A DNA stretch of 64,000 nucleotides, from the NCBI RefSeq assembly GCF_050920415.1, contig NZ_CP169309.1, one strand, 5' to 3'. Source of the stretch: Escherichia coli. Lineage in GTDB: Bacteria > Pseudomonadota > Gammaproteobacteria > Enterobacterales > Enterobacteriaceae. The notes below the pieces were generated by a model. It saw only the letters and a list, made by a program, of their open reading frames with translations, did not search any database and had not been told where the DNA came from. Positions 1-64,000 of this stretch are shown here, piece by piece. The translations under genes and the position numbers were made by a program. Positions within the stretch are counted from its first letter, which is position 1. Each line of letters begins with the position of its first letter.

Positions 1-150
1 TGGTCGCGCCATCGTGCCGATACGCGTGCCGAGAAAACAGAGAACAGGGTAAGGAAGCTGTACCCAAAGCCAGAGTACACCAAGCCCAAACCACGTGAGC
101 CAGTAGCGAGGATGTAGAAACTCGCGGGAAAATTTGCATTTTGGAAACAT
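1..150 (-). CDS. lpxP: LpxP lipid A palmitoleoyltransferase, N-terminal fragment; gene continues beyond window start
   Basis: Reverse-strand translation from ATG at 150 reads [35 protein letters not shown], matching the remembered LpxP N-terminus; synteny with yfdY/ypdI. Confidence 0.7.
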
Positions 151-502
151 AGTTACCTTCTGTAGATACAAATTGTTGTATCGCAGAAGATTCCATGTCG
201 ACAGCGGTACACTCAATTGATTGGGCCATCATGTACGACAATGGTTCCTGTAAAGAGTGTAAAGACTAGTCAGGACATAACCACGAGGAGCATGAATGCG
301 GTGCTTTTACTTTATCACTGGCTGACTGCTTTCAGCTACTGATTATTTATCGTGCAAAGTAAATATTTTTTCGCACATTACAGTCTTGCATTTAACGTGC
401 TGTTTTCATTAATACTTAGCAAAAATTGCCAGAGGTTAAGGATTGTCTTACTATTAAAGTGACTGAAGTTACAGGTTTTTTAGCGCGGCAGGAGGTTGAG
501 CT

Positions 503-745
503 ATGATTTATTTATGGATGTTTCTCGCCCTGTGTATTGTCTGCGTAAGCGGATACATCGGTCAGGTACTGAACGTGGTCTCGGCGGTCTCTTCTTTCTT
601 CGGCATGGTGATCCTCGCTGCACTCATTTACTACTTCACCATGTGGTTAACTGGCGGTAATGAACTAGTGACGGGGATATTTATGTTTCTTGCCCCGGCT
701 TGTGGCTTGATGATTCGCTTTATGGTGGGGTATGGCAGGCGGTAG
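503..745 (+). CDS. yfdY: small inner-membrane protein YfdY
   Basis: 80-aa ORF with two hydrophobic helices; sequence and position match K-12 yfdY as remembered. Confidence 0.75.
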   Translation: MIYLWMFLALCIVCVSGYIGQVLNVVSAVSSFFGMVILAALIYYFTMWLTGGNELVTGIFMFLAPACGLMIRFMVGYGRR

Positions 746-821
746 TAGTTCAGGATGGATCATTTGGGCAGGTGCTCACATCATCAACAGATATGATTGT
801 TCACCTGCCATGTGACAGACG

Positions 822-1097
822 CTATCGCACAGGATGAATAAGATAATTCGCCTTTGTCGGAAAAGGGGGCGTGATGTCTTCTGTGAGATTTAATGGTGGC
901 GCATCTTCTCTCATCTTAAACAAAATCGCCTGTGATGGTTGAAGTTTTGTAGAATGAGTTGTCGTCATCACTGACGTTTTTTCTGTCTCTTTATAGCTCG
1001 TCTCACTTCCGCCACCAGAAATGGAAAATGCAAAAACATTGCATGCCATAATAGAGACCAATAAAAATAAGCTAAAAAGCATTAAGTTTACTTTCAT
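822..1097 (-). CDS. ypdI: putative lipoprotein YpdI
   Basis: 91-aa ORF with signal peptide and lipobox-like IMAC; synteny. Confidence 0.7.
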   Translation of the reverse strand: MKVNLMLFSLFLLVSIMACNVFAFSISGGGSETSYKETEKTSVMTTTHSTKLQPSQAILFKMREDAPPLNLTEDITPPFPTKANYLIHPVR

Positions 1098-1239
1098 AGA
1101 AAGTTATCCTGAGAATGGCTCACTGAGAACCTACGATGTTATGACTGTATTTACATTTAATTAATCAGTATTTACATCGATATAATAAATGACATCTCTT
1201 TGTGGTATATAAGAATAGTTCTCTGCGACAGGAAGCATA

Positions 1240-1257
1240 TTCCTACAATTGTAAGAC
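1240..1257. promoter_or_regulatory. candidate EvgA box upstream of yfdX (TTCCTACA-at-TGTAAGAC); a second weaker copy at 1283-1300
   Basis: Match to remembered EvgA consensus TTCYTACA-N2-TGTARGAA, about 135 bp upstream of yfdX. Confidence 0.45.
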
Positions 1258-1392
1258 TAAAATACTTCTTGCGATAATAACTACAACTGTAAGATAACCC
1301 TTTCAAAATGACCGTTGCTCTCTGATTTCTCATTTCATGCTCACCCAATATGATGGCGGCGTTTTCTAAAACTGTTAAAGAATGAGGTAAGT

Positions 1393-2025
1393 ATGAAACG
1401 TTTAATTATGGCTACGATGGTCACAGCAGTTCTGGCATCTTCAACTGTATGGGCTGCTGATAATGCACCGGTAGCAGCACAACAGCAAACTCAGCAAGTT
1501 CAGCAAACCCAGAAAACGGTAGCAGCAGAGCGTATCTCTGAACAGGGTTTATATGCGATGCGTGACGTGCAGGTAGCGCGCCTGGCTCTGTTTCATGGCG
1601 ATCCGGAAAAGGCAAAAGAACTGACCAATGAAGCTTCCGCTTTGCTGTCAGATGACAGTACTGAATGGGCAAAGTTCGCTAAGCCAGGTAAAAAGACCAA
1701 TATCAATGATGACCAATATATTGTCATTAATGCATCTGTCGGAATTTCTGAGAGTTATGTAGCGACACCCGAAAAAGAAGCAGCGATAAAAATTGCGAAT
1801 GAAAAAATGGCGAAAGGGGATAAAAAGGGAGCAATGGAAGAGCTTCGCCTGGCCGGTGTTGGCGTAATGGAAAACCAATATCTGATGCCGCTTAAACAGA
1901 CTCGTAATGCACTTGCTGATGCGCAGAAACTGCTTGATAAAAAGCAATACTACGAGGCAAACCTGGCGCTTAAAGGTGCGGAAGATGGAATCATCGTCGA
2001 TAGCGAAGCACTGTTTGTGAACTAA
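1393..2025 (+). CDS. yfdX: periplasmic protein YfdX
   Basis: 210-aa ORF with signal peptide; recognised as YfdX; synteny with frc-oxc. Confidence 0.85.
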
Positions 2026-2538
2026 TGCTGACAGGCAGCATATTGAAGTAAAAGATTTTACTCCCTCCAGGCGACAATTTTTTATGACCACAATACGACC
2101 GATTGTGGTCATAAAATTATTTGGCGCTCGCGGTTCTATAAACACGCATTATCTATTCCTCAAAGTAAACATCAATAATCCCGTGTCATCACGAAATCAT
2201 TGTTTATGTTATGTTTTATGGTACGATTTAAAAATCGTAATCATTTCCCTCACTGTAAATCACAATCGCTTCTTACAGTTGTAAGAATAACATCACAAAT
2301 GTCGCGGCTCTCTCTGATTACCGCAAACCAATATTTATCATATTCTTCTTTTCGTCCTCACTACTTACCATGCAAAAAGGAATTGGTAGTGGCGATGAAA
2401 TGATTTCCAGCACTTGATACAGGAATTTAAAAATATCGAGTGCAGCTACGACGATATTTTGCGGATTATTTATAGAGGGCGTTATGCCTTAAATAAACGC
2501 TAAATTAACATATATTTAATTAACTAATAGGTATTGCT

Positions 2539-3789
2539 ATGTCAACTCCACTTCAAGGAATTAAAGTTCTCGATTTCACCGGTGTGCAATCTGGCCCATC
2601 TTGTACTCAGATGCTGGCGTGGTTTGGCGCTGACGTCATTAAAATTGAACGTCCCGGCGTTGGTGACGTAACGCGTCGCCAGCTGCGAGATATTCCTGAT
2701 ATCGATGCACTTTACTTCACCATGCTTAACAGCAACAAACGTTCTATTGAATTAAATACCAAAACAGCGGAAGGCAAAGAGGTAATGGAAAAGCTGATCC
2801 GCGAAGCTGATATCTTGGTCGAGAACTTTCATCCAGGGGCTATTGATCACATGGGCTTCACCTGGGAGCATATTCAGGAAATCAACCCACGTCTGATTTT
2901 TGGTTCGATCAAAGGGTTTGATGAGTGTTCGCCTTATGTGAATGTAAAAGCCTATGAAAACGTTGCTCAGGCAGCGGGTGGCGCGGCATCCACTACGGGT
3001 TTTTGGGACGGCCCGCCGCTGGTAAGCGCTGCAGCGTTGGGTGACAGCAACACCGGAATGCATTTGCTGATCGGTTTACTTGCTGCTTTGCTGCATCGCG
3101 AAAAAACGGGGCGTGGGCAACGAGTTACCATGTCAATGCAGGATGCCGTGTTGAACCTTTGCCGCGTGAAATTACGCGACCAGCAGCGCCTCGATAAGCT
3201 GGGTTATCTGGAAGAATACCCGCAGTATCCGAATGGCACATTTGGTGATGCAGTTCCCCGCGGTGGTAATGCGGGTGGTGGCGGTCAGCCTGGCTGGATC
3301 CTGAAATGTAAAGGCTGGGAAACCGATCCTAATGCCTATATTTATTTCACTATTCAGGAGCAAAACTGGGAAAACACCTGTAAAGCTATCGGCAAACCAG
3401 AATGGATTACCGATCCGGCATATAGTACAGCTCATGCCCGACAGCCACATATTTTCGATATTTTTGCTGAAATCGAAAAATACACTGTCACTATTGATAA
3501 ACATGAAGCGGTGGCCTATTTGACTCAGTTTGATATTCCTTGTGCACCGGTTTTAAGTATGAAAGAAATTTCACTCGATCCCTCTTTGCGCCAAAGTGGC
3601 AGTGTTGTCGAAGTAGAGCAACCGTTGCGTGGAAAATATCTGACCGTTGGTTGTCCAATGAAATTCTCTGCCTTTACGCCGGATATTAAAGCTGCGCCGC
3701 TATTAGGTGAACATACCGCTGCTGTATTGCAGGAGCTGGGTTATAGCGACGATGAAATTGCTGCAATGAAGCAAAACCACGCCATCTGA
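2539..3789 (+). CDS. frc: formyl-CoA:oxalate CoA-transferase
   Basis: 416-aa family III CoA-transferase; recognised Frc sequence. Confidence 0.9.
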
Positions 3790-3842
3790 TATTAACGGGG
3801 GCTTCTGGCTCCCAATTTATAAAAATTTCGAGGTTATTAATC

Positions 3843-5537
3843 ATGTCAGATCAACTTCAAATGACAGATGGTATGCATATCATCGTTGAAGCATTAAAAC
3901 AGAATAATATTGACACTATTTATGGTGTTGTAGGTATTCCTGTGACGGATATGGCGCGCCATGCCCAGGCGGAAGGCATTCGTTATATTGGTTTTCGTCA
4001 TGAGCAATCTGCAGGCTATGCGGCTGCGGCAAGCGGTTTTCTTACCCAAAAGCCAGGGATCTGCCTGACCGTTTCTGCGCCAGGATTCCTCAATGGTTTG
4101 ACCGCATTGGCCAACGCAACAGTAAATGGTTTTCCGATGATCATGATCAGCGGCTCCAGCGATCGCGCGATCGTTGATCTCCAGCAAGGTGATTATGAAG
4201 AGCTGGACCAAATGAATGCGGCAAAACCCTATGCCAAAGCGGCATTCCGCGTTAACCAGCCGCAGGATCTTGGCATTGCGTTGGCACGCGCTATCCGGGT
4301 CTCCGTTTCGGGTCGCCCTGGTGGTGTTTATCTTGATTTGCCAGCAAATGTCCTGGCTGCGACGATGGAAAAAGACGAAGCATTAGCCACTATTGTTAAA
4401 GTTGAAAACCCATCGCCAGCGTTATTGCCATGCCCGAAGTCAGTCACTAGTGCAATTTCGCTGTTAGCAAAAGCAGAACGGCCATTAATTATCCTTGGTA
4501 AAGGCGCGGCGTATTCACAAGCTGATGAGCAGCTTCGTGAGTTTATTGAAAGTACCCAGATTCCATTCCTGCCAATGTCTATGGCGAAAGGGATCCTGGA
4601 AGATACGCATCCACTTTCTGCGGCGGCTGCGCGTTCGTTTGCGCTGGCAAATGCTGATGTTGTCATGCTTGTTGGGGCGCGACTGAATTGGTTACTGGCG
4701 CACGGTAAAAAAGGATGGGCGGCAGATACACAGTTTATTCAACTGGATATAGAACCGCAGGAAATTGACAGCAACCGCCCCATTGCTGTGCCAGTCGTTG
4801 GTGATATTGCATCCAGTATGCAAGGTATGCTGGCAGAACTGAAACAAAACACATTTACGACTCCACTGGTGTGGCGCGATATTTTAAATATCCACAAGCA
4901 GCAAAATGCGCAAAAAATGCATGAAAAGTTAAGTACAGATACCCAACCATTAAATTACTTTAATGCATTGAGTGCGGTGCGCGATGTATTGCGCGAGAAC
5001 CAGGATATTTATGTAGTTAATGAAGGGGCAAATACCCTGGATAATGCACGAAATATTATTGATATGTATAAACCACGTCGTCGTCTGGATTGTGGCACCT
5101 GGGGTGTCATGGGCATCGGTATGGGCTATGCCATCGGTGCTAGCGTGACCTCTGGTTCTCCGGTTGTCGCCATTGAAGGTGATAGTGCTTTTGGTTTCAG
5201 TGGGATGGAGATTGAAACGATTTGTCGATATAACCTGCCGGTGACGATCGTTATTTTTAATAATGGCGGCATCTACAGAGGAGACGGTGTTGATCTCAGT
5301 GGCGCTGGTGCACCATCACCAACAGATCTATTGCACCATGCAAGGTATGACAAATTAATGGATGCATTTCGTGGCGTTGGATATAACGTCACCACGACAG
5401 ATGAGCTTCGTCATGCGTTAACCACCGGTATTCAGTCGCGCAAACCGACCATTATTAATGTGGTCATCGACCCAGCAGCAGGAACTGAAAGTGGCCATAT
5501 TACCAAACTTAACCCAAAACAAGTCGCTGGTAATTAA
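3843..5537 (+). CDS. oxc: oxalyl-CoA decarboxylase (TPP-dependent)
   Basis: 564-aa TPP enzyme with GDSAFGFS-type motif; recognised Oxc. Confidence 0.9.
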
Positions 5538-5605
5538 ATACTGACATCGTCTCCTCTTGCCAACTCATTATCGATGGTGAGGGGACCCTTATCGGAAATA
5601 CTATT

Positions 5606-6550
5606 ATGCTAACATTTTTTATTGGCGATTTATTGCCTATTATCGTAATCATGCTGTTGGGTTATTTTAGCGGCAGACGAGAAACTTTTTCAGAAGATCA
5701 AGCCCGGGCATTTAATAAACTGGTATTAAACTACGCTCTTCCTGCGGCCCTATTTGTTTCTATTACCCGGGCAAACAGGGAAATGATTTTTGCGGACACT
5801 CGCCTGACCCTTGTATCACTTGTGGTTATTGTCGGATGTTTCTTTTTCTCCTGGTTTGGTTGCTACAAATTTTTTAAACGTACCCATGCAGAAGCAGCAG
5901 TATGTGCATTAATTGCAGGTTCACCTACCATTGGATTCCTGGGGTTTGCAGTTCTCGACCCTATTTATGGTGATTCCGTATCAACAGGTTTAGTGGTAGC
6001 AATTATTTCTATTATTGTTAACGCAATTACTATTCCTATTGGTCTGTATTTGCTGAATCCCTCCTCAGGAGCGGATGGTAAGAAGAATAGCAATCTGAGC
6101 GCGTTAATCTCTGCGGCAAAGGAGCCAGTCGTATGGGCACCTGTTCTGGCAACGATCCTGGTGTTGGTTGGGGTAAAAATTCCGGCAGCATGGGATCCAA
6201 CCTTTAATCTGATTGCGAAGGCCAACTCAGGGGTAGCGGTATTCGCTGCGGGGTTGACTCTGGCTGCACATAAATTCGAGTTCAGTGCTGAAATTGCTTA
6301 TAACACCTTCCTGAAGCTGATTCTGATGCCACTGGCACTGCTTCTCGTTGGTATGGCATGTCATTTGAACAGCGAACATCTGCAGATGATGGTACTGGCA
6401 GGCGCATTACCGCCGGCATTCTCCGGAATCATTATTGCCAGCCGGTTTAATGTCTACACCCGCACTGGTACAGCGTCATTGGCTGTTAGCGTGCTGGGTT
6501 TTGTCGTCACGGCTCCCTTGTGGATTTATGTCAGTCGACTGGTTTCATAA
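5606..6550 (+). CDS. yfdV: AEC-family membrane transporter YfdV
   Basis: 314-aa polytopic membrane protein; synteny. Confidence 0.8.
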
Positions 6551-6623
6551 TTAATCATGTTATTAATTTTCATAAATGCCGAAGAGTCTTTTCACCTTCG
6601 GCTTTTTTTCAAGGCATAAGCAA

Positions 6624-7769
6624 ATGACAAATACTAAAAGCAAAGGCCCATTTGAAGGGTTATTAGTTATTGATATGACTCATGTCCTTAATGGGCCTTT
6701 CGGAACTCAACTCCTTTGTAATATGGGCGCAAGGGTCATTAAAGTTGAGCCGCCGGGTCATGGTGATGATACCCGCACATTTGGTCCCTATGTGGATGGG
6801 CAGTCACTCTATTACAGTTTTATTAATCATGGCAAAGAGAGCGTGGTTCTTGATTTAAAGAATGACCACGATAAAAGTATATTTATAAATATGCTTAAAC
6901 AAGCGGATGTATTAGCTGAGAATTTTCGCCCAGGTACAATGGAAAAACTGGGATTTTCGTGGGAAACGCTACAAGAAATCAACCCACGCCTCATATATGC
7001 TTCATCGTCAGGTTTCGGACATACCGGTCCGCTAAAAGATGCTCCGGCCTACGATACCATTATTCAGGCAATGAGTGGAATAATGATGGAAACGGGATAT
7101 CCTGATGCTCCGCCAGTGCGTGTTGGCACCTCTCTTGCAGATCTCTGTGGCGGTGTCTATTTATTCAGTGGAATCGTGAGTGCGCTTTATGGCCGCGAAA
7201 AGAGCCAGCGAGGGGCGCATGTCGATATCGCGATGTTTGATGCCACTCTGAGTTTTCTGGAGCATGGACTGATGGCATATATCGCGACAGGGAAGTCACC
7301 ACAACGCCTGGGAAATCGCCATCCCTACATGGCTCCTTTTGATGTTTTCGATACTCAGGATAAACCAATTACTATTTGTTGTGGTAATGACAAGCTTTTT
7401 TCTGCGTTATGCCAGGCACTGGATCTGACGGAACTTGTTGATGATCCCCGATTTAACAGCAATATTTTACGTGTACAAAATCAAGCTATTCTTAAACAAT
7501 ATATTGAGCGGACGTTAAAAACGCAGGCAGCTGAAGTTTGGTTAGCCAGAATAAATGAAGTTGGTGTGCCTGTAGCGCCGCTATTAAGTGTGGCTGAGGC
7601 CATTAATTTGCCACAAACTCAGGCGAGAAATATGTTGATTGAAGCTGGCGGAATAATGATGCCGGGTAATCCGATAAAAATCAGCGGCTGCGCGGACCCG
7701 CATGTTATGCCGGGAGCGGCAACGCTCGACCAGCATGGGGAACAAATTCGCCATGAGTTCTCATCATAA
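6624..7769 (+). CDS. yfdE: acetyl-CoA:oxalate CoA-transferase YfdE (start chosen at MTNTKSK; longer ORF begins 6576)
   Basis: Family III CoA-transferase paralogous to Frc; synteny. Confidence 0.8.
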   Translation: MTNTKSKGPFEGLLVIDMTHVLNGPFGTQLLCNMGARVIKVEPPGHGDDTRTFGPYVDGQSLYYSFINHGKESVVLDLKNDHDKSIFINMLKQADVLAENFRPGTMEKLGFSWETLQEINPRLIYASSSGFGHTGPLKDAPAYDTIIQAMSGIMMETGYPDAPPVRVGTSLADLCGGVYLFSGIVSALYGREKSQRGAHVDIAMFDATLSFLEHGLMAYIATGKSPQRLGNRHPYMAPFDVFDTQDKPITICCGNDKLFSALCQALDLTELVDDPRFNSNILRVQNQAILKQYIERTLKTQAAEVWLARINEVGVPVAPLLSVAEAINLPQTQARNMLIEAGGIMMPGNPIKISGCADPHVMPGAATLDQHGEQIRHEFSS

Positions 7770-7791
7770 ATGTAAGATGTGCTGGTAAATA

Positions 7792-7818
7792 GCTCCCACA
7801 TTTGAACCTTGTGGGAGC
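7792..7818. terminator. hairpin between convergent yfdE and evgS (9-bp stem GCTCCCACA/TGTGGGAGC)
   Basis: Inverted repeat read directly from sequence. Confidence 0.4.
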
Positions 7819-7824
7819 CGCTAT

Positions 7825-10800
7825 TTAGTCATTTTGTTGACAGAAAACCGCAATCTCCTGGTCTAACTCTGCAATGTGTTCTTTAACAGAGTTCAGCAAC
7901 TTAAGAATTTCAGGCTTGCTGTCATCTGAAACGGGCGTTATTTCTAACTGGTGGCTAAGATTAATCAACTTTTGCAAATTCAGGATGTTAGCCGCACCGT
8001 GGATGCGATGAATACACTGATGGAAAGTTCTGTTATCGCCAGCTTCTAACGCATGAAACGCAGCGGGTAGATCTTTATGCGTTTCATGCTGGAAAGTCAT
8101 GAGAATCTCCTGCATCAGTTGTAGATCGTTCGCCGTATTATTTTTCAGGGCCTCGATATCAAGGTGGCGATACTGAGGTGCAATATGTGCAACCTGGTGT
8201 AACTGACTTAAATGTGTTTTCAGTACATCCAGGGTTAACGGTTTGAACAAACATAAGTTCATGCCGCAATTTAACCCTTTTTCACGTTCGTTAGCCTGTG
8301 CGTTGGCTGTAAGCCCCCAGATGGGTAAGGAAGAATTTTGCTCACGGAGTTTGCGAGTCAACTCAAAACCATCCATATTCGGCATATTAACGTCAGTAAT
8401 AAGCAGATCATAATGTTGCATACTGACTTTGTGTAGCGCTTGCACACCATCAGTTGCTTCATCAACATCATATCCTAATAGGTTTAGCTGGCGTTTGAGT
8501 AATAGCCTGTTGGTCGGATGATCATCCGCGATTAATATGCTCAACTTTTCAGGGAGTGTCATAGGTTGTTCTGCTTTTGCCTCGACAGTCGCCACTTGTT
8601 GGGTAATTTCTACCGGGATTGTGATCGTAAATGTCGTTCCTATGCCTGGATGACTTTCTAATGACAAATCGCCCTGCATGTTTTTAATTAATTCTTTGCA
8701 GATCATTAAGCCTAAACCAGAACCTGTTTGCTGACGACCTGCTGTTGTTTGGCTATAGCGTTTAAACAGTTGTTGTTGTTCTTCCTGAGATAATCCGCTT
8801 CCGGTGTCCATAATGGTCATTTTGATAACAGCGTGGTTGTCATCAATATGAACCAGGGAAGTCGTAATTTTTACTGCCCCCTCGGTGGTAAATTTAAGGG
8901 CATTACTCAGTAAATTAGACAGCACCTGCTTAAATGCTTGAGGGTCGATTTTAACCAGGTAGCGTTCAGGAAGCGTACTGCTGCAATTTAATGCGATGGA
9001 TTTGCTTGCAGCAATCGCACCGAAAGAATGACAAGTGTTCTGGACTAAAGTAGGGATATCGACCCATTGTGGTTGAAGTTGATAGTTACCCGACTCAATT
9101 TTGTCGACATCAAGGATTTCACCAATTAAGCCGAGGAGCGACTGTCCGGTGGCGTAAGCAAGTGAAATCGCCTCCACACGTTGCTCCTTGCTAAGACCTG
9201 AACCCGACAGAAGTTCCAGGAAGCCCATAATGGAGCTTATTGGTGTTCTTATTTCGTGACTCATTGTTGCCAGGAACTGGCTTTTTGCGACAGTTGCATT
9301 GATCGCTTTATTTCTTTCTACTTCGAGTGCATGAATTAAATCACGCGTCTCGGTAATATCTTGCCAACCACAAATATATACTGCATTGTCACTTGCAGGT
9401 AAATTGCATAATGTATGCCAATGATTAATGCATCTTTTTTCAGTACCATTATTAATTTCAAAAACTTGGCTATATATTGTTCTGTTTTCTTTTGTTTCTG
9501 CTGTGACTTCATGCACATTAGAAAAAACATCTTTAAAGGGGGAGTCACTGTTTTCTAATGGTAACATTGCATTTTTGTAGTAATCAGCAGTGAAATAATG
9601 TTCAAATGCACTATTGTGACTAATGACATTACCTTGCCAGTTTACAACATAAGTTGGATTCGGTAAGGAATCCGAGAGTGCTTTCCGGAATGATATTTGG
9701 TTTTCTAAATCACCCTGAATTACCTTACGACGACGAACTGAGCGTAACAGGTAGAATCCCCATAAAAGGCTACTGCCAACTAATAAAACGGATAAAGTCG
9801 TAACAATGTAAAATTGCTCACTATAGAGGTCCCATGTGTCAATGGTCACATTGGGCATTTTGATCCATTTTTCCGTCAGGCGCAGAACTTCGCTTGGGGG
9901 AATTGCATTCAATGCTTTATTAATAATATCCTTAAGTTCTGGTTCTCCGCGAGGAAAAGCGAACGAAAGCGATGCATTCTCAACGCCGGGAATAAGAAAA
10001 TGATAAAGCTCATTAGGATAGTAATGGTCGATCATGTAACGCGAATTTAGCTGTGTCGCGACCAGGGCATCAAGTTCACCTTCCTTAACCTTGTGAAATG
10101 CAGCGCTAGCATTATCGACTTGTATCCACTCAACCTCCGGATACATCTCTTTCAATTGCGAATGAAGCTCATAATAATATGGAATGGCAACTTTCATTCC
10201 TTTTTTTAAAGTTTGTTCACTATCAGGCGCTTTTTGCATGACGAAAACGTAAGGCGTTGTTATGAATGCTTCAGCAAATAAAACATTATTTTCTCGATCT
10301 TCACTATAAATAGCGCCAGGTAAGATATCCCATCCATCGGGATTAAGCTGTGTTCCGGCATGGATATTGTGTGAAACGGTGATCGGAGAAAATCTTAAAC
10401 CTGTTTGCAATGTAATAATATTAAGAATATCCCCCATAACGCCCCGAACCGAGCCATTTTCATCAGTCATAGAATAGGGAGGGGAGTAAGGATTTTCCAG
10501 CACCTTTAAATCGGGATGTTGCTTAATCCACTGTTTTTCATGTTCAGTGAGTTCTAATGGTTTGTTCAGAAAGGCCAGGTTTCCTGTATCAAGCCAATTT
10601 TGTGATACTTCATAGCGAACTTCATTTGTTAAAGCATCAACAAACCGATTGAGTACTTCATTAAGAATGACGGATTCTTTTCTGGTCAAGAAAAAATTAT
10701 ATTGACGCGGCGAGTTATAATATTTCACTACATTTAAGGAGTGAGTGAAATAGCGGGAAATCATACTGCTGGTAATGATGTTACTACCAATAAAGTAATC

Positions 10801-11418
10801 ATTATGTCCGGTAGAAACGGATGCTAATGCCTGATATAAATTTGTAAAAGAGATAATTGTTGCTTTTGGAAATGATTGATGAATTACCTCGTCTGGGGGG
10901 TAATTTGCTACCCGAGCAATATTTACTGGTTTTGGTGAGGTAAGCGGTCGCATTGAGTCGTGAAGGGTGGTTACCAGCGCCGGAAAGGTAATTATCAATG
11001 GTTTGGTTGCAGCAATGTCATTATTAAGAGGCGGCGAAGTAACTAAATGTGATAACACTATATCGACTTCACCTTCTGCAAGCGCGTCCATTGCTTTTTG
11101 ATGATCTGCGTATTCCCGGAGTGTTAATTTGATATTTAACGCTCTTTTTAAAAGATTTAAATAATCAGCATTAATACCACGAACCCGTTGCTGCGAATCG
11201 GTATGCAACAACGTAGCCGTTTGGGACTTGTGTACTGCAATCACAAGATTTTTTTTGCTCGCTAACCAACGTAATTCCTTGTTGCTCAGACGTAGTGGAT
11301 CAAGCGTGACACGGTTGTTACTACTGATGCCACGATATTCGATGTAATCTTCGTCTGCGAAACTTATGGTCGACCAAAGACCACAACAGAGAAGAAAAAA
11401 ATAGGGTAAAAACTTCAT
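7825..11418 (-). CDS. evgS: hybrid sensor histidine kinase EvgS
   Basis: 1197 aa; periplasmic binding domains, HisKA/HATPase, receiver and HPt domains; recognised EvgS. Confidence 0.9.
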   Translation of the reverse strand: MKFLPYFFLLCCGLWSTISFADEDYIEYRGISSNNRVTLDPLRLSNKELRWLASKKNLVIAVHKSQTATLLHTDSQQRVRGINADYLNLLKRALNIKLTLREYADHQKAMDALAEGEVDIVLSHLVTSPPLNNDIAATKPLIITFPALVTTLHDSMRPLTSPKPVNIARVANYPPDEVIHQSFPKATIISFTNLYQALASVSTGHNDYFIGSNIITSSMISRYFTHSLNVVKYYNSPRQYNFFLTRKESVILNEVLNRFVDALTNEVRYEVSQNWLDTGNLAFLNKPLELTEHEKQWIKQHPDLKVLENPYSPPYSMTDENGSVRGVMGDILNIITLQTGLRFSPITVSHNIHAGTQLNPDGWDILPGAIYSEDRENNVLFAEAFITTPYVFVMQKAPDSEQTLKKGMKVAIPYYYELHSQLKEMYPEVEWIQVDNASAAFHKVKEGELDALVATQLNSRYMIDHYYPNELYHFLIPGVENASLSFAFPRGEPELKDIINKALNAIPPSEVLRLTEKWIKMPNVTIDTWDLYSEQFYIVTTLSVLLVGSSLLWGFYLLRSVRRRKVIQGDLENQISFRKALSDSLPNPTYVVNWQGNVISHNSAFEHYFTADYYKNAMLPLENSDSPFKDVFSNVHEVTAETKENRTIYSQVFEINNGTEKRCINHWHTLCNLPASDNAVYICGWQDITETRDLIHALEVERNKAINATVAKSQFLATMSHEIRTPISSIMGFLELLSGSGLSKEQRVEAISLAYATGQSLLGLIGEILDVDKIESGNYQLQPQWVDIPTLVQNTCHSFGAIAASKSIALNCSSTLPERYLVKIDPQAFKQVLSNLLSNALKFTTEGAVKITTSLVHIDDNHAVIKMTIMDTGSGLSQEEQQQLFKRYSQTTAGRQQTGSGLGLMICKELIKNMQGDLSLESHPGIGTTFTITIPVEITQQVATVEAKAEQPMTLPEKLSILIADDHPTNRLLLKRQLNLLGYDVDEATDGVQALHKVSMQHYDLLITDVNMPNMDGFELTRKLREQNSSLPIWGLTANAQANEREKGLNCGMNLCLFKPLTLDVLKTHLSQLHQVAHIAPQYRHLDIEALKNNTANDLQLMQEILMTFQHETHKDLPAAFHALEAGDNRTFHQCIHRIHGAANILNLQKLINLSHQLEITPVSDDSKPEILKLLNSVKEHIAELDQEIAVFCQQND

Positions 11419-11422
11419 GTGA

Positions 11423-12037
11423 TTAGCCGATTTTGTTACGTTGCGCGAATGTGTAAAGATCCATCAGTGATTTACATTCTAATTTTTCCATCAGGCGACT
11501 TTTATACGTGCTGACAGTTTTGTTGCTGATGAACATTTTTTCCGCAATGTCATTATTGTCCTTGCCATCAAGAATATACCTCATGACACTAATTTCTTGT
11601 TTCGATAAGGAGTCGAGTTTTTGCTGGTCGGACGTTAAACTTCCAACAAACCGGTTGAGAGAGAAAGGGAAATAGCAGTAGCCATTTTTTGCAGCTTCAA
11701 TAGCCGCAATGATATTGTTCATGCCTTCTTTTTTACTCACGAATCCATTAGCGCCAGCATCAGCACAATGTTTCCCGTAAAAATGGTCATTTTTAGCGGA
11801 GACGATAATAATAATTCCGCTATATTGGCGCTTCCTCAGCGTTTCTAACACCTGGATACCGTTAACTCCGGGGATATCGACATCAATGATGACGATATCA
11901 GGTTTAAGTGTTTCCACCCGCTGAACGGCACTTCCCCCTTCAGTCAACTCCGCTAAGATTTCAATATCGTTTTTGATCAATAAATTACGAATTGCTGCGA
12001 TAGCAAGAGGATGGTCATCAATAATTATTGCGTTCAT
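11423..12037 (-). CDS. evgA: response regulator EvgA (LuxR/NarL family)
   Basis: 204 aa, receiver plus LuxR HTH; recognised EvgA. Confidence 0.9.
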   Translation of the reverse strand: MNAIIIDDHPLAIAAIRNLLIKNDIEILAELTEGGSAVQRVETLKPDIVIIDVDIPGVNGIQVLETLRKRQYSGIIIIVSAKNDHFYGKHCADAGANGFVSKKEGMNNIIAAIEAAKNGYCYFPFSLNRFVGSLTSDQQKLDSLSKQEISVMRYILDGKDNNDIAEKMFISNKTVSTYKSRLMEKLECKSLMDLYTFAQRNKIG

Positions 12038-12261
12038 AGATTATTCCCTTTGCAATGAAGCATCTCCCTTCTCCCTGTAGTAATACAGACATAAGGCATC
12101 ATCTCATTTTCTCAATCAAAATAAGAAAATTTGAGCTTCCTTTAAGATAATTCAACAAGTATACCATATAAATAGTCGGCATAAATGAAATGTCAACAAT
12201 AAAATCAGGGATAATACCGCTAACTTATAGTTTCAAATGAGTACTATAAGGCTTCTTATTA

Positions 12262-12279
12262 ATCCTACAGGCGTAAGAA
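12262..12279. promoter_or_regulatory. candidate EvgA box in evgA-emrK divergent region (ATCCTACA-gg-CGTAAGAA)
   Basis: Near-consensus EvgA inverted repeat, one mismatch per half-site. Confidence 0.45.
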
Positions 12280-12452
12280 TTGTATTGCAAAAGTCACGGT
12301 TTAGTCCTCTGTTGTATCTTCTGCAACTCCTTTAAATTAGGCCTCCAACGTTCCTGGGATAATGTGTAACACATGCACTGTGTTTGATATGAAGAATGAA
12401 TACTCTTTTCATTCAATTCATAAATTTCATCTATGCGAAATGAGAGATAATA

Positions 12453-13616
12453 GTGGAACAGATTAATTCAAATAAAAAACATTCTGACAGAAGAAAATAT
12501 TTTGCTTTATTAGCAGTGGTTTTATTTATTGCGTTTTCAGGAGCCTATGCCTATTGGTCACTGGAATTAGAAGACATGATTAGTACAGATGACGCCTATG
12601 TTACGGGGAATGCTGATCCAATTTCTGCACAAGTCTCAGGCAGTGTCACTGTCGTTAATCATAAAGATACGAACTTTGTTCGACAGGGTGACATTTTAGT
12701 TTCACTGGATAAAACTGATGCTACGATTGCACTCAATAAAGCTAAAAATAATCTGGCAAATATTGTGCGACAAACGAATAAACTATACTTACAGGATAAA
12801 CAATACAGTGCCGAAGTCGCTTCAGCACGTATCCAGTATCAACAATCTTTAGAAGATTATAATCGTCGTGTGCCGCTAGCAAAGCAGGGGGTTATTTCAA
12901 AAGAAACGCTGGAGCACACCAAAGATACGTTAATAAGTAGCAAAGCGGCATTGAATGCAGCTATTCAGGCTTATAAAGCGAACAAAGCCTTAGTAATGAA
13001 CACACCATTAAATCGCCAGCCACAAGTTGTTGAAGCTGCGGATGCAACCAAAGAAGCCTGGTTAGCGCTTAAGCGTACGGATATTAAGAGTCCGGTTACT
13101 GGTTATATTGCCCAGCGAAGTGTGCAGGTTGGCGAAACAGTGAGTCCTGGACAATCGTTAATGGCTGTCGTACCGGCACGTCAAATGTGGGTTAATGCCA
13201 ACTTTAAAGAAACACAACTCACGGATGTACGGATTGGTCAATCGGTTAATATAATCAGCGATCTTTATGGTGAAAATGTTGTGTTTCATGGTCGGGTGAC
13301 AGGGATCAATATGGGAACCGGCAATGCGTTCTCCTTATTACCTGCACAAAATGCGACAGGGAACTGGATCAAAATCGTTCAGCGTGTACCGGTTGAGGTG
13401 TCTCTGGATCCAAAAGAACTCATGGAACATCCCTTGCGCATTGGTTTATCGATGACTGCAACCATTGATACCAGGAACGAAGACATTGCCGATATGCCTG
13501 ATCTGGCTTCATCCGTGACGTCAATGCCTGCTTACACCAGTAAGGCCTTAGTTATCGATACCAGTCCGATAGAAAAAGAGATTAACAACATTATTTCTCA
13601 TAATGGACAACTTTAA
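12453..13616 (+). CDS. emrK: multidrug efflux membrane-fusion protein EmrK
   Basis: 387 aa EmrA-family MFP; recognised EmrK. Confidence 0.85.
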   Translation: MEQINSNKKHSDRRKYFALLAVVLFIAFSGAYAYWSLELEDMISTDDAYVTGNADPISAQVSGSVTVVNHKDTNFVRQGDILVSLDKTDATIALNKAKNNLANIVRQTNKLYLQDKQYSAEVASARIQYQQSLEDYNRRVPLAKQGVISKETLEHTKDTLISSKAALNAAIQAYKANKALVMNTPLNRQPQVVEAADATKEAWLALKRTDIKSPVTGYIAQRSVQVGETVSPGQSLMAVVPARQMWVNANFKETQLTDVRIGQSVNIISDLYGENVVFHGRVTGINMGTGNAFSLLPAQNATGNWIKIVQRVPVEVSLDPKELMEHPLRIGLSMTATIDTRNEDIADMPDLASSVTSMPAYTSKALVIDTSPIEKEINNIISHNGQL

Positions 13617-15154
13617 TGGCAATCACTAAATCAACTCCGGCACCATTAACCGGTGGGACGTTATGGTGCGTCACTATTGCATTGTCATTAGCGACGTTTA
13701 TGCAAATGTTGGACTCCACTATTTCTAACGTCGCAATACCCACAATATCTGGCTTTCTCGGAGCATCAACGGACGAAGGCACATGGGTTATCACATCGTT
13801 TGGCGTAGCAAATGCCATTGCGATCCCTGTTACCGGCAGGCTGGCACAAAGAATAGGCGAATTAAGGTTATTTTTACTATCAGTAACCTTCTTTTCGCTG
13901 TCTTCATTAATGTGTAGTCTTTCGACTAATCTTGATGTTCTTATATTTTTTAGAGTCGTCCAGGGATTAATGGCGGGGCCGTTAATTCCATTGTCACAGA
14001 GTTTATTATTAAGGAATTATCCGCCAGAAAAAAGAACATTTGCTTTGGCGTTATGGTCAATGACCGTAATTATCGCTCCGATTTGTGGGCCGATATTGGG
14101 TGGCTATATTTGTGATAACTTTAGTTGGGGATGGATATTTTTAATCAATGTCCCTATGGGGATTATCGTCCTGACATTATGTTTAACTTTACTTAAAGGA
14201 AGAGAAACTGAAACTTCACCGGTCAAAATGAATTTACCAGGGTTGACCCTGTTAGTGCTCGGTGTTGGTGGCTTGCAAATTATGCTTGATAAAGGGCGCG
14301 ATCTGGATTGGTTTAACTCGAGTACAATCATAATATTAACAATAGTGTCAATTATTTCTCTGATCTCTTTAGTCATTTGGGAGTCGACCTCAGAGAACCC
14401 AATTCTTGACCTCAGTTTATTCAAGTCGCGTAATTTCACCATTGGTATTGTGTGTATCACATGCGCATATTTATTTTACTCTGGGGCGATTGTACTTATG
14501 CCGCAGTTGCTGCAGGAAACTATGGGGTATAATGCGATATGGGCCGGGCTTGCCTATGCGCCAATCGGCATAATGCCACTATTAATATCGCCTTTAATAG
14601 GACGTTATGGCAACAAAATTGATATGCGTGCATTGGTTACATTTAGTTTTTTGATGTATGCGGTTTGCTATTACTGGCGTTCTGTGACATTTATGCCAAC
14701 GATTGATTTCACAGGCATCATTTTGCCACAGTTTTTCCAGGGATTCGCCGTTGCCTGTTTCTTTTTACCCTTAACAACGATTTCGTTTTCAGGGTTGCCA
14801 GATAATAAATTTGCCAATGCCTCGAGTATGAGTAATTTTTTTCGTACCCTGTCAGGATCAGTTGGTACGTCGTTGACAATGACGTTGTGGGGACGACGCG
14901 AATCGTTACACCATAGTCAGTTGACAGCAACCATCGATCAATTTAACCCCGTGTTTAATTCATCATCACAAATTATGGATAAATACTATGGTTCGCTTTC
15001 AGGGGTTCTTAATGAAATTAATAATGAAATAACTCAGCAGTCACTTTCAATTTCTGCAAATGAGATTTTCCGTATGGCGGCTATTGCTTTTATCTTACTT
15101 ACGGTATTGGTTTGGTTTGCGAAACCGCCGTTTACAGCGAAAGGTGTTGGGTGA
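13616..15154 (+). CDS. emrY: MFS multidrug efflux pump EmrY
   Basis: 512 aa 14-TMS MFS; recognised EmrY. Confidence 0.85.
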   Translation: MAITKSTPAPLTGGTLWCVTIALSLATFMQMLDSTISNVAIPTISGFLGASTDEGTWVITSFGVANAIAIPVTGRLAQRIGELRLFLLSVTFFSLSSLMCSLSTNLDVLIFFRVVQGLMAGPLIPLSQSLLLRNYPPEKRTFALALWSMTVIIAPICGPILGGYICDNFSWGWIFLINVPMGIIVLTLCLTLLKGRETETSPVKMNLPGLTLLVLGVGGLQIMLDKGRDLDWFNSSTIIILTIVSIISLISLVIWESTSENPILDLSLFKSRNFTIGIVCITCAYLFYSGAIVLMPQLLQETMGYNAIWAGLAYAPIGIMPLLISPLIGRYGNKIDMRALVTFSFLMYAVCYYWRSVTFMPTIDFTGIILPQFFQGFAVACFFLPLTTISFSGLPDNKFANASSMSNFFRTLSGSVGTSLTMTLWGRRESLHHSQLTATIDQFNPVFNSSSQIMDKYYGSLSGVLNEINNEITQQSLSISANEIFRMAAIAFILLTVLVWFAKPPFTAKGVG

Positions 15155-15262
15155 TGGTAAAAAGAGAGAGCTATAGCAGGTAAGACGGTAGAATCTTAAG
15201 CCTGCGCCATCGGCAGCATCGTTCACCCAGGGAAAGGATGGTGATGCTGCGTTGAAACGTTA

Positions 15263-16591
15263 TTAACGGCCTTTAGCCAGATATTGCTTCATCTCTTCTT
15301 CCGGCACCATTCCACCTCCTGTCGCCCACACCAGATGAGTGGCATTACGCAGTTGTTCTGTGCTGAAACCTTGCATCTGTTGGTAACTTACTGATGCGCA
15401 CACGCGCTGAGGCCCAGCCATACCCGCCAGTGCTGAAGGTTCAAGACGAATGTCTTCTTCCTGCGCCAGCCAGCCAAGCATGTCATACATGGTTTGATCG
15501 CTAAGGGTATAGAAGCCATCCAGCAGACGCTCCATTGCTCGCCCGACAAAGCCTGATGCGCGACCAACAGCAAGGCCATCCGCTGCGGTAAGGTTGTCGA
15601 TACCAATATCCTGAACAGAAATCTGATTGTGTAGTCCGGTATGGACGCCTAACAGCATACAAGGAGAGTGCGTGGGTTCGGCAAAAAAGCAGTGAACATG
15701 ATCGCCAAATGCCAGTTTAAGACCGAATGCGACGCCACCAGGACCACCGCCAACGCCACACGGCAGATAGACAAACAGAGGGTTACCAGCATCGACGATA
15801 CGACCTTGCTGGGCAAATTGCGCTTTAAGACGCTGGCCTGCGACGGAATACCCAAGGAACAACGTGCGGGAATTCTCGTCATCAATAAAGAAACAGTTCG
15901 GGTCAGACTGCGCTGCTTTACGTCCTTCCTCGACGGCAACCCCATAATCTTGCTCATATTCCACGACCGTAACGCCATGGCTGCGCAGTTTCGCTTTTTT
16001 CCATGCCCGGGCATCAGCAGACATATGTACTGTCACCTTAAAGCCAATGCGGGCGCTCATAATACCGATTGATAACCCCAGATTTCCGGTTGAGCCCACA
16101 GCAATGCTGTATTGGCTAAAGAACTGCTTAAACTCCGGAGAAAGCAGTTTGCTGTAGTCATCTTCAAGCGTCAGCAACCCTGCTTCCAGAGCCAGTTTTT
16201 CTGCATGTGCCAGGGCTTCATAAATCCCGCCGCGTGCTTTTATGGAGCCGGAAATAGGCAAATGGCTATCTTTTTTCAGTAACAGTTGCCCGCTGATCGG
16301 TTGCTGATATTCCTTTTCCAGCCGTTTTTGCATAGCCGGAATGGCAACCAGTTCTGATTCAATAATCCCTCCAGAGGCAGCCGTTTCAGGAAATGCTTTT
16401 GCCAGATAGGGGGCAAAACGAGATAAGCGCGCATGGGCGTCTTGAACATCCTGTTCGGTCAGGCCAACATAAGGTAAACCTTCAGCCAATGAGGTCGTGC
16501 CAGGATTGAACCAGGTGGTTTCTTTAAGAGCAACCAGATCCTTTACCAACGGATACTGGGCGATGAGCGAGTTCATTTTAGCGTTTTCCAT
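15263..16591 (-). CDS. dsdA: D-serine dehydratase (PLP-dependent)
   Basis: 442 aa; recognised DsdA. Confidence 0.9.
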
Positions 16592-16606
16592 AGTACGTCT
16601 CTTTGC

Positions 16607-16795
16607 GCTTAGATGATAAATGACAGCAGGAATGTGCCCGCCAGAGCGACGACTGAAGCGATAAATGTCGCTGTCGTATAGTATTTATATGTTTCACTGA
16701 GCGTAGCGCCGCAAAATTGTTTCATCAGCCAGAAAAACGAGTCCGTAACGATCGTGCAGCCAATCGCAATAATTTCCGGGCTGATGTCTGGTTAC
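16607..16795 (-). pseudogene. dsdX: 3'-terminal remnant of D-serine permease dsdX (last ~57 codons; 5' part deleted)
   Basis: Reverse strand reads [56 protein letters not shown]-stop, a GntP-family C-terminus; reading frame hits a stop just upstream, so no intact gene. Confidence 0.7.
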
Positions 16796-17047
16796 AGCCA
16801 CAGCACAATGATCCATATTTATATTTTTTCTCCGGGTGGGTGATGCCAGTCGGCATGTTTTACCTACTTGTCTGCATGGTGACTCGTTGGCGAGAACAGA
16901 GGCGGAATTGGTTACAATTGTCCGGGAATTCTTGTTATTTTTTACTGTATTGTCGTGTCGGGTGATAGGACGTTAAGAATATCGCTGGATCTCGCCAGTG
17001 ACGTCTGTTTCTGCTACAGTGCCCGTTTTACGGCAAACGGCTTGGGT

Positions 17048-18043
17048 ATGGCTTCATTAAAGGATGTCGCACGCCTGGCGGGAGTGTCGATGATGACTGT
17101 CTCCCGGGTGATGCATAATGCAGAATCTGTGCGTCCTGCAACGCGTGACCGCGTATTGCAGGCAATCCAAACCCTGAATTATGTTCCTGATCTTTCCGCT
17201 CGTAAGATGCGCGCTCAGGGACGTAAGCCGTCGACTCTCGCCGTGCTGGCGCAGGATACTGCTACCACTCCTTTCTCTGTTGATATTCTGCTTGCCATTG
17301 AACAAACCGCCAGCGAGTTTGGCTGGAATAGTTTTTTAATCAATATTTTTTCTGAAGATGACGCTGCCCGCGCGGCACGTCAGCTGCTTGCCCTCCGTCC
17401 GGATGGCATTATCTATACTACAATGGGACTGAGGCATATCACGCTGCCTGAGTCTCTGCATGGTGAAAATATTGTATTGGCGAACTGTGTGGCGGATGAC
17501 CCAGCGTTACCCAGTTATATCCCTGATGATTACACTGCCCAATATGAAGCAACACAGCATTTGCTCGCGGCGGGCTATCGTCAACCGTTATGCTTCTGGC
17601 TACCGGAAGGTGCGTTGGCAACAGGGTATCGTCGGCAGGGATTTGAGCAGGCCTGGCGTGATGCTGGACGAGATCTGGCTGAGGTGAAACAATTTCACAT
17701 GGCCATAGGTGATGATCACTACACCGATCTCGCAAGTATACTCAATGCCCACTTCCAGTCTGGAAAACCAGATTTTGATGTTCTGATTTGTGGTAACGAT
17801 CGCGCAGCCTTTGTGGCTTATCAGGTTCTTCTGGCGAAGGGGGTACGTATCCCGCAGGATGTCGCCGTAATGGGCTTTGATAATCTGGTTGGCGTCGGGC
17901 ATCTGTTTTTACCGCCGCTGACCACAATTCAGCTTCCACATGACATTATCGGGCGGGAAGCTGCATTGCATATTATTGAAGGTCGTGAAGGGGGAAGGGT
18001 AACGCAGATCCCTTGCCCGCTGTTGCTCCGTTGTTCCACCTGA
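17048..18043 (+). CDS. cscR: LacI-family sucrose operon repressor CscR (start chosen at MASLKDVA)
   Basis: N-terminal LacI HTH plus periplasmic-binding-like domain. Confidence 0.8.
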   Translation: MASLKDVARLAGVSMMTVSRVMHNAESVRPATRDRVLQAIQTLNYVPDLSARKMRAQGRKPSTLAVLAQDTATTPFSVDILLAIEQTASEFGWNSFLINIFSEDDAARAARQLLALRPDGIIYTTMGLRHITLPESLHGENIVLANCVADDPALPSYIPDDYTAQYEATQHLLAAGYRQPLCFWLPEGALATGYRRQGFEQAWRDAGRDLAEVKQFHMAIGDDHYTDLASILNAHFQSGKPDFDVLICGNDRAAFVAYQVLLAKGVRIPQDVAVMGFDNLVGVGHLFLPPLTTIQLPHDIIGREAALHIIEGREGGRVTQIPCPLLLRCST

Positions 18044-18050
18044 TATTATG

Positions 18051-19493
18051 TTACCCCAGTTGCCAGAGTGCTCCATGTTGCAGCACGGCCACTCCGTGGG
18101 CGGCATAGAGCGACAGTTCCCGTTCTTCTGGCTGCGGATAGATTCGGCTACTCATCACAGCTTCCCCGTCGTTAATAAATACTTCCACGGATGATGTATC
18201 GATAAATATCCTTAGGGCGAGCGTGTCACGCTGCGGGAGGGGAATACTACGGTAACCATCTAAATTCTCGTGTGGGTAATACCGCCACAAAACAAGTCGC
18301 TCAGATTGGTTATCAATATACAGCCGCATTCCCGTGCCGAGCTGTAATCCGTAATGTTCGGCATCGCTGTTCTTCAGAGCCCAGTGCAACTGAATCTCAA
18401 CCGCTTGCGCGTTTTCCTGCAAAACATATTTGTTGCTGATTGTGTGGGGAGAGATTGATTGATGCTGCTGGCGTAACGACTCAGCTTCGTGTACCGGGCG
18501 TTGTAGGAGTTTGCCATTGCTCTCTGAAAGCTCGCGCGCCAGCGTCATGCAGCCTGCCCAGCCTTCACGTTTTGAGGGCATTGGCGATTCCCACATATCC
18601 ATCCAGCCGATAACAATACGCCGACCATCCTTCGCTAAAAAGCTTTGTGGTGCATAAAAGTCATGCCCATTATCAAGTTCAGTAAAATGCCCGGATTGTG
18701 CAAAAAGTCGTCCTGGCGACCATATTCCGGGTATTACACCACTTTGAAAGCGATTTCGATAATTGTATCCCTCGGCATTCATTCCCTGCGGGGAAAACAT
18801 CAGATAATGTTGATCGCCAAGGCTGAAAAAGTCCGGACATTCCCACATATAGCTTTCACCCGCATCAGCGTGGGCCAGTACGCGATCGAAAGTCCATTCA
18901 CGCAATGAACTGCCGCGATAAAGCAGGATCTGTCCCGTGTTGCCTGGGTCTTTCGCCCCGACTACCATCCACCAGGTGTCGGCTTCACGCCACACTTTAG
19001 GATCGCGGAAGTGCATGATTCCTTCTGGTGGAGTGAGGATCACACCTTGTTTCTCGAAATGAATACCATCCCGGCTGGTAGCCAGACATTGTACTTCACG
19101 AATTGCATCGTCATTACCTGCACCATCGAGCCAGACGTGGCCGGTGTAGATAAGTGAGAGGACACCATTGTCATCAACAGCACTACCTGAAAAACACCCG
19201 TCTTTGTCATTCTCGTCTCCTGGCGCTAGCGCAATAGGCTCGTGCTGCCAGTGGATCATATCGTCGCTGGTGGCATGTCCCCAGTGCATTGGCCCCCAGT
19301 GTTCGCTCATCGGGTGATGCTGATAAAACGCGTGATAACGATTGTTAAACCAGATCAGGCCGTTTGGATCGTTCATCCACCCGGCTGGAGGCGCGAGGTG
19401 AAAATGGGGATAAAAAGTATTCCCCCGGCGCTCGTGAAGTTTTGCTAGTGCGTTTTGCGCCGCATGCAATCGAGATTGCGTCATTTTAATCAT
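18051..19493 (-). CDS. cscA: sucrose-6-phosphate hydrolase / invertase CscA (GH32)
   Basis: GH32 motifs WMNDPNG, FRDP, WECPD. Confidence 0.85.
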   Translation of the reverse strand: MIKMTQSRLHAAQNALAKLHERRGNTFYPHFHLAPPAGWMNDPNGLIWFNNRYHAFYQHHPMSEHWGPMHWGHATSDDMIHWQHEPIALAPGDENDKDGCFSGSAVDDNGVLSLIYTGHVWLDGAGNDDAIREVQCLATSRDGIHFEKQGVILTPPEGIMHFRDPKVWREADTWWMVVGAKDPGNTGQILLYRGSSLREWTFDRVLAHADAGESYMWECPDFFSLGDQHYLMFSPQGMNAEGYNYRNRFQSGVIPGIWSPGRLFAQSGHFTELDNGHDFYAPQSFLAKDGRRIVIGWMDMWESPMPSKREGWAGCMTLARELSESNGKLLQRPVHEAESLRQQHQSISPHTISNKYVLQENAQAVEIQLHWALKNSDAEHYGLQLGTGMRLYIDNQSERLVLWRYYPHENLDGYRSIPLPQRDTLALRIFIDTSSVEVFINDGEAVMSSRIYPQPEERELSLYAAHGVAVLQHGALWQLG

Positions 19494-19518
19494 CCTGGTT
19501 AAGCAAATTTGGTGAATT

Positions 19519-19530
19519 GTTAACGTTAAC
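19519..19530. promoter_or_regulatory. perfect 12-bp palindrome GTTAACGTTAAC, candidate CscR operator 1
   Basis: Palindrome in cscA-cscK divergent intergenic region. Confidence 0.5.
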
Positions 19531-19563
19531 TTTTATAAAAATAAAGCCCCTTATCTTTATAAA

Positions 19564-19579
19564 TGTGATTAATATCACA
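19564..19579. promoter_or_regulatory. candidate CRP site TGTGA-N6-TCACA
   Basis: Perfect match to CRP consensus half-sites. Confidence 0.5.
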
Positions 19580-19582
19580 AAT

Positions 19583-19594
19583 GTTAACGTTAAC
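19583..19594. promoter_or_regulatory. second copy of GTTAACGTTAAC palindrome, candidate CscR operator 2
   Basis: Identical palindrome 64 bp from the first. Confidence 0.5.
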
Positions 19595-19699
19595 TATGAC
19601 GTTTTGTGATCGAATGTGCATGTTTTAGTAAATCCATGACGATTTTGCGAAAAAGAGGTTTATCACTATGCGTAAGTCAGATGAATTTGAGGGAAAAAA

Positions 19700-20614
19700 A
19701 TGTCAGCCAAAGTATGGGTTTTAGGGGATGCGGTTGTCGATCTCTTGCCTGAATCAGACGGGCGCCTACTGCCTTGTCCTGGCGGCGCGCCAGCTAACGT
19801 TGCGGTGGGAATCGCCAGATTAGGCGGAATAAGTGGGTTTATAGGCCGGGTGGGTGATGATCCTTTTGGCGCGTTAATGCAAAGAACGCTGCTAACGGAG
19901 GGAGTCGATATCACGTATCTGAAGCAGGATGAATGGCACCGAACATCCACGGTGCTTGTCGATCTGAACGATCAGGGGGAACGTTCATTTACGTTTATGG
20001 TCCGCCCTGGTGCCGATCTTTTTTTAGAGACGACTGACTTGCCCTTCTGGCGACATGGCGAATGGTTACATCTCTGTTCTATTGCGTTGTCTGCTGAACC
20101 TTCGCGTACCAGCGCATTTACTGCGATGACGGCGATCCGGCATGCCGGAGGTTTTGTCAGCTTCGATCCCAATATTCGTGAAGATCTGTGGCAAGACGAG
20201 CATTTGCTCCGCTTGTGTTTGCGACAGGCGCTACAACTGGCGGATGTCGTCAAGCTCTCGGAAGAAGAATGGCGACTTATCAGCGGAAAAACACAGAACG
20301 ATCGGGATATATGTGCTCTGGCAAAAGAGTATGAGATCGCCATGCTGTTGGTGACTAAAGGTGCAGAAGGGGTGGTGGTCTGTTATCGAGGACAAGTTCA
20401 CCATTTTGCTGGAATGTCTGTGAATTGTGTCGATAGCACGGGGGCGGGAGATGCGTTCGTTGCCGGGTTACTCACAGGTCTTTCCTCTACGGGATTAGAG
20501 ACCGATGAGAGAGAAATGCGACGAATTATCGATCTCGCTCAACGTTGTGGAGCGCTTGCAGTAACGGCGAAAGGGGCAATGACAGCGCTGCCATGTCGAC
20601 AAGATCTGGAATAG
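19700..20614 (+). CDS. cscK: fructokinase CscK (PfkB family)
   Basis: PfkB motifs GGAPANVA and DSTGAGDAF. Confidence 0.85.
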   Translation: MSAKVWVLGDAVVDLLPESDGRLLPCPGGAPANVAVGIARLGGISGFIGRVGDDPFGALMQRTLLTEGVDITYLKQDEWHRTSTVLVDLNDQGERSFTFMVRPGADLFLETTDLPFWRHGEWLHLCSIALSAEPSRTSAFTAMTAIRHAGGFVSFDPNIREDLWQDEHLLRLCLRQALQLADVVKLSEEEWRLISGKTQNDRDICALAKEYEIAMLLVTKGAEGVVVCYRGQVHHFAGMSVNCVDSTGAGDAFVAGLLTGLSSTGLETDEREMRRIIDLAQRCGALAVTAKGAMTALPCRQDLE

Positions 20615-20685
20615 TGAGAAATAAACGGCGAGGCCGTTCTTGTCTCTGAATAGGACGTGAATATTTTAACGACAGGCAGGTAATT

Positions 20686-21933
20686 ATGGCACTGAATATA
20701 CCATTCAGAAATGTGTACTATCGTTTTGCATCCAGTTACTCATTTCTCTTTTTTATTTCCTGGTCGCTGTGGTGGTCGTTATACGCTATTTGGCTGAAAG
20801 GACATCTAGGGTTGACTGGGACGGAATTAGGTACACTTTATTCGGTCAACCAGTTTACCAGTATTCTATTTATGATGGTCTACGGCATCGTCCAGGATAA
20901 ACTCGGTCTGAAGAAACCGCTTATCTGGTGTATGAGTTTCATCCTGGTCTTGACCGGACCGTTTATGATTTACGTTTATGAACCGTTACTGCAAAGCAAT
21001 TTTTCTGTAGGTCTAATTTTGGGGGCGCTCTTTTTTGGCTTGGGGTATCTGGCGGGCTGCGGTCTGCTTGATAGCTTCACCGAAAAAATGGCACGAAATT
21101 TTCATTTCGAATATGGAACAGCGCGCGCCTGGGGATCTTTTGGCTATGCGATTGGCGCGTTCTTTGCTGGCATATTTTTCAGTATCAGTCCCCATATCAA
21201 CTTCTGGTTGGTTTCGCTATTTGGCGCTGTATTTATGATGATCAACATGCGTTTTAAATATCAGGATCAGCAGTGCGTAGCGGCAGATGCGGGAGGGGTA
21301 AAAAAAGAGGATTTTATTGCAGTTTTCAAGGACCGAAACTTCTGGATTTTCGTCATATTTATTGTGGGGACGTGGTCTTTCTATAACATTTTTGATCAAC
21401 AGCTCTTTCCTGTTTTTTATGCAGGTTTATTCGAATCACACGATGTAGGAACGCGCCTGTATGGTTATCTCAACTCATTCCAGGTTGTACTCGAAGCGCT
21501 GTGCATGGCCATTATTCCTTTCTTTGTTAATCGGGTAGGGCCAAAAAATGCATTACTTATCGGTGTTGTGATTATGGCGTTGCGTATTCTTTCCTGCGCA
21601 CTGTTCGTTAATCCCTGGATTATTTCATTAGTGAAGCTTTTACATGCCATTGAGGTTCCACTGTGTGTCATTTCCGTCTTCAAATACAGCGTGGCAAACT
21701 TTGATAAACGCCTGTCGTCGACGATCTTTCTGATTGGTTTTCAAATTGCCAGTTCGTTGGGGATTGTGTTGCTTTCAACGCCGACTGGAATACTTTTTGA
21801 CCATGCAGGTTACCAGACGGTTTTCTTCGTAATTTCGGGTATTGTCTGCCTGATGTTGTTATTTGGCATTTTCTTCCTGAGTAAAAAACGTGAGCAAATG
21901 GTGATGGAAACGCCTGTACCTTCTGCAATATAG
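20686..21933 (+). CDS. cscB: sucrose:H+ symporter CscB (MFS, LacY-like)
   Basis: 415 aa 12-TMS MFS permease. Confidence 0.85.
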   Translation: MALNIPFRNVYYRFASSYSFLFFISWSLWWSLYAIWLKGHLGLTGTELGTLYSVNQFTSILFMMVYGIVQDKLGLKKPLIWCMSFILVLTGPFMIYVYEPLLQSNFSVGLILGALFFGLGYLAGCGLLDSFTEKMARNFHFEYGTARAWGSFGYAIGAFFAGIFFSISPHINFWLVSLFGAVFMMINMRFKYQDQQCVAADAGGVKKEDFIAVFKDRNFWIFVIFIVGTWSFYNIFDQQLFPVFYAGLFESHDVGTRLYGYLNSFQVVLEALCMAIIPFFVNRVGPKNALLIGVVIMALRILSCALFVNPWIISLVKLLHAIEVPLCVISVFKYSVANFDKRLSSTIFLIGFQIASSLGIVLLSTPTGILFDHAGYQTVFFVISGIVCLMLLFGIFFLSKKREQMVMETPVPSAI

Positions 21934-22363
21934 ACGTAAACTCTTTCCGGTTGTTGTCGATAGCTCTATATCCCTCAACCGGAAAATAATAATACCAAAA
22001 TGCTTAGCGCGGCTAATAATCGCCTAATCCAAACGCCTCATTCATGTTCTGGAACAGCCGCTCAAATGTACTCAGGATACGCGGTTCGCTGATTTCCAGG
22101 AAATTGTCGTAATTCAGCGACCTGTCCCGTGTATCACGGGCCTGCTAATCCATCAAGGAATGCATTGCGGAGTGAAGTATCGAGTCAAGCCAGATTTCGC
22201 GATCAGGATTCTGTGTGATGATTACATTGCCAGGCCCGGGGCTGTTTAGTCATCGCCGCACAGTGCTGAGATTTCAACCTGTTGCAGGGAAAATGAGTAG
22301 ATTTAGGGCAAGTGTGCTGCCAAACCCAACTTTTACGCGGGGAAGGTAGATTTCGTTGGAAGG

Positions 22364-22383
22364 ATAAATGGTGTCCCCTGCAG
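22364..22383. repeat. prophage att core, torI-proximal copy (ATAAATGGTGTCCCCTGCAG)
   Basis: Exact 20-bp direct repeat of 62521-62540, which covers the 3' end of argW. Confidence 0.8.
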
Positions 22384-22456
22384 ACATCTACTTGAAGCGA
22401 CAGGGGATTGATTGGAATGGTGTTTTTTAGATGTGAGAAATATTTTACCCGCTATT

Positions 22457-22657
22457 TTACCCATTGGCGCGGCTTAAGAGCTTATTTTTGAATTCACAAT
22501 GGTCACGATATAACCATCTTGCTCGCCCGTGGATAACTTTGGCTTTTGGCAGGTCGCCGGACTTAATCCGGTCATAGATGAAGGTTTTACCAAAGCCAGT
22601 ATCGGCCATGATGAATTTCAAATCAACCAGTGAATCAGGCTGTAGTTCGTGTTGCAT
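22457..22657 (-). CDS. torI: TorI-like excisionase / recombination directionality factor (AlpA-Xis family)
   Basis: 66 aa; recognised as KplE1 TorI; sits at prophage end opposite the integrase. Confidence 0.8.
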   Translation of the reverse strand: MQHELQPDSLVDLKFIMADTGFGKTFIYDRIKSGDLPKAKVIHGRARWLYRDHCEFKNKLLSRANG

Positions 22658-22702
22658 GAGTGCTATCTCCGAATAGGGAATCGAACCTGCAAATCAGGCA
22701 AT

Positions 22703-22722
22703 AAAAAACCGCATTGATGCGG
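22703..22722 (-). terminator. intrinsic terminator at the end of the early-left operon, just upstream of torI
   Basis: Reverse strand: CCGCA-TCAA-TGCGG hairpin followed by TTTTTTAT. Confidence 0.5.
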
Positions 22723-22782
22723 CGATGGTAGGTCTGGATATCATTGAGAAATGAACAGGCCTCATCGAGTGTGAGGCTGTGG

Positions 22783-23127
22783 TTAGTCCTTGCGTAACTC
22801 GCTAATTCTTCTGTAAGTCTCTGGTGCTTTGTTTCCGTGTATCTTCATTTCAGACTTCAACAGAGCAACGAGGGAATCCCATTCGTTGAGGATGCCTTTG
22901 AATGCCGGAACGCGCTTTGCAACCTTGTTGAATGAATCTCTGATTTCTGGAATCTGCTCAACAAGTGCAACGCATCGTCTGAAATCGGCTGCGTCATGGG
23001 GAGCGCCGAAGCTATGACCATAGATATTCTTTTTCAGTCCACATGCGATTGAGGCAAGAGTTGCGCTACTGATGCCAACATCGCCAGTCGATTGCCATTT
23101 CAAAACCTTCATAGCCAAATCTGACAT
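22783..23127 (-). CDS. hypothetical early-left (ea-region) protein, 114 aa
   Basis: ORF in leftward operon; no family recognised. Confidence 0.45.
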   Translation of the reverse strand: MSDLAMKVLKWQSTGDVGISSATLASIACGLKKNIYGHSFGAPHDAADFRRCVALVEQIPEIRDSFNKVAKRVPAFKGILNEWDSLVALLKSEMKIHGNKAPETYRRISELRKD

Positions 23128-23227
23128 TTCTTGTCTCCATAAAACAAAACTCGCCGTAGCGAGTTCAGATAAAATAAATCCCCGCGAGTGCGAGGATTGT
23201 TATTCACCTTTAACGGCAAGTTGCAGG

Positions 23228-23896
23228 TTAGCCACGGTTTACCTCCTGAGGCGGTTCTGCTGCAAAATACGCAATACCTTTATCCCAGATGGATTTAATG
23301 GTCGTCCACGTGACTGGTACTTTAATTTCAATCCGCCCGCTACCGTCACAGGTATCGCAATCATCATCGCCAAAGCATTCCGGGCAGCTGATAAACGTAG
23401 TTTCTGAAAATTCACCGGATAGCGCACCCTTAGCGCCGTTCTCGGCTGTTAGTCTCTTCGGCACCATGACCCAACCATCCGGAGTTACCGGAGAGTTGCC
23501 CGACAGCTCGTTCAACTTGTAAGTTTGGCTTACAGGTTCGGCTTCCAGTTCTGCTATGCGTTTTTTTGCTGCTTCCAGCTCAACACGCAGCCTCCCAACC
23601 GTTAGTGCAATATTCTCGTTCTCCTGGTCGCGGTGTTTGATGTATTGCTGGTTTCTTTCCCGTTCATCCAGCAGCGCCTGCACTACTTCAGGGTTGAAAG
23701 CTGCGATATAACGAGCGTTGTTCTCTGCGTTTTTCTGTCCATCAAAGCCGGTCCATTTGATAACGTCTTCACATCGTTTATCACCGGGCGTATGCACCGC
23801 ATACGTACCAGTACCCGGTGAAATAAATGCGGACCATTCGCCTTGTGTTGCCTTTTTTGCTATCTCACGCAGTGCCTGATAGTCAATCTTGCTCAC
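23228..23896 (-). CDS. Ea22-like protein; start moved to GTG at 23896 preceded by AAGGAGG
   Basis: Coiled-coil middle, Cys-rich C-terminus; strong SD before GTG; longer ORF to 23989 overlaps the upstream gene. Confidence 0.45.
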   Translation of the reverse strand: MSKIDYQALREIAKKATQGEWSAFISPGTGTYAVHTPGDKRCEDVIKWTGFDGQKNAENNARYIAAFNPEVVQALLDERERNQQYIKHRDQENENIALTVGRLRVELEAAKKRIAELEAEPVSQTYKLNELSGNSPVTPDGWVMVPKRLTAENGAKGALSGEFSETTFISCPECFGDDDCDTCDGSGRIEIKVPVTWTTIKSIWDKGIAYFAAEPPQEVNRG

Positions 23897-24200
23897 TGGC
23901 TGCCTCCTTTGCTGGGCTTTCGAACTTCTGAGTGGTTGTATCAAACTCAAGCAACTTAACCACGTCATCAAACAGGACATAATCGCCATCAGAATCTTCA
24001 GTCATGTCAGCGCCACAATCCTGACCGAACGAGTCACAACCATCCATATCAAGCTCGTATCGCTTGAGTTTTGCGATATTTGATAAATTCAGCGCCAGTA
24101 CAGCAAGGTCATAAACCTCGTCAGCGGTATACCCGGCACCATGCCCATACATTTCAATGCGGGATATGATTTCTTCTACACGTTGTTTTGTGATCGTCAT
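23883..24200 (-). CDS. hypothetical acidic protein, 105 aa
   Basis: ORF translationally coupled to neighbours. Confidence 0.45.
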   Translation of the reverse strand: MTITKQRVEEIISRIEMYGHGAGYTADEVYDLAVLALNLSNIAKLKRYELDMDGCDSFGQDCGADMTEDSDGDYVLFDDVVKLLEFDTTTQKFESPAKEAASEQD

Positions 24201-24742
24201 TTTTGCTCACCTCCCTGTTCTTCCAGAAAAATACGCATAGCCTCAAGCATCTCTTCGGTGTCATACGGTGACAACTTGTCACGCAGGATGTGCTCAATGC
24301 TGTTAATGAACTTGCGGATTGCTTTGCGTTCAATTTCAGCCAGGAAAGCATCGGTGGCTGGGGTGTCTGATTGCAGAGACTTTGCGCGATAGTCATTCCA
24401 CCCTCTTGCATACATGGGATTAACTTGCACTCCATCTTTTACGCAATATGCCTGCCCTCCACGGTTGATAACATTGATTTCGTCCATAGCGCCAGCCTTC
24501 AGCCCCGCATTCTCCGCCGCCAGCGCCGAAAACTTCTCGTGTGCCAACTTAACAGCTGCATCAGCCTGCTTAATTGACTCAATCGCTTTCTGGTGGTCTT
24601 CGTACAGAGCCGAAATCTTGGCCTCCGCTTCAGCAAATTTACGCACCAGATATTCAGCGTTTGTTTCGTTAACCTTTAAATCTCGGGGGATGCATTTACC
24701 TTTCAGAAATCCATCCATCTCAATTAGTGACATTTGTTTCAT
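24197..24742 (-). CDS. hypothetical protein, 181 aa
   Basis: ORF in leftward operon. Confidence 0.45.
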
Positions 24743-24903
24743 TTCTTCCCACTCCGCAACATCGCGTTCAGATATTTGTTTTGATTCACTGAAGGAAAAG
24801 AATTTCTCTTAAGCAATTCCTCTCTCGATGGCATTGGCTTTACGCGTTGGCGAATAATCATTTCTGCCGGAAGAATTCCGGGATTGTATGCAAGTCCTCT
24901 CAT
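24739..24903 (-). CDS. small hypothetical protein, 54 aa
   Basis: ATG preceded by AAGAGG; ATGA overlap with downstream gene; below ORF-track size cut-off. Confidence 0.3.
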
Positions 24904-24919
24904 GGTAAATTCCTCTTTG

Positions 24920-25234
24920 TTAATTTATTCGTATGCCTGTTCTCTCTTCATCAAGTTTTTTTAGCTTGTATCGCATAGCTCTTACTGAATAAATTGAGCG
25001 GCAGGTTGCAATTGCTATTTCTTCTGCGGAGAACTTACCGAAAAGTGATACTTCGGCTCTTGTCCAGCGTCTTCCACGAAGTCGGCTAACAATGTCAGCT
25101 CCAATCCTTGTTGCTTTCGCCATTACTGCTTTTTCAGTCCTTTCCAGTTTTTCAGCGATAACTTCAACTGGCATTGTCGCCGCCACTTCGCGCAAGAAAT
25201 CGACTTCCCATTTCTCCCATGGAGTCTTTTTCAT
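24920..25234 (-). CDS. hypothetical protein, 104 aa
   Basis: ORF in leftward operon. Confidence 0.45.
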
Positions 25235-25245
25235 AGGCGATACCG

Positions 25246-25734
25246 TTATTTGATAAGAAGTGAAGGTTTCCCAACTTTGAGTTGAGCGCCGGGGATATTT
25301 ATTCCTGCTTTTAGTTGGTGTTTGATTGCCAGTTTGTCGGCTTTAATTGTTGTTTCAAACTCAACGTATTCTGGAGGAAGGGCGCTTGAGTCGATGATTT
25401 CTACAGTTTCTGACGGTTTGCGGATTGTTACCTGGTGAATACCTGCTCGAATCTTTTTCTTTCCAACCATTTCAAGCGATGACGCTATATACGTCATAAT
25501 GCTATCAATCTTATTTTGAATTACTGCTGCTCTTTCATTCAGTGACTTTGCCTCTTCCTTGAGGCGTTCAGCATAACCAGACTCATTTTTAATAATGGCA
25601 AGAAGTTGCTCTATTTTATCGGTAAATTCTCCTTCCATGCCTTCTATTGTGTCAGCAATCATCTCTGGTTCTAAATCTGAATCCATCAATTTTGCGTATT
25701 CATTGGCAATTTCATACAGTTTGCTCACTGGCAA
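25246..25734 (-). CDS. Gp157-like protein (often found with RecT/Erf recombinases)
   Basis: 162 aa; position immediately downstream of recT-like gene; family call from memory. Confidence 0.4.
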   Translation of the reverse strand: MPVSKLYEIANEYAKLMDSDLEPEMIADTIEGMEGEFTDKIEQLLAIIKNESGYAERLKEEAKSLNERAAVIQNKIDSIMTYIASSLEMVGKKKIRAGIHQVTIRKPSETVEIIDSSALPPEYVEFETTIKADKLAIKHQLKAGINIPGAQLKVGKPSLLIK

Positions 25735-26623
25735 CCTCCAGTTTCGCTTTGCATTCTATGTAAATGGCTTGTACGTTCTGCTGCAATTTCATTCCAGATG
25801 TCAGGCGATATGCTTCTGCAAAATATCGCTTCAAATCATCCATGTTTTCTGCCTGAGCCATTTCATCGCAAAGAAGTTGTGCTTTATCCATTATTTCCTG
25901 CTGGCGTTTCCGTTCATCTTCGCGGATATCTTCCTCTGATTTGTGCGGCATAACTGGTTCAGTCCATACACCTTCTTCTTCGTTTAGTACGTGAATAGCA
26001 CTATCAAGACGTGATGCCTTAGGCCAATACTTGCTTGCACGCTTCACGACCGTCTTTCGCGCCATCTCATTCCAGTGATTTACCCATGGTCCTTTATCGC
26101 TGAATGCCGCCTTGCTTGTTTTCCTTACAGCCTCAATTTCAGCAATACTCATCTCTTCCGTTAGATAATCACCTGCCGGCGTCTTAACTGTGCAGTAAAC
26201 GCCAACGATATCACCACGATCACCGAAGGCGTTGTATTTATGGGTTGGTGCTTTATCAAGCCCGTTTGACTCATAGGTATCGTTAGCATGAACAAGTTTT
26301 GCCTGACCCCATGAGATAACACCAGACTCCATTGCAATATGGAGCAATCCCATATAGCTGATATCAAGGCAAACCATGCCGTCGCGCGGAACCAGATAAG
26401 CCAGTTTGCTGGCCGGGTTTAAGGTGATGCCGATCGCCGCAACATTGATGATGGCGTTCTGTGCGCTGGTTGGATTTGCCAGTGCTGTTTTAGCCAGGTA
26501 ATCATTTTTCTGGAAATACTGAATTGCAAACTGGCTTTCCTTAGCCCATGTCACCGTCTGTTCAGTCAATGCTCCGCAGAATAACTGCTCCTGCTGTTTA
26601 ACGAATTCAACGATATTGCTCAT
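25712..26623 (-). CDS. RecT-family single-strand annealing recombinase
   Basis: 303 aa; motif GPWVNHWNEMARKTVVKRASKYWP resembles RecT GPWVTHWEEMAKKTAIRRLFKYLP. Confidence 0.7.
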   Translation of the reverse strand: MSNIVEFVKQQEQLFCGALTEQTVTWAKESQFAIQYFQKNDYLAKTALANPTSAQNAIINVAAIGITLNPASKLAYLVPRDGMVCLDISYMGLLHIAMESGVISWGQAKLVHANDTYESNGLDKAPTHKYNAFGDRGDIVGVYCTVKTPAGDYLTEEMSIAEIEAVRKTSKAAFSDKGPWVNHWNEMARKTVVKRASKYWPKASRLDSAIHVLNEEEGVWTEPVMPHKSEEDIREDERKRQQEIMDKAQLLCDEMAQAENMDDLKRYFAEAYRLTSGMKLQQNVQAIYIECKAKLEVASEQTV

Positions 26624-26931
26624 GCAGCTTCTCCATAAATATGTCTGCGTTTGAATATTGCGAAGGCATATTCAGCCTTAACTCTTTCGGTTATTGCATC
26701 CCAGAACCATTCAGCGGCTTTTTCCTGATAGTTACAGTCATCATCTTCCAGCCAGTCGATAGCGTCCTTAGTATGTTCATCTGGTTTATATGAGCGAAGC
26801 ATTTCGCTTATTGGGTCGCAACGTTTGCAGAGGCGATCAACTTCACTGTTGATTCGTTCGTAATCTTCATCAGTAAAACTTGCGATTATTTGCGATATTT
26901 CACGCTTATCATTCAGAGTCAGAATCATCAT
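26620..26931 (-). CDS. hypothetical protein at the gam/arf position, 103 aa
   Basis: ORF between kil-like and recT-like genes. Confidence 0.4.
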   Translation of the reverse strand: MMILTLNDKREISQIIASFTDEDYERINSEVDRLCKRCDPISEMLRSYKPDEHTKDAIDWLEDDDCNYQEKAAEWFWDAITERVKAEYAFAIFKRRHIYGEAA

Positions 26932-27012
26932 CTTTCTCCTGTTCTTTGTGCTGATTGAGCATTTTGTTCATCTGACGAATGAATTCTTCGTCTGACCAGT
27001 TATCTGTAAAAC

Positions 27013-27165
27013 TCATTTCCTGCGATACCACGGAAGATTGATGGCTGATTTCATCGCTTTATTTGCTTCAAGCCACATTTTTGAATCACCAATAAATCTG
27101 GCTATTACTGCTTTGTTCTGTGCAGCACGAAGCATCTGGTGATTAATGGCTATTTCATTGCGCAT
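27013..27165 (-). CDS. kil: Kil-like small protein (candidate FtsZ inhibitor)
   Basis: 50-aa ORF with GGAGG SD; ARFIGDSKMWLEA resembles remembered lambda Kil motif; below ORF-track cut-off. Confidence 0.4.
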   Translation of the reverse strand: MRNEIAINHQMLRAAQNKAVIARFIGDSKMWLEANKAMKSAINLPWYRRK

Positions 27166-27284
27166 AACGCCTCCATTTGTTTCTTTGCTGCTCTGATTAA
27201 TTGTTTAACTCGGCGTGATAATTCAGATTCGTGCGGGTAGAAAGCGGACATGACGCCGCTACCCGCGAGCTGAAAGTGCATCAT
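27150..27284 (-). CDS. CIII-like small protein (candidate FtsH/HflB inhibitor)
   Basis: 44-aa ORF with AAGGAG SD; central ESELSRRVKQLIRAAKK resembles lambda CIII helix ESLLERITRKL. Confidence 0.35.
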   Translation of the reverse strand: MMHFQLAGSGVMSAFYPHESELSRRVKQLIRAAKKQMEALCAMK

Positions 27285-27374
27285 GGGTAACTCCTTATAT
27301 TTGATTGCATAACGAAAACGCCTCGAGTGAAGCGTTATTGGTATGCGGTAAAGCCGCCAACAGGCGGCTATTTG

Positions 27375-27608
27375 CTATTGATTCTTTTCAAGAACATCAA
27401 TGATGTCGTCCGGGTTGTCTCCGTTGTCTTCACAAAATGCTTCGAATTCAGCCCATTTCGCGCTGATAAAATCAATTACTCTCATTAATTCGTATTCCAT
27501 ATTTTTCTCCAGACCAAAAGAATGCCGCCCATATAGAGCGGCAAGACTATCAAGGAATGATTTCCAATAATCAGAACAAGTCGGCTCCTGTTTAGTTACG
27601 AGCGACAT
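27375..27608 (-). CDS. hypothetical acidic protein, 77 aa (ral/ea10 position)
   Basis: ORF between N-like and cIII-like genes. Confidence 0.4.
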   Translation of the reverse strand: MSLVTKQEPTCSDYWKSFLDSLAALYGRHSFGLEKNMEYELMRVIDFISAKWAEFEAFCEDNGDNPDDIIDVLEKNQ

Positions 27609-27769
27609 TGCTCCGTGTATTCACTCGTTGGAATGAATACACAGTGCAGTGTTTATTAGTATGCCTGTCTTTTAACCACATCAGGCTCGGTGGTTCTCGT
27701 GTACCCCTACAGCGAGAAATCGGATAAACTCTATTCACCCCCTACAGAGAGAATGATGGAGATTCACCG

Positions 27770-28309
27770 ATGAGTAACTGGTGGCAGGAACTGTTACGTT
27801 TCTTCCTGCGTGGTCTTACGCTACAACAGTTAATTCATATGCTTATTATTTTAATTGCCCTGATAATAATCACCCCAGCATCAATTAAAGAGTGGGTAGA
27901 TATAAGGAACCCCGAAATACTTCCAGATCACTGGATGTATTACGCAATGCTTTTGTGTATCAGTTATGTTCTGAACAGGGTGATGGAGTTTATATTTCTG
28001 GCATCTTCAGACAGATATAAAAAATATCTCAGTAAGAGAGATGAGGATAAAGTAATTGTGGAGACTGAGCGCCTGTTCAATTCTCTGAGTATTCAGGAAA
28101 AAGAGGTTTTAGCATTTGCTGTTATGGCAAATAACAAAATCGTACTTAAGCACGGCGATCCGGTCGCTTTATCTCTTATGAGAAAAGGCCTTCTCCATCG
28201 CTCAGGTGTGACTTACAGCGCGTCAGGTAAAGAGAAATTTGTTATACCTGACGTCTGGTTCCATGAGTGTTATATGCGCTTTGCTGGTAAAGCTGATGAG
28301 CTAATTTAG
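27770..28309 (+). CDS. sieB: SieB-like superinfection exclusion membrane protein
   Basis: 179 aa; two N-terminal TM helices; adjacent to N; family assignment from memory. Confidence 0.5.
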   Translation: MSNWWQELLRFFLRGLTLQQLIHMLIILIALIIITPASIKEWVDIRNPEILPDHWMYYAMLLCISYVLNRVMEFIFLASSDRYKKYLSKRDEDKVIVETERLFNSLSIQEKEVLAFAVMANNKIVLKHGDPVALSLMRKGLLHRSGVTYSASGKEKFVIPDVWFHECYMRFAGKADELI

Positions 28310-28330
28310 TTCCTCGACGGCGGGGTATCG

Positions 28331-28714
28331 TCATCTCGCCGTCAGTTGTTTTGATTTCCGGTAGCCTGCTGCGTAAAGAGCTACATTTGGAAGACATACA
28401 CCAGTTTCTGGTTGCTTATGTCCAAACTCATTCGCGTACACAATGGCCGCTCTCTCCAGATTGCGTCTGTATTCTTTCTGTTGCCAGATCACGTCCTGTG
28501 CCATGAACTTAATTGGCTTAGCGTCTTCTATGCGCTCAGGCGTTTCGTGAGTACCTTTAGCCTGAATCTGCGCTCTGCTTAGAGTAGGGCGGTGTAATAC
28601 TTCTGAACTTATTGCTTCTTCGCGGGCCAGTACGCCGTTAGCTAATGCCTTTGCCTTTAAACGCTCACGACGACGAGAACGTGAATTGCCTTTGAACTGA
28701 GTTCTGCGTGTCAT
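28331..28714 (-). CDS. N-like antitermination protein (P22 gp24 type)
   Basis: Arg-rich N-terminus RRTQFKGNSRSRRRER; C-terminus LPNVALYAAGYRKSKQLTAR; downstream of pL/nutL. Confidence 0.7.
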   Translation of the reverse strand: MTRRTQFKGNSRSRRRERLKAKALANGVLAREEAISSEVLHRPTLSRAQIQAKGTHETPERIEDAKPIKFMAQDVIWQQKEYRRNLERAAIVYANEFGHKQPETGVCLPNVALYAAGYRKSKQLTAR

Positions 28715-28879
28715 ATAGACCTCCTGATGAACTTTGGTGGTGTGGTAGGTGGGAGACCCATTTCGACCTGTTTCGGCCTACTTCAATTCGGCAATAGTCC
28801 CGCAGGCCTCGCCGCTTTACGTGCGACATATTCCCGTCCATGAACCCTTCACCACACCCCAAAGTTCACTTTGGTTATT

Positions 28880-28894
28880 GCGCTTTGTCAGCGC
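28880..28894 (-). promoter_or_regulatory. nutL boxB-like hairpin (reverse strand GCGCTGACAAAGCGC)
   Basis: 5-bp stem / 5-nt loop between pL and N; matches remembered P22-type boxB. Confidence 0.5.
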
Positions 28895-28962
28895 CGTAGA
28901 TTCATATTCGAATCGTTGTATATTCACCGCCCTGGTGAGTAGTGCGTCCTGCTGATGTGTTT

Positions 28963-29025
28963 AGTATCACCGCCAGTGGTATTTATGTCAACACCGCCAG
29001 AGATAATTTATCACCGCAGATGGTT
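28963..29025 (-). promoter_or_regulatory. pL promoter with OL1-OL2-OL3 operators
   Basis: TATCACCGCCAGTGGTA (28965-28981), CAACACCGCCAGAGATA (28989-29005), TATCACCGCAGATGGTT (29009-29025); reverse-strand -35 TTGACA and -10 GATACT. Confidence 0.75.
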
Positions 29026-29182
29026 ATCTGTATGTTTTTTATATAGATTTATTTTTTTGCAGGGGTGTGTGGCTTGGGAGGTGATCGAGAGATCTGAATT
29101 GCGATGTTTAGTGAGTTGTATCTATTAATTTTCAAATAAATACAATTGGTTATGTGTTATTGGGTGAAGGGGATCGTGAGGC

Positions 29183-29208
29183 AAAGAAAACCCGGCGCTG
29201 AGGCCGGG
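29183..29208 (-). terminator. intrinsic terminator ending the cI-orfA-orfB operon
   Basis: Reverse strand: CCCGGC-loop-GCCGGG hairpin followed by TTTTCTTT, 8 bp after orfB stop. Confidence 0.55.
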
Positions 29209-29215
29209 TTGTGTG

Positions 29216-29587
29216 TTACTTAAGAACGAGTCCGTTTAAGGCATCAAGGATTTTGGAAACATAACTTCCAAAAATGTAGGCGCAAAATGCGAACACGAAA
29301 CTGACAACGACCGCAGATGCCTTGATGGTGATTTTTGCTGAGCTAATGCTTGTCTCAATACCTGACAGACGAGAATCTACAGATTTTATATCTGACTTTA
29401 CTTCAGCGAGATCGCGCTTGATGTATTCAACATCAGACTCTAGCTTTGCAACTCTAGCCTCAAGCATGTTACCTCCGCCGTTTCCTCCACCATGCCGTGA
29501 GTATGCATCATCAGTGGAATAGTGTCCAATTGGGCGAGATATGTTTTGATTTGGACGAAGCTGAGCAACCTTGTTATCTAAACTCAT
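29216..29587 (-). CDS. rex-slot cassette gene B: small protein with Gly-rich segment, coiled coil and C-terminal TM helix
   Basis: 123 aa; GGGNGGGN, heptad-like LEARVAKLESDVEYIKRDLAEVKSDIKSVDSRL, hydrophobic AVVVSFVFAFCAYIFGSYV; overlaps gene A by 14 bp; resembles XhlA-type architecture from memory. Confidence 0.55.
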   Translation of the reverse strand: MSLDNKVAQLRPNQNISRPIGHYSTDDAYSRHGGGNGGGNMLEARVAKLESDVEYIKRDLAEVKSDIKSVDSRLSGIETSISSAKITIKASAVVVSFVFAFCAYIFGSYVSKILDALNGLVLK

Positions 29588-30011
29588 CGCGAACTGATCC
29601 TGTTATCTTCACGTCAAAAAACGAACTTTTTACATCAATTACTTCGCCTTTATCAGGATTAACCAGTGATGCTCTAACTTCGAATATCCCAGGCTTGATA
29701 ATTTTCACCCTTGGGAAGTTAATTCTCATAGAAGTTGATACGATGGTTTCTCCATCGTTGGCTTCTGCTACCGTAAAAAACTTATGGTTGGAGTACAGTT
29801 TTGTGTCAATTGGTATCGGTATTTCTTGAGCATTGAAAACCTCAATGCCTATGGAATATTTTTTTGTAGCCTTAAGGCCGATAAAAAAAGCGCCAAATGA
29901 TAGATCCACTTCATGGGAGTCTTTATCCATTTCATAGATAAGAACTGGAGTTACTGGGTTGCCTTCATCCATCGCAATCGGAATGATATAAGAAATACGT
30001 TCTTTAATCAT
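29574..30011 (-). CDS. rex-slot cassette gene A: hypothetical soluble protein, 145 aa
   Basis: ATG 7 nt after cI stop on same strand; AT-rich; no family recognised. Confidence 0.55.
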   Translation of the reverse strand: MIKERISYIIPIAMDEGNPVTPVLIYEMDKDSHEVDLSFGAFFIGLKATKKYSIGIEVFNAQEIPIPIDTKLYSNHKFFTVAEANDGETIVSTSMRINFPRVKIIKPGIFEVRASLVNPDKGEVIDVKSSFFDVKITGSVRDEFR

Positions 30012-30018
30012 TTACGTG

Positions 30019-30735
<717 letters not shown>

Positions 30736-30742
30736 TTAAATC

Positions 30743-30806
30743 TATCACCGCAAGGGATAAATATCTAACACCGTGCGTGTTGACTGTTTTACCTCTAGCG
30801 GTGATA
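30743..30806. promoter_or_regulatory. OR3-OR2-OR1 operators with pRM/pR
   Basis: TATCACCGCAAGGGATA, TAACACCGTGCGTGTTG, TACCTCTAGCGGTGATA; -35 TTGACT and -10 GATAAT for pR. Confidence 0.8.
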
Positions 30807-30832
30807 ATGGTTGCATGTACTAAGGAGGTTGT

Positions 30833-31033
30833 ATGGAACAACGCATAACCCTGAAAGATTATGCAATGCGCTTTGGGCAAACCAAGACAGCTAAAGATCT
30901 CGGTGTATATCAAAGCGCGATCAACAAGGCCATTCATTCAGGCCGAAATATTTTTTTAACTATAAACGCTGATGGAAGCGTTTATGCGGAAGAGGTAAAG
31001 CCCTTCCCAAGTAACAAAAAAACAACTGCATAA
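30833..31033 (+). CDS. cro: Cro repressor, lambda type
   Basis: 66 aa, near-identical to remembered lambda Cro. Confidence 0.9.
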
Positions 31034-31171
31034 GTAACACCGCTATTTTCACAATGGACATTCGTCCTACGTCGCTGACAAAGCGAGTCCCAAGATATCT
31101 GACCAACTAAGGCCATATGCGTTTCCACGCATACCTTTCAACTAACTATTCACTATTGGAAATCTTAAGAA

Positions 31172-31468
31172 ATGGAACGAACAAGTTACAGCAAACTATC
31201 ACAGCGTGACGTTGATCGCGCAGAAACAGATTTACTCATCAACCTATCAACGCTTACCCAGCGCGGTCTGGCAAAGATGATTGGCTGTCATGAATCGAAG
31301 ATAAGCAGAACGGACTGGCGGTTTATTGCTTCGGTCTTGTGTGCTTTCGGAATGGCATCAGACATCAGTCCGATTAGCAGGGCTTTTAAGTATGCGCTTG
31401 ATGAAATCACCAATAAAAAACGCCCGGCGGCAACCGAGCGTTCTGATCAAATACAAATGGAATTTTAA
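31172..31468 (+). CDS. cII: CII-like transcriptional activator (mosaic)
   Basis: 98 aa; C-terminal TNKKRPAATERSDQIQMEF matches lambda CII, N-terminal ~75 aa diverge. Confidence 0.65.
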   Translation: MERTSYSKLSQRDVDRAETDLLINLSTLTQRGLAKMIGCHESKISRTDWRFIASVLCAFGMASDISPISRAFKYALDEITNKKRPAATERSDQIQMEF

Positions 31469-31630
31469 CAACATCCAACGAGGTAATTATATGCGAAAAA
31501 CGCAGGAAAATAAACGCGTTAATCACCGAAAAGATGTGCTACGTGACCAGTTTTATCAGGGGGTTAATCCAGCAATAGCTGTGCCACTGAGAGAAATACT
31601 TAACAGGTACAAAACTTCGGAGAAGTCAAA

Positions 31631-32407
31631 ATGAGCATGAATCTTATGGCTAAGGCCATGAATATAAAGGTTGGCAACCCACTGAGAAAACTGGTTCTGA
31701 TTAAACTTGCCGATAACGCCAATGATAATGGCGAATGCTGGCCTTCATATCAACATGTCGCTGACCAGTGTGAGGTGAGCAGATCGACAGTAAAAAGTCA
31801 CATTAGGGCACTGGAAGAGATGGGGCTTTTGAAAAGGGAATTCAGAAGAAAAGGAGAGCTTAACCAGTCAAACGTTTTTTATCTGACGCTGGATAATGCA
31901 CAACAAATCCAACCAGAATCAGGTGGGGCAGGAGCTGCCCGGGGTGGGGCAGGAGCTGCCCTAGGGGGTGGGGCAGGAGCTGCCCCCAGAACCTATCACT
32001 CTTTTGAACCAGTCAATGAACCTAAAAACATTATGTTCGAACATGTCCGAACGGAGTGTGAAAAAACTCCTGACCGTCACGAAGAAACCGACAAGGCATT
32101 CGAGGAAATATTCTGGTGTGCAGGCATGCGGAAGGCCGGGAAGAAAAACGCAGCGTCGGCATTCAGAACACAGTTCAGGGAATGGCGTAAAACTACCAGG
32201 GGTACGGCAAGCGAGTTTGCCACGATGCTGGCAGAAGACATCGCATGCAGGAATGGTAAGCAGTTCGGATTCGACAGGTTGTTACCATCGAGCTACCTGA
32301 ACGGTCAACGCTGGAACGACGAGAAGCCAGAAACTATTCAACCACAATCCAAACCATCATCCGCAATCACCGTATCGAAAACTGGCTACGTGTTTTTCGA
32401 CAGGTGA
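31631..32407 (+). CDS. replication initiator (O-like, HTH N-terminus) containing origin iterons
   Basis: 258 aa; internal Gly/Ala-rich segment encoded by the iterons; position between cII and helicase. Confidence 0.6.
   Translation: MSMNLMAKAMNIKVGNPLRKLVLIKLADNANDNGECWPSYQHVADQCEVSRSTVKSHIRALEEMGLLKREFRRKGELNQSNVFYLTLDNAQQIQPESGGAGAARGGAGAALGGGAGAAPRTYHSFEPVNEPKNIMFEHVRTECEKTPDRHEETDKAFEEIFWCAGMRKAGKKNAASAFRTQFREWRKTTRGTASEFATMLAEDIACRNGKQFGFDRLLPSSYLNGQRWNDEKPETIQPQSKPSSAITVSKTGYVFFDR
31923..31985. repeat. three 18-bp direct repeats GTGGGGCAGGAGCTGCCC, candidate ori iterons
   Basis: Copies at 31923-31940, 31944-31961, 31968-31985; each internally near-palindromic. Confidence 0.55.
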
Positions 32408-32514
32408 ACCATGAAATCAAAAATCAAATCGCTACTGGTCGCTGGTTATAACCACGGCTGGTTAAGTATTTCGTTTGTCGATTTCTGGTTTAAAAATCTC
32501 AATCTGAGGGAATC

Positions 32515-34395
32515 ATGACGCCAAGTGAACTTAGCGACCTGCTTTGGGCGCAGGTTGACAGGGTGGCTCCGCACCTGTTGCCAAACGGCAAGAAAGAGGG
32601 GCATGAGTGGGTTGCCGGTAACGTCAACGGTGACAAGGGAAACAGCCTTAAGGTCAACCTTAGCGGCAAGAAAAAATGGGCTGATTTCGCTGAGGGAGAC
32701 GGCGGTGACATGCTTGATTTGTGGATGGCATGTCGTGGAATTAACCTGCATCAGGCTATGCAGGAAGCGAAAGCCTTTCTCGGTATCAAGGATGACGATC
32801 ACCATTTCGATGCCAAACGTGAGAAGAAATTCTCCAGACCTGATCGCAAGAAAATCGCCCGCTACGTTACCAGAACAGAATCCCATCTTGAGTACCTGCA
32901 ATCGCGTGGCATATCGCCAGAAGTCGTAAAGCGCTACGAGGTTGTCAGCGGCAAGGTGTGGAATGGAGAACGAGAACTTGATGCACTGGTGCTTCCGTAC
33001 AAACGCGATGGTGAGTTGTTGCAGGTCAAGCGAATCAGCACTGAGCGCCCGGACGGGAAGAAAGTCATTATGGCAGAAGGTGATTGTGAACCTTGTCTGT
33101 TCGGATGGCAGGCTCTGGACGCTGGCGTGAGGGCGGTTGTGCTTTGCGAAGGCGAAATTGATTGTATGAGCTATGCGCAATACGGCATCTCGGCGTTATC
33201 CGTGCCGTTTGGTGGAGGAAAAGGCGCTAAGCAGCAGTGGATTGAGTTTGAGTATCACAACCTCGACAGGTTTGAGGAAATATTCATCTCGATGGACGTT
33301 GATGATGTTGGTCGTGAAGCCGCAAGGGAAATCGCAAGCCGACTCGGTGAACATCGTTGCCGTCTTGTTACTCTGCCGTACAAAGACATCAACGAATGCC
33401 TGATGAACGGTGTTACCGAGGATGAAATCTGGCAGTACATCGGCACGGCATCCTACTTCGATCCTGAAGAACTCTACAGCGCGCGAGAGTTTTACCAGGA
33501 CACTATCAACGCTTTCTACGGCAAGCAGCAGTATCTATTTAATCCACCGTGGGAATCTCTGGCAGATAAATTCCAGTTCCGTGAGGCCGAGTTGACGCTG
33601 GTCAATGGTGTGAACGGTCACGGAAAAACGGAGGTTGTCGGGCATATGGCACTTGAGGCAATGCGTCAGGGTGTGAAGACGTGCATCGCGTCACTTGAGC
33701 TGAAGCCTGGTATTCTCCTTAAGCGCCTTACCCGTCAGGCAACGTGCTGCAAGATGCCGCCAGTGCTTGAAATTGACTCTGCATTTAAATTCTATGACGA
33801 AAGACTTTGGGTGTTTGGCCTGACCGGAACGGCGAAAGCCGACAGGTTGATCGAAATATTCGACTACGCTCGCCGCCGATACGGCATCCAGTTATTCATC
33901 ATCGACAGCCTGATGAAATGCGGCATAGGTGACGATGACTATAACGGGCAGAAAGCATTTGTTGACTCGATTTGCGACTTCAAAAACAAAACAAACTCCC
34001 ACGTCATTCTCGTTACTCACTCCAGAAAAGGAGACAGCGAAGAAAAACCAACCGGGAAAATGGACGTAAAAGGCTCTGGAGCGATAACAGACCTGACAGA
34101 CAACCTTTTCATCATCTGGCGTAACAAGGCTCGCGAGAGAGCGTTACAGAGAGTTCAGAGTGGTGAAAAGATGTCAGAGAAGGACGAACAGCTACTGGCA
34201 TCTCCGGCATCTGTTTTGATGCTTGAAAAACAACGTAACGGCGAAGGTTGGGAAGGTGGTGTCCCGTTGTTCCTTGACGAGCAATCGCACCAGTTCCTGC
34301 AACTTGAATCAGGATCGCCTTATAGCTACATCGCCAATATGCCGAAATCGGAATATGACGAGGCGTGGCGACAGGAAAACGTGACGGAGTATTAA
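32515..34395 (+). CDS. primase (toprim) / DnaB-like helicase fusion replication protein
   Basis: 626 aa; toprim-like VVLCEGEIDCMSY, Walker A GVNGHGKT, Walker B-like LFIIDSL. Confidence 0.65.
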   Translation: MTPSELSDLLWAQVDRVAPHLLPNGKKEGHEWVAGNVNGDKGNSLKVNLSGKKKWADFAEGDGGDMLDLWMACRGINLHQAMQEAKAFLGIKDDDHHFDAKREKKFSRPDRKKIARYVTRTESHLEYLQSRGISPEVVKRYEVVSGKVWNGERELDALVLPYKRDGELLQVKRISTERPDGKKVIMAEGDCEPCLFGWQALDAGVRAVVLCEGEIDCMSYAQYGISALSVPFGGGKGAKQQWIEFEYHNLDRFEEIFISMDVDDVGREAAREIASRLGEHRCRLVTLPYKDINECLMNGVTEDEIWQYIGTASYFDPEELYSAREFYQDTINAFYGKQQYLFNPPWESLADKFQFREAELTLVNGVNGHGKTEVVGHMALEAMRQGVKTCIASLELKPGILLKRLTRQATCCKMPPVLEIDSAFKFYDERLWVFGLTGTAKADRLIEIFDYARRRYGIQLFIIDSLMKCGIGDDDYNGQKAFVDSICDFKNKTNSHVILVTHSRKGDSEEKPTGKMDVKGSGAITDLTDNLFIIWRNKARERALQRVQSGEKMSEKDEQLLASPASVLMLEKQRNGEGWEGGVPLFLDEQSHQFLQLESGSPYSYIANMPKSEYDEAWRQENVTEY

Positions 34396-34421
34396 ATGAC
34401 CATCTACATCACTGAGCTAAT

Positions 34422-34452
34422 AAAAGGCCTGCTGGTAATCGCAGGCCTTTTT
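34422..34452 (+). terminator. tR2-like intrinsic terminator before ninB
   Basis: AAAAGGCCTGC-loop-GCAGGCCTTTTT perfect inverted repeat with flanking A/T runs. Confidence 0.55.
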
Positions 34453-34472
34453 ATTTGGGGGAGAGGGAAGTC

Positions 34473-34913
34473 ATGAAAAAACTAACCTTTGAAATTCGAT
34501 CTCCGGCACATCAGCAAAACGCTATTCACGCGGTACAGCAAATCCTTCCAGACCCAACCAAGCCAATCGTAGTGATCATTCAGGAGCGCAACCGCAGCTT
34601 AGACCAGAATCGGAAGCTTTGGGCTTGCCTTGGTGACGTCTCTCGTCAGGTTGAATGGCATGGGCGTTGGCTGGATGCAGAAAGCTGGAAGTGTGTGTTT
34701 ACCGCAGCATTAAAGCAGCAGGATGTTGTTCCTAACCTTGCCGGGAATGGCTTTGTGGTAATAGGCCAGTCAACCAGCAGGATGCGTGTAGGCGAATTTG
34801 CGGAGCTATTAGAGCTTATACAGGCATTCGGTACAGAGCGTGGCGTTAAGTGGTCAGACGAAGCGCGACTGGCTCTCGAATGGAAAGCGCGATGGGGAGA
34901 TCGGGCTGCATGA
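34473..34913 (+). CDS. ninB: NinB (Orf recombination mediator)
   Basis: MKKLTFEIRSPAHQQNAIHAVQQILPD near-identical to remembered lambda NinB. Confidence 0.85.
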   Translation: MKKLTFEIRSPAHQQNAIHAVQQILPDPTKPIVVIIQERNRSLDQNRKLWACLGDVSRQVEWHGRWLDAESWKCVFTAALKQQDVVPNLAGNGFVVIGQSTSRMRVGEFAELLELIQAFGTERGVKWSDEARLALEWKARWGDRAA

Positions 34914-35437
34914 CTATCAAATCAAATACGCCAGCACACGACAAGGACTGCTGGCAAACGCCGCTTTGGCTTTTTGATGCACTGGATATTGAGTTTGGAT
35001 TCTGGCTGGATTCGGCAGCGAGCGACAAAAACGCTCTGTGCGCTCACTGGCTAACTGAGGCCGACGACGCGCTCAATTCTGAGTGGGTAAGCCACGGTGC
35101 AATCTGGAATAACCCACCGTACAGCAATATCAGGCCGTGGGTGGAAAAAGCCGCTGAGCAGTGTATACAACAGCGACAGACGGTAGTGATGCTTGTGCCA
35201 GAGGATATGTCAGTCGGATGGTTCAGCAAGGCTCTGGAGAGTGTCGACGAAGTTCGTATTATCACTGATGGACGGATTAATTTTATCGAACCATCGACAG
35301 GGCTAGAGAAGAAGGGAAACAGCAAAGGTTCCATGCTGCTGATTTGGCGACCGTTCATCAGTCCTCGACGGATGTTTACTACCGTATCCAAAGCGGCATT
35401 GATGGCGATCGGGCAGGGCGTCAGGAGGGCGGCATGA
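34910..35437 (+). CDS. phage DNA N6-adenine methyltransferase (orphan, Dam-like)
   Basis: 175 aa from ATG overlapping ninB stop; NPPY catalytic motif. Confidence 0.65.
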
Positions 35438-35616
35438 GACGACAGCGACGAAGTATCACCGACATAATCTGCGAAAACTGCAAATACCTTCCAACGAAGC
35501 GCTCCAGAAATAAACGCAAGCCAATCCCAAAAGAATCTGACGTAAAAACCTTCAACTACACGGCTCACCTGTGGGATATCCGGTGGCTTAGAGAACGTGC
35601 GAGGAAAATAAGGTGA
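35434..35616 (+). CDS. ninE: NinE
   Basis: [27 protein letters not shown] matches remembered lambda NinE. Confidence 0.75.
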
Positions 35617-35783
35617 TTGACCCAAATCGAAGTTACGAACAAGAAAGCGTAGAGCGGGCTTTAACGTGCGCTAACTGCGGTCAGAAGCTGCATGTGCTTG
35701 AAGTTCACGTGTGTGAGCACTGCTGCGCAGAACTGATGAGCGATCCGAATAGCTCAATGTACGAGGAAGAAGACGATGAATGA
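35613..35783 (+). CDS. ninF: NinF (GTG start)
   Basis: [56 protein letters not shown] resembles lambda NinF; below ORF-track cut-off. Confidence 0.6.
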
Positions 35784-36498
35784 GTTAATAAATGGCAATG
35801 CTATCAAAATGACAAGCATTGAAATCGCTGAGTTGGTGGGTAAGCGTCAAGACAATGTGAAACGTACCATCGAAACGCTGGCTAAAAATGGTGTTATCCG
35901 GCTTCCTCAAATTGAGGTTTCCGAAAGAATCAATAACTTAGGGTTCAATGTTCAGTACGAGCATTACGTCTTCGAAGGCGAACAAGGTAAGCGAGACAGT
36001 ATTGTCGTTGTTGCCCAGTTGTCGCCGGAATTCACCGCTCGTCTTGTTGACCGTTGGCGAGAGCTTGAGGAAACTGCGGTTAATATCCCCAAAACGCTAC
36101 CAGAAGCGTTGCGCCTTGCTGCTGATCTTGCTGAGCAGAAAATGCAACTGGAAAACCAGCTCGCAATTGCCGCACCTAAAGTTGAGTTTGCCGATCGCGT
36201 TGGCGAGGCCAGCGGAATTTTGATTGGAAACTTTGCAAAGGTTGTCGGTATTGGTCCAAACAAACTGTTTGCGTGGATGCGTGATCACAAAATCCTTATT
36301 GCTTCAGGTTCCCGGCGCAATGTGCCAATGCAGGAATATATGGATCGCGGCTATTTCACAGTGAAAGAAACAGCGGTCAACACAAATCACGGAATACAGA
36401 TATCGTTCACCACAAAAATCACCGGGCGTGGTCAACAGTGGCTGACCAGAAAGCTGCTCGATAACGGAATGCTGAAAGTAACAGGGGAGGCTGCTTAA
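35776..36498 (+). CDS. Rha-family phage regulatory / antirepressor-like protein
   Basis: 240 aa; N-terminal Rha-like domain; position in nin region. Confidence 0.55.
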   Translation: MNELINGNAIKMTSIEIAELVGKRQDNVKRTIETLAKNGVIRLPQIEVSERINNLGFNVQYEHYVFEGEQGKRDSIVVVAQLSPEFTARLVDRWRELEETAVNIPKTLPEALRLAADLAEQKMQLENQLAIAAPKVEFADRVGEASGILIGNFAKVVGIGPNKLFAWMRDHKILIASGSRRNVPMQEYMDRGYFTVKETAVNTNHGIQISFTTKITGRGQQWLTRKLLDNGMLKVTGEAA

Positions 36499-36788
36499 TG
36501 GCTAACCTACGCAAAGAAGCGCGCAACAGAGAATGCCAGGTACGTATTTACGGCGTATGCAATGGCAATCCTGAAACTACAGTTCTGGCACATTACCGGA
36601 TGGCTGGAATTTGCGGAACGGGAATGAAACCTGACGACCTGATCGGCGCATGGGCTTGTAGTGACTGCCACGCGGAGATCGACCGACGCACAAGGATTCT
36701 CGACAACAAAGACGCCAGACTTTACCACCTCGAAGGCGTGATAAGGACGCAGGCGATACTGCTGAAGGAGGGGAAGATTAAGCCATGA
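36498..36788 (+). CDS. NinX-like protein (Cys-rich)
   Basis: 96 aa with CxxC and CxxxxH; nin-region position. Confidence 0.5.
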   Translation: MANLRKEARNRECQVRIYGVCNGNPETTVLAHYRMAGICGTGMKPDDLIGAWACSDCHAEIDRRTRILDNKDARLYHLEGVIRTQAILLKEGKIKP

Positions 36789-37146
36789 ACGAATATCAGT
36801 TTGTGCTTCCATACCCGCCGTCGCTGAACACCTACTGGCGAAGACGGGGAGTCAATACTACATCAGCGATAAAGGCCAGAAATACCGAAAAGACGTTCAG
36901 CAAATCATCCGCCAACTTAAGTTAGACATTTTCACCAAATCACGACTCCGCATCAAAGTCATCGCAGACGTTCCAGACTCCCGCCGCCGCGACCTCGATA
37001 ACATCCTGAAGGGTTTACTCGACTCCCTTATCCACGCCGGATTTGCGGAAGACGACGAGCAATTCGATGACATTCGCGTAATTCGTGGTGTGAAAGTACC
37101 AGGCGGACGGCTTGGAATAAAAATCACCGAACTGGAGAACGTATGA
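36785..37146 (+). pseudogene. rusA: RusA-family Holliday junction resolvase, interrupted by a frameshift near 36845-36850
   Basis: Frame 1 gives MNEYQFVLPYPPSLNTYWRRRG then a stop at 36923; the +2 frame continues SQYYISDKGQKYR...DSRRRDLDNILKGLLD...GGRLGIKITELENV to 37146; G-run at junction. Confidence 0.7.
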
Positions 37147-37331
37147 ACGCCACAATTCAAACGATACCAGAGCTTCTTATCCAGACACGAGGCAATCAGA
37201 CCGAAGTGGCGAGGATGCTTTCCTGCGCAAGAGGAACAGTGCTCAAGTACAACCGAGACAGCAAAGGCGAGCGTCACGTAATAGTTAACGGCGTCCTGAT
37301 GGTCAAACAGGGCAAAAGGGGAAGGCCATGA
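37143..37331 (+). CDS. ninH: NinH-like protein
   Basis: IPELLIQTRGNQTEVARMLSCARGTVLKY resembles lambda NinH. Confidence 0.7.
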   Translation: MNATIQTIPELLIQTRGNQTEVARMLSCARGTVLKYNRDSKGERHVIVNGVLMVKQGKRGRP

Positions 37332-37951
37332 GACTAGAAAGCGTAGCTAAATTTCATTCGCCAAAAAGCCCGATGATGAGTGACTCACCACGGGCCACGG
37401 CTTCTGACTCTCTTTCCGGTACTGATGTGATGGCTGCTATGGGGATGGCGCAATCACAAGCCGGATTCGGAATGGCTGCATTCTGTGGTAAGCACGAACT
37501 CAGCCAGAACGACAAACAAAAGGCTATCAACTATCTGATGCAATTTGCACACAAGGTATCGGGGAAATACCGGGGTGTGGCAAAGCTCGAAGGAAATACT
37601 AAGGCAAAGGTACTGCAAGTGCTCGCAACATTCGCTTATGCTGATTATTGCCGTAGTGCCGCGACGCCGGGCGCAAGATGCAGAGATTGCCACGGTACAG
37701 GCCGTGCGGTTGATATAGCCAAAACAGAGCAGTGGGGGAGAGTTGTTGAGAAAGAGTGCGGAAGATGCAAAGGTGTCGGCTATTCAAGAATGCCAGCAAG
37801 CGCTGCATATCGCGCTGTAACGATGCTAATCCCAAACCTTACCCAACCCACCTGGTCACGCACTGTTAAGCCGCTGTATGACGCTCTGGTGGTGCAATGC
37901 CACAAAGAAGAGTCAATCGCAGACAACATTTTGAATGCGGTCACACGTTAG
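37328..37951 (+). CDS. Q: late-gene antiterminator Q, lambda type
   Basis: 207 aa, matches remembered lambda Q including zinc-finger cysteines. Confidence 0.9.
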   Translation: MRLESVAKFHSPKSPMMSDSPRATASDSLSGTDVMAAMGMAQSQAGFGMAAFCGKHELSQNDKQKAINYLMQFAHKVSGKYRGVAKLEGNTKAKVLQVLATFAYADYCRSAATPGARCRDCHGTGRAVDIAKTEQWGRVVEKECGRCKGVGYSRMPASAAYRAVTMLIPNLTQPTWSRTVKPLYDALVVQCHKEESIADNILNAVTR

Positions 37952-37993
37952 CAGCATGATTGCCACGGATGGCAACATATTAACGGCATGATA

Positions 37994-38022
37994 TTGACTT
38001 TTTGAATAAAGTTGGGTAAATT
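37994..38022 (+). promoter_or_regulatory. late promoter pR' (-35 TTGACT, -10 TAAATT, 17-bp spacer) with qut region
   Basis: Near-identical to remembered lambda pR' sequence. Confidence 0.65.
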
Positions 38023-38058
38023 TGACTCAACGATGGATAAATGCACTCGTTAAATAAA

Positions 38059-38085
38059 GCCCTGAGTTAATAGCTGGGGCTTTTT
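38059..38085 (+). terminator. hairpin plus T5 downstream of pR' (candidate tR')
   Basis: GCCCTG...CTGGGGC stem followed by TTTTT. Confidence 0.4.
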
Positions 38086-38383
38086 GCGTTTTAAGCACGA
38101 CCTTTCTGAAAGCGCATCAAACCAAATACCAGACAGACCAAAATAATCACCTTATCCGCTGTGGCTACGGTGCGGTGTGCTTTGCATAAAAGAAAACCAG
38201 CTCAATGGCTGGCTTCGTGAAAGCGGGTGGCAAGAGGTTGCGCTAACAACCTCATGCCGTTTTGCCCGTGCATATCGGTCACGAACAAATCTGATTACTA
38301 AACACAGTAGCCTGGATTTGTTCTATCAGTAATCGACCTTATTCCTAATTAAATAGAGCAAATCCCCTTATTGGGGGTAAGAC

Positions 38384-38707
38384 ATGAAGATGCCAGAAAA
38401 ACATGACCTGTTAGCCGCCATTCTCGCGGCAAAGGAACAAGGCATCGGGGCAATCCTTGCGTTTGCAATGGCGTACCTTCGCGGCAGATATAATGGCGGT
38501 GCGTTTACAAAAACAGTAATCGACGCAACGATGTGCGCCATTATCGCCTGGTTCATTCGTGACCTTCTCGACTTCGCCGGACTAAGTAGCAATCTCGCTT
38601 ATATAACGAGCGTGTTCATCGGCTACATCGGTACTGACTCGATTGGTTCGCTTATCAAACGCTTCGCTGCTAAAAAAGCCGGAGTAGAAGATGGTGGAAA
38701 TCAATAA
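38384..38707 (+). CDS. S: holin/antiholin S (dual-start MKMPEK)
   Basis: 107 aa, matches lambda S. Confidence 0.95.
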
Positions 38708-39167
38708 TCAACGTAAGGCGTTCCTCGATATGCTGGCGTGGTCAGAGGGAACTGATAACGGACGTCAGAAAACCAGAAATCATGGTTATGACGTCATTGT
38801 AGGCGGGGGGCTATTCACTGATTACTCCGATCACCCTCGCAAACTTGTCACGCTAAACCCCAAACTCAAATCAACAGCAGCCGGACGTTACCAGCTTCTT
38901 TCCCGTTGGTGGGATGCCTACCGCAAGCAGCTTGGCCTGAAAGACTTCTCTCCGAAAAGTCAGGACGCTGTGGCATTGCAGCAGATTAAGGAGCGTGGCG
39001 CTTTGCCGATGATTGATCGCGGTGATATTCGTCAGGCAATCGACCGTTGCAGCAATATCTGGGCTTCACTGCCGGGCGCTGGTTATGGCCAGTTCGAGCA
39101 TAAGGCTGACAGCCTGATTGCAAAATTCAAAGAAGCAGGCGGAACGGTTAGAGAGATTGAGGTATGA
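38691..39167 (+). CDS. R: endolysin R (lytic transglycosylase)
   Basis: 158 aa, matches lambda R. Confidence 0.95.
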
Positions 39168-39601
39168 GCAGAGTCACCGCGATTATCTCCGCTCTGATTA
39201 TCTGCATCGTCGTCTGTCTGTCATGGGCGGTCAATCATTACCGTGATAACGCCATCGCCTACAAAGAACAGCGCGATAAGGCCGCATCCACAATCGCTGA
39301 CATGCAGAAGCGTCAACGTGATGTAGCAGAACTTGACGCCAGATACACAAAGGAGCTTGCTGATGCTAATGCGACTATCGAAAGTCTCCGTGCTGATGTT
39401 TCTGCTGGTCGTAAGCGCCTGCAAGTCGCCGCCACCTGTGCAAAGTCAACGACCGGAGCCAACAGCATGGGCGATGGAGAAAGCCCAAGACTTACAGCAG
39501 ATGCTGAACTCAATTATTACCGTCTCAGAAGTGGAATCGACAAGATAACCGCGCAGGTTAACTACCTGCAGGAATACATCAGGACGCAATGCCTGAAATG
39601 A
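39164..39601 (+). CDS. Rz: i-spanin Rz
   Basis: 145 aa; N-terminal TM then coiled coil; lambda Rz-like. Confidence 0.85.
39333..39548 (+). CDS. Rz1: o-spanin Rz1 lipoprotein embedded in Rz (+1 frame); true start probably an internal Met
   Basis: Lipobox LVVSAC followed by Pro-rich segment. Confidence 0.55.
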
Positions 39602-39635
39602 TGGGCGATGAAAACCAAAAAACAGGAGCAATACA

Positions 39636-39910
39636 TGACTAAGCTTTATCACCGCATCTCAACTTTTCTCTCTGGGTGCTGGGCGTTTATCACGTCTATT
39701 TCGTTCGCCATCTTTAGTTTCGGTAGCACAGCATGCTCGCTTAGTCGGGGTATGTGGCGTGCTATTTCAGCACTAGCGCCGAAATTTTTACCTGAAAAGG
39801 CTGTTTGGCGAATTGTAGAGCGAATGTGTAGTGAGAGCGTTCGCGAGAAGATTAACGTATTTGGGCGTCATCCTCGAAATACAGGCGCATTGTGCAGTTC
39901 GTTACTGTAG
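39636..39910 (+). CDS. small hypothetical membrane protein, 91 aa
   Basis: ATG with AGGAG SD 6 nt upstream; hydrophobic N-terminus. Confidence 0.35.
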
Positions 39911-40449
39911 TCATTACAAAGCCCATCAATGGGTGGGCTTGATAATGAAACCGGAATTTATTCTGGGCCACCAGTTAACGGCAGTACAGCGAAACAACCC
40001 AAGCCAGTAAGTGGGGAAATAACACTGGCAGCCACTGAAAGATGAACCTCCTGCCTTATGGCAAAAAAGATTCTTTGTGGTGGCGGACTGATGGAAAGAC
40101 ATCCACTGAATCGATGATAAACAAGTGGAATAGGTTGCGATGGTTTCCGTGAACAAAGATCCGAAGGAAGGCGTTGAATACATCACTGGTGCTGATGGTG
40201 TGAAAAGGCCAATGGCTTATTACAAAGCTGCTGAAGAGAGGGCAAGAATGGAAAATCCCCCTAAATGCGGATCATTTTTCGACATGCTGGACCTTCAATG
40301 GAAGTTGTGAACAACTAACAGGTCGCTCAGGCGGCCTTTTTTATTGCCATCACAAAAGCCATTCCCTACATAGTGGCTTTGATAATGGCTTATACCCTAC
40401 ACGGGATAACTTAACTGATATCCCTTTTAACGGATAAACGGAGCCAACA

Positions 40450-40692
40450 ATGGCAGAGATTATTCCCATGACTGAAGAACAGAAGTTCAAGTTAGAAATT
40501 TACCGACTGCTATCTAAGAACAATTCAGCGGCAGAGGAAGCTTTTGCATTCATTGGTGCTGACCAACTGAAACTGGAATTGTTCAAGTTGCACTACAACG
40601 ATGGCGGTGCAAATCCAGACTTCACATCTCGCACTATCGAAGCGGTGCGTAAATCGAAGGAAGCGTTAGACCTGTTCACTACCGGAGCATAA
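40450..40692 (+). CDS. hypothetical protein upstream of terminase, 80 aa
   Basis: ORF with plausible start. Confidence 0.45.
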   Translation: MAEIIPMTEEQKFKLEIYRLLSKNNSAAEEAFAFIGADQLKLELFKLHYNDGGANPDFTSRTIEAVRKSKEALDLFTTGA

Positions 40693-40771
40693 ACATGGCA
40701 ACTCAAGGTTTCGACAACCCATCCAAATTCCGCGATGAATGGGATAAGCAAGCAGAAGGGAAATAATCAAT

Positions 40772-41260
40772 ATGGCAGCACCAAAGGGCAACCGATTTTG
40801 GGAGGCCCGCAGTAGTCATGGGCGAAATCCTAAATTCGAATCGCCTGAGGCGCTGTGGGCTGCTTGTTGTGAATACTTCGAGTGGGTGGAAGCTAACCCG
40901 CTATGGGAGATGAAGGCGTTCTCGTATCAGGGTGAAGTAATACAAGAGCCTATCGCCAAGATGCGAGCGATGACCATTACCGGCCTCACTCTGTTCATTG
41001 ATGTGACGCTTGAAACATGGCGCACATATCGCCTGCGAGAAGATTTATCTGAAGTCGTTACGCGAGCAGAACAGGTCATCTACGACCAGAAATTCTCTGG
41101 CGCAGCCGCTGACCTTCTCAACGCTAACATCATCGCCCGTGATTTGGGCCTCAAAGAGCAGTCGCAAGTTGAAGACGTGACACCTGATAAGGGAGATCGC
41201 GATAAGCGGCGCTCTCGTATCAAGGAGCTATTCAACCGTGGAACTGGACGCGATTCTTGA
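40772..41260 (+). CDS. terminase small subunit (P22 gp3 type)
   Basis: 162 aa, recognised as P22 gp3. Confidence 0.85.
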
Positions 41261-42737
41261 TAACCTGAGCGACGAAGAGCAAATCGAGTTGCTCGAGCTA
41301 CTCGAAGAAGAAGAGAACTACCGGAACACACACCTGCTATATGAATTTACGCCATACAGCAAGCAGCGTGAGTTCATCGACGCCGGGCATGACTATCCAG
41401 AGCGATGTTTTATGGCTGGTAACCAGCTTGGTAAGTCATTTACTGGTGCTGCTGAAGTCGCGTTTCACCTTACCGGTCGTTATCCGGGCACAAAAGGCTA
41501 TCCTGCTGATGGTAAATATGGCGGTGAGTGGAAAGGTAAGCGTTTCTATGAGCCTGTTGTCTTCTGGATTGGTGGAGAGACAAACGAGACTGTAACCAAA
41601 ACGACTCAACGCATCCTGTGCGGTCGTATCGAAGAGAATGGTGAGCCAGGCTACGGTTCCATACCGAAAGAAGACATCATTAGCTGGAAGAAGTCTCCTT
41701 TCTTTCCGAACCTTGTTGATCATCTTCTGGTTAAGCATCACACGGCTGATGGCGTTGAAGATGGCATTTCAATCTGCTACTTCAAACCATACTCGCAAGG
41801 CCGTGCTCGCTGGCAGGGTGACACAATCCACGGCGTGTGGTTTGACGAAGAGCCACCATACAGCATTTATGGCGAAGGTCTTACCCGTACCAACAAATAC
41901 GGGCAATTCTCAATTCTGACGTTTACCCCGCTGATGGGGATGTCTGACGTTGTTACCAAGTTCCTGAAGAATCCCAGCAAGTCTCAGAAAGTGGTCAACA
42001 TGACCATCTATGACGCTGAGCACTACACCGACGAGCAGAAAGAGCAAATCATCGCATCCTATCCTGAGCATGAGAGAGAGGCGCGTGCTCGCGGTATTCC
42101 TACGATGGGTAGTGGTCGAATCTTCCAGATACCGGAAGAGACGATTAAGTGTCAGCCGTTCGAGTGTCCTGATCACTTCTACGTAATTGGCGGTATGGAT
42201 TTCGGATGGGATCACCCGCAGGCGCAGGTTCAGCTTTGGTGGGATAAGGACGCAGACATAATCTACCTTTCACGCGTTTGGAAGGCGAAAGAAAAGACAG
42301 CCGTTCAGGCGTGGGGAGCTGTTAAACCATGGGCGCATAAAGTGCCAACCGCATGGCCTCATGACGGAAACCAGCACGAGAAGGGCGGCGGTGAGCAGCT
42401 CAAAGGGCAGTATGCGGACGCTGGATTTATGATGTTGCAGGAGCATGCGACATGGCCTGATGGCGGTAACGCTGTTGAGCCTGGCATCACTGAATTGCGA
42501 GACATGATGCTCGACGGTCGCTTCAAAGTATTCAACACCTGTGAGCCATTCTTTGAGGAGTTCCGCCTCTATCACCGTGATGAAAACGGGAAAATCGTCA
42601 AGCTTAACGACGACGTGCTATCCGCCGTTCGCTATGCATACATGATGCGCCGCTTCGCAAAAATGATGCGCGACATCAAAAAGCCAAAAGAGAAAAAGAT
42701 ACCAGCCCCAATCAGGCCCATCGCACGGAGAACTTAA
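41238..42737 (+). CDS. terminase large subunit (P22 gp2 type)
   Basis: 499 aa, recognised as P22 gp2. Confidence 0.9.
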
Positions 42738-44903
42738 ATGGCCGACGAAAACAGACTCAATTCCATTCTGTGTAAGTTTGACGCAGACTGGATGGCGAGC
42801 GATGAAGCCAGAACCGAGGCGACAAATGACCTGTATTTTAGCCGAGTGTCGCAATGGGATGACTGGCTATCAAACTACACCACCCTGCAATATCGCGGAC
42901 AATTCGATGTTGTTCGCCCGGTGGTCAGGAAGCTGGTCGCAGAGATGCGCCGGAACCCTATCGATGTTCTCTTCAGACCAAAAGACGGCGCTAATCCTGA
43001 TGCTGCCGATGTGCTGATGGGGATGTATCGTACTGATATGCGCCATAATACGGCAAAAATTGCCGTTAACGTTGGCGTTCGTGAGCAGATAGAGTCAGGC
43101 GTTGGTGCATGGCGTCTGGTCACGCAGTACGAAGACAACGATCCAACAAGCAACAATCAGGTAATCCGACGCCTGCCAATCCATGAAGCCTGCTCACACG
43201 TCATATGGGACGCCAACAGCAAGCAGATGGATAAGAGCGACGCTAAGCACTGCACGGTGATTAACGCCTTGTCGCGCAATGGCTGGAAAGAGTTCGCAGA
43301 GGATTACGGTATTGATCCGGACACGCTGCCATCTTTCCAGAATCCAAACGATACATGGCTGTTTCCGTGGGTATCGAATGATGTCGTCTACGTCGCTGAG
43401 TATTACGAGGTCGAAGAGAAGAAAGAGAAAGTCTTCATCTACCGCGACCCGCTGACAGGTGAGCCGGTCAGCTATTACCAGCAGGATATCAAAGACGTCA
43501 TCGACGACCTGGCTAATCGTGGATTCATTAAGGTAGCAGAGCGCAAGGTGAAGCGTCGGCGTGTGTATAAGTCGATCGTCACCTGCACGCAGATACTGAA
43601 AGACCGCGAGAAGATAGCCGGAGAGCATATTCCAATCGTTCCAGTATATGGCGAATGGTCATTCGCTGGTGACAAGGAGTGCTACGAAGGAGTGGTAAGG
43701 CTGACGAAAGACGGTCAACGCCTTCGTAACATGATCATGTCATTCAACGCCGATATTGTTGCTCGTTCACCGAAGAAGAAACCGACCTTCTTCCCTGAGC
43801 AAATCGAAGGCTACGAATACATGTACGGTGGAAATGATGACTATCCGTACTATCTGCAGAACAGGACCGATGAAAACGGCAACGACCTGCCGATTGGTCC
43901 AATCTCCTACATGGAAAACCCTGAAGTGCCGCAAGCCAACGCTTACATGCTTGAGGCTGCCACCAACGCAGTGAAAGAGGTGGCTAGTCTTGGTGTGGAT
44001 GCGCAGGCAGCAAACTCTCAGGTCGCTTTCGATACCGTCAATCAACTGAACATGCGGGCAGACCTTGAGACATACGTGTTTCAGGATAACCTTGCTACCG
44101 CAATGCGACGTGATGGCGAGATTTATGCTTCAATGGTCAATGATATTTATGACGTTCCTCGTCATGTAACGCTGACACTTGAAGATGGTAGCGAGAAAGA
44201 CGTTCAACTCTACGCGCAAGTTGTAGATTACCAGTCCGGTAATGTGGTCACACTCAACGACATTCGCGGTCGCTATGAGTGCTATACCGACGTTGGACCA
44301 TCCTTCCAGAGTATGAAGGAACAGAACCGCGCAGAGATTCAGGAGTTACTCACCAAGGTTCCGCAAGGTACTCCAGAGTTCCAGATGCTGATGTTGCAAT
44401 ACTTCACGCTGCTTGACGGTAAAGGCGTCGAGATGATGCGAGAGTACGCGAACAAGCAACTGGTGATGATGTGGCTGAAGAAACCAGAAACACCTGAAGA
44501 GATGGAGATGGTGCAACAGGCGCAACAGCAGCCGCAGCAGCCATCAGCAGAGCAAATTCAGGCGCAGGGTATCCTTCTGCAAGGTCAGGCTGAATTGATC
44601 AAGGCAGAGAACCAACAGGCGCAGATTCAGGTTGAAGCCGCCAAGGTTGAAGCCCAAAACCAACTCAACGCCGCGAAGATTGCAGAAATCTTCAACAATA
44701 TGGACCTCGACAAGCAGGCAGAACTGCGTGAGTACCTCAAGCTCGTAGGTCAATTCCAGCAACAGCGCAGCAAAGATGCTCGTGCTAACGCTGAGCTGCT
44801 TCTTAAAGATGCAGACCAGACTCATTCACAACGCATGGATTTCGCGAATCTTATGCGTCAAGTTCAAATCCCCTCCGGCGGAGTAGCCGAGACACCTCAA
44901 TAA
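42738..44903 (+). CDS. portal protein (P22 gp1 type)
   Basis: 721 aa, recognised as P22 portal. Confidence 0.9.
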
Positions 44904-44916
44904 GAGAGAGTTAACC

Positions 44917-45828
44917 ATGGACCAAACCACCGACATTCAGGCTTCTGAAGAATTAACCCTGCCCGGCAATCATGCAGCGGCATCTGCTGATGGCTTAGTT
45001 GTCGATAATGCCAACGACAGCGCAGGTCAGGAAGAAGGCTTTGAGATTGTCCTGAAAGACGATGAGAAACCAAAACAAGACCCGGCAACTAATGCTGAAT
45101 TTGCCCGTCGCCGCATCGAACGCAAACGCCAGCGTGAGCTTGAGCAGCAGATGGAAGCGGTTAAGCGTGGAGAGTTGCCGGAGCACCTGCGGGTGAACCC
45201 TGAGTTACCAAAACAACCAGACCCTAACGATTATCTTTCCGAAGATGCACTGGCTAAGTACGACTATGACCAGAGCCGCGCACTGGCTGCCTTCCAGCAG
45301 GCAAACAGTGAATGGCAGATCAAGGCCATGGACGCACGAAGCCAGGCTGTCGCCGAGCAGGGTCGCAAAACTCAGGAGTTCACCCAGCAATCAGCGCAAT
45401 ACGTCGAGGCAGCCCGTAAGCACTACGACGCAGCGGAAAAGCTCAATATCCCTGACTATCAGGAGAAAGAGGATGCATTCATGCAACTGGTGCCGCCAGC
45501 AGTCGGTGCCGACATCATGCGCCTCTTCCCGGAGAAATCCGCTGCTCTCATGTATCACCTTGGTGCTAATCCTGAGAAAACACGCCAGTTACTGGCGATG
45601 GACGGGCAATCCGCGCTGATTGAACTCACTCGACTGTCAGAACGTTTAACTCTCAAGCCTCGAGCCAAGTCTGTTTCAGAAGCCCCGTTACCTGATGAAC
45701 CCATTCAGGGACACGCTGTTGCTGCAAATATCTCTGCGATTGAAAAGCAGATGGAAGCGGCAGCAAACAAAGGTGATGTAGAGACGTACCGCAAGCTTAA
45801 GGCGCAACTGAATAAAGGAATTCGATAA
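44917..45828 (+). CDS. scaffolding protein (P22 gp8 type)
   Basis: 303 aa, recognised as P22 scaffold. Confidence 0.85.
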
Positions 45829-47123
45829 TGGCATTAAATGAAGGTCAACTGGTCACATATGCTCTGGATGAAATCATCGAAACCGTCCAGAACCTGACGC
45901 CAATGGCGTCCAAAGTGACAAAATACACCCCTCCGGCAGAATCCATGCAACGTTCAAGCAACACCGTGTGGATGCCTGTTGAGCAGGAAGCGCCAACTCA
46001 GACAGGCTGGGATTTAACTGGCAACGCAACCGGGATTCTGGAACTCTCCGTGAAATGCAACATGGGCGATCCGGATAACGATTTCTTCGAGCTTCGTGCA
46101 GATGACCTGCGTGATGAGCGTTCTTACCGTCGCCGCATCCAGGCATCCGCCAAAAAACTGGCGAATAACATTGAGTCAGCAATTGCCAAACAGGCAACCG
46201 AAATGGGCTCACTTGTTGTTCACGATACCCGCGCAATTGGTCCATCTACTGGCCTGTCTGGCTGGGATTTTGTGTCTGATGCAGAGCGCCTGATGTTCTC
46301 CCGTGAGCTAAACCGCGATATGGGCATCAGTTACTTCCTGAACCCTGACGATTACCGCAAAGCAGGCCGCAACCTGGTAGATGGTGACATCTTTGGGCGC
46401 GTTCCTGAAGAAGCGTATCGTAACGGTACTATTCAGCGTCAGATTGCTGGCTTTGATGAAATTCTTCGCTCACCGAAACTTCCGGCAGTTACCAAGTCAA
46501 CCGCTACTGGTGTAACTGTTTCTGGTGCGCAGAAGTTTAAGCCGCAGGCATACACCCTTGATACCGATGGTAACAAAGAGAACGTCGACAACCGTGTTGC
46601 AACGGTGACCGTATCCTCCACCACCGGATTTAAGCGCGGCGACAAAATCAGCTTCACTGGTGTGAAATTCCTATCTCAGATGGCGAAGAACGTGCTGACT
46701 GATGATGCTACTTTCTCAATCACCCGAGTGATCGATAGTACTCACATCGAAATCACGCCGAAGCCGATTGCGCTGGATGACTCGTCACTGACAAAAGAAG
46801 AGAAGGCTTACGCTAACGTAAACACCTCTCTTGCTGATGCCACTCCGGTAAACGTTCTGAACGTGGCAACAACCACCGCTAACGTGTTCTGGGCTGATGA
46901 CTCAATCCGCCTGCTGTCTCAGCCGATTCCGGTAACCCATGAACTGTTTGCTGGCATGAAAACTTCTTCCTTCAGCATTCCAGGTATTGGTGTTAACGGC
47001 ATCTTCGCAACGCAGGGTGATATCAACACTCTGTCTGGCAAGTGCCGTATTGCTGTGTGGTATTCAGCATGTGCTGTACGACCAGAGGCAATTGGTGTTG
47101 GTCTGCCTAACCAGACTGCGTGA
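45828..47123 (+). CDS. major coat protein (P22 gp5 type)
   Basis: 431 aa, recognised as P22 coat. Confidence 0.9.
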
Positions 47124-47130
47124 TAACCAG

Positions 47131-47154
47131 AGGGAGCTTCGGCTCCCTTTTTTA
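47131..47154 (+). terminator. intrinsic terminator after coat gene
   Basis: AGGGAGC-TTCG-GCTCCCT hairpin followed by TTTTTT. Confidence 0.6.
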
Positions 47155-47167
47155 TCTGGAGACAAGC

Positions 47168-47405
<238 letters not shown>

Positions 47406-47428
<23 letters not shown>

Positions 47429-47906
47429 TTTAGTTCTTGCGGCATTACGTAAGCTCGGTGTGGCATCAAATGCCACGTTAACCGATGTCGAACCGCAGTC
47501 TATGGAAGACGGCGTCAACGACCTTGAAATGATGATGGCTGAATGGCTTGGCGGTGATGTGTCACCTGGTATCAACGTTGGCTACATTTTCGCTGATGCA
47601 GATGTCGCTCCAGATCCGGGCGATGAGCACGGTTTATCAAATAACGCTATCAATGCTGTCATTTTCAACCTTGCCTGCCGCATTGCACCGGATTATGCGC
47701 TGGAAGCGCCTGCAAAACTTATAACCACTGCCAGATACGGGAAAGAGCGACTCGTCAAACTGTCTGCAATGGACAGAGCAAAAGCCGCTAAATGTAAGTC
47801 CGGTTATCCAAACCGTATGCCTGTTGGTAGCGGTAACCAGTTGGCGAAGTGGAACGGTTGGAATTACTTCCACCGAAAGGAACCTTGCGATAACGGGAGC
47901 GAATAA
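47406..47906 (+). CDS. tail accessory / head completion protein (P22 gp4 type)
   Basis: From [33 protein letters not shown], matching P22 gp4; the ORF-track upstream extension is repeat-derived. Confidence 0.75.
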
Positions 47907-49324
47907 TGCCGATTCAGCAACTTCCGCTCATGAAAGGTGTCGGCAAAGATTTCCGAAACGCCGACTATATCGACTATCTGCCAGTGAATATGTTGGCTAC
48001 ACCCAAAGAAATCCTCAACAGCAGCGGATATCTTCGCTCATTCCCGGGCATTGCCAAACGCTCTGATGTGAATGGTGTATCGCGCGGTGTCGAGTACAAC
48101 ATGGCGCAGAATGCTGTTTATCGCGTTTGCGGTGGCAAGCTGTACAAAGGAGAAAGTGAAGTCGGTGACGTTGACGGAAGTGGTCGTGTATCAATGGCGC
48201 ATGGTCGGACATCACAGGCGATAGGCGTTAATGGTCAACTGGTCGAGTATCGCTATGATGGCACGGTTAAAACCGTCTCAAACTGGCCTACAGACAGCGG
48301 ATTCACACAGTACGAGTTAGGTTCAGTTCGCGACATTACGCGCTTACGTGGGCGTTATGCGTGGTCAAAAGACGGAACTGATTCATGGTTTATCACTGAC
48401 CCTGAAGACGAATCGCACCCTGACCGATACAGTGCACAATATCGCGCAGAATCGCAGCCGGACGGCATCATCGGTATCGGGACATGGCGAGACTTCATCG
48501 TCTGCTTTGGTTCTTCGACGATTGAGTATTTTTCCCTGACTGGTGCAACCACCGTTGGTTCTGCTTTGTATGTCGCCCAGCCATCGCTGATGGTGCAGAA
48601 AGGCATTGCCGGGACTTACTGCAAAACGCCATTCGCTGATTCTTATGCGTTTATCAGCAATCCGGCAACAGGTGCGCCGTCTGTGTATATCATTGGCTCC
48701 GGTCAGGTGTCACCAATCGCCAGCGCGAGCATTGAGAAAATTCTCCGCTCCTACACTGCTGATGAACTGGCTGATGGTGTGATGGAGTCTCTGCGATTTG
48801 ATGCGCATGAGCTGCTGATTATCCATCTTCCGCGCCATGTTCTGGTGTACGACGCATCTTCAAGCGCCAATGGTCCGCAATGGTGTGTGCTGAAAACAGG
48901 CCTGTATGACGATGTGTACCGCGCTATCGACTTCATTTACGAAGGCAATCAGATAACGTGCGGCGATAAGCTGGAATCCGTGACCGGGAAATTGCAGTTC
49001 GATATCAGCAGTCAGTACGACAAGCAACAGGAACACCTGCTGTTTACTCCTTTGTTCAAAGCAGATAACGCCAGAGTTTTCGACCTTGAAGTTGAATCTT
49101 CAACTGGCGTTGCGCAGTACGCCGACCGCCTGTTCCTCTCTGCAACCACTGACGGCATAAATTACGGTCGTGAGCAGATGATTGAGCAGAATGAACCGTT
49201 CGTTTACGACAAACGCGTTTTGTGGAAGCGTGTCGGGCGCATCAGGAAAAATGTCGGCTTCAAATTGCGCGTTATCACGAAGTCACCTGTAACTCTGTCT
49301 GGCGCTCAGATAAGGATTGAGTAA
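47906..49324 (+). CDS. tail accessory protein (P22 gp10 type)
   Basis: 472 aa, recognised as P22 gp10. Confidence 0.85.
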
Positions 49325-50172
49325 TGGCGGATTCGAATCTCAATGTGCCGGTAATCATCCAGGCTACGCGGCTCGATACATCAGTCCTTCCACGCAATAT
49401 CTTCTCGCAGTCGTATCTGCTGTACGTTATCGCGCAAGGTACTGATGTTGGTAACGTGGCTAACAAGGCCAACGAGGCCGGACAGGGCGCTTATGATGCA
49501 CAGGTCAGGAACGATGAGCAGGATGTGATTCTCGCTGACCATGAGCAGCGAATTTCTGCTGCGGAAGCAACGCTTGTTAATCATGAGGAGCGAATCAGCC
49601 AGGCAGAATCAACTCTTCAGGAACATGAAACGCGAATCGCTCAGAATGAAAGCGATATTGCGTCGCTTGATACCAGAGTTCAGTCGCTGGAATCGCAGGT
49701 TTCAGATCATGAATCGCGCATTGATGCTCTGGATTATGCAACCACGCGCAAGAAGTCAGAGGTTGTTTACTCTGGCGTATCAGTAACCATTCCGACAGCG
49801 CCGACCAACCTTGTTAGCCTACTGAAAACGCTCACGCCGTCATCCGGCTCGTTGACACCATTCTTCGACACCGTTAACAACAAGATGGTTGTGTTCAACG
49901 AGAACAAAACCTTGTTCTTCAAGCTGTCGATCGTCGGGACGTGGCCCAGCGGAACCGCCAACAGGTCAATGCAACTAAGCTTTTCCGGCTCTGTTCCTGA
50001 CACACTGGTAAGCAGTCGCAACTCGGCGACAACAACCGATAACATCCTGTTAGCTACGTTCTTCAGCGTGGATAAAGACGGCTTTCTTGCCACAAATGGC
50101 AGTACGTTAACCATTCAGTCAAATGGTGCGGCGTTTACTGCCACAACCATCAAAATCATTGCGGAGCAGTGA
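49324..50172 (+). CDS. tail needle (P22 gp26 type, Sf6-like long form)
   Basis: 282 aa; conserved gp26 N-terminus, heptad repeats, divergent C-terminal domain. Confidence 0.8.
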
Positions 50173-50627
50173 TGATTCAGTTCAAACCAACGCGAAACAT
50201 CGACTTGATCGAAGCAGTCGGAAATCACCCTGACATTATTGCCGGGAGCAACAACGGTGATGGATACGACTACAAACCTGATTGCCGTTACTTTGAGGTG
50301 AACGTGCACGGGCAGTTCGGCGGCATTGTTTACTATCAGGAGATTCAGCCGCTGACATTCGATTGCCACGCCATGTACCTGCCAGAGATTCGCGGCTTCA
50401 GCAAGGAAATTGGGCTGGCGTTCTGGCGATACATTCTGACTAACACCACCGTCCAGTGTGTCACATCGTTCGCCGCACGCAAATTCCGCCACGGTCAGAT
50501 GTACTGCGCAATGATTGGCCTTAAGCGTGTAGGAACCATCAAGAAATACTTCAAAGGCGTGGATGACGTGACTTTTTACAGCGCCACACGCGAAGAACTA
50601 ATCGACTTCCTGAATCACGGGAGATAG
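50169..50627 (+). CDS. virion protein at the P22 gp14 position
   Basis: 152 aa; assignment by synteny only. Confidence 0.5.
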
Positions 50628-50629
50628 CC

Positions 50630-51322
50630 ATGTTATATGCATTTAAGCTGGGCAGAAAACTGCGCGGCGAGGAACCTTATTGCCCTGAAAAAGGCGGGAA
50701 AGGTGGCAGCTCTGATAAAAGCGCAAAGTATGCAGCAGAAGCTCAGAAGTATGCTGCAGATCTGCAAAATCAGCAGTGGCAGACGATCATGAAAAACCTT
50801 GCTCCGTTCACGCCTCTTGCGGAGCAGTATGTTAACCAGCTTCAGAACCTTTCCAGTTTAGAAGGTCAGGGGCAGGCACTTAATCAGTATTACAACTCTC
50901 AGCAGTATAAAGACCTTGCAGGTCAGGCTCGTTACCAGAGTCTTGCTGCTGCGGAGGCTACGGGAGGACTTGGTTCGACAGCCACAAGCAATCAACTGGC
51001 TACGATCGCGCCTACACTCGGTCAGTCTTGGTTATCAAACCAGATGAGCAATTACAACAATCTGGCAAACGTTGGGCTTGGTGCGCTGCAAGGTCAGGCA
51101 AACGCCGGGCAGACGTACGCCAACAACATGAGCAGCATTGCACAGCAAAGCGCAGCACTTGCCGCTGCTAATGCCAATAAACCATCAAGTCTTCAGACTG
51201 CAATTAGCGGTGGCACGTCTGGTGCGATTGCCGGTGCAGGTCTTGCCAGCCTTTTGGGAACATCAACGCCTTGGGGCGCTGGCATTGGTGCTGGTATCGG
51301 ATTGCTTGGCTCGTTGTTTTAA
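50630..51322 (+). CDS. ejection protein (P22 gp7 type)
   Basis: 230 aa; N-terminus MLYAF.LGRKLRGEEP; synteny. Confidence 0.65.
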   Translation: MLYAFKLGRKLRGEEPYCPEKGGKGGSSDKSAKYAAEAQKYAADLQNQQWQTIMKNLAPFTPLAEQYVNQLQNLSSLEGQGQALNQYYNSQQYKDLAGQARYQSLAAAEATGGLGSTATSNQLATIAPTLGQSWLSNQMSNYNNLANVGLGALQGQANAGQTYANNMSSIAQQSAALAAANANKPSSLQTAISGGTSGAIAGAGLASLLGTSTPWGAGIGAGIGLLGSLF

Positions 51323-51331
51323 GGGGTAATC

Positions 51332-52738
51332 ATGGCTACTTGGCAAGGAACAAACGGCGGATTGTTGGCTGGTATCGGCGGCGTCAACTCAAACGCTCCG
51401 AGCGTAAATGACATCGGCAATACGCTTCAGCTTATCAGGCAGAACAATGATATTGAGCGTTCAGGCGCTAACAATGTTGGGCTGACTGCTTTGCAAGGCC
51501 TTTCAGGTATTGCGGGGGTGTTTCAGCAGGAAAAGCAGGCTCAGCGGCAGAAAGAATTTCAGCAGGCATACGCTAATGCTTATGCGTCTGGTGATCGCGG
51601 TGCTTTGCGTCAGTTGGCTACTCAATATCCAGACCAGATTGAATCCGTTCGTAAAGGCATGGGATTCATTGATGAAGACCAGCGTAATTCTATCGGCACC
51701 TTAGCGGCTGGCGCTCGCCTTGCGGCATCGTCTCCAGAAGCGATGCAATCATGGCTGCAAAACAACGCCAAGGAACTGACTCGCGTAGGTGTTGACCCTA
51801 ACAACGTTGCTCAGATGTATCAGCAGAATCCTTCAGGATTTGGTGAGTTTGTTGATCACCTTGGGATGGCTGCTCTTGGTCCGATTGATTACTTCAATGT
51901 TCAGGACAAGATGGCTGGTCGTGAAATTGACCGAGGCAGGCTGGCAGAGACAATCCGCAGCAATCAGGCTGGCGAGGCACTTCAGGCGAGAGGGCAAAAC
52001 CTTTCCTATCAGTCAGCAATGACTGGACACAATATCGCAGCGCAACGCTTGGCTCTGGATCAGCAAGAGTTCGGGTTTAAGATGCAGCAAGCGCAGGAAA
52101 AGGCTCAGCAGTTGATTAGCGAAGCACCTAAGCTGTCAGTAAACATGGAAAAAGGCATCGAGACGGCTGTAAACAATGCCACAGCATCATCAAACTCAGC
52201 CAATTCCATGAGTGCGCTTGCTCAACAGTTCAGAGCAGAAAAACCAACGACAGGTTTGTTCGGTAACGCACAGAACATGTTCGCAAAACTTACCGGAAGC
52301 GATACGACATTGCGTGATTTGCGCATTCGCCAAAATGCCCTTGTTAACAGTCAGGTTCTTAAATTCCTACCTCCCGGCCCAGCAACGGATAAAGACGTTG
52401 AGATCGTTCGACAGGGTGCGCCAACTGACATGGATAACCCTGAGACGGTCGCAAGATGGCTTGATGCAATGGCAAACCTTGAGCGACGAAACGCGCAGTT
52501 TAATGAGTTTAAAGCCGAGTGGATGAGCGCGAATGGCAACCCTGGACAATCGCGTAATGGCGGTCAGATATTGGGGTTGGATGTTAAAAAAGGTGAATCA
52601 TTGGGGAGTGCCGTTAAGCGGTATATGTCAATGAATACTGACGCAGCGCCAGCACAAGATTCGACACCTTCAGGAGAACCACGGAATCAGGTTGGATCAT
52701 ATACCTCAAAATCAGGCATTCAATTTACGGTGGAATGA
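51332..52738 (+). CDS. ejection protein (P22 gp20 type)
   Basis: 468 aa; synteny and size. Confidence 0.65.
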   Translation: MATWQGTNGGLLAGIGGVNSNAPSVNDIGNTLQLIRQNNDIERSGANNVGLTALQGLSGIAGVFQQEKQAQRQKEFQQAYANAYASGDRGALRQLATQYPDQIESVRKGMGFIDEDQRNSIGTLAAGARLAASSPEAMQSWLQNNAKELTRVGVDPNNVAQMYQQNPSGFGEFVDHLGMAALGPIDYFNVQDKMAGREIDRGRLAETIRSNQAGEALQARGQNLSYQSAMTGHNIAAQRLALDQQEFGFKMQQAQEKAQQLISEAPKLSVNMEKGIETAVNNATASSNSANSMSALAQQFRAEKPTTGLFGNAQNMFAKLTGSDTTLRDLRIRQNALVNSQVLKFLPPGPATDKDVEIVRQGAPTDMDNPETVARWLDAMANLERRNAQFNEFKAEWMSANGNPGQSRNGGQILGLDVKKGESLGSAVKRYMSMNTDAAPAQDSTPSGEPRNQVGSYTSKSGIQFTVE

Positions 52739-54741
52739 TGAAAGTAACTGCAAACGGTAAGACATTTACCTTCCCTGATGGTACGAGCACGGAAGATATT
52801 GGCACCGCCATTGATGAGTATTTTGCTGGTCAGTCAGCACCAACACAACAAGGTGTTCAGCAATCGCCAGCAGACAACTCACTTGCATCAGGATATGCAC
52901 AGCTTGCCACTCAGCAGAAGGAAGGACTAGATCGCTCTGCTGAGCAAGGGGCTGTTTTAGGTGCTGCAATGCGCGATGCCGTTACCGGTGAAAGCCGAAT
53001 GACACCAGAAATGGAGAGACTGCAAAATGTTGGGTCTGCTCCAGAGCTTAATAGCTTAAGCACTGATGCGCTGCGTGCTGGATTGGGGCAGCTATTTGGT
53101 TCCGACGCTTCACAGGAGAAAATACTGCAAAGTATTGGCGGGAAAATCCGGAAGGATGAGAAGGGAAATTCCATAGTCACCCTTCCTTCAGGGGAATATG
53201 CACTTAACAAGCCTGGTTTGTCACCGCAGGATATAACGTCATTCTTGGCAAATGCTCTTGCATTCACTCCAGCAGGTAGAGCTGCGTCTGTTGTAGGTGC
53301 AACACTAAAATCAGGCGCTACTGATTTAGCTTTACAGGGTGCCACTAAGATCGCTGGCGGTGAGAATGTTAATCCAGTTCAAACTGCAATTTCTGCTGGT
53401 CTTGGTGGGGTACTGAAGGGTGTAGAAAACACCGCAAGCGCAGTGTCTCGTTCTGCTATGGGTAAGATTGCTCCTGAAAAACAAGCTCAGATTGACTTTG
53501 CCAAGCAGAACAACTTGCCACTGATGACAACAGATCTTGTGGAACCGGGAACAAATATTGGTAAGCAAGCACGAGCTATGGCTGAGCGAATCCCAATAGC
53601 CGGAACAGGTGGGATAAGAAATGCACAGCAAAAGGCCAGGGAAGATTTAGTTAGAACTTTTAGCGATAATGTTGGTGGAATATCTGACGCACAACTTTAC
53701 CAATCAGCTACTCGTGGTCAGCAGCAATTTATTCAGGCTGCTGGCAAGCGGTACGACAGGATCATCAGTTTGATGGGGGATACTCCTGTTGACATCACTG
53801 GAACAGTGAAAGCAATTGATGAGCAGATTTCCAAGTTAACTCGCCCAGGAGTATCGCAAGATCGCTCAGCTGTTTCTGTCCTTCAACAGTTTAGAAATGA
53901 CATCACCAGCGGTCCAAATAACCTGCAATTAGCTAGAGAAAACCGTACAAACTTACGTAAGCGCTTTATGGCAGCACCTGACGAGGTCGATAGAGATACG
54001 CTGGAGAAAGCTGCGCAGTCTGTTTATAACGCATACACAACAGACATGAAAAAAGCGGTTGGCGCAAAACTAGGTGCGAAGGAAGCGCAAAACATGTCGC
54101 GTGTTGATCGTTCTTGGGCAAAGTTCAACGACATGATGAGCAATACACGTGTCCAAAAAGCTATTCAGAGTGGTAAAACAACGCCAGAAGATGTCACTAA
54201 ACTAGTATTCAGCCAAAGCCCAGCGGAAAGGGCGCAACTTTATCGATTGCTTGATGATAGTGGGCGTCAAAATGCTAGAGCAGCACTTGTTCAGCGTGCA
54301 ATGGATAAGGCGACAAGCGATTCAGGAAAGCTTAGCGTTGAGAAGTTTATTAATGAAATGAAAAGGAATCGGAAGCAGGCTGAGACGTTCTTCAGAGGAG
54401 AGCATGGGAAACAGCTTGATGGGATAATGAAATATCTTGATTCCACTAGACAGGCAGCTACTGCTGCCGCAAGCCCACTAACAGGGCAAATGGTAGCTGG
54501 TCCAGCAGCGCTGATAACAGCTCTTGCGTCTGTTACAAATCCAATGTTTGCAAAAGTTGCGGCAGTTGGAGCTGGTATCGGTATGGCTGGCAGGGGCTAT
54601 GAGTCACGCGCGATGAGGAACGCATTACTAAAGTTAGCAAACACGCCAAAAGGAAGTACTGCTTATGATAGAGCGATCAGACGGGTATCTGAAACTCTTA
54701 CACCTCTAATTCAGGCTTCAAGTGAGAAAGCCCAGCAGTAA
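52735..54741 (+). CDS. ejection protein (P22 gp16 type)
   Basis: 668 aa; synteny and size. Confidence 0.65.
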   Translation: MMKVTANGKTFTFPDGTSTEDIGTAIDEYFAGQSAPTQQGVQQSPADNSLASGYAQLATQQKEGLDRSAEQGAVLGAAMRDAVTGESRMTPEMERLQNVGSAPELNSLSTDALRAGLGQLFGSDASQEKILQSIGGKIRKDEKGNSIVTLPSGEYALNKPGLSPQDITSFLANALAFTPAGRAASVVGATLKSGATDLALQGATKIAGGENVNPVQTAISAGLGGVLKGVENTASAVSRSAMGKIAPEKQAQIDFAKQNNLPLMTTDLVEPGTNIGKQARAMAERIPIAGTGGIRNAQQKAREDLVRTFSDNVGGISDAQLYQSATRGQQQFIQAAGKRYDRIISLMGDTPVDITGTVKAIDEQISKLTRPGVSQDRSAVSVLQQFRNDITSGPNNLQLARENRTNLRKRFMAAPDEVDRDTLEKAAQSVYNAYTTDMKKAVGAKLGAKEAQNMSRVDRSWAKFNDMMSNTRVQKAIQSGKTTPEDVTKLVFSQSPAERAQLYRLLDDSGRQNARAALVQRAMDKATSDSGKLSVEKFINEMKRNRKQAETFFRGEHGKQLDGIMKYLDSTRQAATAAASPLTGQMVAGPAALITALASVTNPMFAKVAAVGAGIGMAGRGYESRAMRNALLKLANTPKGSTAYDRAIRRVSETLTPLIQASSEKAQQ

Positions 54742-54749
54742 AAAGTTGG

Positions 54750-55070
54750 TTAGCGGTTGATGGTTGCTTTTTTCGGGTCATACCATCTCGGCCATTCTTT
54801 CAGGAATGGGAATGAGTCGGGAGCGTGGTTCTTTTTGTACGATTTAAGCAGCCTTAACCGCTCTATCGCACACTCATAAACCTCTTGTTGCCCTGTAGTC
54901 ATCTCGGTCCATGAAAGGTGATCCATTGATAAGACAACGTTTTCAGCTTCTTTTATGAGGGCGTTTTTATTTCTCACCGCAGCAGCATGGCTGACAGAGC
55001 AATCCTGCCATATTCTTAAAAGCCAAATAGCTAAGCAGATAAAAAAAATGGTAGATAGCGATATATACAC
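54750..55070 (-). CDS. small membrane protein, N-terminal TM helix (GTG start after AAGGAGG)
   Basis: 106 aa from GTG at 55070 with strong SD 5 nt upstream; the longer ORF to 55286 overlaps the divergent gene. Confidence 0.4.
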   Translation of the reverse strand: MYISLSTIFFICLAIWLLRIWQDCSVSHAAAVRNKNALIKEAENVVLSMDHLSWTEMTTGQQEVYECAIERLRLLKSYKKNHAPDSFPFLKEWPRWYDPKKATINR

Positions 55071-55100
55071 ACCAACCTCCTTAGTTTTGAGCAGGATACC

Positions 55101-55466
55101 ATGAAAAAAGTTAACATTGGAAACGTACCAAAGATGCTCGTACCGCTCTTTGAGAGCGGTACAATTGTGTTTTGTAGAGACTTTCCAGAATGGCAACGCC
55201 TGCATCAAAAACTTGGCGTTGACGTGCATGACTCGGACGCCAACGGAGCGTCTCATACAATGAGTAGCGAGAATGGTGTTTTGCATGTGATAGGCGTGTT
55301 CAATGGCAAACTATCTACTATTGCCCATGAGTGCGCTCACATGGCATTCGATATCTGCTCAAGGGTAGGTGTTGATGTTGAACCAGGAAGAGCCAACGAG
55401 ACTTACTGCTACTTAATGAGCAGGCTTGTTGAGTTCTGCGAGCGACATATCAAAAAGCCGGAGTGA
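55101..55466 (+). CDS. small protein with HExxH motif (HECAH), candidate minimal zinc metallopeptidase
   Basis: 121 aa; motif read from translation; divergent from the membrane-protein gene. Confidence 0.45.
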   Translation: MKKVNIGNVPKMLVPLFESGTIVFCRDFPEWQRLHQKLGVDVHDSDANGASHTMSSENGVLHVIGVFNGKLSTIAHECAHMAFDICSRVGVDVEPGRANETYCYLMSRLVEFCERHIKKPE

Positions 55467-55479
55467 CCCGGCTTGATTA

Positions 55480-55660
55480 TTACTTTTTGCTGTCTGGAGT
55501 TCGCTTATCCAATACCCAGCCATGACCTGGCTTTGTTGTTGGTGGAAGCCTTTCGTTGTCCTTGACGGTGGCAAAATTGTCTTTCTTACCGCCGCGTGGG
55601 CCAACTTCTTGGTATATTCCGCCGTTTTTTCCTGTGTTTTCACCTGGTTTTTTCGCCATG
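55480..55660 (-). CDS. small hydrophilic protein, 60 aa
   Basis: ATG with GAGG-like SD; MAKKPGENTGKNGGIYQEVGPRGGKK. Confidence 0.35.
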
Positions 55661-55758
55661 ATATACCTCAACATACACCCGTTATTGGGCGATTAAATAT
55701 TGATCTCATTTTATAAGTAGTCAATATGGCCCAGGTAAATGCAAAAATTAACTCACCG

Positions 55759-56010
55759 TCAGGTGGTTTTTTTGTACAAATCCTTCAGCGTATCAAACAC
55801 CATCTTCTTAACAAGATCTGACTGCTCATCAGCGAGTCGTTCTGCATCGTCACGATATCCAGTCACAGGCGATGGTTTTGATAGAGCATCTTGGACGATT
55901 TGCAACAATTCTGAGTTCATTGATCTACCATTTGACTCTGCTCTGTATTTTAATTTTTCTCTTACTTCCAAAGGCATGCGGAAGTTAAAGTGCGGATCGT
56001 CTCTAGCCAT
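55759..56010 (-). CDS. mnt: Mnt repressor (ribbon-helix-helix)
   Basis: 83 aa, near-identical to remembered P22 Mnt. Confidence 0.85.
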   Translation of the reverse strand: MARDDPHFNFRMPLEVREKLKYRAESNGRSMNSELLQIVQDALSKPSPVTGYRDDAERLADEQSDLVKKMVFDTLKDLYKKTT

Positions 56011-56033
56011 GCCATCACTCCAAGTTAGTATCT

Positions 56034-56297
56034 TTAACTTTCGTCTTTATTGTTGCCATACATGCATTTCAACTTCTCAACATCATGTTCAAGATCTATC
56101 AATCGTGATGCTATAGTTGCAAGGTCTAGTGCTTGAATGTGTTTATTTTTTTCGGTCCATGCTTCAAGTGCCGCGACCATCTCAGCATTTAATGAACGAG
56201 AATTAGCCTCAGCCAGTTCAATAAGACGTTCCTTTATCTCTACAGGAAGCCTCAGATTCACTTGAGGGTTTTTGTACTTACGATCAGACATCGGCAC
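56034..56297 (-). CDS. ribbon-helix-helix protein (Arc/MetJ-like) upstream of mnt
   Basis: N-terminal VNLRLPVEIKERLIELAEANSRSLNAEMVAALEAW RHH pattern. Confidence 0.5.
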   Translation of the reverse strand: MPMSDRKYKNPQVNLRLPVEIKERLIELAEANSRSLNAEMVAALEAWTEKNKHIQALDLATIASRLIDLEHDVEKLKCMYGNNKDES

Positions 56298-56396
56298 ATC
56301 CTGAATAATTTTTTACCACAGGATATGTAGGTATCTATTGACTATCAATGCGTACCTAAATACTATGTATGCGTACCACATACAACGGAGGATGCA

Positions 56397-56537
56397 ATGA
56401 AGGTAAAAACACTGCGTATGCCAGAGAAGTTAGAAAAAATCCTTGAAGAGAAAGCAAAGGAAGAGTGTCGCTCATTTAGCGCAGAAGTAATTAAACGGGT
56501 GATGGACAGCCTGAAGAGAGATGGGGTGGCGATATGA
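56397..56537 (+). CDS. Arc-like ribbon-helix-helix repressor
   Basis: 46-aa ORF with GGAGG SD; divergent from mnt; upstream of the ant-position gene. Confidence 0.55.
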   Translation: MKVKTLRMPEKLEKILEEKAKEECRSFSAEVIKRVMDSLKRDGVAI

Positions 56538-57439
56538 ATAAAGAAGATGGCTTTAAGTGCTCCTTCTGCTGAAAGCCTCAGCATGAATGTGCAATGTTGA
56601 TTCGCGCTAAAGCAGAGATATTTATCTGTAATGGTTGTGTATCTCTTTGCGTTGAAGCGATGGGGAAAGAGTTAAATTCTAGAAAAACAATGTTAGATGT
56701 GAGCATAAAACAGTGAAGCCCCAACTGCGGTAACAGTCAGGGCTTCGGTATCAACAAAACTTACGAGGTATTATTGATATGTCAAGCTTAGCAAAGTCAA
56801 CTGTAAATTGCACTAATAGCATCATCATTTCTGACGTCAAGATTCATATGGATTCAGAGGGTCGTTACTCGCTTAATGACCTTCATGTAGCGTCTGGAAA
56901 GGAGGAAAAACATCAGCCAGCTTTCTTCATGCGTAGAAATGAAACTATTGAATTGATTAATGAAATTTTTAATTCTGCGGATATGCAGAATAAGAATCCC
57001 GTCATTTCTAAGAAAGGTAGATATGGTGGAACATACGTGTGCAAGGAGCTTGTTTACTCCTACGCCATGTGGATTAGCGCAGCATTTGCGCTGAAGGTTA
57101 TCCGCGCATATGACGCAATGGTTACTGCCACACAAGAGAGGAAGGCTATTGGCGGTAAAACTTCAGTAGCTGAACGCACGCCGCTACGCGATGCAGTAAA
57201 CATGCTGGTAGGAAAGAAAGGACTTCGCTATGACGATGCATACAATATGGTTCATCAGCGTTTTGGTATTGACAGCATTGATGAACTTTCAATTGAACAA
57301 ATCCCGCTGGCCGTAGAGTACATCCACAGGGTAGTGCTTGAAGGTGAGTAGACTGGCCCCCTGAATCTCCAGACAACCAGTATCACTTAAATAAGTGATA
57401 GTCTTAATACTAGTTTTTAGACTAGTCATTGGAGAACAG

Positions 57440-57805
57440 ATGATTGATGTCTTAGGGCCGGAGAAACGCAGACGGCGTACCACACAGGAAAAGATCGCAA
57501 TTGTTCAGCAGAGCTTTGAACCGGGGATGACGGTCTCCCTCGTTGCCCGGCAACATGGTGTAGCAGCCAGCCAGTTATTTCTCTGGCGTAAGCAATACCA
57601 GGAAGGAAGTCTTACTGCTGTCGCCGCCGGAGAACAGGTTGTTCCTGCCTCTGAACTTGCTGCCGCCATGAAGCAGATTAAAGAACTCCAGCGCCTGCTC
57701 GGCAAGAAAACGATGGAAAATGAACTCCTCAAAGAAGCCGTTGAATATGGACGGGCAAAAAAGTGGATAGCGCACGCGCCCTTATTGCCCGGGGATGGGG
57801 AGTAA
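57440..57805 (+). CDS. insC: IS2 transposase OrfA
   Basis: [26 protein letters not shown] recognised. Confidence 0.9.
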
Positions 57806-58668
57806 GCTTAGTCAGCCGTTGTCTCCGGGTGTCGCGTGCGCAGTTGCACGTCATTCTCAGACGAACCGATGACTGGATGGATGGCCGCCGCAGTCGTCAC
57901 ACTGATGATACGGATGTGCTTCTCCGTATACACCATGTTATCGGAGAGCTGCCCACGTATGGTTATCGTCGGGTATGGGCGCTGCTTCGCAGACAGGCAG
58001 AACTTGATGGTATGCCTGCGATCAATGCCAAACGTGTTTACCGGATCATGCGCCAGAATGCGCTGTTGCTTGAGCGAAAACCTGCTGTACCGCCATCGAA
58101 ACGGGCACATACAGGCAGAGTGGCCGTGAAAGAAAGCAATCAGCGATGGTGCTCTGACGGGTTCGAGTTCTGCTGTGATAACGGAGAGAGACTGCGTGTC
58201 ACGTTCGCGCTGGACTGCTGTGATCGTGAGGCACTGCACTGGGCGGTGACTACTGGCGGCTTCAACAGTGAAACAGTACAGGACGTCATGCTGGGAGCGG
58301 TGGAACGCCGCTTCGGCGACGATCTTCCGTCGTCTCCAGTGGAGTGGCTGACGGATAATGGTTCATGCTACCGGGCTAATGAAACACGCCAGTTCGCCCG
58401 GATGTTGGGACTTGAACCGAAGAACACGGCGGTGCGGAGTCCGGAGAGTAACGGAATAGCAGAGAGCTTCGTGAAAACGATAAAGCGTGACTACATCAGT
58501 ATCATGCCCAAACCAGACGGGTTAACGGCAGCAAAGAACCTTGCAGAGGCGTTCGAGCATTATAACGAATGGCATCCGCATAGTGCGCTGGGTTATCGCT
58601 CGCCACGGGAATATCTGCGGCAGCGGGCTTGTAATGGGTTAAGTGATAACAGATGTCTGGAAATATAG
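57763..58668 (+). CDS. insD: IS2 transposase OrfB (DDE domain)
   Basis: 301 aa recognised as IS2 InsD. Confidence 0.9.
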
Positions 58669-59105
58669 GGGCAAATCCAGTGAGTTCATTGGCAAACAAG
58701 AGAAGAAAACCAACGAGCTTTCTGCAAAAGAAGCAAACAGCCTTGTATGGTTATGGGATTATGCCAACCGCTCACAGGCATTATTCCGCGAATTGTATCC
58801 GGCATTAAAACAAATTCAATCGAACTATTCCGGCAGATGTCATGACTGCGGTTATGAGTTCTCCCGTATTATCGATATAGCGAGAGACGTTTTAATTAAT
58901 CACACACGAGATGTTGATATCAATGAGCCAGACGGACCAACGAATCTTTCCGCATGGATGAGACTTAAGAATAAAGAATTACCTCCTTCAGTACATAATT
59001 ACTGACAGATAACCAACGCAACGACCCAGCTTCGGCTGGGTTTTTTTATGCCCAAAATTCACCGTAGCCATGCTGCGGCGATTCCTTGTATCTGGAGCAA
59101 ATTAA

Positions 59106-61063
59106 ATGACAGACATTACAGCCAATGTTGTAGTGAGCATGCCTTCGCAACTCTTTACTATGGCCCGCTCTTTTAAAGCCGTAGCTAATGGTAAAATTTA
59201 TATCGGTAAAATTGACACTGACCCGGTAAATCCTGAAAACCAGATTCAGGTTTATGTAGAGAACGAAGACGGCTCTCACGTTCCTGTTTCGCAACCAATC
59301 ATCATTAACGCTGCTGGATATCCGGTATATAACGGACAGATTGCCAAATTCGTAACTGTGCAAGGCCATTCTATGGCTGTATATGATGCGTATGGTGCAC
59401 AGCAGTTCTATTTTCCTAATGTGCTGAAGTATGACCCTGATCAGTTTAAGCAGCAGTTAGAAAGCGATGCTGATGGAATGGGAGATGCATTAGTTACAGT
59501 TAAACAACCGTACACTGGTGCTACTTCTATTTCACAGCACATTAAAAATTCACAGGCTATAAGTGTTATTGATTTTGGCGCTACAATTGACGGAACGCTT
59601 CACCCTTTAAGCGAGATATTTTCAACACTATCAGCCGCTCAGATGGTATATCCATTTGTTTCATCTCTATCTCAATCTGTTGATTATGCTGCGCTTCAGT
59701 CCGCATGTAACACGGGAAAAACAGTGCTTATTCCAAAGGGAACTGGTTACTATAATTCAACTATTTTTCTGAAAAACTCCGTCAGGATTGTTGGAGAGGG
59801 AACTGATACAATAAATAGAGCGCAATCATTTATGTCTATTGTTGGTAATATTTCAGCCTTTGCTTTAGATCAAGGTGATTCACTATCGACAAAAATGATT
59901 CAGATTTTTATTGATGGTCTTTATATTTTCTATGATCCAGGAACCACACCAACGAATCCTGAAGATGATGGTGGGAAAATTGCATTTAATTTCTACTCGA
60001 CAATTCCAAATTCAACAAGCTTGGAAATGTCTGAAATTAAAAACTGTACAGTTCATGGTGCATGGTCATGCTTTAATGATCAGACTGGCACATACTTGAC
60101 AAAACTTACGAATGTGTGGGCCAGAAACTGCCATAATGGTTTTACAAAAGGAACTGGCACTACCATTCTGATGGAAAGATGTTATACATCTGGATGTATA
60201 TCACCATATCAGTTTGGTTCTGTCTTTGCAGCTACAATGATTAACTGTGCCATGGATGGATCAAATATTTCGTTAAACGCAGGTTCGCTTGGTGGGGCTG
60301 GCGTTCATGTTCTTAACACACATAGTTTTAACATTATTGGTTTTGATGCGGAGGGTAACACCATCTCTACAGATGGTTATGGAGAGGCAGCACTATTCCA
60401 TTTCGAAAATAGTAGTGGTGGCATTTCTGGCCTGACTGCACATCAGAACAGCATGCGAAGTGTTGCGCCAAGTGATGCTGGTGTAGTTTCCTACATCAGG
60501 GCGTCAGGTAGCAGCGATGTAAAATTGAGTCATCAGAAGATGATTTATCTGACACCAACACAGTTGCATATACTGGGTCTGGGTATCCCATCATGCTACA
60601 TGCAACTGACACAGCTAAAATAAGCGTCTTTAATAGCAGATTCAGGGCGACTACCACTGGTACCCCTGTCTTAAGTACGCTAAGTACTGGTGATGTATCA
60701 TGGTATGACTGCCCTAAAAAAACAGGACTTATCGTAGATGGTTATTCACAAATAACATCTAAGGAAGGATTGCAAACATCATGCTTCTATACCAGTAAAG
60801 GCTCTACTGCTGTTGCTGAAAATACTCCGACAACACTTTTCTCTCTACCAGATTCGCAAGGTACTTACATTATTAGCGTATGGGGGGCTGGAAGCGGAGA
60901 AAATTACGCATCTACACAACTGGCAATGTATGATGGAGATAAGCTAATTCTTGTTGCGTTAAAAATAGCAGCATTTCTTAGTTTTTCAGCAACAGGGAGA
61001 ATTGTAACCATTACAAGCCAGGGCACAGGCACTTTTAATTGGACCTACACAAAAATAGGTTAA
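59106..61063 (+). pseudogene. tailspike (P22 gp9-type head-binding N-terminus) split into two overlapping ORFs, 59106-60623 and 60593-61063; apparent frameshift
   Basis: N-terminus [34 protein letters not shown] matches P22 tailspike head-binding domain; second frame is open from 60512 with no SD-preceded start. Confidence 0.6.
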
Positions 61064-61206
61064 TATATTTTGAACTATCTACGTTATTTAGTTCGTTAAG
61101 TAGACATAGGGCGGTTATCTCTGTTGCTGGTGAGAAAAAAATGAGAAACACAAAGCTTTGCACTGTATTGCAAGGCTTTGCGCTCTTCGATAGTGGTTAA
61201 GGTGGA

Positions 61207-62400
61207 TCACTCCACCTTTTCATCAATCCAATCCGCCCACCACTGCATCATTTCTCTGCGCTTATCGAGATACTGAGCATGGTTGTAAATTCCGCGCACA
61301 GATCCGCCGTTGGCATGTGCCAGTTGCACTTCAATAGCATCAGCAGGCCATTCGTGCTCGTTCATAATCGTGCTGAATTCATGCCTGAATCCGTGACCGC
61401 TTTCCAGACCTTCATAGCCGATTTGTTTGATCACAAGCAGTACCGCGTTCTCGCAGATTGGCTTCTTCTTATCGTTGCGCCCGGCAAAAACAAACTCTGA
61501 TACTGGTTTGGTGATTGAGCTTAGCGTAGTGAGAAGTTCAACCACCTGGTCCGACATCGGGACAACATGAATCTTGCGTCCCTTCATCACACTGGCGTCG
61601 ATAGTGATAATCCTGTTTTCAAAATCGACGTTCTTCCATTGCATGGAACGAAGCTCTTTCGTTCTTAGGGCTGTGTAGCGTAAAACTTTGGTCGCAATGA
61701 GCGATACGATACTTCCTGAAAATGTTGCCAGTGCTTTGTTGAATGCAGGGATCTGGTCTGCAGGAAGAAACGGGAAGTTCTTCTTGCGGTATCCCTTCAT
61801 GGCGTCAGCAAGGTCAGGTGCCGGGTTATATTTAGCCCTTCCGGTGACAATAGCGTAACGGAAAACCTCGCCGCATCTTCTGCGTGCTTTGTTGGCTCGC
61901 TCCATTGCACCGCGATCTTCAAATCTGCGGATTACTTCCAGAAGTTGCATCGGCTCAATATCCTGAATTTCAAGGCTGCCGATGATAGGTAAAATGTCGT
62001 CATCAAACATTTTGGCAAGTTCAGTTGCATAGCCTACTGACCAGACTTGCTTCTTGTGCTCGTACCATTCCTTGTAAATCGCACTAAAGGAATTGTTGTT
62101 AGACGAAGCCTTTTTCGCCTTTACCGGATCGATACCAACCGAGATGTCTTTCCTCGCAGTCCATGCTTTATCCCTTGCCTCCTGCAAAGTCATAAGCGGA
62201 TATTTTCCGACGGTCAGGATTTTCTCCTTACCGTCAATCTTGTAGCGAAGCTGCCATACCTTTTTCCCTGACACAGGGACATAAAGGTACAGGCCATTAC
62301 CATCGAGAAGGCGGTATGGTTTTTCTTTCGGCTTTGCTGCTTCAATCTGCTTAACGGTGAGCATGGGTAAAAATCCGGTGGGTAAAATTATTTTATCCAC
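61207..62400 (-). CDS. intS: tyrosine integrase (IntS / KplE1-Sf6 type); likely start is the internal ATG at 62364
   Basis: C-terminal catalytic signature R..HGFRHEFST..Y; adjacent to argW. Confidence 0.9.
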   Translation of the reverse strand: MDKIILPTGFLPMLTVKQIEAAKPKEKPYRLLDGNGLYLYVPVSGKKVWQLRYKIDGKEKILTVGKYPLMTLQEARDKAWTARKDISVGIDPVKAKKASSNNNSFSAIYKEWYEHKKQVWSVGYATELAKMFDDDILPIIGSLEIQDIEPMQLLEVIRRFEDRGAMERANKARRRCGEVFRYAIVTGRAKYNPAPDLADAMKGYRKKNFPFLPADQIPAFNKALATFSGSIVSLIATKVLRYTALRTKELRSMQWKNVDFENRIITIDASVMKGRKIHVVPMSDQVVELLTTLSSITKPVSEFVFAGRNDKKKPICENAVLLVIKQIGYEGLESGHGFRHEFSTIMNEHEWPADAIEVQLAHANGGSVRGIYNHAQYLDKRREMMQWWADWIDEKVE

Positions 62401-62520
62401 TTTTTACCCGTCATGGTGTGCGGCTGTCAACGATCTGACGCGAACCATGACGAACTGTGAATCTACGGAAGGCTTGATATTCAGGGGATTTTGCGGACTG
62501 GTACGGATGGGAGCGAACTG

Positions 62521-62540
62521 ATAAATGGTGTCCCCTGCAG
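62521..62540. repeat. prophage att core, integrase/argW-proximal copy
   Basis: Exact repeat of 22364-22383. Confidence 0.8.
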
Positions 62541-62600
62541 GAATCGAACCTGCAATTAGCCCTTAGGAGGGGCTCGTTATATCCATTTAACTAAGAGGAC
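62526..62600 (-). tRNA. argW: tRNA-Arg (argW)
   Basis: Reverse strand reads GTCCTCTTAGTTAAATGGATATAACGAGCCCCTCCTAAGGGCTAATTGCAGGTTCGATTCCTGCAGGGGACACCA, 75 nt with T-arm and CCA end. Confidence 0.9.
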
Positions 62601-62675
62601 AATGCGGCATGAGTATACCCGCTAATGCTCAGCGGGGTAAGTACACTGCCGCTCGATTGCTTAAACCCTCGCCAT

Positions 62676-63608
62676 TTATGCCGGGTTTTTATCATTTTTC
62701 TTAATGTTTTCCGCACGTTCTGCTTTTTGTCGTGCTTCTGCTTTGCGCTTGTTGCTCATGTCGTTACGGATCTGTGCATGACTCATTAACGCGAATATAA
62801 AGGTGCCGCCGCAGATGTTTCCTGCCAGAGTAGGCAGCGCGAAGGGCCAGATGAAATCGCTCCAGTGCAGCGTGCCGTTAAATACCAGATAGAGGATTTC
62901 TACAGAACCGACAACGATGTGGGTGGTGTCTCCGAGGGCGATAAGCCAGGTCATTAATATAATCACTACAATCTTTGCCGCACCCGCTGCAGGAAACATC
63001 CATACCATAGTGGCGATCAGCCAGCCGGAAATGATCGCGTTGGCAAACATCTCACTGGGGGTGTTCTTCATCACATCCATGCCGATTTTTACAAATGCAT
63101 CGCGAGTTTCTTCATTAAAGATAGGCATATATTCAAATGCCCACGCCGCAATACCTGTCCCGAGAATATTCCCCAGCAGCACGACGCCCCATAACCGCAT
63201 AAGTAAGCCGACGTTGCTCATTGTCGGTTTTTGCATGACGGGTAGTACCGCAGTCACGGTGTTTTCGGTAAATAATTGCTGGCGGGCCATAATGACGATA
63301 ATAAAGCCAAAGGTATAACCGAGATTCTCCAGCAAGAAACTGCCCGGCACGCCTTCCAGTTCGACATGAAATATCCCTTTTGCCAGTAGTGAAGCGCCCA
63401 TCGACAGACCCGCCGCAATGGCTGACCACAGTAGCGCCATTGCGTCGCGTTCCAGCTCTTTTTCACCATCCTGGCGGATATGTTCATGAATTGCCATCGC
63501 CCGGGAGGGGAGTCGGTCTTCATCTATTTCTATTTTTTTGCCGCGTTCTTTTTCTTCGCTCTCAACTTCAATTTCGTCGCTGTGTTGATCAATTTTGTCG
63601 TTGTCCAT
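62676..63608 (-). CDS. yfdC: formate/nitrite transporter family inner-membrane protein YfdC
   Basis: 310 aa polytopic membrane protein; synteny next to argW. Confidence 0.8.
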   Translation of the reverse strand: MDNDKIDQHSDEIEVESEEKERGKKIEIDEDRLPSRAMAIHEHIRQDGEKELERDAMALLWSAIAAGLSMGASLLAKGIFHVELEGVPGSFLLENLGYTFGFIIVIMARQQLFTENTVTAVLPVMQKPTMSNVGLLMRLWGVVLLGNILGTGIAAWAFEYMPIFNEETRDAFVKIGMDVMKNTPSEMFANAIISGWLIATMVWMFPAAGAAKIVVIILMTWLIALGDTTHIVVGSVEILYLVFNGTLHWSDFIWPFALPTLAGNICGGTFIFALMSHAQIRNDMSNKRKAEARQKAERAENIKKNDKNPA

Positions 63609-63902
63609 GGTCTCTTCTCTTGAATTAGCACGTATAGCTAAAGCGTAGCGGCTTTTTTGCTCGCAACTGGCGGGAGTTACTCTGAAAATGTAGAAAAGGC
63701 TGTGTTTGCCTTTTTCTGTTTCTATAGAATCAAGTAGCCTACAGGGCGTCGATTACCAGGCTATGATCAAATCAGCAAATCAGGGCGTCTGGACATCAGT
63801 TGACGTGCTGTTACAATCGCCCACACCTAAACAGGCGGATACGGTATCGTTCCGTCATGGATGGCAAACTGCATAAGCCATAAAAAAAACAGGGAGACAT
63901 TT

Positions 63903-64000
63903 ATGAAGCTTCGCCTGTCGGCGCTTGCTCTTGGAACTACGCTTCTGGTGGGGTGTGCGAGTTCCGGTACAGATCAGCAAGGGCGTTCTGACCCATTAGA
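63903..64000 (+). CDS. mlaA: MlaA (VacJ) lipoprotein, 5' fragment; continues past window end
   Basis: MKLRLSALALGTTLLVGCASSGTDQQGRSDP with lipobox LVGC; AGGGAGA SD. Confidence 0.8.
   Translation, partial: MKLRLSALALGTTLLVGCASSGTDQQGRSDPL

What the first reader, a model, noticed from the sequence alone, without database searches (positions are those of the whole stretch)
31923..31985. Three 18-bp iterons inside the replication initiator gene
GTGGGGCAGGAGCTGCCC is repeated three times within the O-like ORF and encodes a Gly/Ala-rich linker, analogous to lambda ori within O. Downstream, a toprim/DnaB-type primase-helicase replaces lambda P.
Basis: seen in the sequence. Interest (0 to 1): 0.3.

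Follow-up and report, generated by a model that had tools for sequence, protein, structure and literature searches.

The report
Phage replication origin inside initiator gene
Three exact DNA repeats inside a prophage replication-initiator gene are very probably the sites where that protein binds to start copying the phage genome, an expected lambda-like design in a different, poorly annotated protein family, with an unusually frozen DNA element next to the repeats.

Summary
GTGGGGCAGGAGCTGCCC occurs three times exactly (31923, 31944, 31968), against 0.01 expected by chance. The repeats lie in a 258-aa ORF (31631-32407), between an N-terminal winged-helix domain (Pfam HTH_36) and a C-terminal domain. 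A Toprim/DnaB-type primase-helicase follows.

The iteron/origin interpretation is well supported by comparison, but it has not been tested experimentally.
1. Phages with a near-identical C-terminal half and the same primase-helicase (epsilon34, Sf101) carry a lambda-O-type N-terminus with their own iterons at the same position.
2. All 11 diverged N-terminal homologs examined carry their own repeats there.
3. In nine related alleles the same 16-bp motif is read in two frames of one ORF (GAGAA and GQELP). The DNA is what is conserved, not the peptide.
4. Iteron sequence covaries with the recognition helix (partial r=0.70, p<=5e-4).
5. Copy number ranges from 2 to 6.

One new point: the 39 bp after the last repeat (31985-32023) have frozen synonymous sites across phages of eight genera, and are found only with this initiator family.

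The module is the Stx-phage type phi24B O2/P2, also called "Eru5". The papers I could read describe no origin for it. I class it as a new member of a known kind, of moderate interest.

The parts
31631..32407 (+). Replication initiator gene (258 aa), 'O-like'. It has an N-terminal winged-helix domain, a disordered linker that contains the origin DNA, and a C-terminal partner-specific domain.
   Evidence: ORF. Pfam HTH_36 E=5e-14. PHROGs 'replication initiation protein / O-like'. One amino-acid difference from phi24B 'O'. AF2 model: residues 1-89 pLDDT 76-90, residues 90-150 pLDDT about 30.
31631..31897 (+). Coding region of the winged-helix DNA-binding domain (aa 1-89). The predicted recognition helix is aa 51-63, at 31781-31819.
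   Evidence: AF2 secondary structure is H-H-H-H followed by a beta-hairpin wing. Foldseek finds only generic winged-helix proteins. Divergence in the helix region tracks iteron divergence.
31923..31940 (.). Iteron 1 (GTGGGGCAGGAGCTGCCC; dyad GGGGCAG/CTGCCC)
31944..31961 (.). Iteron 2, 21 bp after iteron 1
31968..31985 (.). Iteron 3, 24 bp after iteron 2. It abuts the invariant element.
31985..32023 (.). Invariant 'anchor' element CCCAGAACCTATCACTCTTTTGAACCAGTCAATGAACCT. The family consensus has AGT where the window has TAT. It contains direct GAACC(A/T)(G/A)TCA 10-mers. Its 3' end coincides with the mosaic junction between the N-terminal and C-terminal modules.
   Evidence: In 19 alleles with 55-97% N-terminal identity, every sequence that shares the majority amino acid uses a single codon at 11 of the first 12 positions. 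In the wHTH domain the major codon accounts for 53% of sequences at conserved residues (p=2e-4). All 105 assessable sites in IMG/VR lie downstream of this wHTH family. Homology to Sf101 and epsilon34 starts at about 32023.
32024..32059 (.). Most A+T-rich stretch of the gene (63-70% A+T in 30-nt windows from 31991 to 32040), with a perfect 12-bp palindrome ATGTTCGAACAT at 32033-32044. This is a candidate unwinding region.
   Evidence: A+T profile. Palindrome I2, and sequence read directly. Sf101 and epsilon34 have a related palindrome (TCCGAAAG(T/C)GTTCGGA) after a much more A+T-rich tract.
32023..32407 (+). Coding region of the C-terminal module of the initiator. It is shared at about 98% nt identity with the ES18/epsilon34/Sf101/mEp043-type O proteins and ends in the tail ...TVSKTGYVFFDR.
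   Evidence: The tail co-occurs with the primase-helicase in 13 of 13 alleles.
32411..32518 (+). Small 35-aa ORF between the initiator and the primase-helicase, at the position of epsilon34 gene 51 / ES18 gp60. Function unknown.
   Evidence: Sequence read directly. Annotated 108-nt counterpart in epsilon34.
32515..34395 (+). Bifunctional primase-helicase (626 aa) with a zinc-finger/DnaG-like N-terminus, a Toprim domain and a DnaB-like (SF4) helicase. It lacks the intein present in the phi24B copy.
   Evidence: Pfam Toprim_2, AAA_25 and DnaB_C. PHROG 239. TIGR01391 dnaG N-terminal region. blastp against phi24B P shows an insert of about 330 aa only in phi24B, described as an intein in PMC3430580.
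30019..31468 (.). Upstream control region: cI (30019-30732, minus strand), cro (30833-31033) and cII (31172-31468). Rightward early transcription from here runs into the initiator gene.
   Evidence: Pfam Cro and Phage_CII. 99.6% identity to HK97 cI/cro. A promoter-like site at 30780-30808 on the + strand.

Best explanation
The three repeats are the iterons of this prophage's replication origin, and the origin lies inside the gene for its own initiator.

Inferred mechanism:
- After derepression, rightward early transcription produces the 258-aa initiator.
- Dimers of its N-terminal winged-helix domain bind the three dyad-symmetric 17-bp sites. These are spaced about two helical turns apart (21 and 24 bp) and would form a lambda 'O-some'-like complex.
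- This complex destabilises the adjacent DNA, meaning the invariant 39-bp element at 31985-32023 and the somewhat A+T-richer palindromic stretch that follows it.
- The initiator's C-terminal module and tail recruit the phage's own Toprim/DnaB-type primase-helicase. That enzyme replaces lambda P together with host DnaB and DnaG.

The Gly/Ala peptide encoded by the repeats is a tolerated by-product lying in a disordered linker.

What is shown here: the repeats, their position, DNA-level conservation independent of reading frame, modular co-exchange with the DNA-binding domain, covariation with the recognition helix, and linkage between the C-terminus and the partner gene.

What is inferred: binding, dimeric stoichiometry, the site of unwinding, and recruitment of the helicase.
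For: 1. The repeats are real and non-random.
2. They sit exactly between a confidently predicted winged-helix domain and the C-terminal domain, in a stretch predicted to be disordered.
3. Modular swap: epsilon34, Sf101 and mEp043 share the C-terminal half and the primase-helicase at about 98% nt identity. They have a lambda-O-type N-terminus with their own arrays at the same position (4 lambda-type ATCCCTCAAAA..GGGA sites, or a TGTCAC/GTGACA-type array). In epsilon34 the array is annotated as the putative origin.
4. All 11 N-terminal homologs examined have their own array at gene nt 265-375 (400 in phiP27). The period is 21-24 bp in most and 15 bp in SfIV and phiP27.
5. In nine alleles the identical motif GGGGCAGGAGCTG(C/A)CC occurs in two reading phases of one open ORF, read as GAGAA/GAGAD and as GQELP/T, with spacings that are not multiples of 3.
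6. Among 70 unique alleles, iteron divergence correlates with divergence of the recognition-helix region (r=0.75; partial r=0.70 controlling for the preceding 40 aa; permutation p<=5e-4). It does not correlate with the rest of the domain once the helix is controlled for (-0.10). The dyad centre is at the same position in 22 of 23 iteron classes.
7. Copy number varies from 2 to 6 among near-identical alleles. Lambda-type origins of Stx phages likewise vary between 4 and 6 iterons (PMC7466680).
8. The primase-helicase shows no DNA-binding domain beyond the zinc-finger/Toprim/helicase domains, so origin recognition must come from another protein (inference).
9. It is established that lambda O, P22 gp18 and phage L gp18 each bind distinct iterons within their own coding regions (PMC8022706).
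Against: - There is no experimental evidence for binding or origin activity in any member of this family in the literature I could search.
- The region next to the iterons is only modestly A+T-rich (63-70%), unlike the long A/T tract after the iterons in epsilon34 and Sf101. The unwinding site is therefore uncertain.
- Individual dyad scores are weak for many iteron classes (P from 0.002 to 0.9).
- The covariation statistics are not fully corrected for phylogeny.
- Tandem arrays also homogenise by slippage, which contributes to the identity between copies.
Confidence: 0.8

Rival explanations
1. The repeats are only a slippage-prone, low-complexity Gly/Ala linker with no cis-acting role, and the origin lies elsewhere.
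For: The encoded peptide lies in a predicted disordered segment. Copy number varies between 2 and 6 among close alleles, as expected for slippage. The exact identity of the three copies would fit a recent duplication.
Against: The same DNA motif is kept in two reading frames that give unrelated peptides (GAGAA and GQELP) within single ORFs. The repeats have a conserved dyad centre and change together with the recognition helix. Unrelated N-terminal domains bring their own arrays to the same position. A peptide-linker model predicts none of these.
Confidence: 0.05
2. The repeats are binding sites for the initiator or another protein, but they serve autoregulation, a transcriptional roadblock or titration rather than origin firing.
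For: The covariation evidence shows a protein-DNA match, not origin function. Iterons in plasmids also act in copy-number control (established knowledge of iteron plasmids). Only a weakly A+T-rich region is adjacent.
Against: At the homologous position, sister phages with the same C-terminal half and the same helicase carry lambda-type iterons, and lambda-type iterons are the experimentally defined origin in lambda itself (PMC7466680). No other repeat cluster was seen within the cII-to-primase-helicase interval scanned (31400-32600).
Confidence: 0.08
3. The conserved object is an RNA structure: three G+C-rich hairpins in the initiator mRNA that modulate its translation or stability.
For: Each unit can form a 7-bp G+C-rich stem with a 3-nt loop (sequence). 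Nucleotide-level conservation independent of frame would also fit an RNA element. One variant, GGGTCAG...CTGACC, changes both arms symmetrically.
Against: The very common variant CTGACC, present in all copies in SI5 and L075, breaks a stem pair without compensation. Several iteron classes have poor self-complementarity (4-5 of 8 pairs) yet remain repeated and phased. Correlation with the recognition helix and spacing of about two helical turns are properties of a protein-DNA site. No Rfam family matches.
Confidence: 0.04

Closest known systems
Bacteriophage lambda O protein and ori-lambda
   Same: The origin lies in the middle of the initiator gene. Tandem, dyad-symmetric iterons are spaced 20-24 bp apart between the coding regions of the N-terminal DNA-binding domain and the C-terminal partner-binding domain. 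Iteron number varies between relatives. The gene is transcribed from the rightward early promoter after cro and cII.
   Different: The N-terminal domain is Pfam HTH_36, not Phage_rep_O, and I could detect no sequence homology. The iterons are G+C-rich (76%) and there are three rather than four. The flank is a conserved 39-bp element with only 63-70% A+T, instead of a long A/T tract. The partner is a phage primase-helicase, not the lambda P helicase loader.
ES18 / epsilon34 / Sf101 / mEp043 replication module (O-like protein, small ORF, primase-helicase)
   Same: The C-terminal half of the initiator from window position 32023, the small ORF and the primase-helicase are about 98% identical at the nucleotide level to Sf101 and mEp043 and about 88% to epsilon34.
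   Different: Those phages have a lambda-O-type N-terminal domain with lambda-type or TGTCAC-type iterons and a strongly A+T-rich tract (PMC2629481). The window has the HTH_36 domain, GGGGCAG iterons and the invariant anchor.
Stx phage phi24B 'O2/P2' replication system, also called the 'Eru5' replication type (Stx2a_F403, Min27)
   Same: The initiator differs by one amino acid and has the identical three repeats. The primase-helicase is the same. Both papers treat these genes as the replication module (PMC3430580; PMC8951638).
   Different: The phi24B primase-helicase carries an insert of about 330 aa (an intein) that is absent here. The window prophage has HK97-type immunity. Neither paper mentions repeats or an origin.
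P22 gp18 and phage L gp18 origins
   Same: Distantly related or unrelated ori-binding proteins, each with its own iterons inside its own coding region (PMC8022706).
   Different: The repeat sequences and lengths differ (11-bp repeats in L), and the partner is a DnaB-type helicase (gp12). No invariant flanking element is reported for them.
RepA_N plasmid and satellite initiators (pSK41, pTZ2162, PLE RepA)
   Same: An N-terminal winged-helix-type domain binds semi-palindromic direct-repeat iterons, and a variable C-terminal domain is specific to the host or partner (PMC7145576). Solved RepA_N structures appear among the fold matches (4pql, 4pt7, 5kbj; E 0.013-0.03).
   Different: There is no Pfam RepA_N match, and the fold matches are no better than those to generic MarR/ArsR regulators. 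RepA_N iterons converge on a poly-A tract; these do not.
T7 gp4 / P4 alpha-type bifunctional primase-helicases
   Same: A zinc-finger/Toprim primase fused to an SF4 (DnaB-like) helicase in one polypeptide.
   Different: From established knowledge, P4 alpha recognises its own origin through a C-terminal DNA-binding domain. No such extra domain is detected here, and origin recognition appears to be delegated to the separate O-like protein (inference).

Membership tests
Lambda-type origin architecture (iterons inside the initiator gene) | Tandem direct repeats located within the initiator ORF, between the DNA-binding and partner-binding domain coding regions | tested here: met
   Three exact copies at 31923-31985, lying between the wHTH domain (aa 1-89) and the C-terminal module that begins at 32023.
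Lambda-type origin architecture (iterons inside the initiator gene) | Each iteron has internal dyad symmetry and neighbouring iterons are about two helical turns apart | tested here: met
   7 of 8 symmetric pairs (P=0.02). Spacing is 21 and 24 bp, compared with 20, 24 and 23 bp in the lambda-type array of epsilon34.
Lambda-type origin architecture (iterons inside the initiator gene) | A+T-rich unwinding region immediately distal to the iterons | tested here: inconclusive
   31991-32040 is the A+T maximum of the gene but reaches only 63-70%, far less than the tract in epsilon34 and Sf101.
Lambda-type origin architecture (iterons inside the initiator gene) | The initiator binds the iterons, and the fragment supports replication when the initiator is supplied | not testable with these tools
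   Only indirect support is available: helix-iteron covariation (partial r=0.70), frame-independent conservation and modular co-exchange.
Lambda O protein family (Pfam Phage_rep_O) | N-terminal origin-binding domain homologous to lambda O | tested here: not met
   No Phage_rep_O hit at E<=0.01. hhalign of the HTH_36-type profile against the lambda-O-type profile gives probability 0.3%. Both profiles are shallow, so very remote homology is not excluded.
Lambda O protein family (Pfam Phage_rep_O) | C-terminal domain paired with a lambda-P-type helicase loader | tested here: not met
   The downstream gene is a Toprim/DnaB-type primase-helicase.
Pfam HTH_36 (PF13730) phage 'replication initiation O-like' proteins | Score above the curated Pfam threshold | tested here: met
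   52.2 bits against a cut-off of 25, at aa 17-67. Matches PHROGs 4617, 270, 8540 and 391, annotated as replication initiation.
phi24B O2/P2, also called the Eru5 replication module | Near-identity of the HTH_36 gene and the adjacent primase gene to the type phages (phi24B, Min27, Stx2a_F403) | tested here: met
   97.4-98.3% nt identity over 98-99% of 31100-34500. The O protein differs by one residue. The helicase is 96-99% identical outside the intein.
RepA_N plasmid initiators | RepA_N (PF06970) N-terminal domain | tested here: not met
   RepA_N is not among the Pfam hits. Structural matches to 4pql, 4pt7 and 5kbj have E 0.013-0.03, no better than generic wHTH regulators.
Bifunctional primase-helicase (T7 gp4-like, PHROG 239) | Toprim primase domain plus SF4/DnaB-like helicase domain in one protein | tested here: met
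   Toprim_2 47.1 bits (cut-off 22.1). AAA_25 28.0 bits (cut-off 27). DnaB_C 23.8 bits, which is below its cut-off of 27. PHROG 239 E=2e-171.

The most novel reading that the evidence does not exclude
Origins of this HTH_36 initiator family have two parts. The first is a fast-evolving specificity part: iterons that co-evolve with the recognition helix, with at least 28 types seen. The second is a universal 39-bp core (consensus CCCAGAACCAGTCACTCTTTTGAACCAGTCAATGAACC, made of GAACCAGTCA direct repeats) whose synonymous sites are frozen in phages of at least eight gamma-proteobacterial genera. On this reading the core is a sequence-specific unwinding or helicase-loading element, recognised by the conserved part of the initiator or by a host factor. 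It would be analogous to the sequence-specific 13-mers of oriC and RK2 oriV, rather than a generic A+T-rich tract. It also serves as the fixed junction at which N-terminal (origin-specificity) and C-terminal (replisome-partner) modules are exchanged.
Probability: 0.4. Interest if true: 0.55.

Novelty: new member of a known kind. Interest (0 to 1): 0.4.

Why it matters
This replication module is carried by Stx2a phages of E. coli O157:H7 (phi24B, Min27, Stx2a_F403; the 'Eru5' type). The initiator gene matches in 304 of 5,426 complete E. coli genomes (in 96 of them over at least 80% of its length), and there it is annotated only as 'helix-turn-helix domain-containing protein'.

Phage replication drives Shiga-toxin production, and the Eru literature argues that replication type influences virulence (PMC8044961, PMC8951638). 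No origin has been defined for this type. Pinpointing the iterons gives several direct handles:
- synonymous recoding experiments;
- construction of ori-plasmids;
- predictions of incompatibility and specificity from the helix-iteron pairs.

The family-wide table of recognition helix against iteron is a natural data set for reading a winged-helix recognition code. The frozen anchor element is a testable candidate for a sequence-specific unwinding or loading site.

Tried and rejected
- A profile-profile comparison of the HTH_36-type N-terminus with the lambda-O-type N-terminus found nothing (probability 0.3%). The profiles were shallow (10 and 2 sequences), so this rejects membership by sequence only.
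- A PDB sequence search found nothing at E<0.28.
- Foldseek against PDB gave only generic winged-helix matches, none at E<=0.001. I therefore did not file the protein under RepA_N or DnaD.
- NCBIfam gave no meaningful family for the initiator.
- Rfam gave only a chance hit to a eukaryotic snoRNA model (20 bits against a gathering score of 100).
- The promoter/terminator scan found no excess over shuffles. A terminator-like hairpin on the minus strand at 32052-32035 is simply the palindrome.
- TRF missed the two-copy array of phage SI5; it was found by alignment.
- I inspected the anchor by eye for DnaA-box (TTATCCACA) and IHF (WATCAANNNNTTR) consensus matches. No convincing match exists in the family consensus. 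This was my own reading of the sequence, not a tool result.
- Literature searches for a prior description of these repeats ('Eru5'; iterons with O-like; the phi24B genome paper) found none. The library is limited to open-access papers, so an earlier description cannot be excluded.
- My initial impression that the repressor is lambda cI was corrected: the immunity region is 99.6% identical to HK97.
Full report
**1. Observation**

The 18-mer GTGGGGCAGGAGCTGCCC occurs exactly three times, at 31923-31940, 31944-31961 and 31968-31985. It occurs nowhere else in the 64-kb window, even with three mismatches allowed. Shuffles give a mean of 0.01 matches. TRF scores this array highest in the window. The repeat finder extends the unit to 21 nt, with spacing of 21 and 24 bp. 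Each unit carries the dyad GGGGCAG-GAG-CTGCCCC, with 7 of 8 symmetric pairs. The array is a 76% G+C spike in a gene of 49% G+C.

**2. Context**

The window holds a lambdoid prophage early-right operon.
- The cI/cro region is 99.6% identical to HK97, and cII follows (Pfam Phage_CII).
- Next comes a 258-aa ORF at 31631-32407 that contains the repeats, then a 35-aa ORF.
- A 626-aa protein follows, with Toprim_2 and AAA_25/DnaB_C domains (PHROG 239 'DNA primase/helicase', E=2e-171), and then ninB.
- The 258-aa protein has an N-terminal HTH_36 domain (E=5e-14) and matches several PHROGs annotated 'replication initiation (O-like)'.
- An AlphaFold model gives a confident winged helix for residues 1-89 (pLDDT 76-90). 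Residues 90-150, which include everything encoded by the repeats, are predicted disordered (pLDDT about 30).

**3. The same module elsewhere**

The region is 97-98% identical to Stx2 phages phi24B, Min27 and Stx2a_F403/F451. The phi24B 'O' protein differs by one residue and has the same three repeats.
- The phi24B genome paper calls this system O2/P2 and notes an intein in P. It never mentions repeats or an origin (PMC3430580).
- Fagerlund et al. classify the type as 'Eru5' (an HTH_36 protein plus a primase), again with no mention of repeats or an origin (PMC8951638).
- The initiator gene matches in 304 of 5,426 complete E. coli genomes, and in 96 of them over at least 80% of its length. PGAP names it only 'helix-turn-helix domain-containing protein'.

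**4. Evidence that the repeats are a cis-acting site bound by the N-terminal domain**

(a) *Modular exchange.* Many phage hits begin at window position 32023, just downstream of the repeats. Sf101, mEp043 and epsilon34 share the C-terminal half of the protein and the primase-helicase. Their N-terminus is of the lambda-O type. At the same position they carry their own arrays: four lambda-type ATCCCTCAAAA..GGGA sites in epsilon34 (annotated there as the putative origin) and a TGTCAC/GTGACA-type array in Sf101 and mEp043. So the DNA-binding domain and the repeats travel together, while the C-terminus and the helicase travel together. This matches the classical lambda picture.

They come from phages of Salmonella, Pectobacterium, Klebsiella, Pseudomonas, Vibrio, Shigella, Aggregatibacter and Escherichia. 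All have a tandem array at gene nt 265-375 (400 in phiP27), each with a different sequence. The period is 21-24 bp, or 15 bp in the most distant pair.

(c) *Independence from reading frame.* A scan of IMG/VR for the repeat core found alleles with 2 to 6 copies. In nine diverged alleles with an intact ORF, the same motif GGGGCAGGAGCTG(C/A)CC is read in two phases, as GAGAA/GAGAD and as (V/P)GQELP/T. The spacings there are 17, 22, 38, 41 or 46 bp. The DNA is therefore what is conserved, and the Gly/Ala peptide is a by-product.

(d) *Covariation.* In 70 unique alleles, each type of recognition helix goes with one type of iteron:
- (G/S)RS(T/S)VK.H with GGGGCAGGAGCTG(C/A)CC
- SK(S/T)AVRNHIDALE with TATGCCACCAGATGGCAC
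- SKSAVKAHITALI with TGTGCCGTCAGATGACAC
- RRSVMNHI with TAGTGCAGGAG.T.CAC

Iteron distance correlates with distance in the helix region (r=0.75; partial r=0.70 given the preceding 40 residues; permutation p<=5e-4). It does not correlate with the rest of the domain once the helix is controlled for (-0.10). The dyad centre falls at the same position in 22 of 23 iteron classes. These statistics share phylogeny and are not fully corrected for it. The contrast with the adjacent invariant element, described next, serves as an internal control.

**5.

Immediately after the last repeat lies a 39-bp element at window 31985-32023: CCCAGAACCTATCACTCTTTTGAACCAGTCAATGAACCT. The family consensus has AGT where the window has TAT.
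- I compared 19 alleles whose N-terminal domains are 55-97% identical. Where they share the majority residue, they all use one and the same codon at 11 of the first 12 positions.
- In the winged-helix domain of the same sequences, conserved residues use the major codon only 53% of the time, with 3.5 codons per column (Mann-Whitney p=2e-4).
- Mean pairwise divergence is 6.7% for this element against 29% for the neighbouring iteron.
- An IMG/VR scan for its 19-nt core found 110 sites. All 105 assessable sites lie in the same frame downstream of this winged-helix family, and at least 28 different iteron sequences precede them.
- The element consists of direct GAACCAGTCA repeats, and it ends exactly at the mosaic junction with the C-terminal module.

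Its function is open. My preferred reading is a sequence-specific unwinding or loading element. A junction sequence homogenised by recombination is the main alternative.

**6. Downstream anatomy and partner**

The A+T maximum of the gene (63-70%) lies at 31991-32040 and includes a perfect 12-bp palindrome, ATGTTCGAACAT, at 32033-32044. This is far less A+T-rich than the tract in epsilon34 and Sf101, so I score the 'AT-rich region' criterion as inconclusive.

The extreme C-terminus covaries with the partner gene:
- ...TVSKTGYVFFDR is followed by the primase-helicase in 13 of 13 alleles, even when the central C-terminal domain differs (as in SI5).
- ...HWNSPEGWKDFI is followed by the same partner ORF in 20 of 20 alleles; in phage RothD that ORF is annotated 'replication protein P'.

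The primase-helicase shows no DNA-binding domain beyond its primase zinc finger. This fits origin recognition being delegated to the O-like protein, which is an inference.

**7. Mechanism**

Most likely (confidence about 0.8), the three repeats are iterons of the prophage origin.
- Initiator dimers bind the dyads on roughly the same face of the helix.
- The complex destabilises the adjacent anchor/palindrome region.
- The C-terminal module recruits the phage primase-helicase, which replaces lambda P together with host DnaB and DnaG.

The anatomy, DNA-level selection, co-exchange and covariation are shown here. Binding, stoichiometry, the melting site and recruitment are inferred.

The rivals are a pure slippage linker, a regulatory-only binding site, and mRNA hairpins. 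The evidence summarised in the rival entries makes each of them unlikely.

**8. Comparison with what is known**

The origin works like ori-lambda (PMC7466680). It also fits the general rule, stated for lambda O, P22 gp18 and L gp18, that each binds its own iterons within its own coding region (PMC8022706).

It is not a member of the lambda O protein family by sequence. It is a member of Pfam HTH_36 and of the phi24B O2/P2 (Eru5) module. RepA_N plasmid initiators share the logic of a winged-helix N-terminal domain, semi-palindromic iterons and a variable C-terminal domain (PMC7145576). Membership in that family is not supported.

**9. Verdict**

I found no description of this origin in the open-access papers I could search. 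The idea itself is well established, so I class it as a new member of a known kind. The added value lies in the frame-independence proof, the helix-iteron table across the family, and the frozen anchor element. The anchor is the most novel lead.

Noticed in passing
window 31985-32023: An invariant 39-bp element directly after the last repeat. Its synonymous codon positions are frozen across phages of eight genera, it is found only with this winged-helix initiator family, and it is built of GAACCAGTCA direct repeats. It sits exactly at the mosaic junction between the N-terminal and C-terminal modules.
   Followed up: yes
window 32369-32407 (initiator C-terminal tail) and 32515-34395; loci L137-L216: The last 12 residues of the initiator covary with the downstream partner gene. 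TVSKTGYVFFDR goes with the primase-helicase in 13 of 13 alleles, and HWNSPEGWKDFI goes with a P-like protein in 20 of 20. This holds even when the central C-terminal domain differs (SI5), which suggests the tail is the determinant that recruits the partner.
   Followed up: partly
window 32515-34395 versus L001 2922-5828 (phi24B P): The window's primase-helicase (626 aa) lacks the insert of about 330 aa present in phi24B P (968 aa). The insert lies after about residue 372, in the helicase domain. The phi24B paper describes it as an intein, so this copy is an intein-free allele.
   Followed up: yes
window 30019-31033: The immunity region (cI, cro and the operators) is 99.6% identical to phage HK97, HK106 and mEp234. 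It is joined here to an Stx-phage-type (phi24B/Eru5) replication module, a mosaic combination different from the Eru5 type phages.
   Followed up: partly
window 32028-32059: A perfect 12-bp palindrome, ATGTTCGAACAT (32033-32044), next to a repeated ATGT(T/C)CGAAC. Phages with the lambda-type N-terminus have a related palindrome, TCCGAAAG(T/C)GTTCGGA, at the same place. This is the start of the shared C-terminal module. It could be part of the origin or could simply be coding sequence.
   Followed up: partly
window 31492-31634 and 32411-32518: Two small ORFs (47 aa and 35 aa) flank the initiator gene. Each overlaps the next gene's start codon in an ATGA. Counterparts are annotated in epsilon34 and Sf101. 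Their function is unknown.
   Followed up: partly
window 31862-31871: AACCAGTCAA, the 10-mer of the invariant element, also occurs 145 bp upstream, within the coding region of the wing of the DNA-binding domain. This may be chance.
   Followed up: no
plasmid hits H110 (NZ_CP118695.1, Klebsiella) and H111 (NZ_CP129515.1, Enterobacter): These plasmid records match the query only over nt 315-401 or 331-395 (last repeat plus anchor) inside genes annotated 'helix-turn-helix domain-containing protein'. This is consistent with the anchor being conserved in otherwise diverged genes, possibly on phage-plasmids.
   Followed up: no
window 47313-47358: A perfect tandem hexamer, CAGAGC x 7.7 (100% matches, TRF score 92). 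Three ORFs of at least 80 aa overlap it on both strands. I did not investigate it.
   Followed up: no
E. coli genome hit H99 (NZ_LT599830.1, a 41-kb record): The initiator gene spans 840 bp instead of 777 bp and aligns in two pieces. This is consistent with about three extra repeat copies. IMG/VR locus L122 has six copies.
   Followed up: no

Follow-up and report, generated by a model that had tools for sequence, protein, structure and literature searches.

An orphan Dam-family adenine methyltransferase gene in the nin region of a P22-like, lambda-immunity Escherichia coli prophage

The gene dam lies at positions 34910–35437 of the plus strand of the window (the whole 64,000-nucleotide stretch of Escherichia coli DNA that was analysed), where an intact open reading frame of 175 codons runs from an ATG at 34910 to a TGA stop at 35435–35437. 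Its 175-aa product is described here as an orphan phage N6-adenine DNA methyltransferase on the basis of its PF05869 and TIGR01712 matches, its identity with orf32 of phage VT2-Sakai and an AlphaFold2 model (all below). Catalytic motif IV, NPPY, is read from the sequence at residues 68–71 (35111–35122) and is conserved in homologues. Directly upstream is ninB/orf, which encodes a recombination mediator (34473–34913, plus strand, ATG at 34473; PF05772, 1.4e-53; phrog_72), and directly downstream is ninE (35434–35616, plus strand; PF05322, 3.2e-43), so the initial annotation, which had placed a 175-aa NPPY methyltransferase between ninB and ninE in a nin region, was right about the protein and about its position. 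The ninB stop and the dam start share the ATGA at 34910–34913, and the dam stop and the ninE start share the ATGA at 35434–35437. NinB adjoins dam in 74 and NinE adjoins it in 75 of 80 related loci, and both together, NinB directly upstream and NinE directly downstream, are found in 69 of the 80.

The ninB–ninE interval is a variable slot among related phage and E. coli records, which have in it dam alone, dam with NinX (DUF2591), or dam with a PAPS-reductase-like protein with or without NinD. Some database-predicted proteins join Dam to NinE, NinB, CII or holin domains, and these fusions are probably frameshifts or gene-calling errors.

The prophage that carries these genes is about 40 kb long (22363–62540) and is flanked by a direct repeat of 21 bp (GATAAATGGTGTCCCCTGCAG, at 22363 and 62520), whose right copy overlaps argW, the tRNA-Arg(cct) gene at 62526–62600 next to yfdC. 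Over its first 20 kb the window shows 100% identity to E. coli strain MFDS1022581, whose chromosome has an empty argW site. The prophage is a hybrid, with a P22-type small terminase, portal and tailspike head-binding domain and a lambda-type immunity region whose cI-cro part is 99.4% identical to those of the lambda-immunity phages mEp234 and HK106. Lambda carries rexAB between cI and N; here that slot has two minus-strand ORFs of 145 and 123 aa (29216–30011; phrog_5893 and phrog_6136) that gave no Pfam or PADLOC match and are not covered by the lambda-immunity phages that match cI-cro. Because genes in the cI–N slot are usually expressed in the lysogen, these two ORFs are candidates for an exclusion function. 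At 56779–59005, an IS3-family element (orfA at 57395–57805, and orfB with an rve integrase domain at 57763–58668) interrupts an antirepressor-like gene, leaving a KilA-N part (56779–57351) and a P22_AR_C part (58643–59005). The tailspike gene (59106–61063) has the P22-type head-binding domain in its first ~113 residues; its remainder has one partial 87% match, to nucleotide 706 of the 2101-nt query, and otherwise matches no record of the phage collection. Its frame breaks near 60600 and resumes in another frame to 61063; the remainder could be a novel receptor-binding domain, and the gene may be frameshifted.

The order of the rightward early operon that contains dam is a pR-like promoter, cro, CII, an HTH replication protein, a primase/helicase, a hairpin, NinB, Dam, NinE, NinF, a KilAC/Rha antirepressor, YbcO, RusA, NinH and Q, the ORFs from CII to Q (31172–37951) having been identified by profile search. 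The rusA gene (36785–37150) is frameshifted: a 1-bp deletion near 36850 (GGGGA-G vs GGGGAAG) breaks its frame after 46 codons, the missing base shows as a gap against all 20 matches listed among related loci, and the gene is either a pseudogene or carries a sequencing error. The pR-like promoter (TTGACT-17-GATAAT, 30780–30808, plus strand) matches the consensus at 10 of 12 positions and adjoins cI, and an N-type antiterminator gene is present at 28331–28714 on the minus strand (PF25694 N_peptide, 1.5e-15). Between the primase/helicase gene and ninB, sequence and RNA folding reveal a terminator-like G+C hairpin with a U-run (AAAAGGCCTGC...GCAGGCCTTTTTATTT, 34422–34456, plus strand), which is symmetric (AAAAGGCCTGC-TGGTAATC-GCAGGCCTTTTTATTT, an A-run and a T-run flanking it on opposite sides). 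The folded RNA has an 11-bp stem and a minimum free energy of -23.8 kcal/mol for the whole stretch, with a z-score of -1.9 that is modestly better than shuffled sequence; the hairpin was not in the list returned by a simple terminator scan. Its position is one that we take to be that of lambda tR2, and read-through of it into ninB and dam would need the N-type antiterminator. Because dam is placed behind this hairpin, is served by a cI-repressed pR-like promoter and is translationally coupled to both neighbours, we predict delayed-early expression of it in the lytic cycle; in the lysogen it is probably silent. In phage Phi24B the identical gene (clone CM2; 100% identity to NP_050531.1) showed a pattern of expression that followed the lytic cycle (PMC3342100).

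The Dam protein matches the Pfam family PF05869, "DNA N-6-adenine-methyltransferase (Dam)", at 6.4e-65 and 218 bits (curated cut-off 28 bits) over profile positions 1–167 of 169, the NCBIfam equivalog model TIGR01712 (phage N-6-adenine-methyltransferase, "phage_N6A_met") at 9.7e-80 and 266 bits (cut-off 97 bits) over all of its positions 1–165 of 165, and phrog_111 at 8.6e-88. These matches are far beyond chance and bear out the earlier description of the product as an adenine methyltransferase; as judged from its sequence, it clearly belongs to the phage N6-adenine methyltransferase family, whose wider membership at E up to 0.001 comprises 8784 representatives of 50%-identity clusters. In a set of 52 diverse homologues, down to 31% identity, residues T17, D34, N68, P70, R122 and F125 are invariant, and P18, P69, Y71 and N137 are kept in at least 90%. 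An AlphaFold2 model built with 52 homologues (pLDDT 95.6, pTM 0.91) has one compact alpha/beta Rossmann-type domain that superposes solely on the catalytic cores of larger methyltransferases, and on this model the enzyme is a small single domain with no separate target-recognition domain. The nearest solved fold found by Foldseek is PCIF1, an RNA cap methyltransferase, and METTL3-METTL14 is at rank 49 of the list with a probability of 0.25; a sequence search of the PDB for solved relatives returned nothing meaningful (best E 0.24).

The founding members of PF05869/TIGR01712 are phage T1 Dam (237 aa, 31% identity) and Haemophilus phage HP1 Dam (173 aa, 35% identity). Both are small single-domain enzymes with no restriction partner annotated in their genomes; T1 Dam differs from the window protein in having a 45-residue N-terminal extension and an insertion, and the two genes have other settings, after a helicase gene in T1 and last in the early operon in HP1. 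Another PF05869 member with NPPY, gp03 of the lactococcal 936-type phage MP1 (140 aa, ~34% identity), lacks the 125–137 loop and the C-terminal helix and is encoded between the terminase genes. WxTP, LD, NPPY, R122, F125 and N137 are common to the window protein, T1 Dam, HP1 Dam and MP1 gp03. M.Phi93DAM of another 936-type phage, described as having only an NPPY motif, methylates GATC and protects against DpnII, as determined by SMRT sequencing and by DpnI and DpnII digestion (PMC4190342). We assume that it too belongs to PF05869, given this description and the fact that the MP1 homologue is encoded between the terminase genes. Its host has no Dam, and the anti-restriction benefit is therefore direct in that case. 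The classical alpha-class Dam enzymes (E. coli Dam, T4 Dam and DpnM) are different: they have DPPY and a DNA-recognition domain, whereas the window protein has NPPY, no such domain and about 100 fewer residues. Only 105–111 residues of its core superpose on EcoDam, T4 Dam and DpnM, at 8–11% identity, and a Pfam search of the window protein gave PF05869 only and no match to the classical Dam family. A family link to the non-specific Hia5/Hin1523 adenine methylases was considered and rejected, those enzymes being related to classical Dam and not to PF05869.

The window protein is identical at 175 of 175 residues to orf32 of phage VT2-Sakai (NP_050531.1), which likewise sits between NinB and NinE. 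The methyltransferase M.EcoVT2Dam was reportedly cloned and found GATC-specific by Radlinska and Bujnicki in 2001. In VT2-Sakai, orf32 is the only annotated methyltransferase and, among ORFs of 80 codons or more, the only one with a (D/N/S)PP(Y/F/W/H) motif; it is thus the sole methyltransferase candidate of that phage, and we therefore infer by elimination, from sequence, that it is M.EcoVT2Dam. VT2-Sakai orf4, entertained as a second methylase or as the real M.EcoVT2Dam, was rejected since it is a DUF551 protein. If orf32 is M.EcoVT2Dam, that enzyme has no protein-level difference from the one in the window. Later papers that cite Radlinska and Bujnicki 2001 give M.EcoVT2Dam as GATC-specific (PMC6602927, PMC7556043, PMC7139368), and, as far as these citing statements go, expression in a dam-minus host has already been done for the identical protein. 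The GATC specificity of the VT-2 enzyme is considered convergent with that of classical Dam (PMC7139368). The phages differ: VT2-Sakai is an Stx phage, whereas the window gene is in a P22-like, lambda-immunity prophage at argW. The same protein is also found in Phi24B (CM2/dam), Stx2 II, Min27 and HK140, and HK97 carries one that is 99% identical.

Matches to the DNA of the ninB-dam-ninE region occur in 425 phage records and in 2201 of the 5426 complete E. coli genomes (about 40%), and 201 phage records encode a protein that is at least 99% identical. In this unselected set, protein identity is at least 99% for 201 of the 257 phage-record copies that exceed 60%, and at DNA level no phage record is more than 97.7% identical to the region: among the best DNA matches to the 1.4-kb region none reaches 99% and 317 records are at 95–99%. 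All of 80 IMG/VR viral contigs, whose loci were chosen for protein identity, encode the identical protein from 50 DNA alleles with 62 polymorphic sites, all of which are synonymous. These sequence comparisons show strong purifying selection on dam.

The prophage itself (22300–62500) has 96 GATC sites where a Markov model expects 201 (ratio 0.48), whereas the host flank (1–22300) has 95 where 93 are expected (ratio 1.02). GATC is the palindromic tetranucleotide that differs most between prophage and host flank; CTAG and GGCC are low in both. The small-terminase gene region has only one GATC. This depletion is consistent with selection on phage GATC sites, of a kind that the counts do not specify.

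From the above we think it quite likely that dam is a standard lambdoid-phage orphan adenine methyltransferase that methylates GATC, is expressed in the lytic cycle and tops up host Dam. Its product would be a SAM-dependent Rossmann-fold enzyme with a WxTP motif, Asp34 at the end of the first strand and an NPPY catalytic loop, and, going by the papers on the identical protein, it would move the methyl group onto N6 of adenine in GATC. The gene, coupled in translation to ninB and ninE, would be transcribed from pR behind the tR2-like terminator, so that Dam would be made only after loss of repressor and N-dependent antitermination, during phage DNA replication. Host Dam would be limiting for phage DNA, and the phage enzyme would supplement it, such that replicated and packaged phage DNA is fully GATC-methylated and would be shielded from DpnII/MboI-type nucleases in the next host; full methylation would also guard against MutH nicking and SeqA binding at hemimethylated or unmethylated GATC. 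This biological benefit is inferred, and the benefit of a second GATC methylase in a Dam-positive E. coli is not obvious. A search of the literature found no direct functional study of the nin-region methylase, and the function of phage Dam enzymes was described in 2020 as still not well understood (PMC7556043). The "anti-restriction or regulatory" role that the initial annotation had suggested is thus plausible but unproven.

The main job of the enzyme may be another one, the blunting of host mismatch repair, in which a burst of Dam erases the hemimethylated GATC signal used by MutH. This idea comes from the translational coupling of dam to the gene for the recombination mediator NinB/Orf, which adjoins it at nearly all of the related loci (74 of 80, above), and we hold it to be unlikely. 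If it is true, recombination between diverged phages by NinB and RecT-type proteins would be let through, and lambdoid mosaicism would be actively promoted.

An equally small chance is given to the proposal that dam is a regulatory (epigenetic) methylase that acts in the lysogen, where it would supplement host Dam and make lysogeny more stable or modulate prophage or host promoters. Such a role was raised for Phi24B, since stable lysogeny by 933W requires host Dam, and the Phi24B protein was detected with antisera in lysogen cultures (PMC3342100). However, the window gene is in a cI-repressed pR operon behind a terminator-like hairpin, and the lytic-cycle expression of the Phi24B gene fits a detected signal that comes from a spontaneously induced sub-population (PMC3342100). 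The pR/oR core, the late-promoter region (37940–38390) and the hairpin region contain no GATC, and host Dam already methylates ~99.9% of GATC sites (PMC6602927). A regulatory role in the lysogen is thus disfavoured. A methylome of the lysogen would be uninformative here, because host Dam masks GATC and dam is probably silent.

Still less probable, in our estimation, is that the true substrate is something other than GATC DNA, either RNA or adenine in a relaxed sequence context. The closest solved fold is that of PCIF1, an RNA enzyme (above), and another Stx-phage enzyme annotated as "Dam" methylates rRNA (PMC10810198). That enzyme (M.EcoGV/M.EcoPA8orf6770P) is of the MT-A70 type and resembles the window gene in being a prophage-borne orphan annotated as a GATC adenine methyltransferase, and it can sit on the same Stx phages as the VT2-type Dam (PMC6602927). 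It belongs to a different family, however: it has DPPW, is encoded near int rather than in the nin region, requires a partner, PNB-2, and prefers 16S rRNA (PMC10810198). The window protein was rejected as an MT-A70-type enzyme, having NPPY and not DPPW, no MT-A70 Pfam match and, encoded upstream, a NinB that is not PNB-2-like, and for the same reasons of motif, family and location its gene is not the prophage rRNA methyltransferase gene of Gong et al. 2023. No MT-A70-type gene was found in the window, a motif scan of which gave no other candidate. Further, the identical protein is given as GATC-specific in the statements of the citing papers (PMC6602927, PMC7556043, PMC7139368), the distant members T1 Dam, HP1 Dam and M.Phi93DAM are named or shown to be GATC methylases, and the non-specific enzymes of the Hia5 group lie outside PF05869 (above).

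The frameshifted rusA, the IS3-family element in the antirepressor-like gene and the broken tailspike frame might suggest that dam is inert and simply carried along in a decaying prophage, its frame being intact but its function lost in this strain. We regard this as very improbable: the frame is intact, the protein is identical to that of the viable phages VT2-Sakai and HK140, and all 62 of the 62 polymorphic sites among the 50 alleles are synonymous. This copy may never be expressed, given the decay of the prophage, but such an explanation concerns this copy alone and not the function of the gene.

The only nuclease-like neighbour of dam among the ORFs at 31172–37951 is YbcO (36498–36788), a "putative nuclease" by its Pfam name and annotated as an HNH endonuclease in PHROG, which is encoded 1 kb downstream in the same operon. 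At 55 loci whose methylase is the identical protein and for which 4.5 kb or more of sequence is available downstream, YbcO is encoded in 23 and NinG takes its place in 21; the two never occur together, and 11 loci lack both. In the cryptic prophage DLP12, ybcO-rusA is present and dam is absent, and in VT2-Sakai dam is present and ybcO is absent. The best PADLOC matches of the window protein are to "oMTase" orphan models (4e-19), with weak matches to type II methyltransferase models (4e-07), and YbcO matched no PADLOC model. YbcO thus appears to stand in the place of NinG, usually with RusA, and not to be a partner of the methylase. That dam forms a restriction-modification pair with YbcO, the one methylating and the other cutting, is hardly credible in view of these counts and of the frameshift in the adjoining rusA. 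No endonuclease partner that would make dam part of a type II restriction-modification system was found among the operon ORFs, at the 55 loci or with PADLOC; the statement in the initial annotation that no restriction endonuclease is adjacent holds, a cognate nuclease nearby having been sought in YbcO, and dam is an orphan (solitary) methyltransferase.

The gene is already known and very widespread, and it is named automatically by the NCBI annotation pipeline. Its discovery value is accordingly small, the identical protein having reportedly been cloned and described as GATC-specific in 2001 and hundreds of phage records encoding it, and nothing in the window is special with regard to the general questions that the gene touches. 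These questions are why phages of a Dam-positive host have a GATC methylase of their own and an approximately two-fold depletion of GATC, and how sequence specificity may be obtained from a minimal 175-residue enzyme that has no recognition domain.

Follow-up and report, generated by a model that had tools for sequence, protein, structure and literature searches.

The window analysed here, a stretch of 64,000 nucleotides from Escherichia coli (NCBI RefSeq contig NZ_CP169309.1), raises a twofold question: does it contain a broken rusA gene, and if so, does the break belong to the bacterium or to its assembly? The segment 36785–37146 is the rus/rusA gene, coding for a putative Holliday-junction resolvase and frameshifted as written. 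Frame 1 opens at the ATG at 36785 (+ strand) and reads MNEYQFVLPYPPSLNTYWRRRG, followed by 24 unrelated residues and the stop codon TAG at 36923–36925, which makes an ORF of 46 amino acids. The rest of the gene lies in frame 3 (offset +2, or -1 relative to the start), which reads SQYYISDKGQKYRK...DSRRRDLDN...ITELENV up to the stop codon TGA at 37144–37146, and can also be spelled SQYYISDKGQKYRKDVQQ...ADVPDSRRRDLDNILKG...GFAEDDEQ...ITELENV. No single uninterrupted rusA ORF of ~120 codons is present at this position, the frame switching after codon 22. The parts of the gene are the following:

36785–36850, + strand: rusA codons 1–22 (M1–G22) in frame 1, with 22 of 22 residues equal to those of the intact common RusA.
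36846–36849, + strand: run of four G (G4) from which one G was lost, the ancestral G5 reading CGGGGGAGT, according to DNA alignments.
36851–36925, + strand: out-of-frame tail of the 46-aa product (VNTTSAIKARNTEKTFSKSSANLS), ending in TAG at 36923–36925.
36850–37146, + strand: rusA codons 23–120 and the TGA stop in the -1 frame, including all the catalytic residues.

The Rus proteins of HK620 and Louie align to the window DNA in two frames, residues 1–22 at 95% and residues 11–120 at 90% identity, an agreement far beyond chance. When one base was added to the window sequence at the G run, the repaired RusA of 120 aa matched the Pfam family RusA (PF05866) over profile positions 1–123 of 124, with 60.9 bits (cut-off 22.8) and E = 2.4e-16, and aligned with PDB 1Q8R in a gap-free and collinear manner over residues 1–119 (E = 3e-26). 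The repaired protein is also 100% identical to a RusA that at least 1000 contigs carry and that has UniRef K7PKF0_9CAUD among its source names. In the gap-free alignment, D70, D72, K76, and D90/D91 occupy identical positions in 1Q8R and in the downstream rusA frame, where their codons are at 36991–36993, 36997–36999, 37009–37011, and 37051–37056, respectively. These residues are critical for cleavage and cation binding in E. coli RusA (PMC1636454). The first-pass annotation had described a RusA-like gene split across two frames, with 22 N-terminal codons in one and ~98 C-terminal codons, including the catalytic D-RRRDLDN segment, in the other. The frame reads, the two-frame alignment to HK620 and Louie, Pfam, and 1Q8R all bear this out: the split is exactly 22 + 98, and D70, D72, K76, and D90–D91 are all in the downstream frame.

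As for what could be made from the gene, the truncated 46-aa product has no Pfam match, and the downstream frame contains no ATG, GTG, or TTG until 18 codons before its stop, which is why no ORF was listed for it. Because of the change of frame, the 46-aa product without a Pfam match, and the lack of a downstream start, rusA is a pseudogene as written; and since the catalytic Asp and Lys residues are never translated (stop at 36925), no resolvase would be made from it. Separate translation of the C-terminal part of RusA was also considered, and ruled out on the same scarcity of ATG, GTG, and TTG codons.

The genes next to rusA are intact:

36498–36788, + strand: intact ybcO-like gene (DUF1364; PF07102, 143 bits), whose exact protein is found on 50 contigs.
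37143–37331, + strand: intact ninH, whose ATG overlaps the rusA stop codon.
37328–37951, + strand: intact gene for the late antiterminator Q.

The order in the window is a Roi/Ant-like gene, ybcO-like, rusA, ninH, and Q, so that rusA has its lambdoid nin-region context, with the ybcO-like gene upstream and ninH and Q downstream; the order ybcO-like, rusA, ninH, and Q is also seen in HK97, HK620, and one E. coli prophage. The TGA of the ybcO-like gene overlaps the ATG of rusA in an ATGA junction, and the rusA stop overlaps the ATG of ninH. In lambdoid phages, as known from the biology of lambda and P22, transcription of the nin region is antiterminated. Given this antitermination and the GGAG upstream of the ninH ATG, ninH and Q should still be expressed.

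Among the known relatives, the rus (gp67) genes of HK620, HK97, HK022, and mEpX1 share with the window gene its position, its ATGA overlaps, and 97–98% DNA identity over 551 nt, but they are single ORFs of 120 codons, whereas the window gene lies in two frames. The RusA of E. coli K-12, encoded by the cryptic prophage DLP12 (PDB 1Q8R, 2H8C, and 2H8E), is a diverged paralogue of the window gene and a different allele. While the K-12 gene is intact yet transcriptionally silent (PMC1636454), the window copy sits in a normal nin operon and is frameshifted.

To locate the lesion, ten contigs were compared, namely those encoding a Roi protein identical to that of the window. In all ten, rusA is intact (363 nt, 120 codons), against 362 nt in the window, and nine of the ten have the sequence CGGGGGAGT; the closest relatives carry G5, where the window reads CGGGGAGT, with G4. 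Two independent assemblies, the NCBI draft AEXD01000007.1 and a metagenome scaffold (L011), show 0 mismatches to the window over the 2176 nt from roi through ybcO, rusA, and ninH to Q, and one gap, which is the missing rusA G. In the DNA alignment, the G-run site reads CGGGGGAGTC in E. coli 0H26, MGGGGAAGCC in HK97 and HK620, and CGGGGAGTC in the window. Because all the relatives are one base longer, and these two assemblies are otherwise identical to the window, G5 is the ancestral state and the window has lost one G. A 1-bp indel had already been proposed as the cause, with alignment to intact rusA genes as a way to check it, and this proves right: a single base pair has been deleted, the nearest alleles having G5 where the window has G4, and every relative compared here is longer than the window by exactly one base at this point. 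The switch does take place at the G run, but not over the span 36845–36850 first given for it, since the run is 36846–36849, four G between C36845 and A36850.

The G4 allele is private to the window sequence. A 70-nt query centred on the G-run site matched 849 places (779 records, 775 complete E. coli genomes), all of them 71 nt long; none of the 849 has the deleted allele, and none reaches 99% identity. By the same criterion, the deleted allele is absent from the 47 matching phage records of INPHARED. Searches with an exact, slightly degenerate pattern of the deleted form gave 0 matches in IMG/VR, the GTDB species representatives, and JGI metagenome contigs, and a collection of 15 billion predicted proteins does not contain the 46-aa product. 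A literature search for reports of a rusA frameshift or pseudogene returned nothing specific. With a one-base homopolymer deletion that only one assembly has, in a gene without other faults, and with further single-base deletions beside it, the window resembles pseudogenes that stem from long-read consensus errors or from prophage decay.

The gene lies within a prophage integrated at a tRNA gene:

22384–62540, no strand assigned: HK620/P22-like prophage of 40.2 kb at argW, recognised by a 21-bp att repeat, an empty site, and gene order.
62526–62600, - strand: tRNA-Arg(CCU) gene argW, the attachment site of the prophage.

The 21-bp att direct repeat, GATAAATGGTGTCCCCTGCAG, is found at 22363–22383 and 62520–62540 and overlaps the 3' end of tRNA-Arg(CCU). 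The prophage has P22-like head genes, and its layout and gene order are as in HK620 and Louie. Genes for an IntS-type integrase (61207–62400, - strand) and a TorI-like excisionase (22457–22657, - strand) are at opposite ends of the prophage, and attP would therefore be between int and xis, as in the HK620 annotation; the lambda order (xis-int-attP) is different. The flanks, 1–22383 and 62520–64000, are 100% identical, without gaps, to E. coli NZ_CP169399.1 (strain MFDS1022581), the closest chromosome to them, in which the argW site is empty. For this reason, the prophage was gained or lost very recently in the lineage. No near-clonal genome with the same prophage was found, and the prophage is mosaic, without a full-length near-identical relative. 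Outside the prophage, a sucrose-utilisation cluster (cscA, cscB, a PfkB-type kinase gene, and probably a LacI-type regulator gene) occupies 16955–21933, between dsdA and argW. In some other strains, this interval holds a LysR-type regulator and a GntP-family permease in place of the csc cluster, the dsdA–argW interval being a known variable region.

As to the origin of the missing base, we favour, at a probability of roughly 55%, a consensus error that was left uncorrected in the source assembly and would be no property of the bacterium. The loss in rusA belongs to a set of at least four private single-base deletions in the prophage, of which three fall in a 2.8-kb stretch of the nin-Q-lysis module; this module is of a kind often present in multiple copies per E. 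coli genome. Short-read polishing would tend to fail in such repeated modules and leave residual deletions, and the true rusA would be intact and identical to the common allele. The three further deletions are the following:

38075–38076, + strand: second private 1-bp deletion (AGCT[C]GGGGC), in the hairpin/T-run of the Q–S intergenic region.
39602–39603, + strand: third private 1-bp deletion (TGAT[C]GGGCG), 1–2 bases after the Rz stop codon.
60520–60521, + strand: fourth 1-bp deletion (GATG[T]TAAAA), in the tailspike gene.

The deletions at 38075 and 39602 came to light in a comparison with AEXD01000007.1, L011, and the scaffold L018; among records of complete E. coli genomes, they are shared by 0 of 256 and 0 of 46 full-length matches, respectively. 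All four deletions are at the 5' edge of a homopolymer (GGGGG, GGGG, GGG, and AAAA), and in three of them the length of the run is kept and the base preceding it is lost, which is no classical slippage signature. Compared over 35787–40690 (4.9 kb) with L018, a near-identical independent scaffold, the window shows two substitutions and three single-base gaps, all of them deletions in the window. Indels make up ~10% of spontaneous mutations in E. coli, according to mutation-accumulation work, and by our own calculation, which assumes this share, at least three indels among five differences would arise with p ~0.01. Three private deletions for only two substitutions over 4.9 kb is an excess that tips the balance towards residual consensus error, and with three further private single-base deletions nearby, an error of this kind becomes a serious possibility for rusA. 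The median number of matches per genome for an 8-kb query (33000–41000) spanning the nin-Q-lysis module was 2, which fits a repeat that is difficult to polish; repeats are where the short-read polishing of long-read assemblies leaves errors. We infer the technical origin of the deletions, next to what was directly observed, namely the identity of the gene, the deletion, its privacy, the clustering, and the bias towards deletions. A separate observation was made at 38809, in the endolysin gene, where the window has a run of six G (GCGGGGGGC) and L011 has GGGGAG; as this is a substitution that leaves the length unchanged, the longer G runs of the nin-Q-lysis module are not length-shifted.

A credible alternative, to which we give somewhat less than even odds, is that the deletion is real and represents a recent, strain-specific loss of rusA function, one of several lesions in a decaying prophage, the others being an IS2 insertion in ant, the tailspike frameshift, and the two non-coding deletions. 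The lysogen can do without RusA, and the phage draws only a modest benefit from it, so that losing it would be tolerated. In favour of this alternative, an IS2-like element of the IS3 family (57349–58679, 1331 bp) interrupts the P22-type antirepressor gene ant and is flanked by a 5-bp target duplication, GTGAG, at 57344–57348 and 58680–58684. Its orfA (57395–57805) and orfB (57763–58668) overlap, as is usual in the IS3 family, which has its own -1 frameshift, and the N-terminal ant fragment stops at a TAG provided by the end of the IS. As this insertion is genuine, the prophage would be a resident one that accumulates real lesions.

The fourth deletion bears on the same alternative. The P22-type tailspike gene (59106–61063) is split by the deletion at 60520 into ORFs of 505 and 156 aa, the site reading GATGTTAAAATT in E. 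coli ETEC1730, where the gene is intact (652 aa), and GATGTAAAATT in the window. The two fragments are separate NCBI proteins (XVM74075.1 and XVM74076.1), recorded on a single contig. Full-length matches to the tailspike DNA occur in only five complete genomes, and a failure to polish repeats therefore explains this deletion less easily. Also on the side of a real mutation, comparison with independent assemblies shows no indels in the flanks or in most of the prophage. The flanks (22,383 + 1,481 nt, with 139 homopolymers of at least 5) do not differ from the independent complete genome NZ_CP169399.1; no indels were found in 11.2 kb of head genes compared with a 98.8% relative (136 substitutions, 0 gaps), nor in the 2.2 kb where window and L011 are identical, nor in 2.9 kb of early-left genes. 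With no indels in the flanks or in ~16 kb of prophage DNA elsewhere, the assembly is generally accurate.

Three features of the rusA lesion and its neighbours fit a real event as well: slippage is plausible at a G5 run, the lack of any amino-acid change downstream of the frameshift fits a very recent event, and of the three deletions in the cluster, two fall outside coding sequence and the other hits a gene that can be spared, as selection would leave them. Three others speak for the consensus error instead. Three private single-base deletions to two substitutions in these 4.9 kb differ widely from the spectrum usual for spontaneous mutation, two of the deletions take a lone C and do not shorten the run, and none of the other assemblies and protein sets searched contains the G4 allele.

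If all four deletions were real, they could also represent a burst of -1 frameshift mutagenesis limited to the prophage DNA, which we consider improbable. One candidate source would be synthesis of the Pol IV (DinB) type during SOS induction or abortive replication of the prophage. Pol IV is known to produce -1 events at G runs, and also to drop the base before a run through dNTP-stabilised misalignment. Such a burst would constitute a local mutational signature, with deletions and without substitutions. In a weaker variant, the G4 allele may be leaky through slippage at G GGA, traces of wild-type RusA still being made.

The least tenable proposal is that the frameshift is compensated in expression, with -1 ribosomal or transcriptional slippage restoring full-length RusA in a programmed or usefully leaky manner, and we regard it as scarcely credible. 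In the ribosomal variant, tRNA-Gly would slip -1 from GGA (36848–36850) onto GGG (36847–36849). A -1 shift at CGG GGA would indeed recreate the exact wild-type R21-G22-S23, and the site is preceded by CGA AGA CGG, rare Arg codons that could slow ribosomes. However, the X XXY YYZ heptamer is absent, the zero frame being AGA CGG GGA GTC, in which only a single-tRNA re-pairing at G GGA is possible; the 80 nt at 36851–36930 fold at -4.5 kcal/mol (z = +0.82), with 163 of 200 shuffles at least as stable; and four G are too short for efficient transcriptional slippage. Furthermore, a single frame is present in all 849 E. coli places and in all the phage records, the two-frame arrangement being seen in no homologue examined, and since the sequence around the site does not differ from that of intact rusA, nothing has evolved there to promote shifting. 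With no slippery heptamer, no downstream structure, and no conservation, we reject programmed or compensated frameshifting.

The gene affected is a well-known one, and the lesion is trivial, private, and one base long, and may not exist in the organism. Whether error or mutation, it is of little matter and advances no open question. Should the deletion be a consensus error, as we favour, the regions at 35.8–40.7 kb and 60.5 kb of the window would be unsuited for pseudogene calls before a read check. Should it be real, one E. coli strain would have lost a dispensable prophage resolvase, and the prophage, its tailspike being split as well, would be unable to yield infectious particles, which would be a case of routine prophage decay.

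Follow-up and report, generated by a model that had tools for sequence, protein, structure and literature searches.

What does a lambdoid prophage carry between its lysis genes and its packaging genes? The interval studied here lies in a 64-kb stretch of Escherichia coli DNA (64,000 nucleotides; 'the window'), which holds a lambdoid prophage whose packaging genes are of the P22 type. According to the original prediction, the lysis genes were followed by an accessory slot with one small hydrophobic ORF and then a stretch lacking convincing genes (about 540 bp, 39911-40449), which might conceal a small RNA or a moron. The stretch thought to lack genes in fact holds a conserved gene, orf56, and its terminator. 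The 229 bp and 139 bp left over outside orf56 are non-coding and strongly conserved.

The resulting layout (Table 1) runs from orf91 and hairpin 1 through a core of ~140 nt to a leader with orf56 and its terminator, and ends with hairpin 2 and block B. In our judgment the interval is probably a lysis-to-terminase accessory region in which two cargo cassettes lie between conserved, structured, non-coding linkers; we hold this description with the same moderate confidence as the proposal for expression, hairpins and linkers set out below, the two being judged together. The cargo has a GC content of 45-47%, against 46.5% for the window, and its composition is thus not distinctive.

Table 1. Positions of the lysis-to-terminase features in the window.
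Feature	Position	Strand	Basis or remark
Q	37328-37951		upstream context
Holin	38384-38707		upstream context
Endolysin	38691-39167		upstream context
Rz	39164-39601		directly before orf91
Shine-Dalgarno sequence of orf91, AGGAG	39624-39628	+	6 nt 5' of the ATG; read from the sequence
orf91, 91 aa	39635-39910	+	phrog_34701 match; 50 homologues
Hairpin 1	39912-39947	+	inverted repeat, fold, covariation; begins 1 nt after the orf91 stop
Conserved non-coding core (3' two-thirds of block A)	39965-40103	+	P22G homology
Cargo-2 leader, 36 nt	40104-40139	+	weak AGG ribosome-binding site at 40131-40133 (inside TAG-G)
orf56, 56 aa	40140-40310	+	phrog_5425 match; PGAP-annotated in E. coli AF14
Intrinsic terminator, AGGUCGC-UCAG-GCGGCCU then UUUUUUAU	40320-40345	+	scan and fold
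Hairpin 2	40348-40387	+	fold, covariance model, covariation
Remainder of block B, with a small GGGAUA...UAUCCC+UUUU hairpin	40388-40449	+	hairpin from fold
GGAG ribosome-binding site of the DUF2560 gene, within block B	40440-40443	+	
DUF2560 gene (P22 ORF80 type)	40450-40692	+	Pfam PF10834, 5.5e-37; first gene past the slot
P22-type small terminase	40772-41260		then large terminase, portal

Two conserved small genes

For the first ORF, a hydrophobic product of 91 residues and a good Shine-Dalgarno sequence had been claimed. The ORF, its AGGAG and its conservation stood, while the start had to be moved from 39636 to the ATG at 39635 and the hydrophobicity proved borderline. orf91 matched phrog_34701 end to end (E = 3e-55), and across related prophages it is conserved, with homologues in E. 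coli, Enterobacter and Citrobacter that are 55-97% identical and nearly all 90-91 aa long. The Shine-Dalgarno context, ACAGGAGCAA-ACATG, also precedes the Enterobacter and other homologues. The protein is basic (net charge +8), with a variable N-terminal half and a C-terminal half whose last 35 residues are nearly invariant (WRIVERMCSESVREKINVFGRHPRNTGALCS(P/S)LL). In this C-terminal half, comparison with a 70%-identical Enterobacter homologue gave 19 synonymous and 3 non-synonymous codon changes; the differences fell 4/1/21 by codon position, that is, 21 of 26 at third positions. Such a bias argues that the constraint acts on the protein and not on an overlapping nucleic-acid element. Judged by this pattern of substitution, orf91 is a genuine coding gene under purifying selection.

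The position of orf91 after the spanin genes is constant. It lies directly 3' of the spanin gene and 5' of the terminase in 4 independent contexts with 3 unrelated types of lysis cassette, and it occupies this place in HK140 and N7 too; in other phages the place is taken by KilA-N, Rha, gp73 or nothing. The 19-residue Kyte-Doolittle maximum, 1.69 at residues 11-29, lies just above the usual threshold of 1.6 and would correspond to a borderline membrane helix. Since the maxima within the family range from 1.18 to 1.80, the label 'membrane ORF' is plausible without being secure. The AF2 model is helical and too weak for a fold search (pLDDT 61, pTM 0.24). Neither orf91 nor orf56 had a match in Pfam, NCBIfam or PADLOC, and neither had a usable sequence-profile match in the PDB, the best match in the searches for the two ORFs being at E = 0.56. 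Our best guess, suggested by the constant linkage to spanin genes and the hydrophobic N-terminus, is that orf91 may encode a membrane-associated accessory of lysis or exclusion.

The homologue of orf91 in E. coli AF14 (NZ_OZ546925.1, L131 1534-1809), the closest complete E. coli genome, is left unannotated by PGAP, which does annotate the orf56 homologue there, as 61 aa. An Enterobacter prophage (L132 4623-4710) has a tandem order of ORF plus hairpin and no core: an orf91 homologue, hairpin 1, an 83-aa ORF, a terminator-like hairpin and a variant of hairpin 2 ending in six U.

The second gene had been glimpsed as a possible 53-residue peptide at 40150-40311 starting with GTG. It is a conserved gene with a different start: the GTG is at 40149, and the homologues begin M-V/F-S, which places the start at the ATG at 40140. 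The forms of 61-62 aa annotated in some genomes are ruled out here by the in-frame TAG at 40131-40133. orf56 matched phrog_5425 (E = 9e-41), and its homologues extend from E. coli to Yersinia, where the copies are 61-75% identical; they share an invariant motif, KEGVEYITGADGVKRPM.YYK, also written KEGVEYITGxDGVKRPM. By these family matches orf56 is a genuine conserved gene, and its product is predicted to be a small soluble protein. The AF2 model (pLDDT 70) has a β-hairpin and two helices, and a Foldseek search with it against the PDB returned nothing at E ≤ 0.001.

The terminator that follows orf56 consists of a 7-bp stem (40320-40337) and six T, according to the terminator scan and folding. 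The same terminator stands 3' of orf56 homologues in Yersinia prophages and in a phage that has the gene between Q and holin, and it is also found 3' of other cargos in this slot. This co-inheritance suggests that orf56 and its terminator move as one unit between accessory slots of the late operon.

An 86-aa ORF on the minus strand (39926-40186) was rejected; family searches gave no match, and its frame is disrupted by indels. Beyond the DUF2560 gene, the gap before the small terminase is occupied by a 23-codon ORF (40695-40766). In P22 and Kapi1 the same gap holds an unrelated 59-aa ORF (ORF59C), and it therefore looks like another small variable spot.

A precise cargo junction and a non-coding core

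How sharply is the cargo bounded? Pairwise comparison with seven phages, followed by comparison of about 130 loci gathered via an invariant 23-mer, supported the accessory slot that had been predicted after Rz/Rz1. Every insert starts directly 3' of GGAAAGACATC, which ends at 40103 (+83 from the probe), so that there is one junction nucleotide, and this is also the 5' boundary of the cargo-2 leader. In about 60% of 131 sequences the slot is empty, reduced to a 24-bp linker; in the others it is filled by an insert of 132-1333 bp, of which there are at least five unrelated kinds. The insert of the window is common to only about five loci, and the whole combination was found in 2 of 5426 complete E. 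coli genomes, parts of it in 2553. Across the aligned loci, therefore, the exchange of cargo is tied to a single exact position, 40103.

The commonest alternative cargo at this junction (e.g. Huey, L002 2732-3112, and the E. coli hits H94-H105) is called 'Gp49 family protein' in RefSeq. In phage Huey it is labelled 'anti-CRISPR protein' (annotation as given).

The sequence that ends at the junction is strikingly uniform. Over 130 loci, a sub-block of the core (40017-40103) shows 98-100% identity, against mostly ~80% for the adjoining DUF2560 gene; the remainder of block B is 92-99% conserved in most loci. Two peptides that might start within the core were considered and discarded: MNLLPYGKK... 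from 40042, whose ATG is ATA (40042-40044) in HK140-type copies, and MAKKILCGGG... from 40059, whose ATG is AAG (40059-40061) in several copies. In addition, a run of A (40062-40067) ranges from 5 to 8 A among copies, and 5' of this run the copies differ by a 1-nt indel. Given these lost start codons and frame-shifting indels between copies, the core is non-coding. RNAalifold predicts two conserved, invariant stems with ACCUCCU unpaired between them. No covariation was found in these stems, which hardly vary.

The earlier suggestion of a small RNA gained ground here, in that the core is 94.4% identical over 142 columns, on the same strand, to nt 45-186 of P22G. It also has the same map position, 3' of the cargo after Rz and 5' of the DUF2560/ORF80 gene. 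P22G is a putative plus-strand sncRNA of 204 nt that was reported in 2026 from small-RNA sequencing of P22-infected Salmonella, is annotated 'downstream of ORF201, no known function' (Table 2 of that paper) and is described there as a discrete species that abounds both in cells and in vesicles (PMC13397905). As an independent sRNA it rests on pile-ups of small-RNA reads only (PMC13397905). Segments at 44866-44900 and 45751-45802 partially match two other putative P22 sncRNAs, P22H and P22I (86% and 79% identity), and lie just 5' of portal-adjacent and coat-type genes, as in P22.

The core might then be a true trans-acting sRNA, homologous to P22G, which would regulate host or phage mRNAs through a site such as the single-stranded CCUCCU at 40047-40052, which resembles an anti-Shine-Dalgarno sequence; the slot would merely adjoin it. 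A discrete, abundant 204-nt species, conservation at the nucleotide level without coding capacity and the unpaired ACCUCCU of the predicted fold are all consistent with such a role. However, in our scans the core is bracketed by neither a promoter nor a terminator, and the ends of P22G are not those of the core: the 5' end lies inside the Rha coding sequence of P22, which is absent from the window, and the 3' end in the loop region of hairpin 2 of an empty slot. Thus the first 44 nt of P22G come from the Rha gene and its last 18 nt from the empty-slot linker, which is replaced by orf56 here. A P22G with such ends looks like a product of late-mRNA processing, and together with the unbracketed core they favor processing over an independent sRNA. 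The authors of the small-RNA study name no function or target for P22G (PMC13397905). A scan of RNA-duplex energies between the core and the whole window gave no outlying target (best z of -4 among 12,720 windows, with energies dominated by long loops), and Rfam offered no family when 36000-42000 was scanned with E values up to 1. We therefore regard a trans-acting sRNA as unlikely. P22G may instead be a processing product, and the core RNA of this prophage is putative.

Within the window, AUGGCAAAAAA of the core (40058-40068) is complementary at 10 of 11 nt to UUUAUUGCCAU (40340-40350), which covers the U-tract of the terminator and the foot of hairpin 2. Pairing of the two could be long-range or could reflect chance.

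A family of covarying hairpins on the late strand

Hairpins 1 and 2 belong to one family. Each has an outer stem of 5 bp (CAUUA/UAAUG), a CA/GA internal loop, an inner stem of 7 bp and a variable loop: CAUUA-CA-AAGCCCA / loop / UGGGCUU-GA-UAAUG for hairpin 1 and (GC)CAUCACA-AAAGCCA / loop / UGGCUUU-GAUAAUG(GC) for hairpin 2. We aligned 16 sequences, picked by their flanks or position (alignment A5). Over 12 pairs, 97.9% of the cells were paired and 8 pairs showed double changes; none of 500 shuffles reached any of the observed measures, and slid controls were 29-55% paired. Pairing includes G.U in 15 cells, and one stem position of hairpin 2 in empty slots forms the series A-U, G.U, G-C, which indicates that the structured strand has the sense of the late mRNA. 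The covariance model scored hairpin 1 at 53.8 bits on the plus strand vs. 16.7 on the minus strand and hairpin 2 at 45.7 bits, and in the 64-kb window it found these two sites only. Related phages have one or two hairpins of the family each, in late sense in every case. Copies also stand 3' of unrelated cargo genes in Enterobacter, Yersinia and Stx2 phages and in one unclassified contig, and in these copies the 7-nt flanks are kept while the inner stems are unrelated yet complementary. By these comparative measures, selection acts to keep the hairpins paired on the plus strand.

Short ORFs also start within the GATAATG motifs, with lengths of 21 aa and 9 aa in the window; they were rejected, because they differ in every lineage.

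Neither hairpin was called by the terminator scan. Both are without a U-tract, their tails being GAUAAUGAAA and GAUAAUGGCU. One Enterobacter copy of hairpin 2 ends in six U, and the family may on this account consist of eroded terminators.

The resemblance of this Enterobacter version to an ordinary terminator with a U-run also bears on whether the blocks and hairpins do anything at all. They might be functionless recombination linkers, or remnants of old moron terminators, homogenized by homologous exchange. The modular theory of lambdoid evolution and the use of short homologies by Rad52-like phage recombinases agree with such a reading, and the mosaic junctions do lie at block edges. Moreover, the core was seen only at ≥89% identity, in phages of E. 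coli, Salmonella, Shigella and Klebsiella, and an nhmmer search for diverged copies in the Enterobacter, Yersinia and Stx loci found none; with so narrow a host range, uniformity of the core could reflect recent recombinational spread and not function. Three observations nevertheless speak against purely passive linkers. Stems that covary across genera between fixed 7-nt flanks require that selection act on structure, the 87-nt sub-block has an identity of 98-100% next to a gene at ~80%, and a single junction nucleotide for all cargos is more regular than random crossovers would be. We consider passive linkers distinctly improbable.

At the other extreme, the core, the junction and the hairpins, which accompany cargo genes from E. 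coli to Yersinia, could together make up a cassette system dedicated to the late operons of lambdoid phages, with an RNA platform that would dock, process and express cargo. The system would be one so far undescribed, with a logic comparable to that of integron attC sites or of RNase III punctuation in T7. We think that such a system is quite unlikely.

Finally, it is very improbable that the hairpins are attC-like recombination sites which act as single-stranded DNA, mark the 3' ends of cassettes and capture cargo: the outer 7-mers (CATTACA/GATAATG) are indeed conserved and imperfectly inverted around a covarying center with a kept CA/GA loop, unrelated cargo ORFs often end 0-2 nt upstream of a hairpin and the insertion point is exact, but this point, 40103, is not at a hairpin, no dedicated recombinase was seen beside the slot and we know of none for it, two thirds of the hairpin-1 contexts lack an adjoining ORF end (the stop of an open frame of at least 40 codons adjoins hairpin 1 in 25 of 73 distinct contexts, with a gap of exactly 1 nt in 21 of the 25), and G.U-rich pairing in strict late-sense orientation fits RNA at least as well.

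Probable expression from the late transcript and kinship with morons

How would the two genes be expressed? A scan of the plus strand from 39000 to 41000 for promoters of the sigma-70 consensus, the only type covered, found none. The best candidate found by hand, TGGAAA-18-GATAAA (40092-40121), is missing the final T, and the promoter of pid, a small gene of P22, is equally non-consensus. The pid promoter, in the same region of P22, is weak and departs from the consensus (PMC8835761), so that block A may contain a weak promoter as well. Phage BTP1 carries the core. In BTP1 lysogens only bstA, cI, pid and gtrAC are listed as highly expressed, and the lytic genes of this phage are described as one polycistronic operon (PMC7067206).

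With no detectable promoter and everything on the late strand, we infer that orf91 and orf56 are probably translated from the late transcript, which starts at PR', is antiterminated by Q and would read through the terminator. In the lysogen, the terminator would block stray transcription into the packaging genes. The hairpins would probably serve as 3' punctuation of the late mRNA, as stabilizing or processing sites or as weak terminators, and such punctuation would explain why P22G accumulates as a discrete RNA when P22 infects. As DNA, the conserved linkers would provide short homology with which phage recombinases could swap cargo among lambdoid phages. Taken as a whole, this combination of late transcript, hairpin punctuation and recombination linkers is an explanation to which we give moderate credence, each of its rivals being less supported.

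A stabilizing or cleavage role of this kind could have parallels in the intercistronic RNase III hairpins of phage T7 and in REP-type hairpins that stabilize 3' ends. The likeness lies in hairpins with internal loops and no U-tract that stand between the cistrons of a long phage transcript, in the sense orientation only. The stems of 5 + 7 bp differ in being shorter than those of typical RNase III substrates.

The slot has the position of bor in lambda, a lipoprotein gene on the opposite strand that is expressed in lysogens. Both phages thus have an accessory gene immediately after Rz/Rz1, but there is no sequence relationship (orf91 and orf56 being without a Pfam match).

The morons of lambdoid phages, as defined by Juhala and Hendrix and reviewed in 'The moron comes of age' (PMC3594210), offer the closest general comparison, and a moron had in fact been suggested here. 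That suggestion holds up well, with orf56 and its terminator mobile and the pid moron of P22 in the same region, although no promoter of its own was found. As in morons, there is presence or absence among collinear phages, the junctions are sharp, the cargo lies between conserved genes of the late operon and orf56 has its own factor-independent terminator. In contrast, orf91 is followed by a hairpin without a U-tract and not by a terminator; moreover, no own promoter was detected in the sigma-70 scan and both ORFs have late sense, so that they may be expressed late and not in the lysogen. The locus is an ordinary lambdoid moron slot with an unusually clear non-coding architecture.

A described example is pid, an ORFan moron in the lysis-to-terminase region of P22 between ORF25 and ORF80, with a weak promoter, a transcription start at 40,880, a 5' UTR of 174 nt and a Rho-independent terminator that stabilizes its transcript (PMC3573128; PMC8835761). 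Like orf91 and orf56, it is a previously unannotated small gene in this region of a P22-type late operon. It differs in lying on the opposite strand, inserted inside block B and not at 40103, a position and strand that we confirmed in P22; no Pid homologue was found in the window by tblastn. The ATG of P22 ORF25 (AB426868.1, L008 1764-1865) lies in the loop of hairpin 2, and the ORF crosses the reverse complement of the pid terminator, which makes ORF25 probably a spurious gene call.

Accessory slots in the late operons of temperate phages carry toxins, exclusion factors and anti-defense genes. orf91, linked to spanin genes, and orf56, mobile together with its terminator, are members of real, widespread families and concrete candidates for tests. 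P22G is placed in context, its homologous core being a near-invariant non-coding element that is found in about 130 lambdoid loci and ends at a fixed cargo junction. Together with the covarying hairpins, the core would thus offer testable handles on how cargo of the late operon is expressed and exchanged.

What the first reader, a model, noticed from the sequence alone, without database searches (positions are those of the whole stretch)
55759..56537. Three ribbon-helix-helix repressors in the immI-like region
Mnt, an extra 87-aa RHH protein upstream of mnt, and a divergent Arc-like gene precede the IS2-disrupted antirepressor-position gene. This is a more elaborate RHH circuit than P22 mnt/arc.
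Basis: partly seen in the sequence, partly recalled or inferred. Interest (0 to 1): 0.3.

Follow-up and report, generated by a model that had tools for sequence, protein, structure and literature searches.

The report
Stacked Mnt repressors in prophage immI
Three small DNA-binding repressor genes really do sit next to a broken antirepressor gene in this defective P22-like prophage, but only two of them belong to the local switch; the third is a P22-type Mnt gene with no local binding site that probably silences the antirepressor of other incoming phages.

Summary
All three ORFs hit Pfam Arc (PF03869) above the curated cut-off. The "87-aa" ORF is a real gene, probably 85 aa from the ATG at 56291. 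It has 141 homologues across Enterobacterales and dN/dS of about 0.16.

The locus is a mosaic:
- A complete CUS-3-type immI module: alt-Mnt, a 61-bp control core, a 46-aa Arc-like gene, sar RNA and ant.
- A P22-type mnt fused 23 nt downstream of alt-mnt, exactly where P22's own promoter and operators would begin.

P22 Omnt and Oarc are absent from all 64 kb, so the third RHH has no exact cognate site in cis.

The same trio is already deposited in phage CUS-3 (2007, two "mnt" genes) and annotated by PGAP in UTI89 and E50. It occurs in 44 of about 140 E. coli genomes that carry this module.

Different Mnt types are stacked in at least five other junctions or orders, up to three in a row in L014. 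Best reading, by inference: the extra Mnt extends P22-style bipartite immunity to phages with another immI type.

The surrounding prophage is decaying: IS2 in ant, a nonsense codon in a ClpX-zinc-finger gene, and a tailspike frameshift.

The parts
55455..55474 (-). Terminator-like hairpin ending the alt-mnt / mnt / orf59a operon. It is the homologue of the annotated P22 mnt terminator.
   Evidence: Terminator scan. P22 annotation. 96.7% identity to P22 over 55067-56029.
55480..55674 (-). 64-aa homologue of P22 orf59a, the last gene of the operon. Function unknown.
   Evidence: ORF list. P22 annotation and homology. Weak YjzC Pfam hit below cut-off.
55759..56010 (-). P22-type Mnt, 83 aa. The N-terminal DNA-reading residues ARDDPHFNFRMP are identical to P22 Mnt. 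It has no own promoter and no exact cognate operator in the window ('orphan').
   Evidence: Pfam Arc plus Repressor_Mnt. 93% aa identity to P22 Mnt. Omnt absent. dN/dS 0.10 among stacked alleles.
56011..56033 (-). 23-nt spacer between the alt-mnt stop and the mnt start. It carries the P22 mnt leader and Shine-Dalgarno sequence (GGAGTGATGGCATG). The mosaic junction lies at 56029/56030, where P22 has the Pant -35 and Oarc.
   Evidence: Sequence comparison with P22 and CUS-3. Junction mapped by BLAST.
The probable start is the ATG at 56291, giving 85 aa. It has an RHH domain plus a C-terminal helix. Its base-contact residues are Q-N-R, as in P22 Arc.
   Evidence: Pfam Arc 3.4e-10. 141 homologues. 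Alignment. PDB Mnt hit. Model and fold search. Annotated 'mnt' in CUS-3.
56298..56396 (.). Divergent control region.
- Pant-like promoter TTGACT-17-TACTAT, 56338-56366 (+).
- Pmnt-like promoter TTGATA-17-TATCCT, 56348-56320 (-).
- 33-bp imperfect palindrome, 56327-56359.
- 19-bp palindrome TGTATG-N7-CATACA, 56366-56384.
- Three GGTAC-type boxes phased at 21 bp: 56370-56378, 56349-56357 and 56328-56336.
   Evidence: Promoter scan and repeats. The 61-bp core 56324-56384 is 95-97% identical to Klebsiella and Morganella loci and 88.5% to L090, whose flanking genes are 55-67% identical. The core co-occurs with a promoter-proximal alt-Mnt in most loci.
56397..56537 (+). Arc-like RHH, 46 aa, first gene of the ant operon. 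It has a strong Shine-Dalgarno sequence (GGAGG). Its predicted base-contact residues are V-T-R.
   Evidence: Pfam Arc 1.2e-8. PDB Arc hits. dN/dS 0.09 over 18 alleles. PGAP annotation in E50 and UTI89.
56534..56716 (+). Gene for a ClpX C4 zinc-finger-like protein of 60 codons. It overlaps the arc-like stop codon (ATGA). It is inactivated here by GGA>TGA at codon 13 (56570-56572).
   Evidence: Differs at only 3 bases from the intact WP_047668240 in L006, one of them the GGA>TGA nonsense change.
56712..56777 (-). sar antisense RNA, ending 2 nt before the ant ATG. It includes the conserved terminator hairpin at 56715-56746.
   Evidence: Rfam RF00262, 62.8 bits against a gathering score of 43, E 5.2e-12. 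Terminator scan. Conserved in P22 and CUS-3.
56779..57348 (+). 5' part of the antirepressor gene ant (KilA-N domain, 190 codons).
   Evidence: Pfam KilA-N 8.4e-20. 98.8% nt identity to ant of Salmonella phage Emek.
57349..58679 (+). IS2 insertion (1331 bp) with a 5-bp target duplication GTGAG at 57344-57348 and 58680-58684.
   Evidence: Sequence of both ends. Transposase ORFs.
58685..59005 (+). 3' part of ant (P22AR_C domain). Removing IS2 and one duplication copy restores a 296-aa reading frame.
   Evidence: Pfam P22_AR_C 1.8e-29. Frame check.

Best explanation
The region is a mosaic of two immI systems.

(1) A complete CUS-3-type immI module:
- alt-Mnt (56034-56291, minus strand).
- A back-to-back promoter pair whose adjacent -35 hexamers lie inside a conserved 61-bp core.
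- On the other side, the ant operon: the Arc-like gene, a small ClpX-zinc-finger gene and ant.
- The sar antisense RNA over the ant ribosome-binding site.

In a lysogen, alt-Mnt is expected to shut Pant and so keep the antirepressor silent. It is probably a tetramer formed through its C-terminal helix, bound to the 21-bp-phased GGTAC boxes. After infection, the Arc-like protein and sar would limit the burst of Ant.

(2) A P22-type mnt gene. It keeps its own ribosome-binding site and the P22 orf59a and terminator. It has been joined 23 nt behind alt-mnt, exactly at the point where P22 has Pant/Oarc/Omnt.
- It is therefore transcribed from the alt-Mnt promoter as the second gene of a lysogenic operon.
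- It has no exact cognate operator anywhere in the window.
- That position is a hypervariable cargo slot in relatives.

The most likely role of the orphan Mnt is in trans. It would bind Omnt on incoming P22-like phages that carry the canonical P22-type immI. Such phages are common in E. coli. Binding would stop them from making Ant, which would otherwise inactivate the resident repressor. This extends P22's known bipartite (immC plus immI) immunity to a second immI type.

Shown: gene identities, the mosaic junction, absence of the P22 operators, conservation of the control core, recurrence of stacking.

Inferred: co-transcription, which protein binds which box, and the trans-immunity function.
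For: Gene identities:
- All three genes are RHH by Pfam.

The junction and loss of P22 operators:
- P22 homology (96.7%) runs 55067-56029 and stops at the mnt leader. From 56030 the sequence is CUS-3/E50 type.
- P22 Omnt and Oarc are absent from the window at up to 3 mismatches. They are also absent from all stacked loci examined.
- No terminator-like or promoter-like site was predicted between alt-mnt and mnt. The P22 mnt terminator is retained at 55455-55474.

The two-RHH module stands alone:
- The alt-Mnt plus Arc-like module occurs without a P22-type mnt in many E. coli prophages and in Klebsiella and Morganella phages.
- 139 E. coli genomes carry the control region at 80% or more coverage. 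44 carry the stacked junction.
- The 61-bp core is 95-97% identical to Klebsiella and Morganella loci (88.5% to L090), against 55-67% for the flanking genes.
- When the alt-Mnt family gene is in second position (L011, L014, L060), its own core is absent.

The cargo slot:
- The slot after alt-Mnt holds 20 distinct sequence clusters, nearly all unrelated to one another, including GmrSD_N plus HEPN genes.

Stacking recurs:
- Heterotypic Mnt stacks recur with different junctions and orders.
- CUS-3 type then P22 type: 12 loci.
- Third type, then CUS-3 type, then P22 type: L014.
- Third type then CUS-3 type: L060 and Xenorhabdus L011.
- CUS-3 type then a third type: L021/22, L082, L090/91.

The orphan looks functional:
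- Orphan Mnt alleles keep the P22 DNA-reading N-terminus. They show dN/dS 0.10 and no frameshifts or stop codons in 12 loci.

Targets exist:
- Canonical P22-type modules with Omnt and Oarc circulate in E. coli prophages.

sar is present.

Established knowledge: P22 Mnt represses ant, and immunity is bipartite (Levine 1975; Botstein 1975; Susskind 1980, as cited in PMC11016777 and PMC2629481).
Against: - No expression or binding data exist. Co-transcription and trans action are inferred.
- The B-type boxes (TAGGTACGC) share TAGGT with the Omnt half-site (TAGGTCCAC). Some cis binding of the P22-type Mnt is therefore not excluded.
- All junctions joining the CUS-3-type gene to the P22-type gene look like one ancestral event spread by recombination. 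Their frequency could reflect hitch-hiking.
- The low dN/dS may have been inherited from alleles that recombined in from canonical modules.
- The 33-bp palindrome is not significant on its own (356 of 5000 shuffles reach it). The promoter scan finds no more sites than shuffles do.
- In this particular prophage, ant, the zinc-finger gene and the tailspike are broken. The whole region may simply be decaying.
Confidence: 0.55

Rival explanations
1. A genuine three-repressor circuit in cis. The P22-type Mnt also binds the local control region through the TAGGTA-type boxes. Together with alt-Mnt and the Arc-like protein it would tune Pant and Pmnt.
For: - The Omnt half-site TAGGTCCAC and the local boxes TAGGTACGC / TAGGTATCT share the TAGGT core.
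- The two Mnt-like proteins differ at only one of the three base-contact positions, H-N-R against Q-N-R.
- Both genes lie in one predicted operon.
Against: - No site within 3 mismatches of the 17-bp Omnt exists.
- Box spacing differs: 21 to 25 bp centre-to-centre here, against about 10 bp in Omnt.
- The same control core works without a P22-type Mnt in about 70% of E. coli carriers and in other genera.
- In reciprocal stacks (L011, L014, L060) the alt-Mnt family member itself sits behind a different control region.
Confidence: 0.12
2. A neutral recombination relic. The P22-type mnt was trapped behind alt-mnt by a single mosaic recombination in the fast-changing 'ant moron'. It has no function and has simply not yet decayed.
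For: - All stacks of the CUS-3-type gene followed by the P22-type gene share one junction sequence.
- The region is known for rapid flux (PMC2629481).
- Remnant mnt-like genes are discussed for phage L (PMC8022706).
- The prophage here carries three inactivating lesions nearby.
- One stacked allele (L012) has a substitution in the conserved GRS motif.
Against: - dN/dS is 0.10, with an intact frame and an identical DNA-reading N-terminus in 12 of 12 stacked loci.
- The junction persists across very different flanks: K1 endosialidase, other tailspikes, different Ant types.
- At least five further independent stack junctions involve other Mnt types, including a triple stack.
- The RHH genes are intact while neighbouring genes are broken.
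Confidence: 0.25
3. The 87-aa ORF is a chance open frame and only two RHH genes exist.
For: The ORF is short, and the GTG start listed mechanically is probably not the real start.
Against: - Pfam Arc E 3.4e-10.
- 141 homologues in many genera with an invariant beta-strand.
- dN/dS 0.16.
- Confident RHH-plus-helix model.
- Annotated in CUS-3 and by PGAP.
Confidence: 0.01

Closest known systems
[quoted passage not shown]
   Same: - Same position, between the gene 16 homologue and the tailspike.
- Same logic: a leftward Mnt-like maintenance repressor and a rightward Arc-like gene followed by ant.
- Overlapping divergent promoters.
- A sar antisense RNA that passes the Rfam threshold.
- The 83-aa Mnt here is 93% identical to P22 Mnt, and its leader, orf59a and terminator are 96.7% identical at DNA level.
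   Different: - The P22 control DNA (Pant, Pmnt, Omnt, Oarc) and the P22 arc gene are missing.
- They are replaced by an unrelated control core, a different Mnt-like gene (31% identical) and a 46-aa Arc-like gene (34% identical to Arc).
- An extra small gene lies between arc and sar.
- Ant has a KilA-N N-terminus.
'Ant moron' of coliphage CUS-3 (CP000711; King et al. 2007) and the UTI89, E50 and UM146 prophages
   Same: - Identical architecture: P22-type mnt, alt-mnt, the same control region and the same 46-aa Arc-like ORF.
- About 99% identity over alt-mnt to arc.
- The same mnt/alt-mnt junction.
- Two genes annotated 'mnt' in CUS-3. PGAP annotates three Arc-family proteins in UTI89 and E50.
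   Different: - The window's mnt is mostly a P22-like allele (81% aa identity to the CUS-3 copy).
- The gene after arc is a ClpX-zinc-finger type, as in L006.
- ant is Emek-type and carries IS2.
- CUS-3's record calls the arc region a 'boundary sequence'. A 2008 comparison stated that CUS-3 lacks arc (PMC2629481), which the present analysis contradicts.
P22 Mnt repressor protein (PDB 1mnt; Pfam Arc plus Repressor_Mnt)
   Same: alt-Mnt has the same overall build: an N-terminal RHH domain and a C-terminal helix of the length used by Mnt for tetramerisation. Mnt is its best PDB sequence hit (E 1.9e-5, covering residues 8-71).
   Different: - Only 31% identical.
- The Repressor_Mnt C-terminal Pfam domain is not detected.
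- Base-contact residues are Q-N-R, as in Arc, not H-N-R.
- The predicted operators are different.
P22 Arc repressor (PDB 1par, 1arr)
   Same: The 46-aa protein is an Arc-family RHH of minimal size. It is encoded first in the ant operon, and Arc is its best PDB match.
   Different: - It has a shorter N-terminus.
- Predicted contact residues are V-T-R instead of Q-N-R.
- No Oarc sequence is present, and its operator is not identified.

Membership tests
Ribbon-helix-helix, Arc-like DNA-binding domain (Pfam PF03869) | Profile match above the curated gathering score for each of the three ORFs | tested here: met
   98.1, 40.0 and 35.0 bits against a cut-off of 20.4. PDB sequence hits to Mnt and Arc.
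Ribbon-helix-helix, Arc-like DNA-binding domain (Pfam PF03869) | Strand, helix, helix topology | tested here: met
   Tested for the 87-aa protein only.
- AlphaFold model: pLDDT 80, helices 17-29 and 34-48 after an extended N-terminus.
- Best Foldseek hits are Arc-operator structures (1par, probability 1.00).
- E-values are only 0.02-0.05 because the domain is tiny.
- The strand pairs only in the dimer, which was not modelled.
P22 Mnt repressor (Arc domain plus Repressor_Mnt PF11423) | C-terminal Mnt tetramerisation domain | tested here: met
   The 83-aa ORF scores 63.6 bits, E 1.3e-17. For the 87-aa ORF this domain is NOT detected. It only has a predicted long C-terminal helix, residues 57-79.
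P22 Mnt repressor (Arc domain plus Repressor_Mnt PF11423) | N-terminal specificity residues (Arg2, His6, Asn8, Arg10) | tested here: met
   The 83-aa ORF has an N-terminus ARDDPHFNFRMP identical to P22. alt-Mnt has Q-N-R instead. The assignment of contact residues rests on established Mnt/Arc literature, not on a test here.
P22-type immI region | mnt operator (Omnt) and arc operator (Oarc) between divergent mnt and arc | tested here: not met
   No match at up to 3 mismatches in 64 kb. Both are found in the P22 and E. coli controls.
P22-type immI region | Divergent Mnt-like and Arc-like RHH genes flanking overlapping promoters, followed by ant | tested here: met
   ORFs, Pfam and promoter-like sites. 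The promoter sites are consensus matches supported by cross-genus conservation, not by transcript data.
P22-type immI region | sar antisense RNA opposite the ant ribosome-binding site | tested here: met
   Rfam RF00262, 62.8 bits against a gathering score of 43, at 56712-56777(-). ant ATG at 56779. No convincing Psar promoter was found by eye or by the scan.
P22-type immI region | Repression of ant by Mnt and Arc; Ant inactivates the prophage repressor | not testable with these tools
   Needs reporter, EMSA or phage genetics.
CUS-3-type immI arrangement (tandem mnt genes) | Same mnt/alt-mnt junction, control core and Arc-like ORF | tested here: met
   Alignment with CUS-3 and E50. The junction is present in 44 E. 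coli genomes.

The most novel reading that the evidence does not exclude
Temperate phages of Enterobacterales may collect Mnt-type maintenance repressors of foreign immI specificities in the cargo slot of their own mnt operon. Up to three are found in tandem. Each orphan would silence the antirepressor promoter of a different class of incoming phage. This would be a modular, stackable 'anti-antirepressor' immunity that widens bipartite immunity and protects the resident prophage from induction by heterotypic Ant proteins.
Probability: 0.35. Interest if true: 0.55.

Novelty: new variant of a known kind. Interest (0 to 1): 0.35.

Why it matters
- If the orphan Mnt works in trans, the immI region is more than a private switch. 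It would be a slot where prophages accumulate repressors against competitors' antirepressors. That adds a simple, testable layer to phage-phage competition and to predicting which prophages can cross-induce each other.
- It also corrects the literature view that CUS-3-type ant modules lack an arc gene.
- It defines a 61-bp operator/promoter core that is nearly invariant across genera and is ready for binding studies.
- If the orphan is only a relic, the locus is an ordinary mosaic of the fast-evolving 'ant moron'.

Tried and rejected
- Searched for P22 Omnt and Oarc in the window at up to 3 mismatches. None found, so a P22-type control region is rejected.
- Tested the 33-bp palindrome by shuffling. 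It is not significant alone (356 of 5000). The operator argument therefore rests on cross-genus conservation, not on symmetry.
- The promoter scan found 4 sites against 4.0 expected, so it is not evidence by itself.
- Looked for covariation between the Arc-like beta-strand and operator variants to assign operators. The alt-Mnt strand is invariant and the Arc-like changes are too few, so the result is inconclusive.
- Looked for a Psar promoter inside the 5' end of ant. No convincing -10/-35 was found.
- Pfam on ten cargo-slot proteins gave almost nothing, only one Clp-protease-like hit. The claim that the slot carries defence genes therefore rests on a single Morganella locus with GmrSD_N/HEPN.
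- The CUS-3 paper (PMC1951898) is not held.
- Literature searches for stacked or tandem Mnt genes found nothing. That is weak evidence of absence.
- No complete E. coli genome in the collection covers 80% or more of 55700-56800. The exact mosaic could not be traced to a source strain.
Full report
**Observation**

Each matches the Arc-like ribbon-helix-helix domain PF03869 above Pfam's 20.4-bit gathering score.

| ORF | Length | Pfam result |
|---|---|---|
| 55759-56010(-) | 83 aa | Arc 98.1 bits; also Repressor_Mnt 63.6 bits |
| 56034-56297(-) | 87 aa | Arc 40.0 bits |
| 56397-56537(+) | 46 aa | Arc 35.0 bits |

- The 83-aa protein is 93% identical to P22 Mnt. Its N-terminal twelve residues are identical.
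- The 87-aa protein's best solved relative by sequence is Mnt (1mnt, E 1.9e-5). The 46-aa protein's best relatives are Arc and pArc.
- An AlphaFold model of the 87-aa protein (pLDDT 80.3) shows an extended N-terminus, helices 17-29 and 34-48, and a long helix 57-79. Its best Foldseek hits are Arc-operator crystal structures.
  - 141 homologues occur across Salmonella, Yersinia, Citrobacter, Klebsiella, Tatumella, Pectobacterium, Serratia, Morganella, Shewanella and Xenorhabdus.
  - Their YKNPQVNLRLP strand is almost invariant.
  - dN/dS is 0.16 over 22 alleles.
- The real start is probably the ATG at 56291 (85 aa), as annotated in CUS-3 and by PGAP.

**Anatomy and mosaic structure**

| Window segment | Closest relative | Identity |
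|---|---|---|
| 55067-56029 | P22 | 96.7% |
| 55077-56029 | E. coli 2013C-4991 prophage | 98.2% |
| 56030-56545 | CUS-3 / E50 type | about 99% over alt-mnt to arc |
| 56454-56799 | L006 type | 91% |
| 56707-57349 | Salmonella phage Emek | 98.8% |

- The P22-like segment covers the mnt terminator, orf59a, mnt and the mnt leader.
- That homology stops at 56029/56030. This is exactly where P22 continues with the Pant -35 hexamer, Oarc and Omnt.
- From 56030 the window instead continues with the stop codon of the 87-aa gene.
- The P22-type mnt has therefore kept its Shine-Dalgarno sequence but lost its promoter and operators. It sits 23 nt behind the other Mnt-like gene ('alt-Mnt').
- No terminator-like or promoter-like site is predicted between the two genes. 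The P22 mnt terminator is retained at 55455-55474. From this I infer an operon alt-mnt, mnt, orf59a.
- P22 Omnt and Oarc are absent from the whole 64-kb window at up to three mismatches.
- They are also absent from every stacked locus examined. They are found in P22 and in canonical E. coli modules used as controls.

**The local switch**

The 99-bp divergent region contains:
- A Pant-like promoter, TTGACT-17-TACTAT, at 56338-56366 on the plus strand.
- A Pmnt-like promoter, TTGATA-17-TATCCT, at 56348-56320 on the minus strand. The two -35 hexamers abut each other.
- A 33-bp imperfect palindrome at 56327-56359.
- A 19-bp palindrome, TGTATG-N7-CATACA, at 56366-56384.
- By my reading, three GGTAC-type boxes at 21-bp phasing: 56370-78, 56349-57 and 56328-36.

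Neither the promoter scan (4 sites against 4.0 expected) nor the palindrome (356 of 5000 shuffles reach it) is significant alone.

The strong evidence is comparative.
- The 61-bp core 56324-56384 is 95-97% identical to Klebsiella and Morganella loci and 88.5% to L090. The flanking alt-Mnt and Arc-like genes there are only 55-67% identical at DNA level.
- The core accompanies a promoter-proximal alt-Mnt in most of the roughly 85 loci examined.

Which protein binds which element is not shown. My inference is that alt-Mnt reads the TAGGTAC boxes.
- Its contact residues are Q-N-R, as in Arc.
- The boxes share TAGGT with the P22 Omnt half-site TAGGTCCAC.
- The boxes share TAG..TAC with the palindrome at the Omnt position in phage Emek. 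Emek's Mnt is also Q-N-R.
- The operator of the Arc-like protein (contact residues V-T-R) remains unidentified.

Downstream of the Arc-like gene (listed further under Context):
- A ClpX-zinc-finger-like gene.
- The sar antisense RNA, Rfam RF00262, 62.8 bits against a gathering score of 43, at 56712-56777 on the minus strand.
- ant, which has KilA-N and P22AR_C domains.

**Is it one three-repressor circuit?**

Probably not.
- The alt-Mnt, control core and Arc-like module stands alone in many prophages. Downstream of alt-Mnt those prophages carry something else, such as a 105-aa protein with an N-terminal hydrophobic, signal-like segment in E. coli LR-24 and O104:H4.
- The module also occurs in siphovirus-type Klebsiella and Morganella prophages.
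- In complete E. coli genomes, 139 carry the control region at 80% or more coverage. 44 carry the mnt/alt-mnt junction.
- Across 85 loci, the position after alt-Mnt holds 20 distinct sequence clusters, nearly all unrelated to one another. The start often overlaps the alt-mnt stop. The Morganella case encodes GmrSD_N and HEPN proteins.
- So the P22-type mnt occupies a hypervariable cargo slot that is co-expressed with the maintenance repressor.

**Stacking recurs**

In an IMG/VR survey of 80 loci, 16 have two or more Mnt-like RHH genes in tandem. Xenorhabdus L011 adds one more case.

| Order of Mnt types | Loci |
|---|---|
| alt-Mnt, then P22-type | 10 loci, one shared junction |
| Third type ('TPLGxRIP'), then alt-Mnt, then P22-type, plus an Arc (four RHH genes) | L014 |
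| Third type, then alt-Mnt | L060; Xenorhabdus L011 with a different junction |
| alt-Mnt, then third-type variants | L021/22, L082, L090/91 (three different junctions) |

- Where alt-Mnt is the downstream gene, its own control core is missing.
- That makes at least six distinct junctions in total.
- Orphan P22-type alleles keep an intact frame and the P22 N-terminus in 12 of 12 loci, with dN/dS 0.10.
- This figure may be inflated by recombination with alleles from canonical modules.

**Mechanism proposed**

- In P22, immunity is bipartite. The c2 repressor must be backed by Mnt, which keeps ant silent on the prophage and on superinfecting genomes. This is established knowledge (Levine 1975; Botstein 1975; Susskind 1980, cited in PMC11016777 and PMC2629481).
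- Canonical P22-type immI modules, with Omnt and Oarc essentially identical to those of P22, circulate in E. coli P22-like prophages.
- An orphan P22-type Mnt expressed from the alt-Mnt promoter would therefore repress Pant on such incoming phages. That would protect the resident prophage from their Ant.
- This step is inferred, not shown.
- I give the whole package 0.55. The structural part (a two-RHH module plus a captured mnt without an exact cis operator) is much more secure than the trans-immunity function.
- Rivals:
  - Cis cross-binding of P22-type Mnt to the TAGGTA boxes, giving a true three-repressor circuit: 0.12.
  - A neutral recombination relic: 0.25.
  - A non-coding 87-aa ORF: 0.01.

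**Comparison with the known**

- The kind is the P22 immI region.
- The exact arrangement is already deposited. Phage CUS-3 (CP000711, 2007) annotates two 'mnt' genes. PGAP annotates three Arc-family proteins in UTI89, E50 and others.
- However, the CUS-3 record labels the arc region as a 'boundary sequence'. Villafane et al. 2008 stated that CUS-3-type morons apparently lack arc and must control ant differently (PMC2629481).
- The 46-aa Arc-like ORF has dN/dS 0.09, a strong Shine-Dalgarno sequence and a Pfam hit. This shows the module is P22-like in logic after all.
- I found no paper that discusses tandem heterotypic Mnt genes. The library is incomplete.

**Context**

The prophage is decaying.
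- The ClpX-zinc-finger gene has GGA>TGA at codon 13, 56570-72.
- ant carries IS2 at 57349-58679, with a 5-bp duplication GTGAG. Removing it restores a 296-aa frame.
- The tailspike has a 1-nt deletion after 60519 relative to intact homologues.
- The three RHH genes and orf59a are intact.
- This fits retention of lysogen-expressed genes, but it is a single case.

**Verdict**

- The locus is an instance of a previously deposited but uncharacterised immI variant.
- The modest novelty lies in the recurrent stacking of Mnt specificities and in the conserved operator core.

Noticed in passing
window 56534-56716 (+): A 60-codon ClpX C4 zinc-finger-like gene overlaps the arc-like stop codon. It is killed by a GGA>TGA change at codon 13 (56570-56572). 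Relatives carry different tiny genes in this slot between arc and sar: another CxxC...CxxC ORF in CUS-3 and E50, and a 73-aa ORF in LR-24 and Emek. A free ClpX zinc-binding domain in an antirepressor operon might interfere with ClpXP substrate or adaptor recognition. This was not tested.
   Followed up: partly
window 57349-58679: IS2 (1331 bp) is inserted in ant, with an intact 5-bp target duplication GTGAG. Excising it in silico restores a 296-aa KilA-N plus P22AR_C antirepressor. Its 5' part is 98.8% identical to the ant of Salmonella phage Emek.
   Followed up: yes
window 59106-61063 (+), lesion after 60519: The tailspike gene (Head_binding domain) is split into 505-aa and 156-aa ORFs. The cause is a 1-nt deletion (GATGTTAAAA to GATGTAAAA) relative to intact 97.6%-identical homologues in porcine ETEC strains. 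It is either a frameshift pseudogene or a sequencing error.
   Followed up: partly
window 56712-56777 (-): A sar antisense RNA passes the Rfam gathering score. The first hairpin differs from the consensus but still pairs. No convincing Psar promoter is visible inside the KilA-N-type ant 5' end.
   Followed up: partly
L014 1995-3036 (IMGVR_UViG_2541047931_000005): This locus has four RHH genes: an Arc-like gene divergent from three different Mnt-type genes in tandem (third type, then alt-Mnt, then P22-type). The second and third have only 12-24 nt spacers. The junction between the third-type gene and alt-Mnt falls at a TGGTAAA microhomology between the 3' end of one mnt and the leader of the next.
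   Followed up: partly
L009 2766-4636 (Morganella metagenome scaffold): Directly downstream of the alt-Mnt homologue, in the same cargo slot, lie a GmrSD_N (type IV restriction-like) gene and a HEPN (MAE_28990 / RiboL-PSP) gene. This suggests the Mnt operon is used to express anti-phage defence genes from the prophage.
   Followed up: no
L094 1726-2061 (Salmonella phage Emek): Emek has yet another Mnt type (ARNDPQFNVRMP, contact residues Q-N-R) paired with a nearly P22-type Arc. A TAGTAC-G-GTACTA palindrome sits at the Omnt position. So at least four Mnt specificity types exist and are shuffled independently of Arc and Ant.
   Followed up: partly
window 55101-55466 (+) and 54750-55286 (-): Two overlapping ORFs of 121 aa and 178 aa lie on opposite strands, between the gene 16 homologue and orf59a. 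This is the position where P22 has sieA and its promoter. Neither has a significant Pfam match. Which one is real, if either, was not examined.
   Followed up: no
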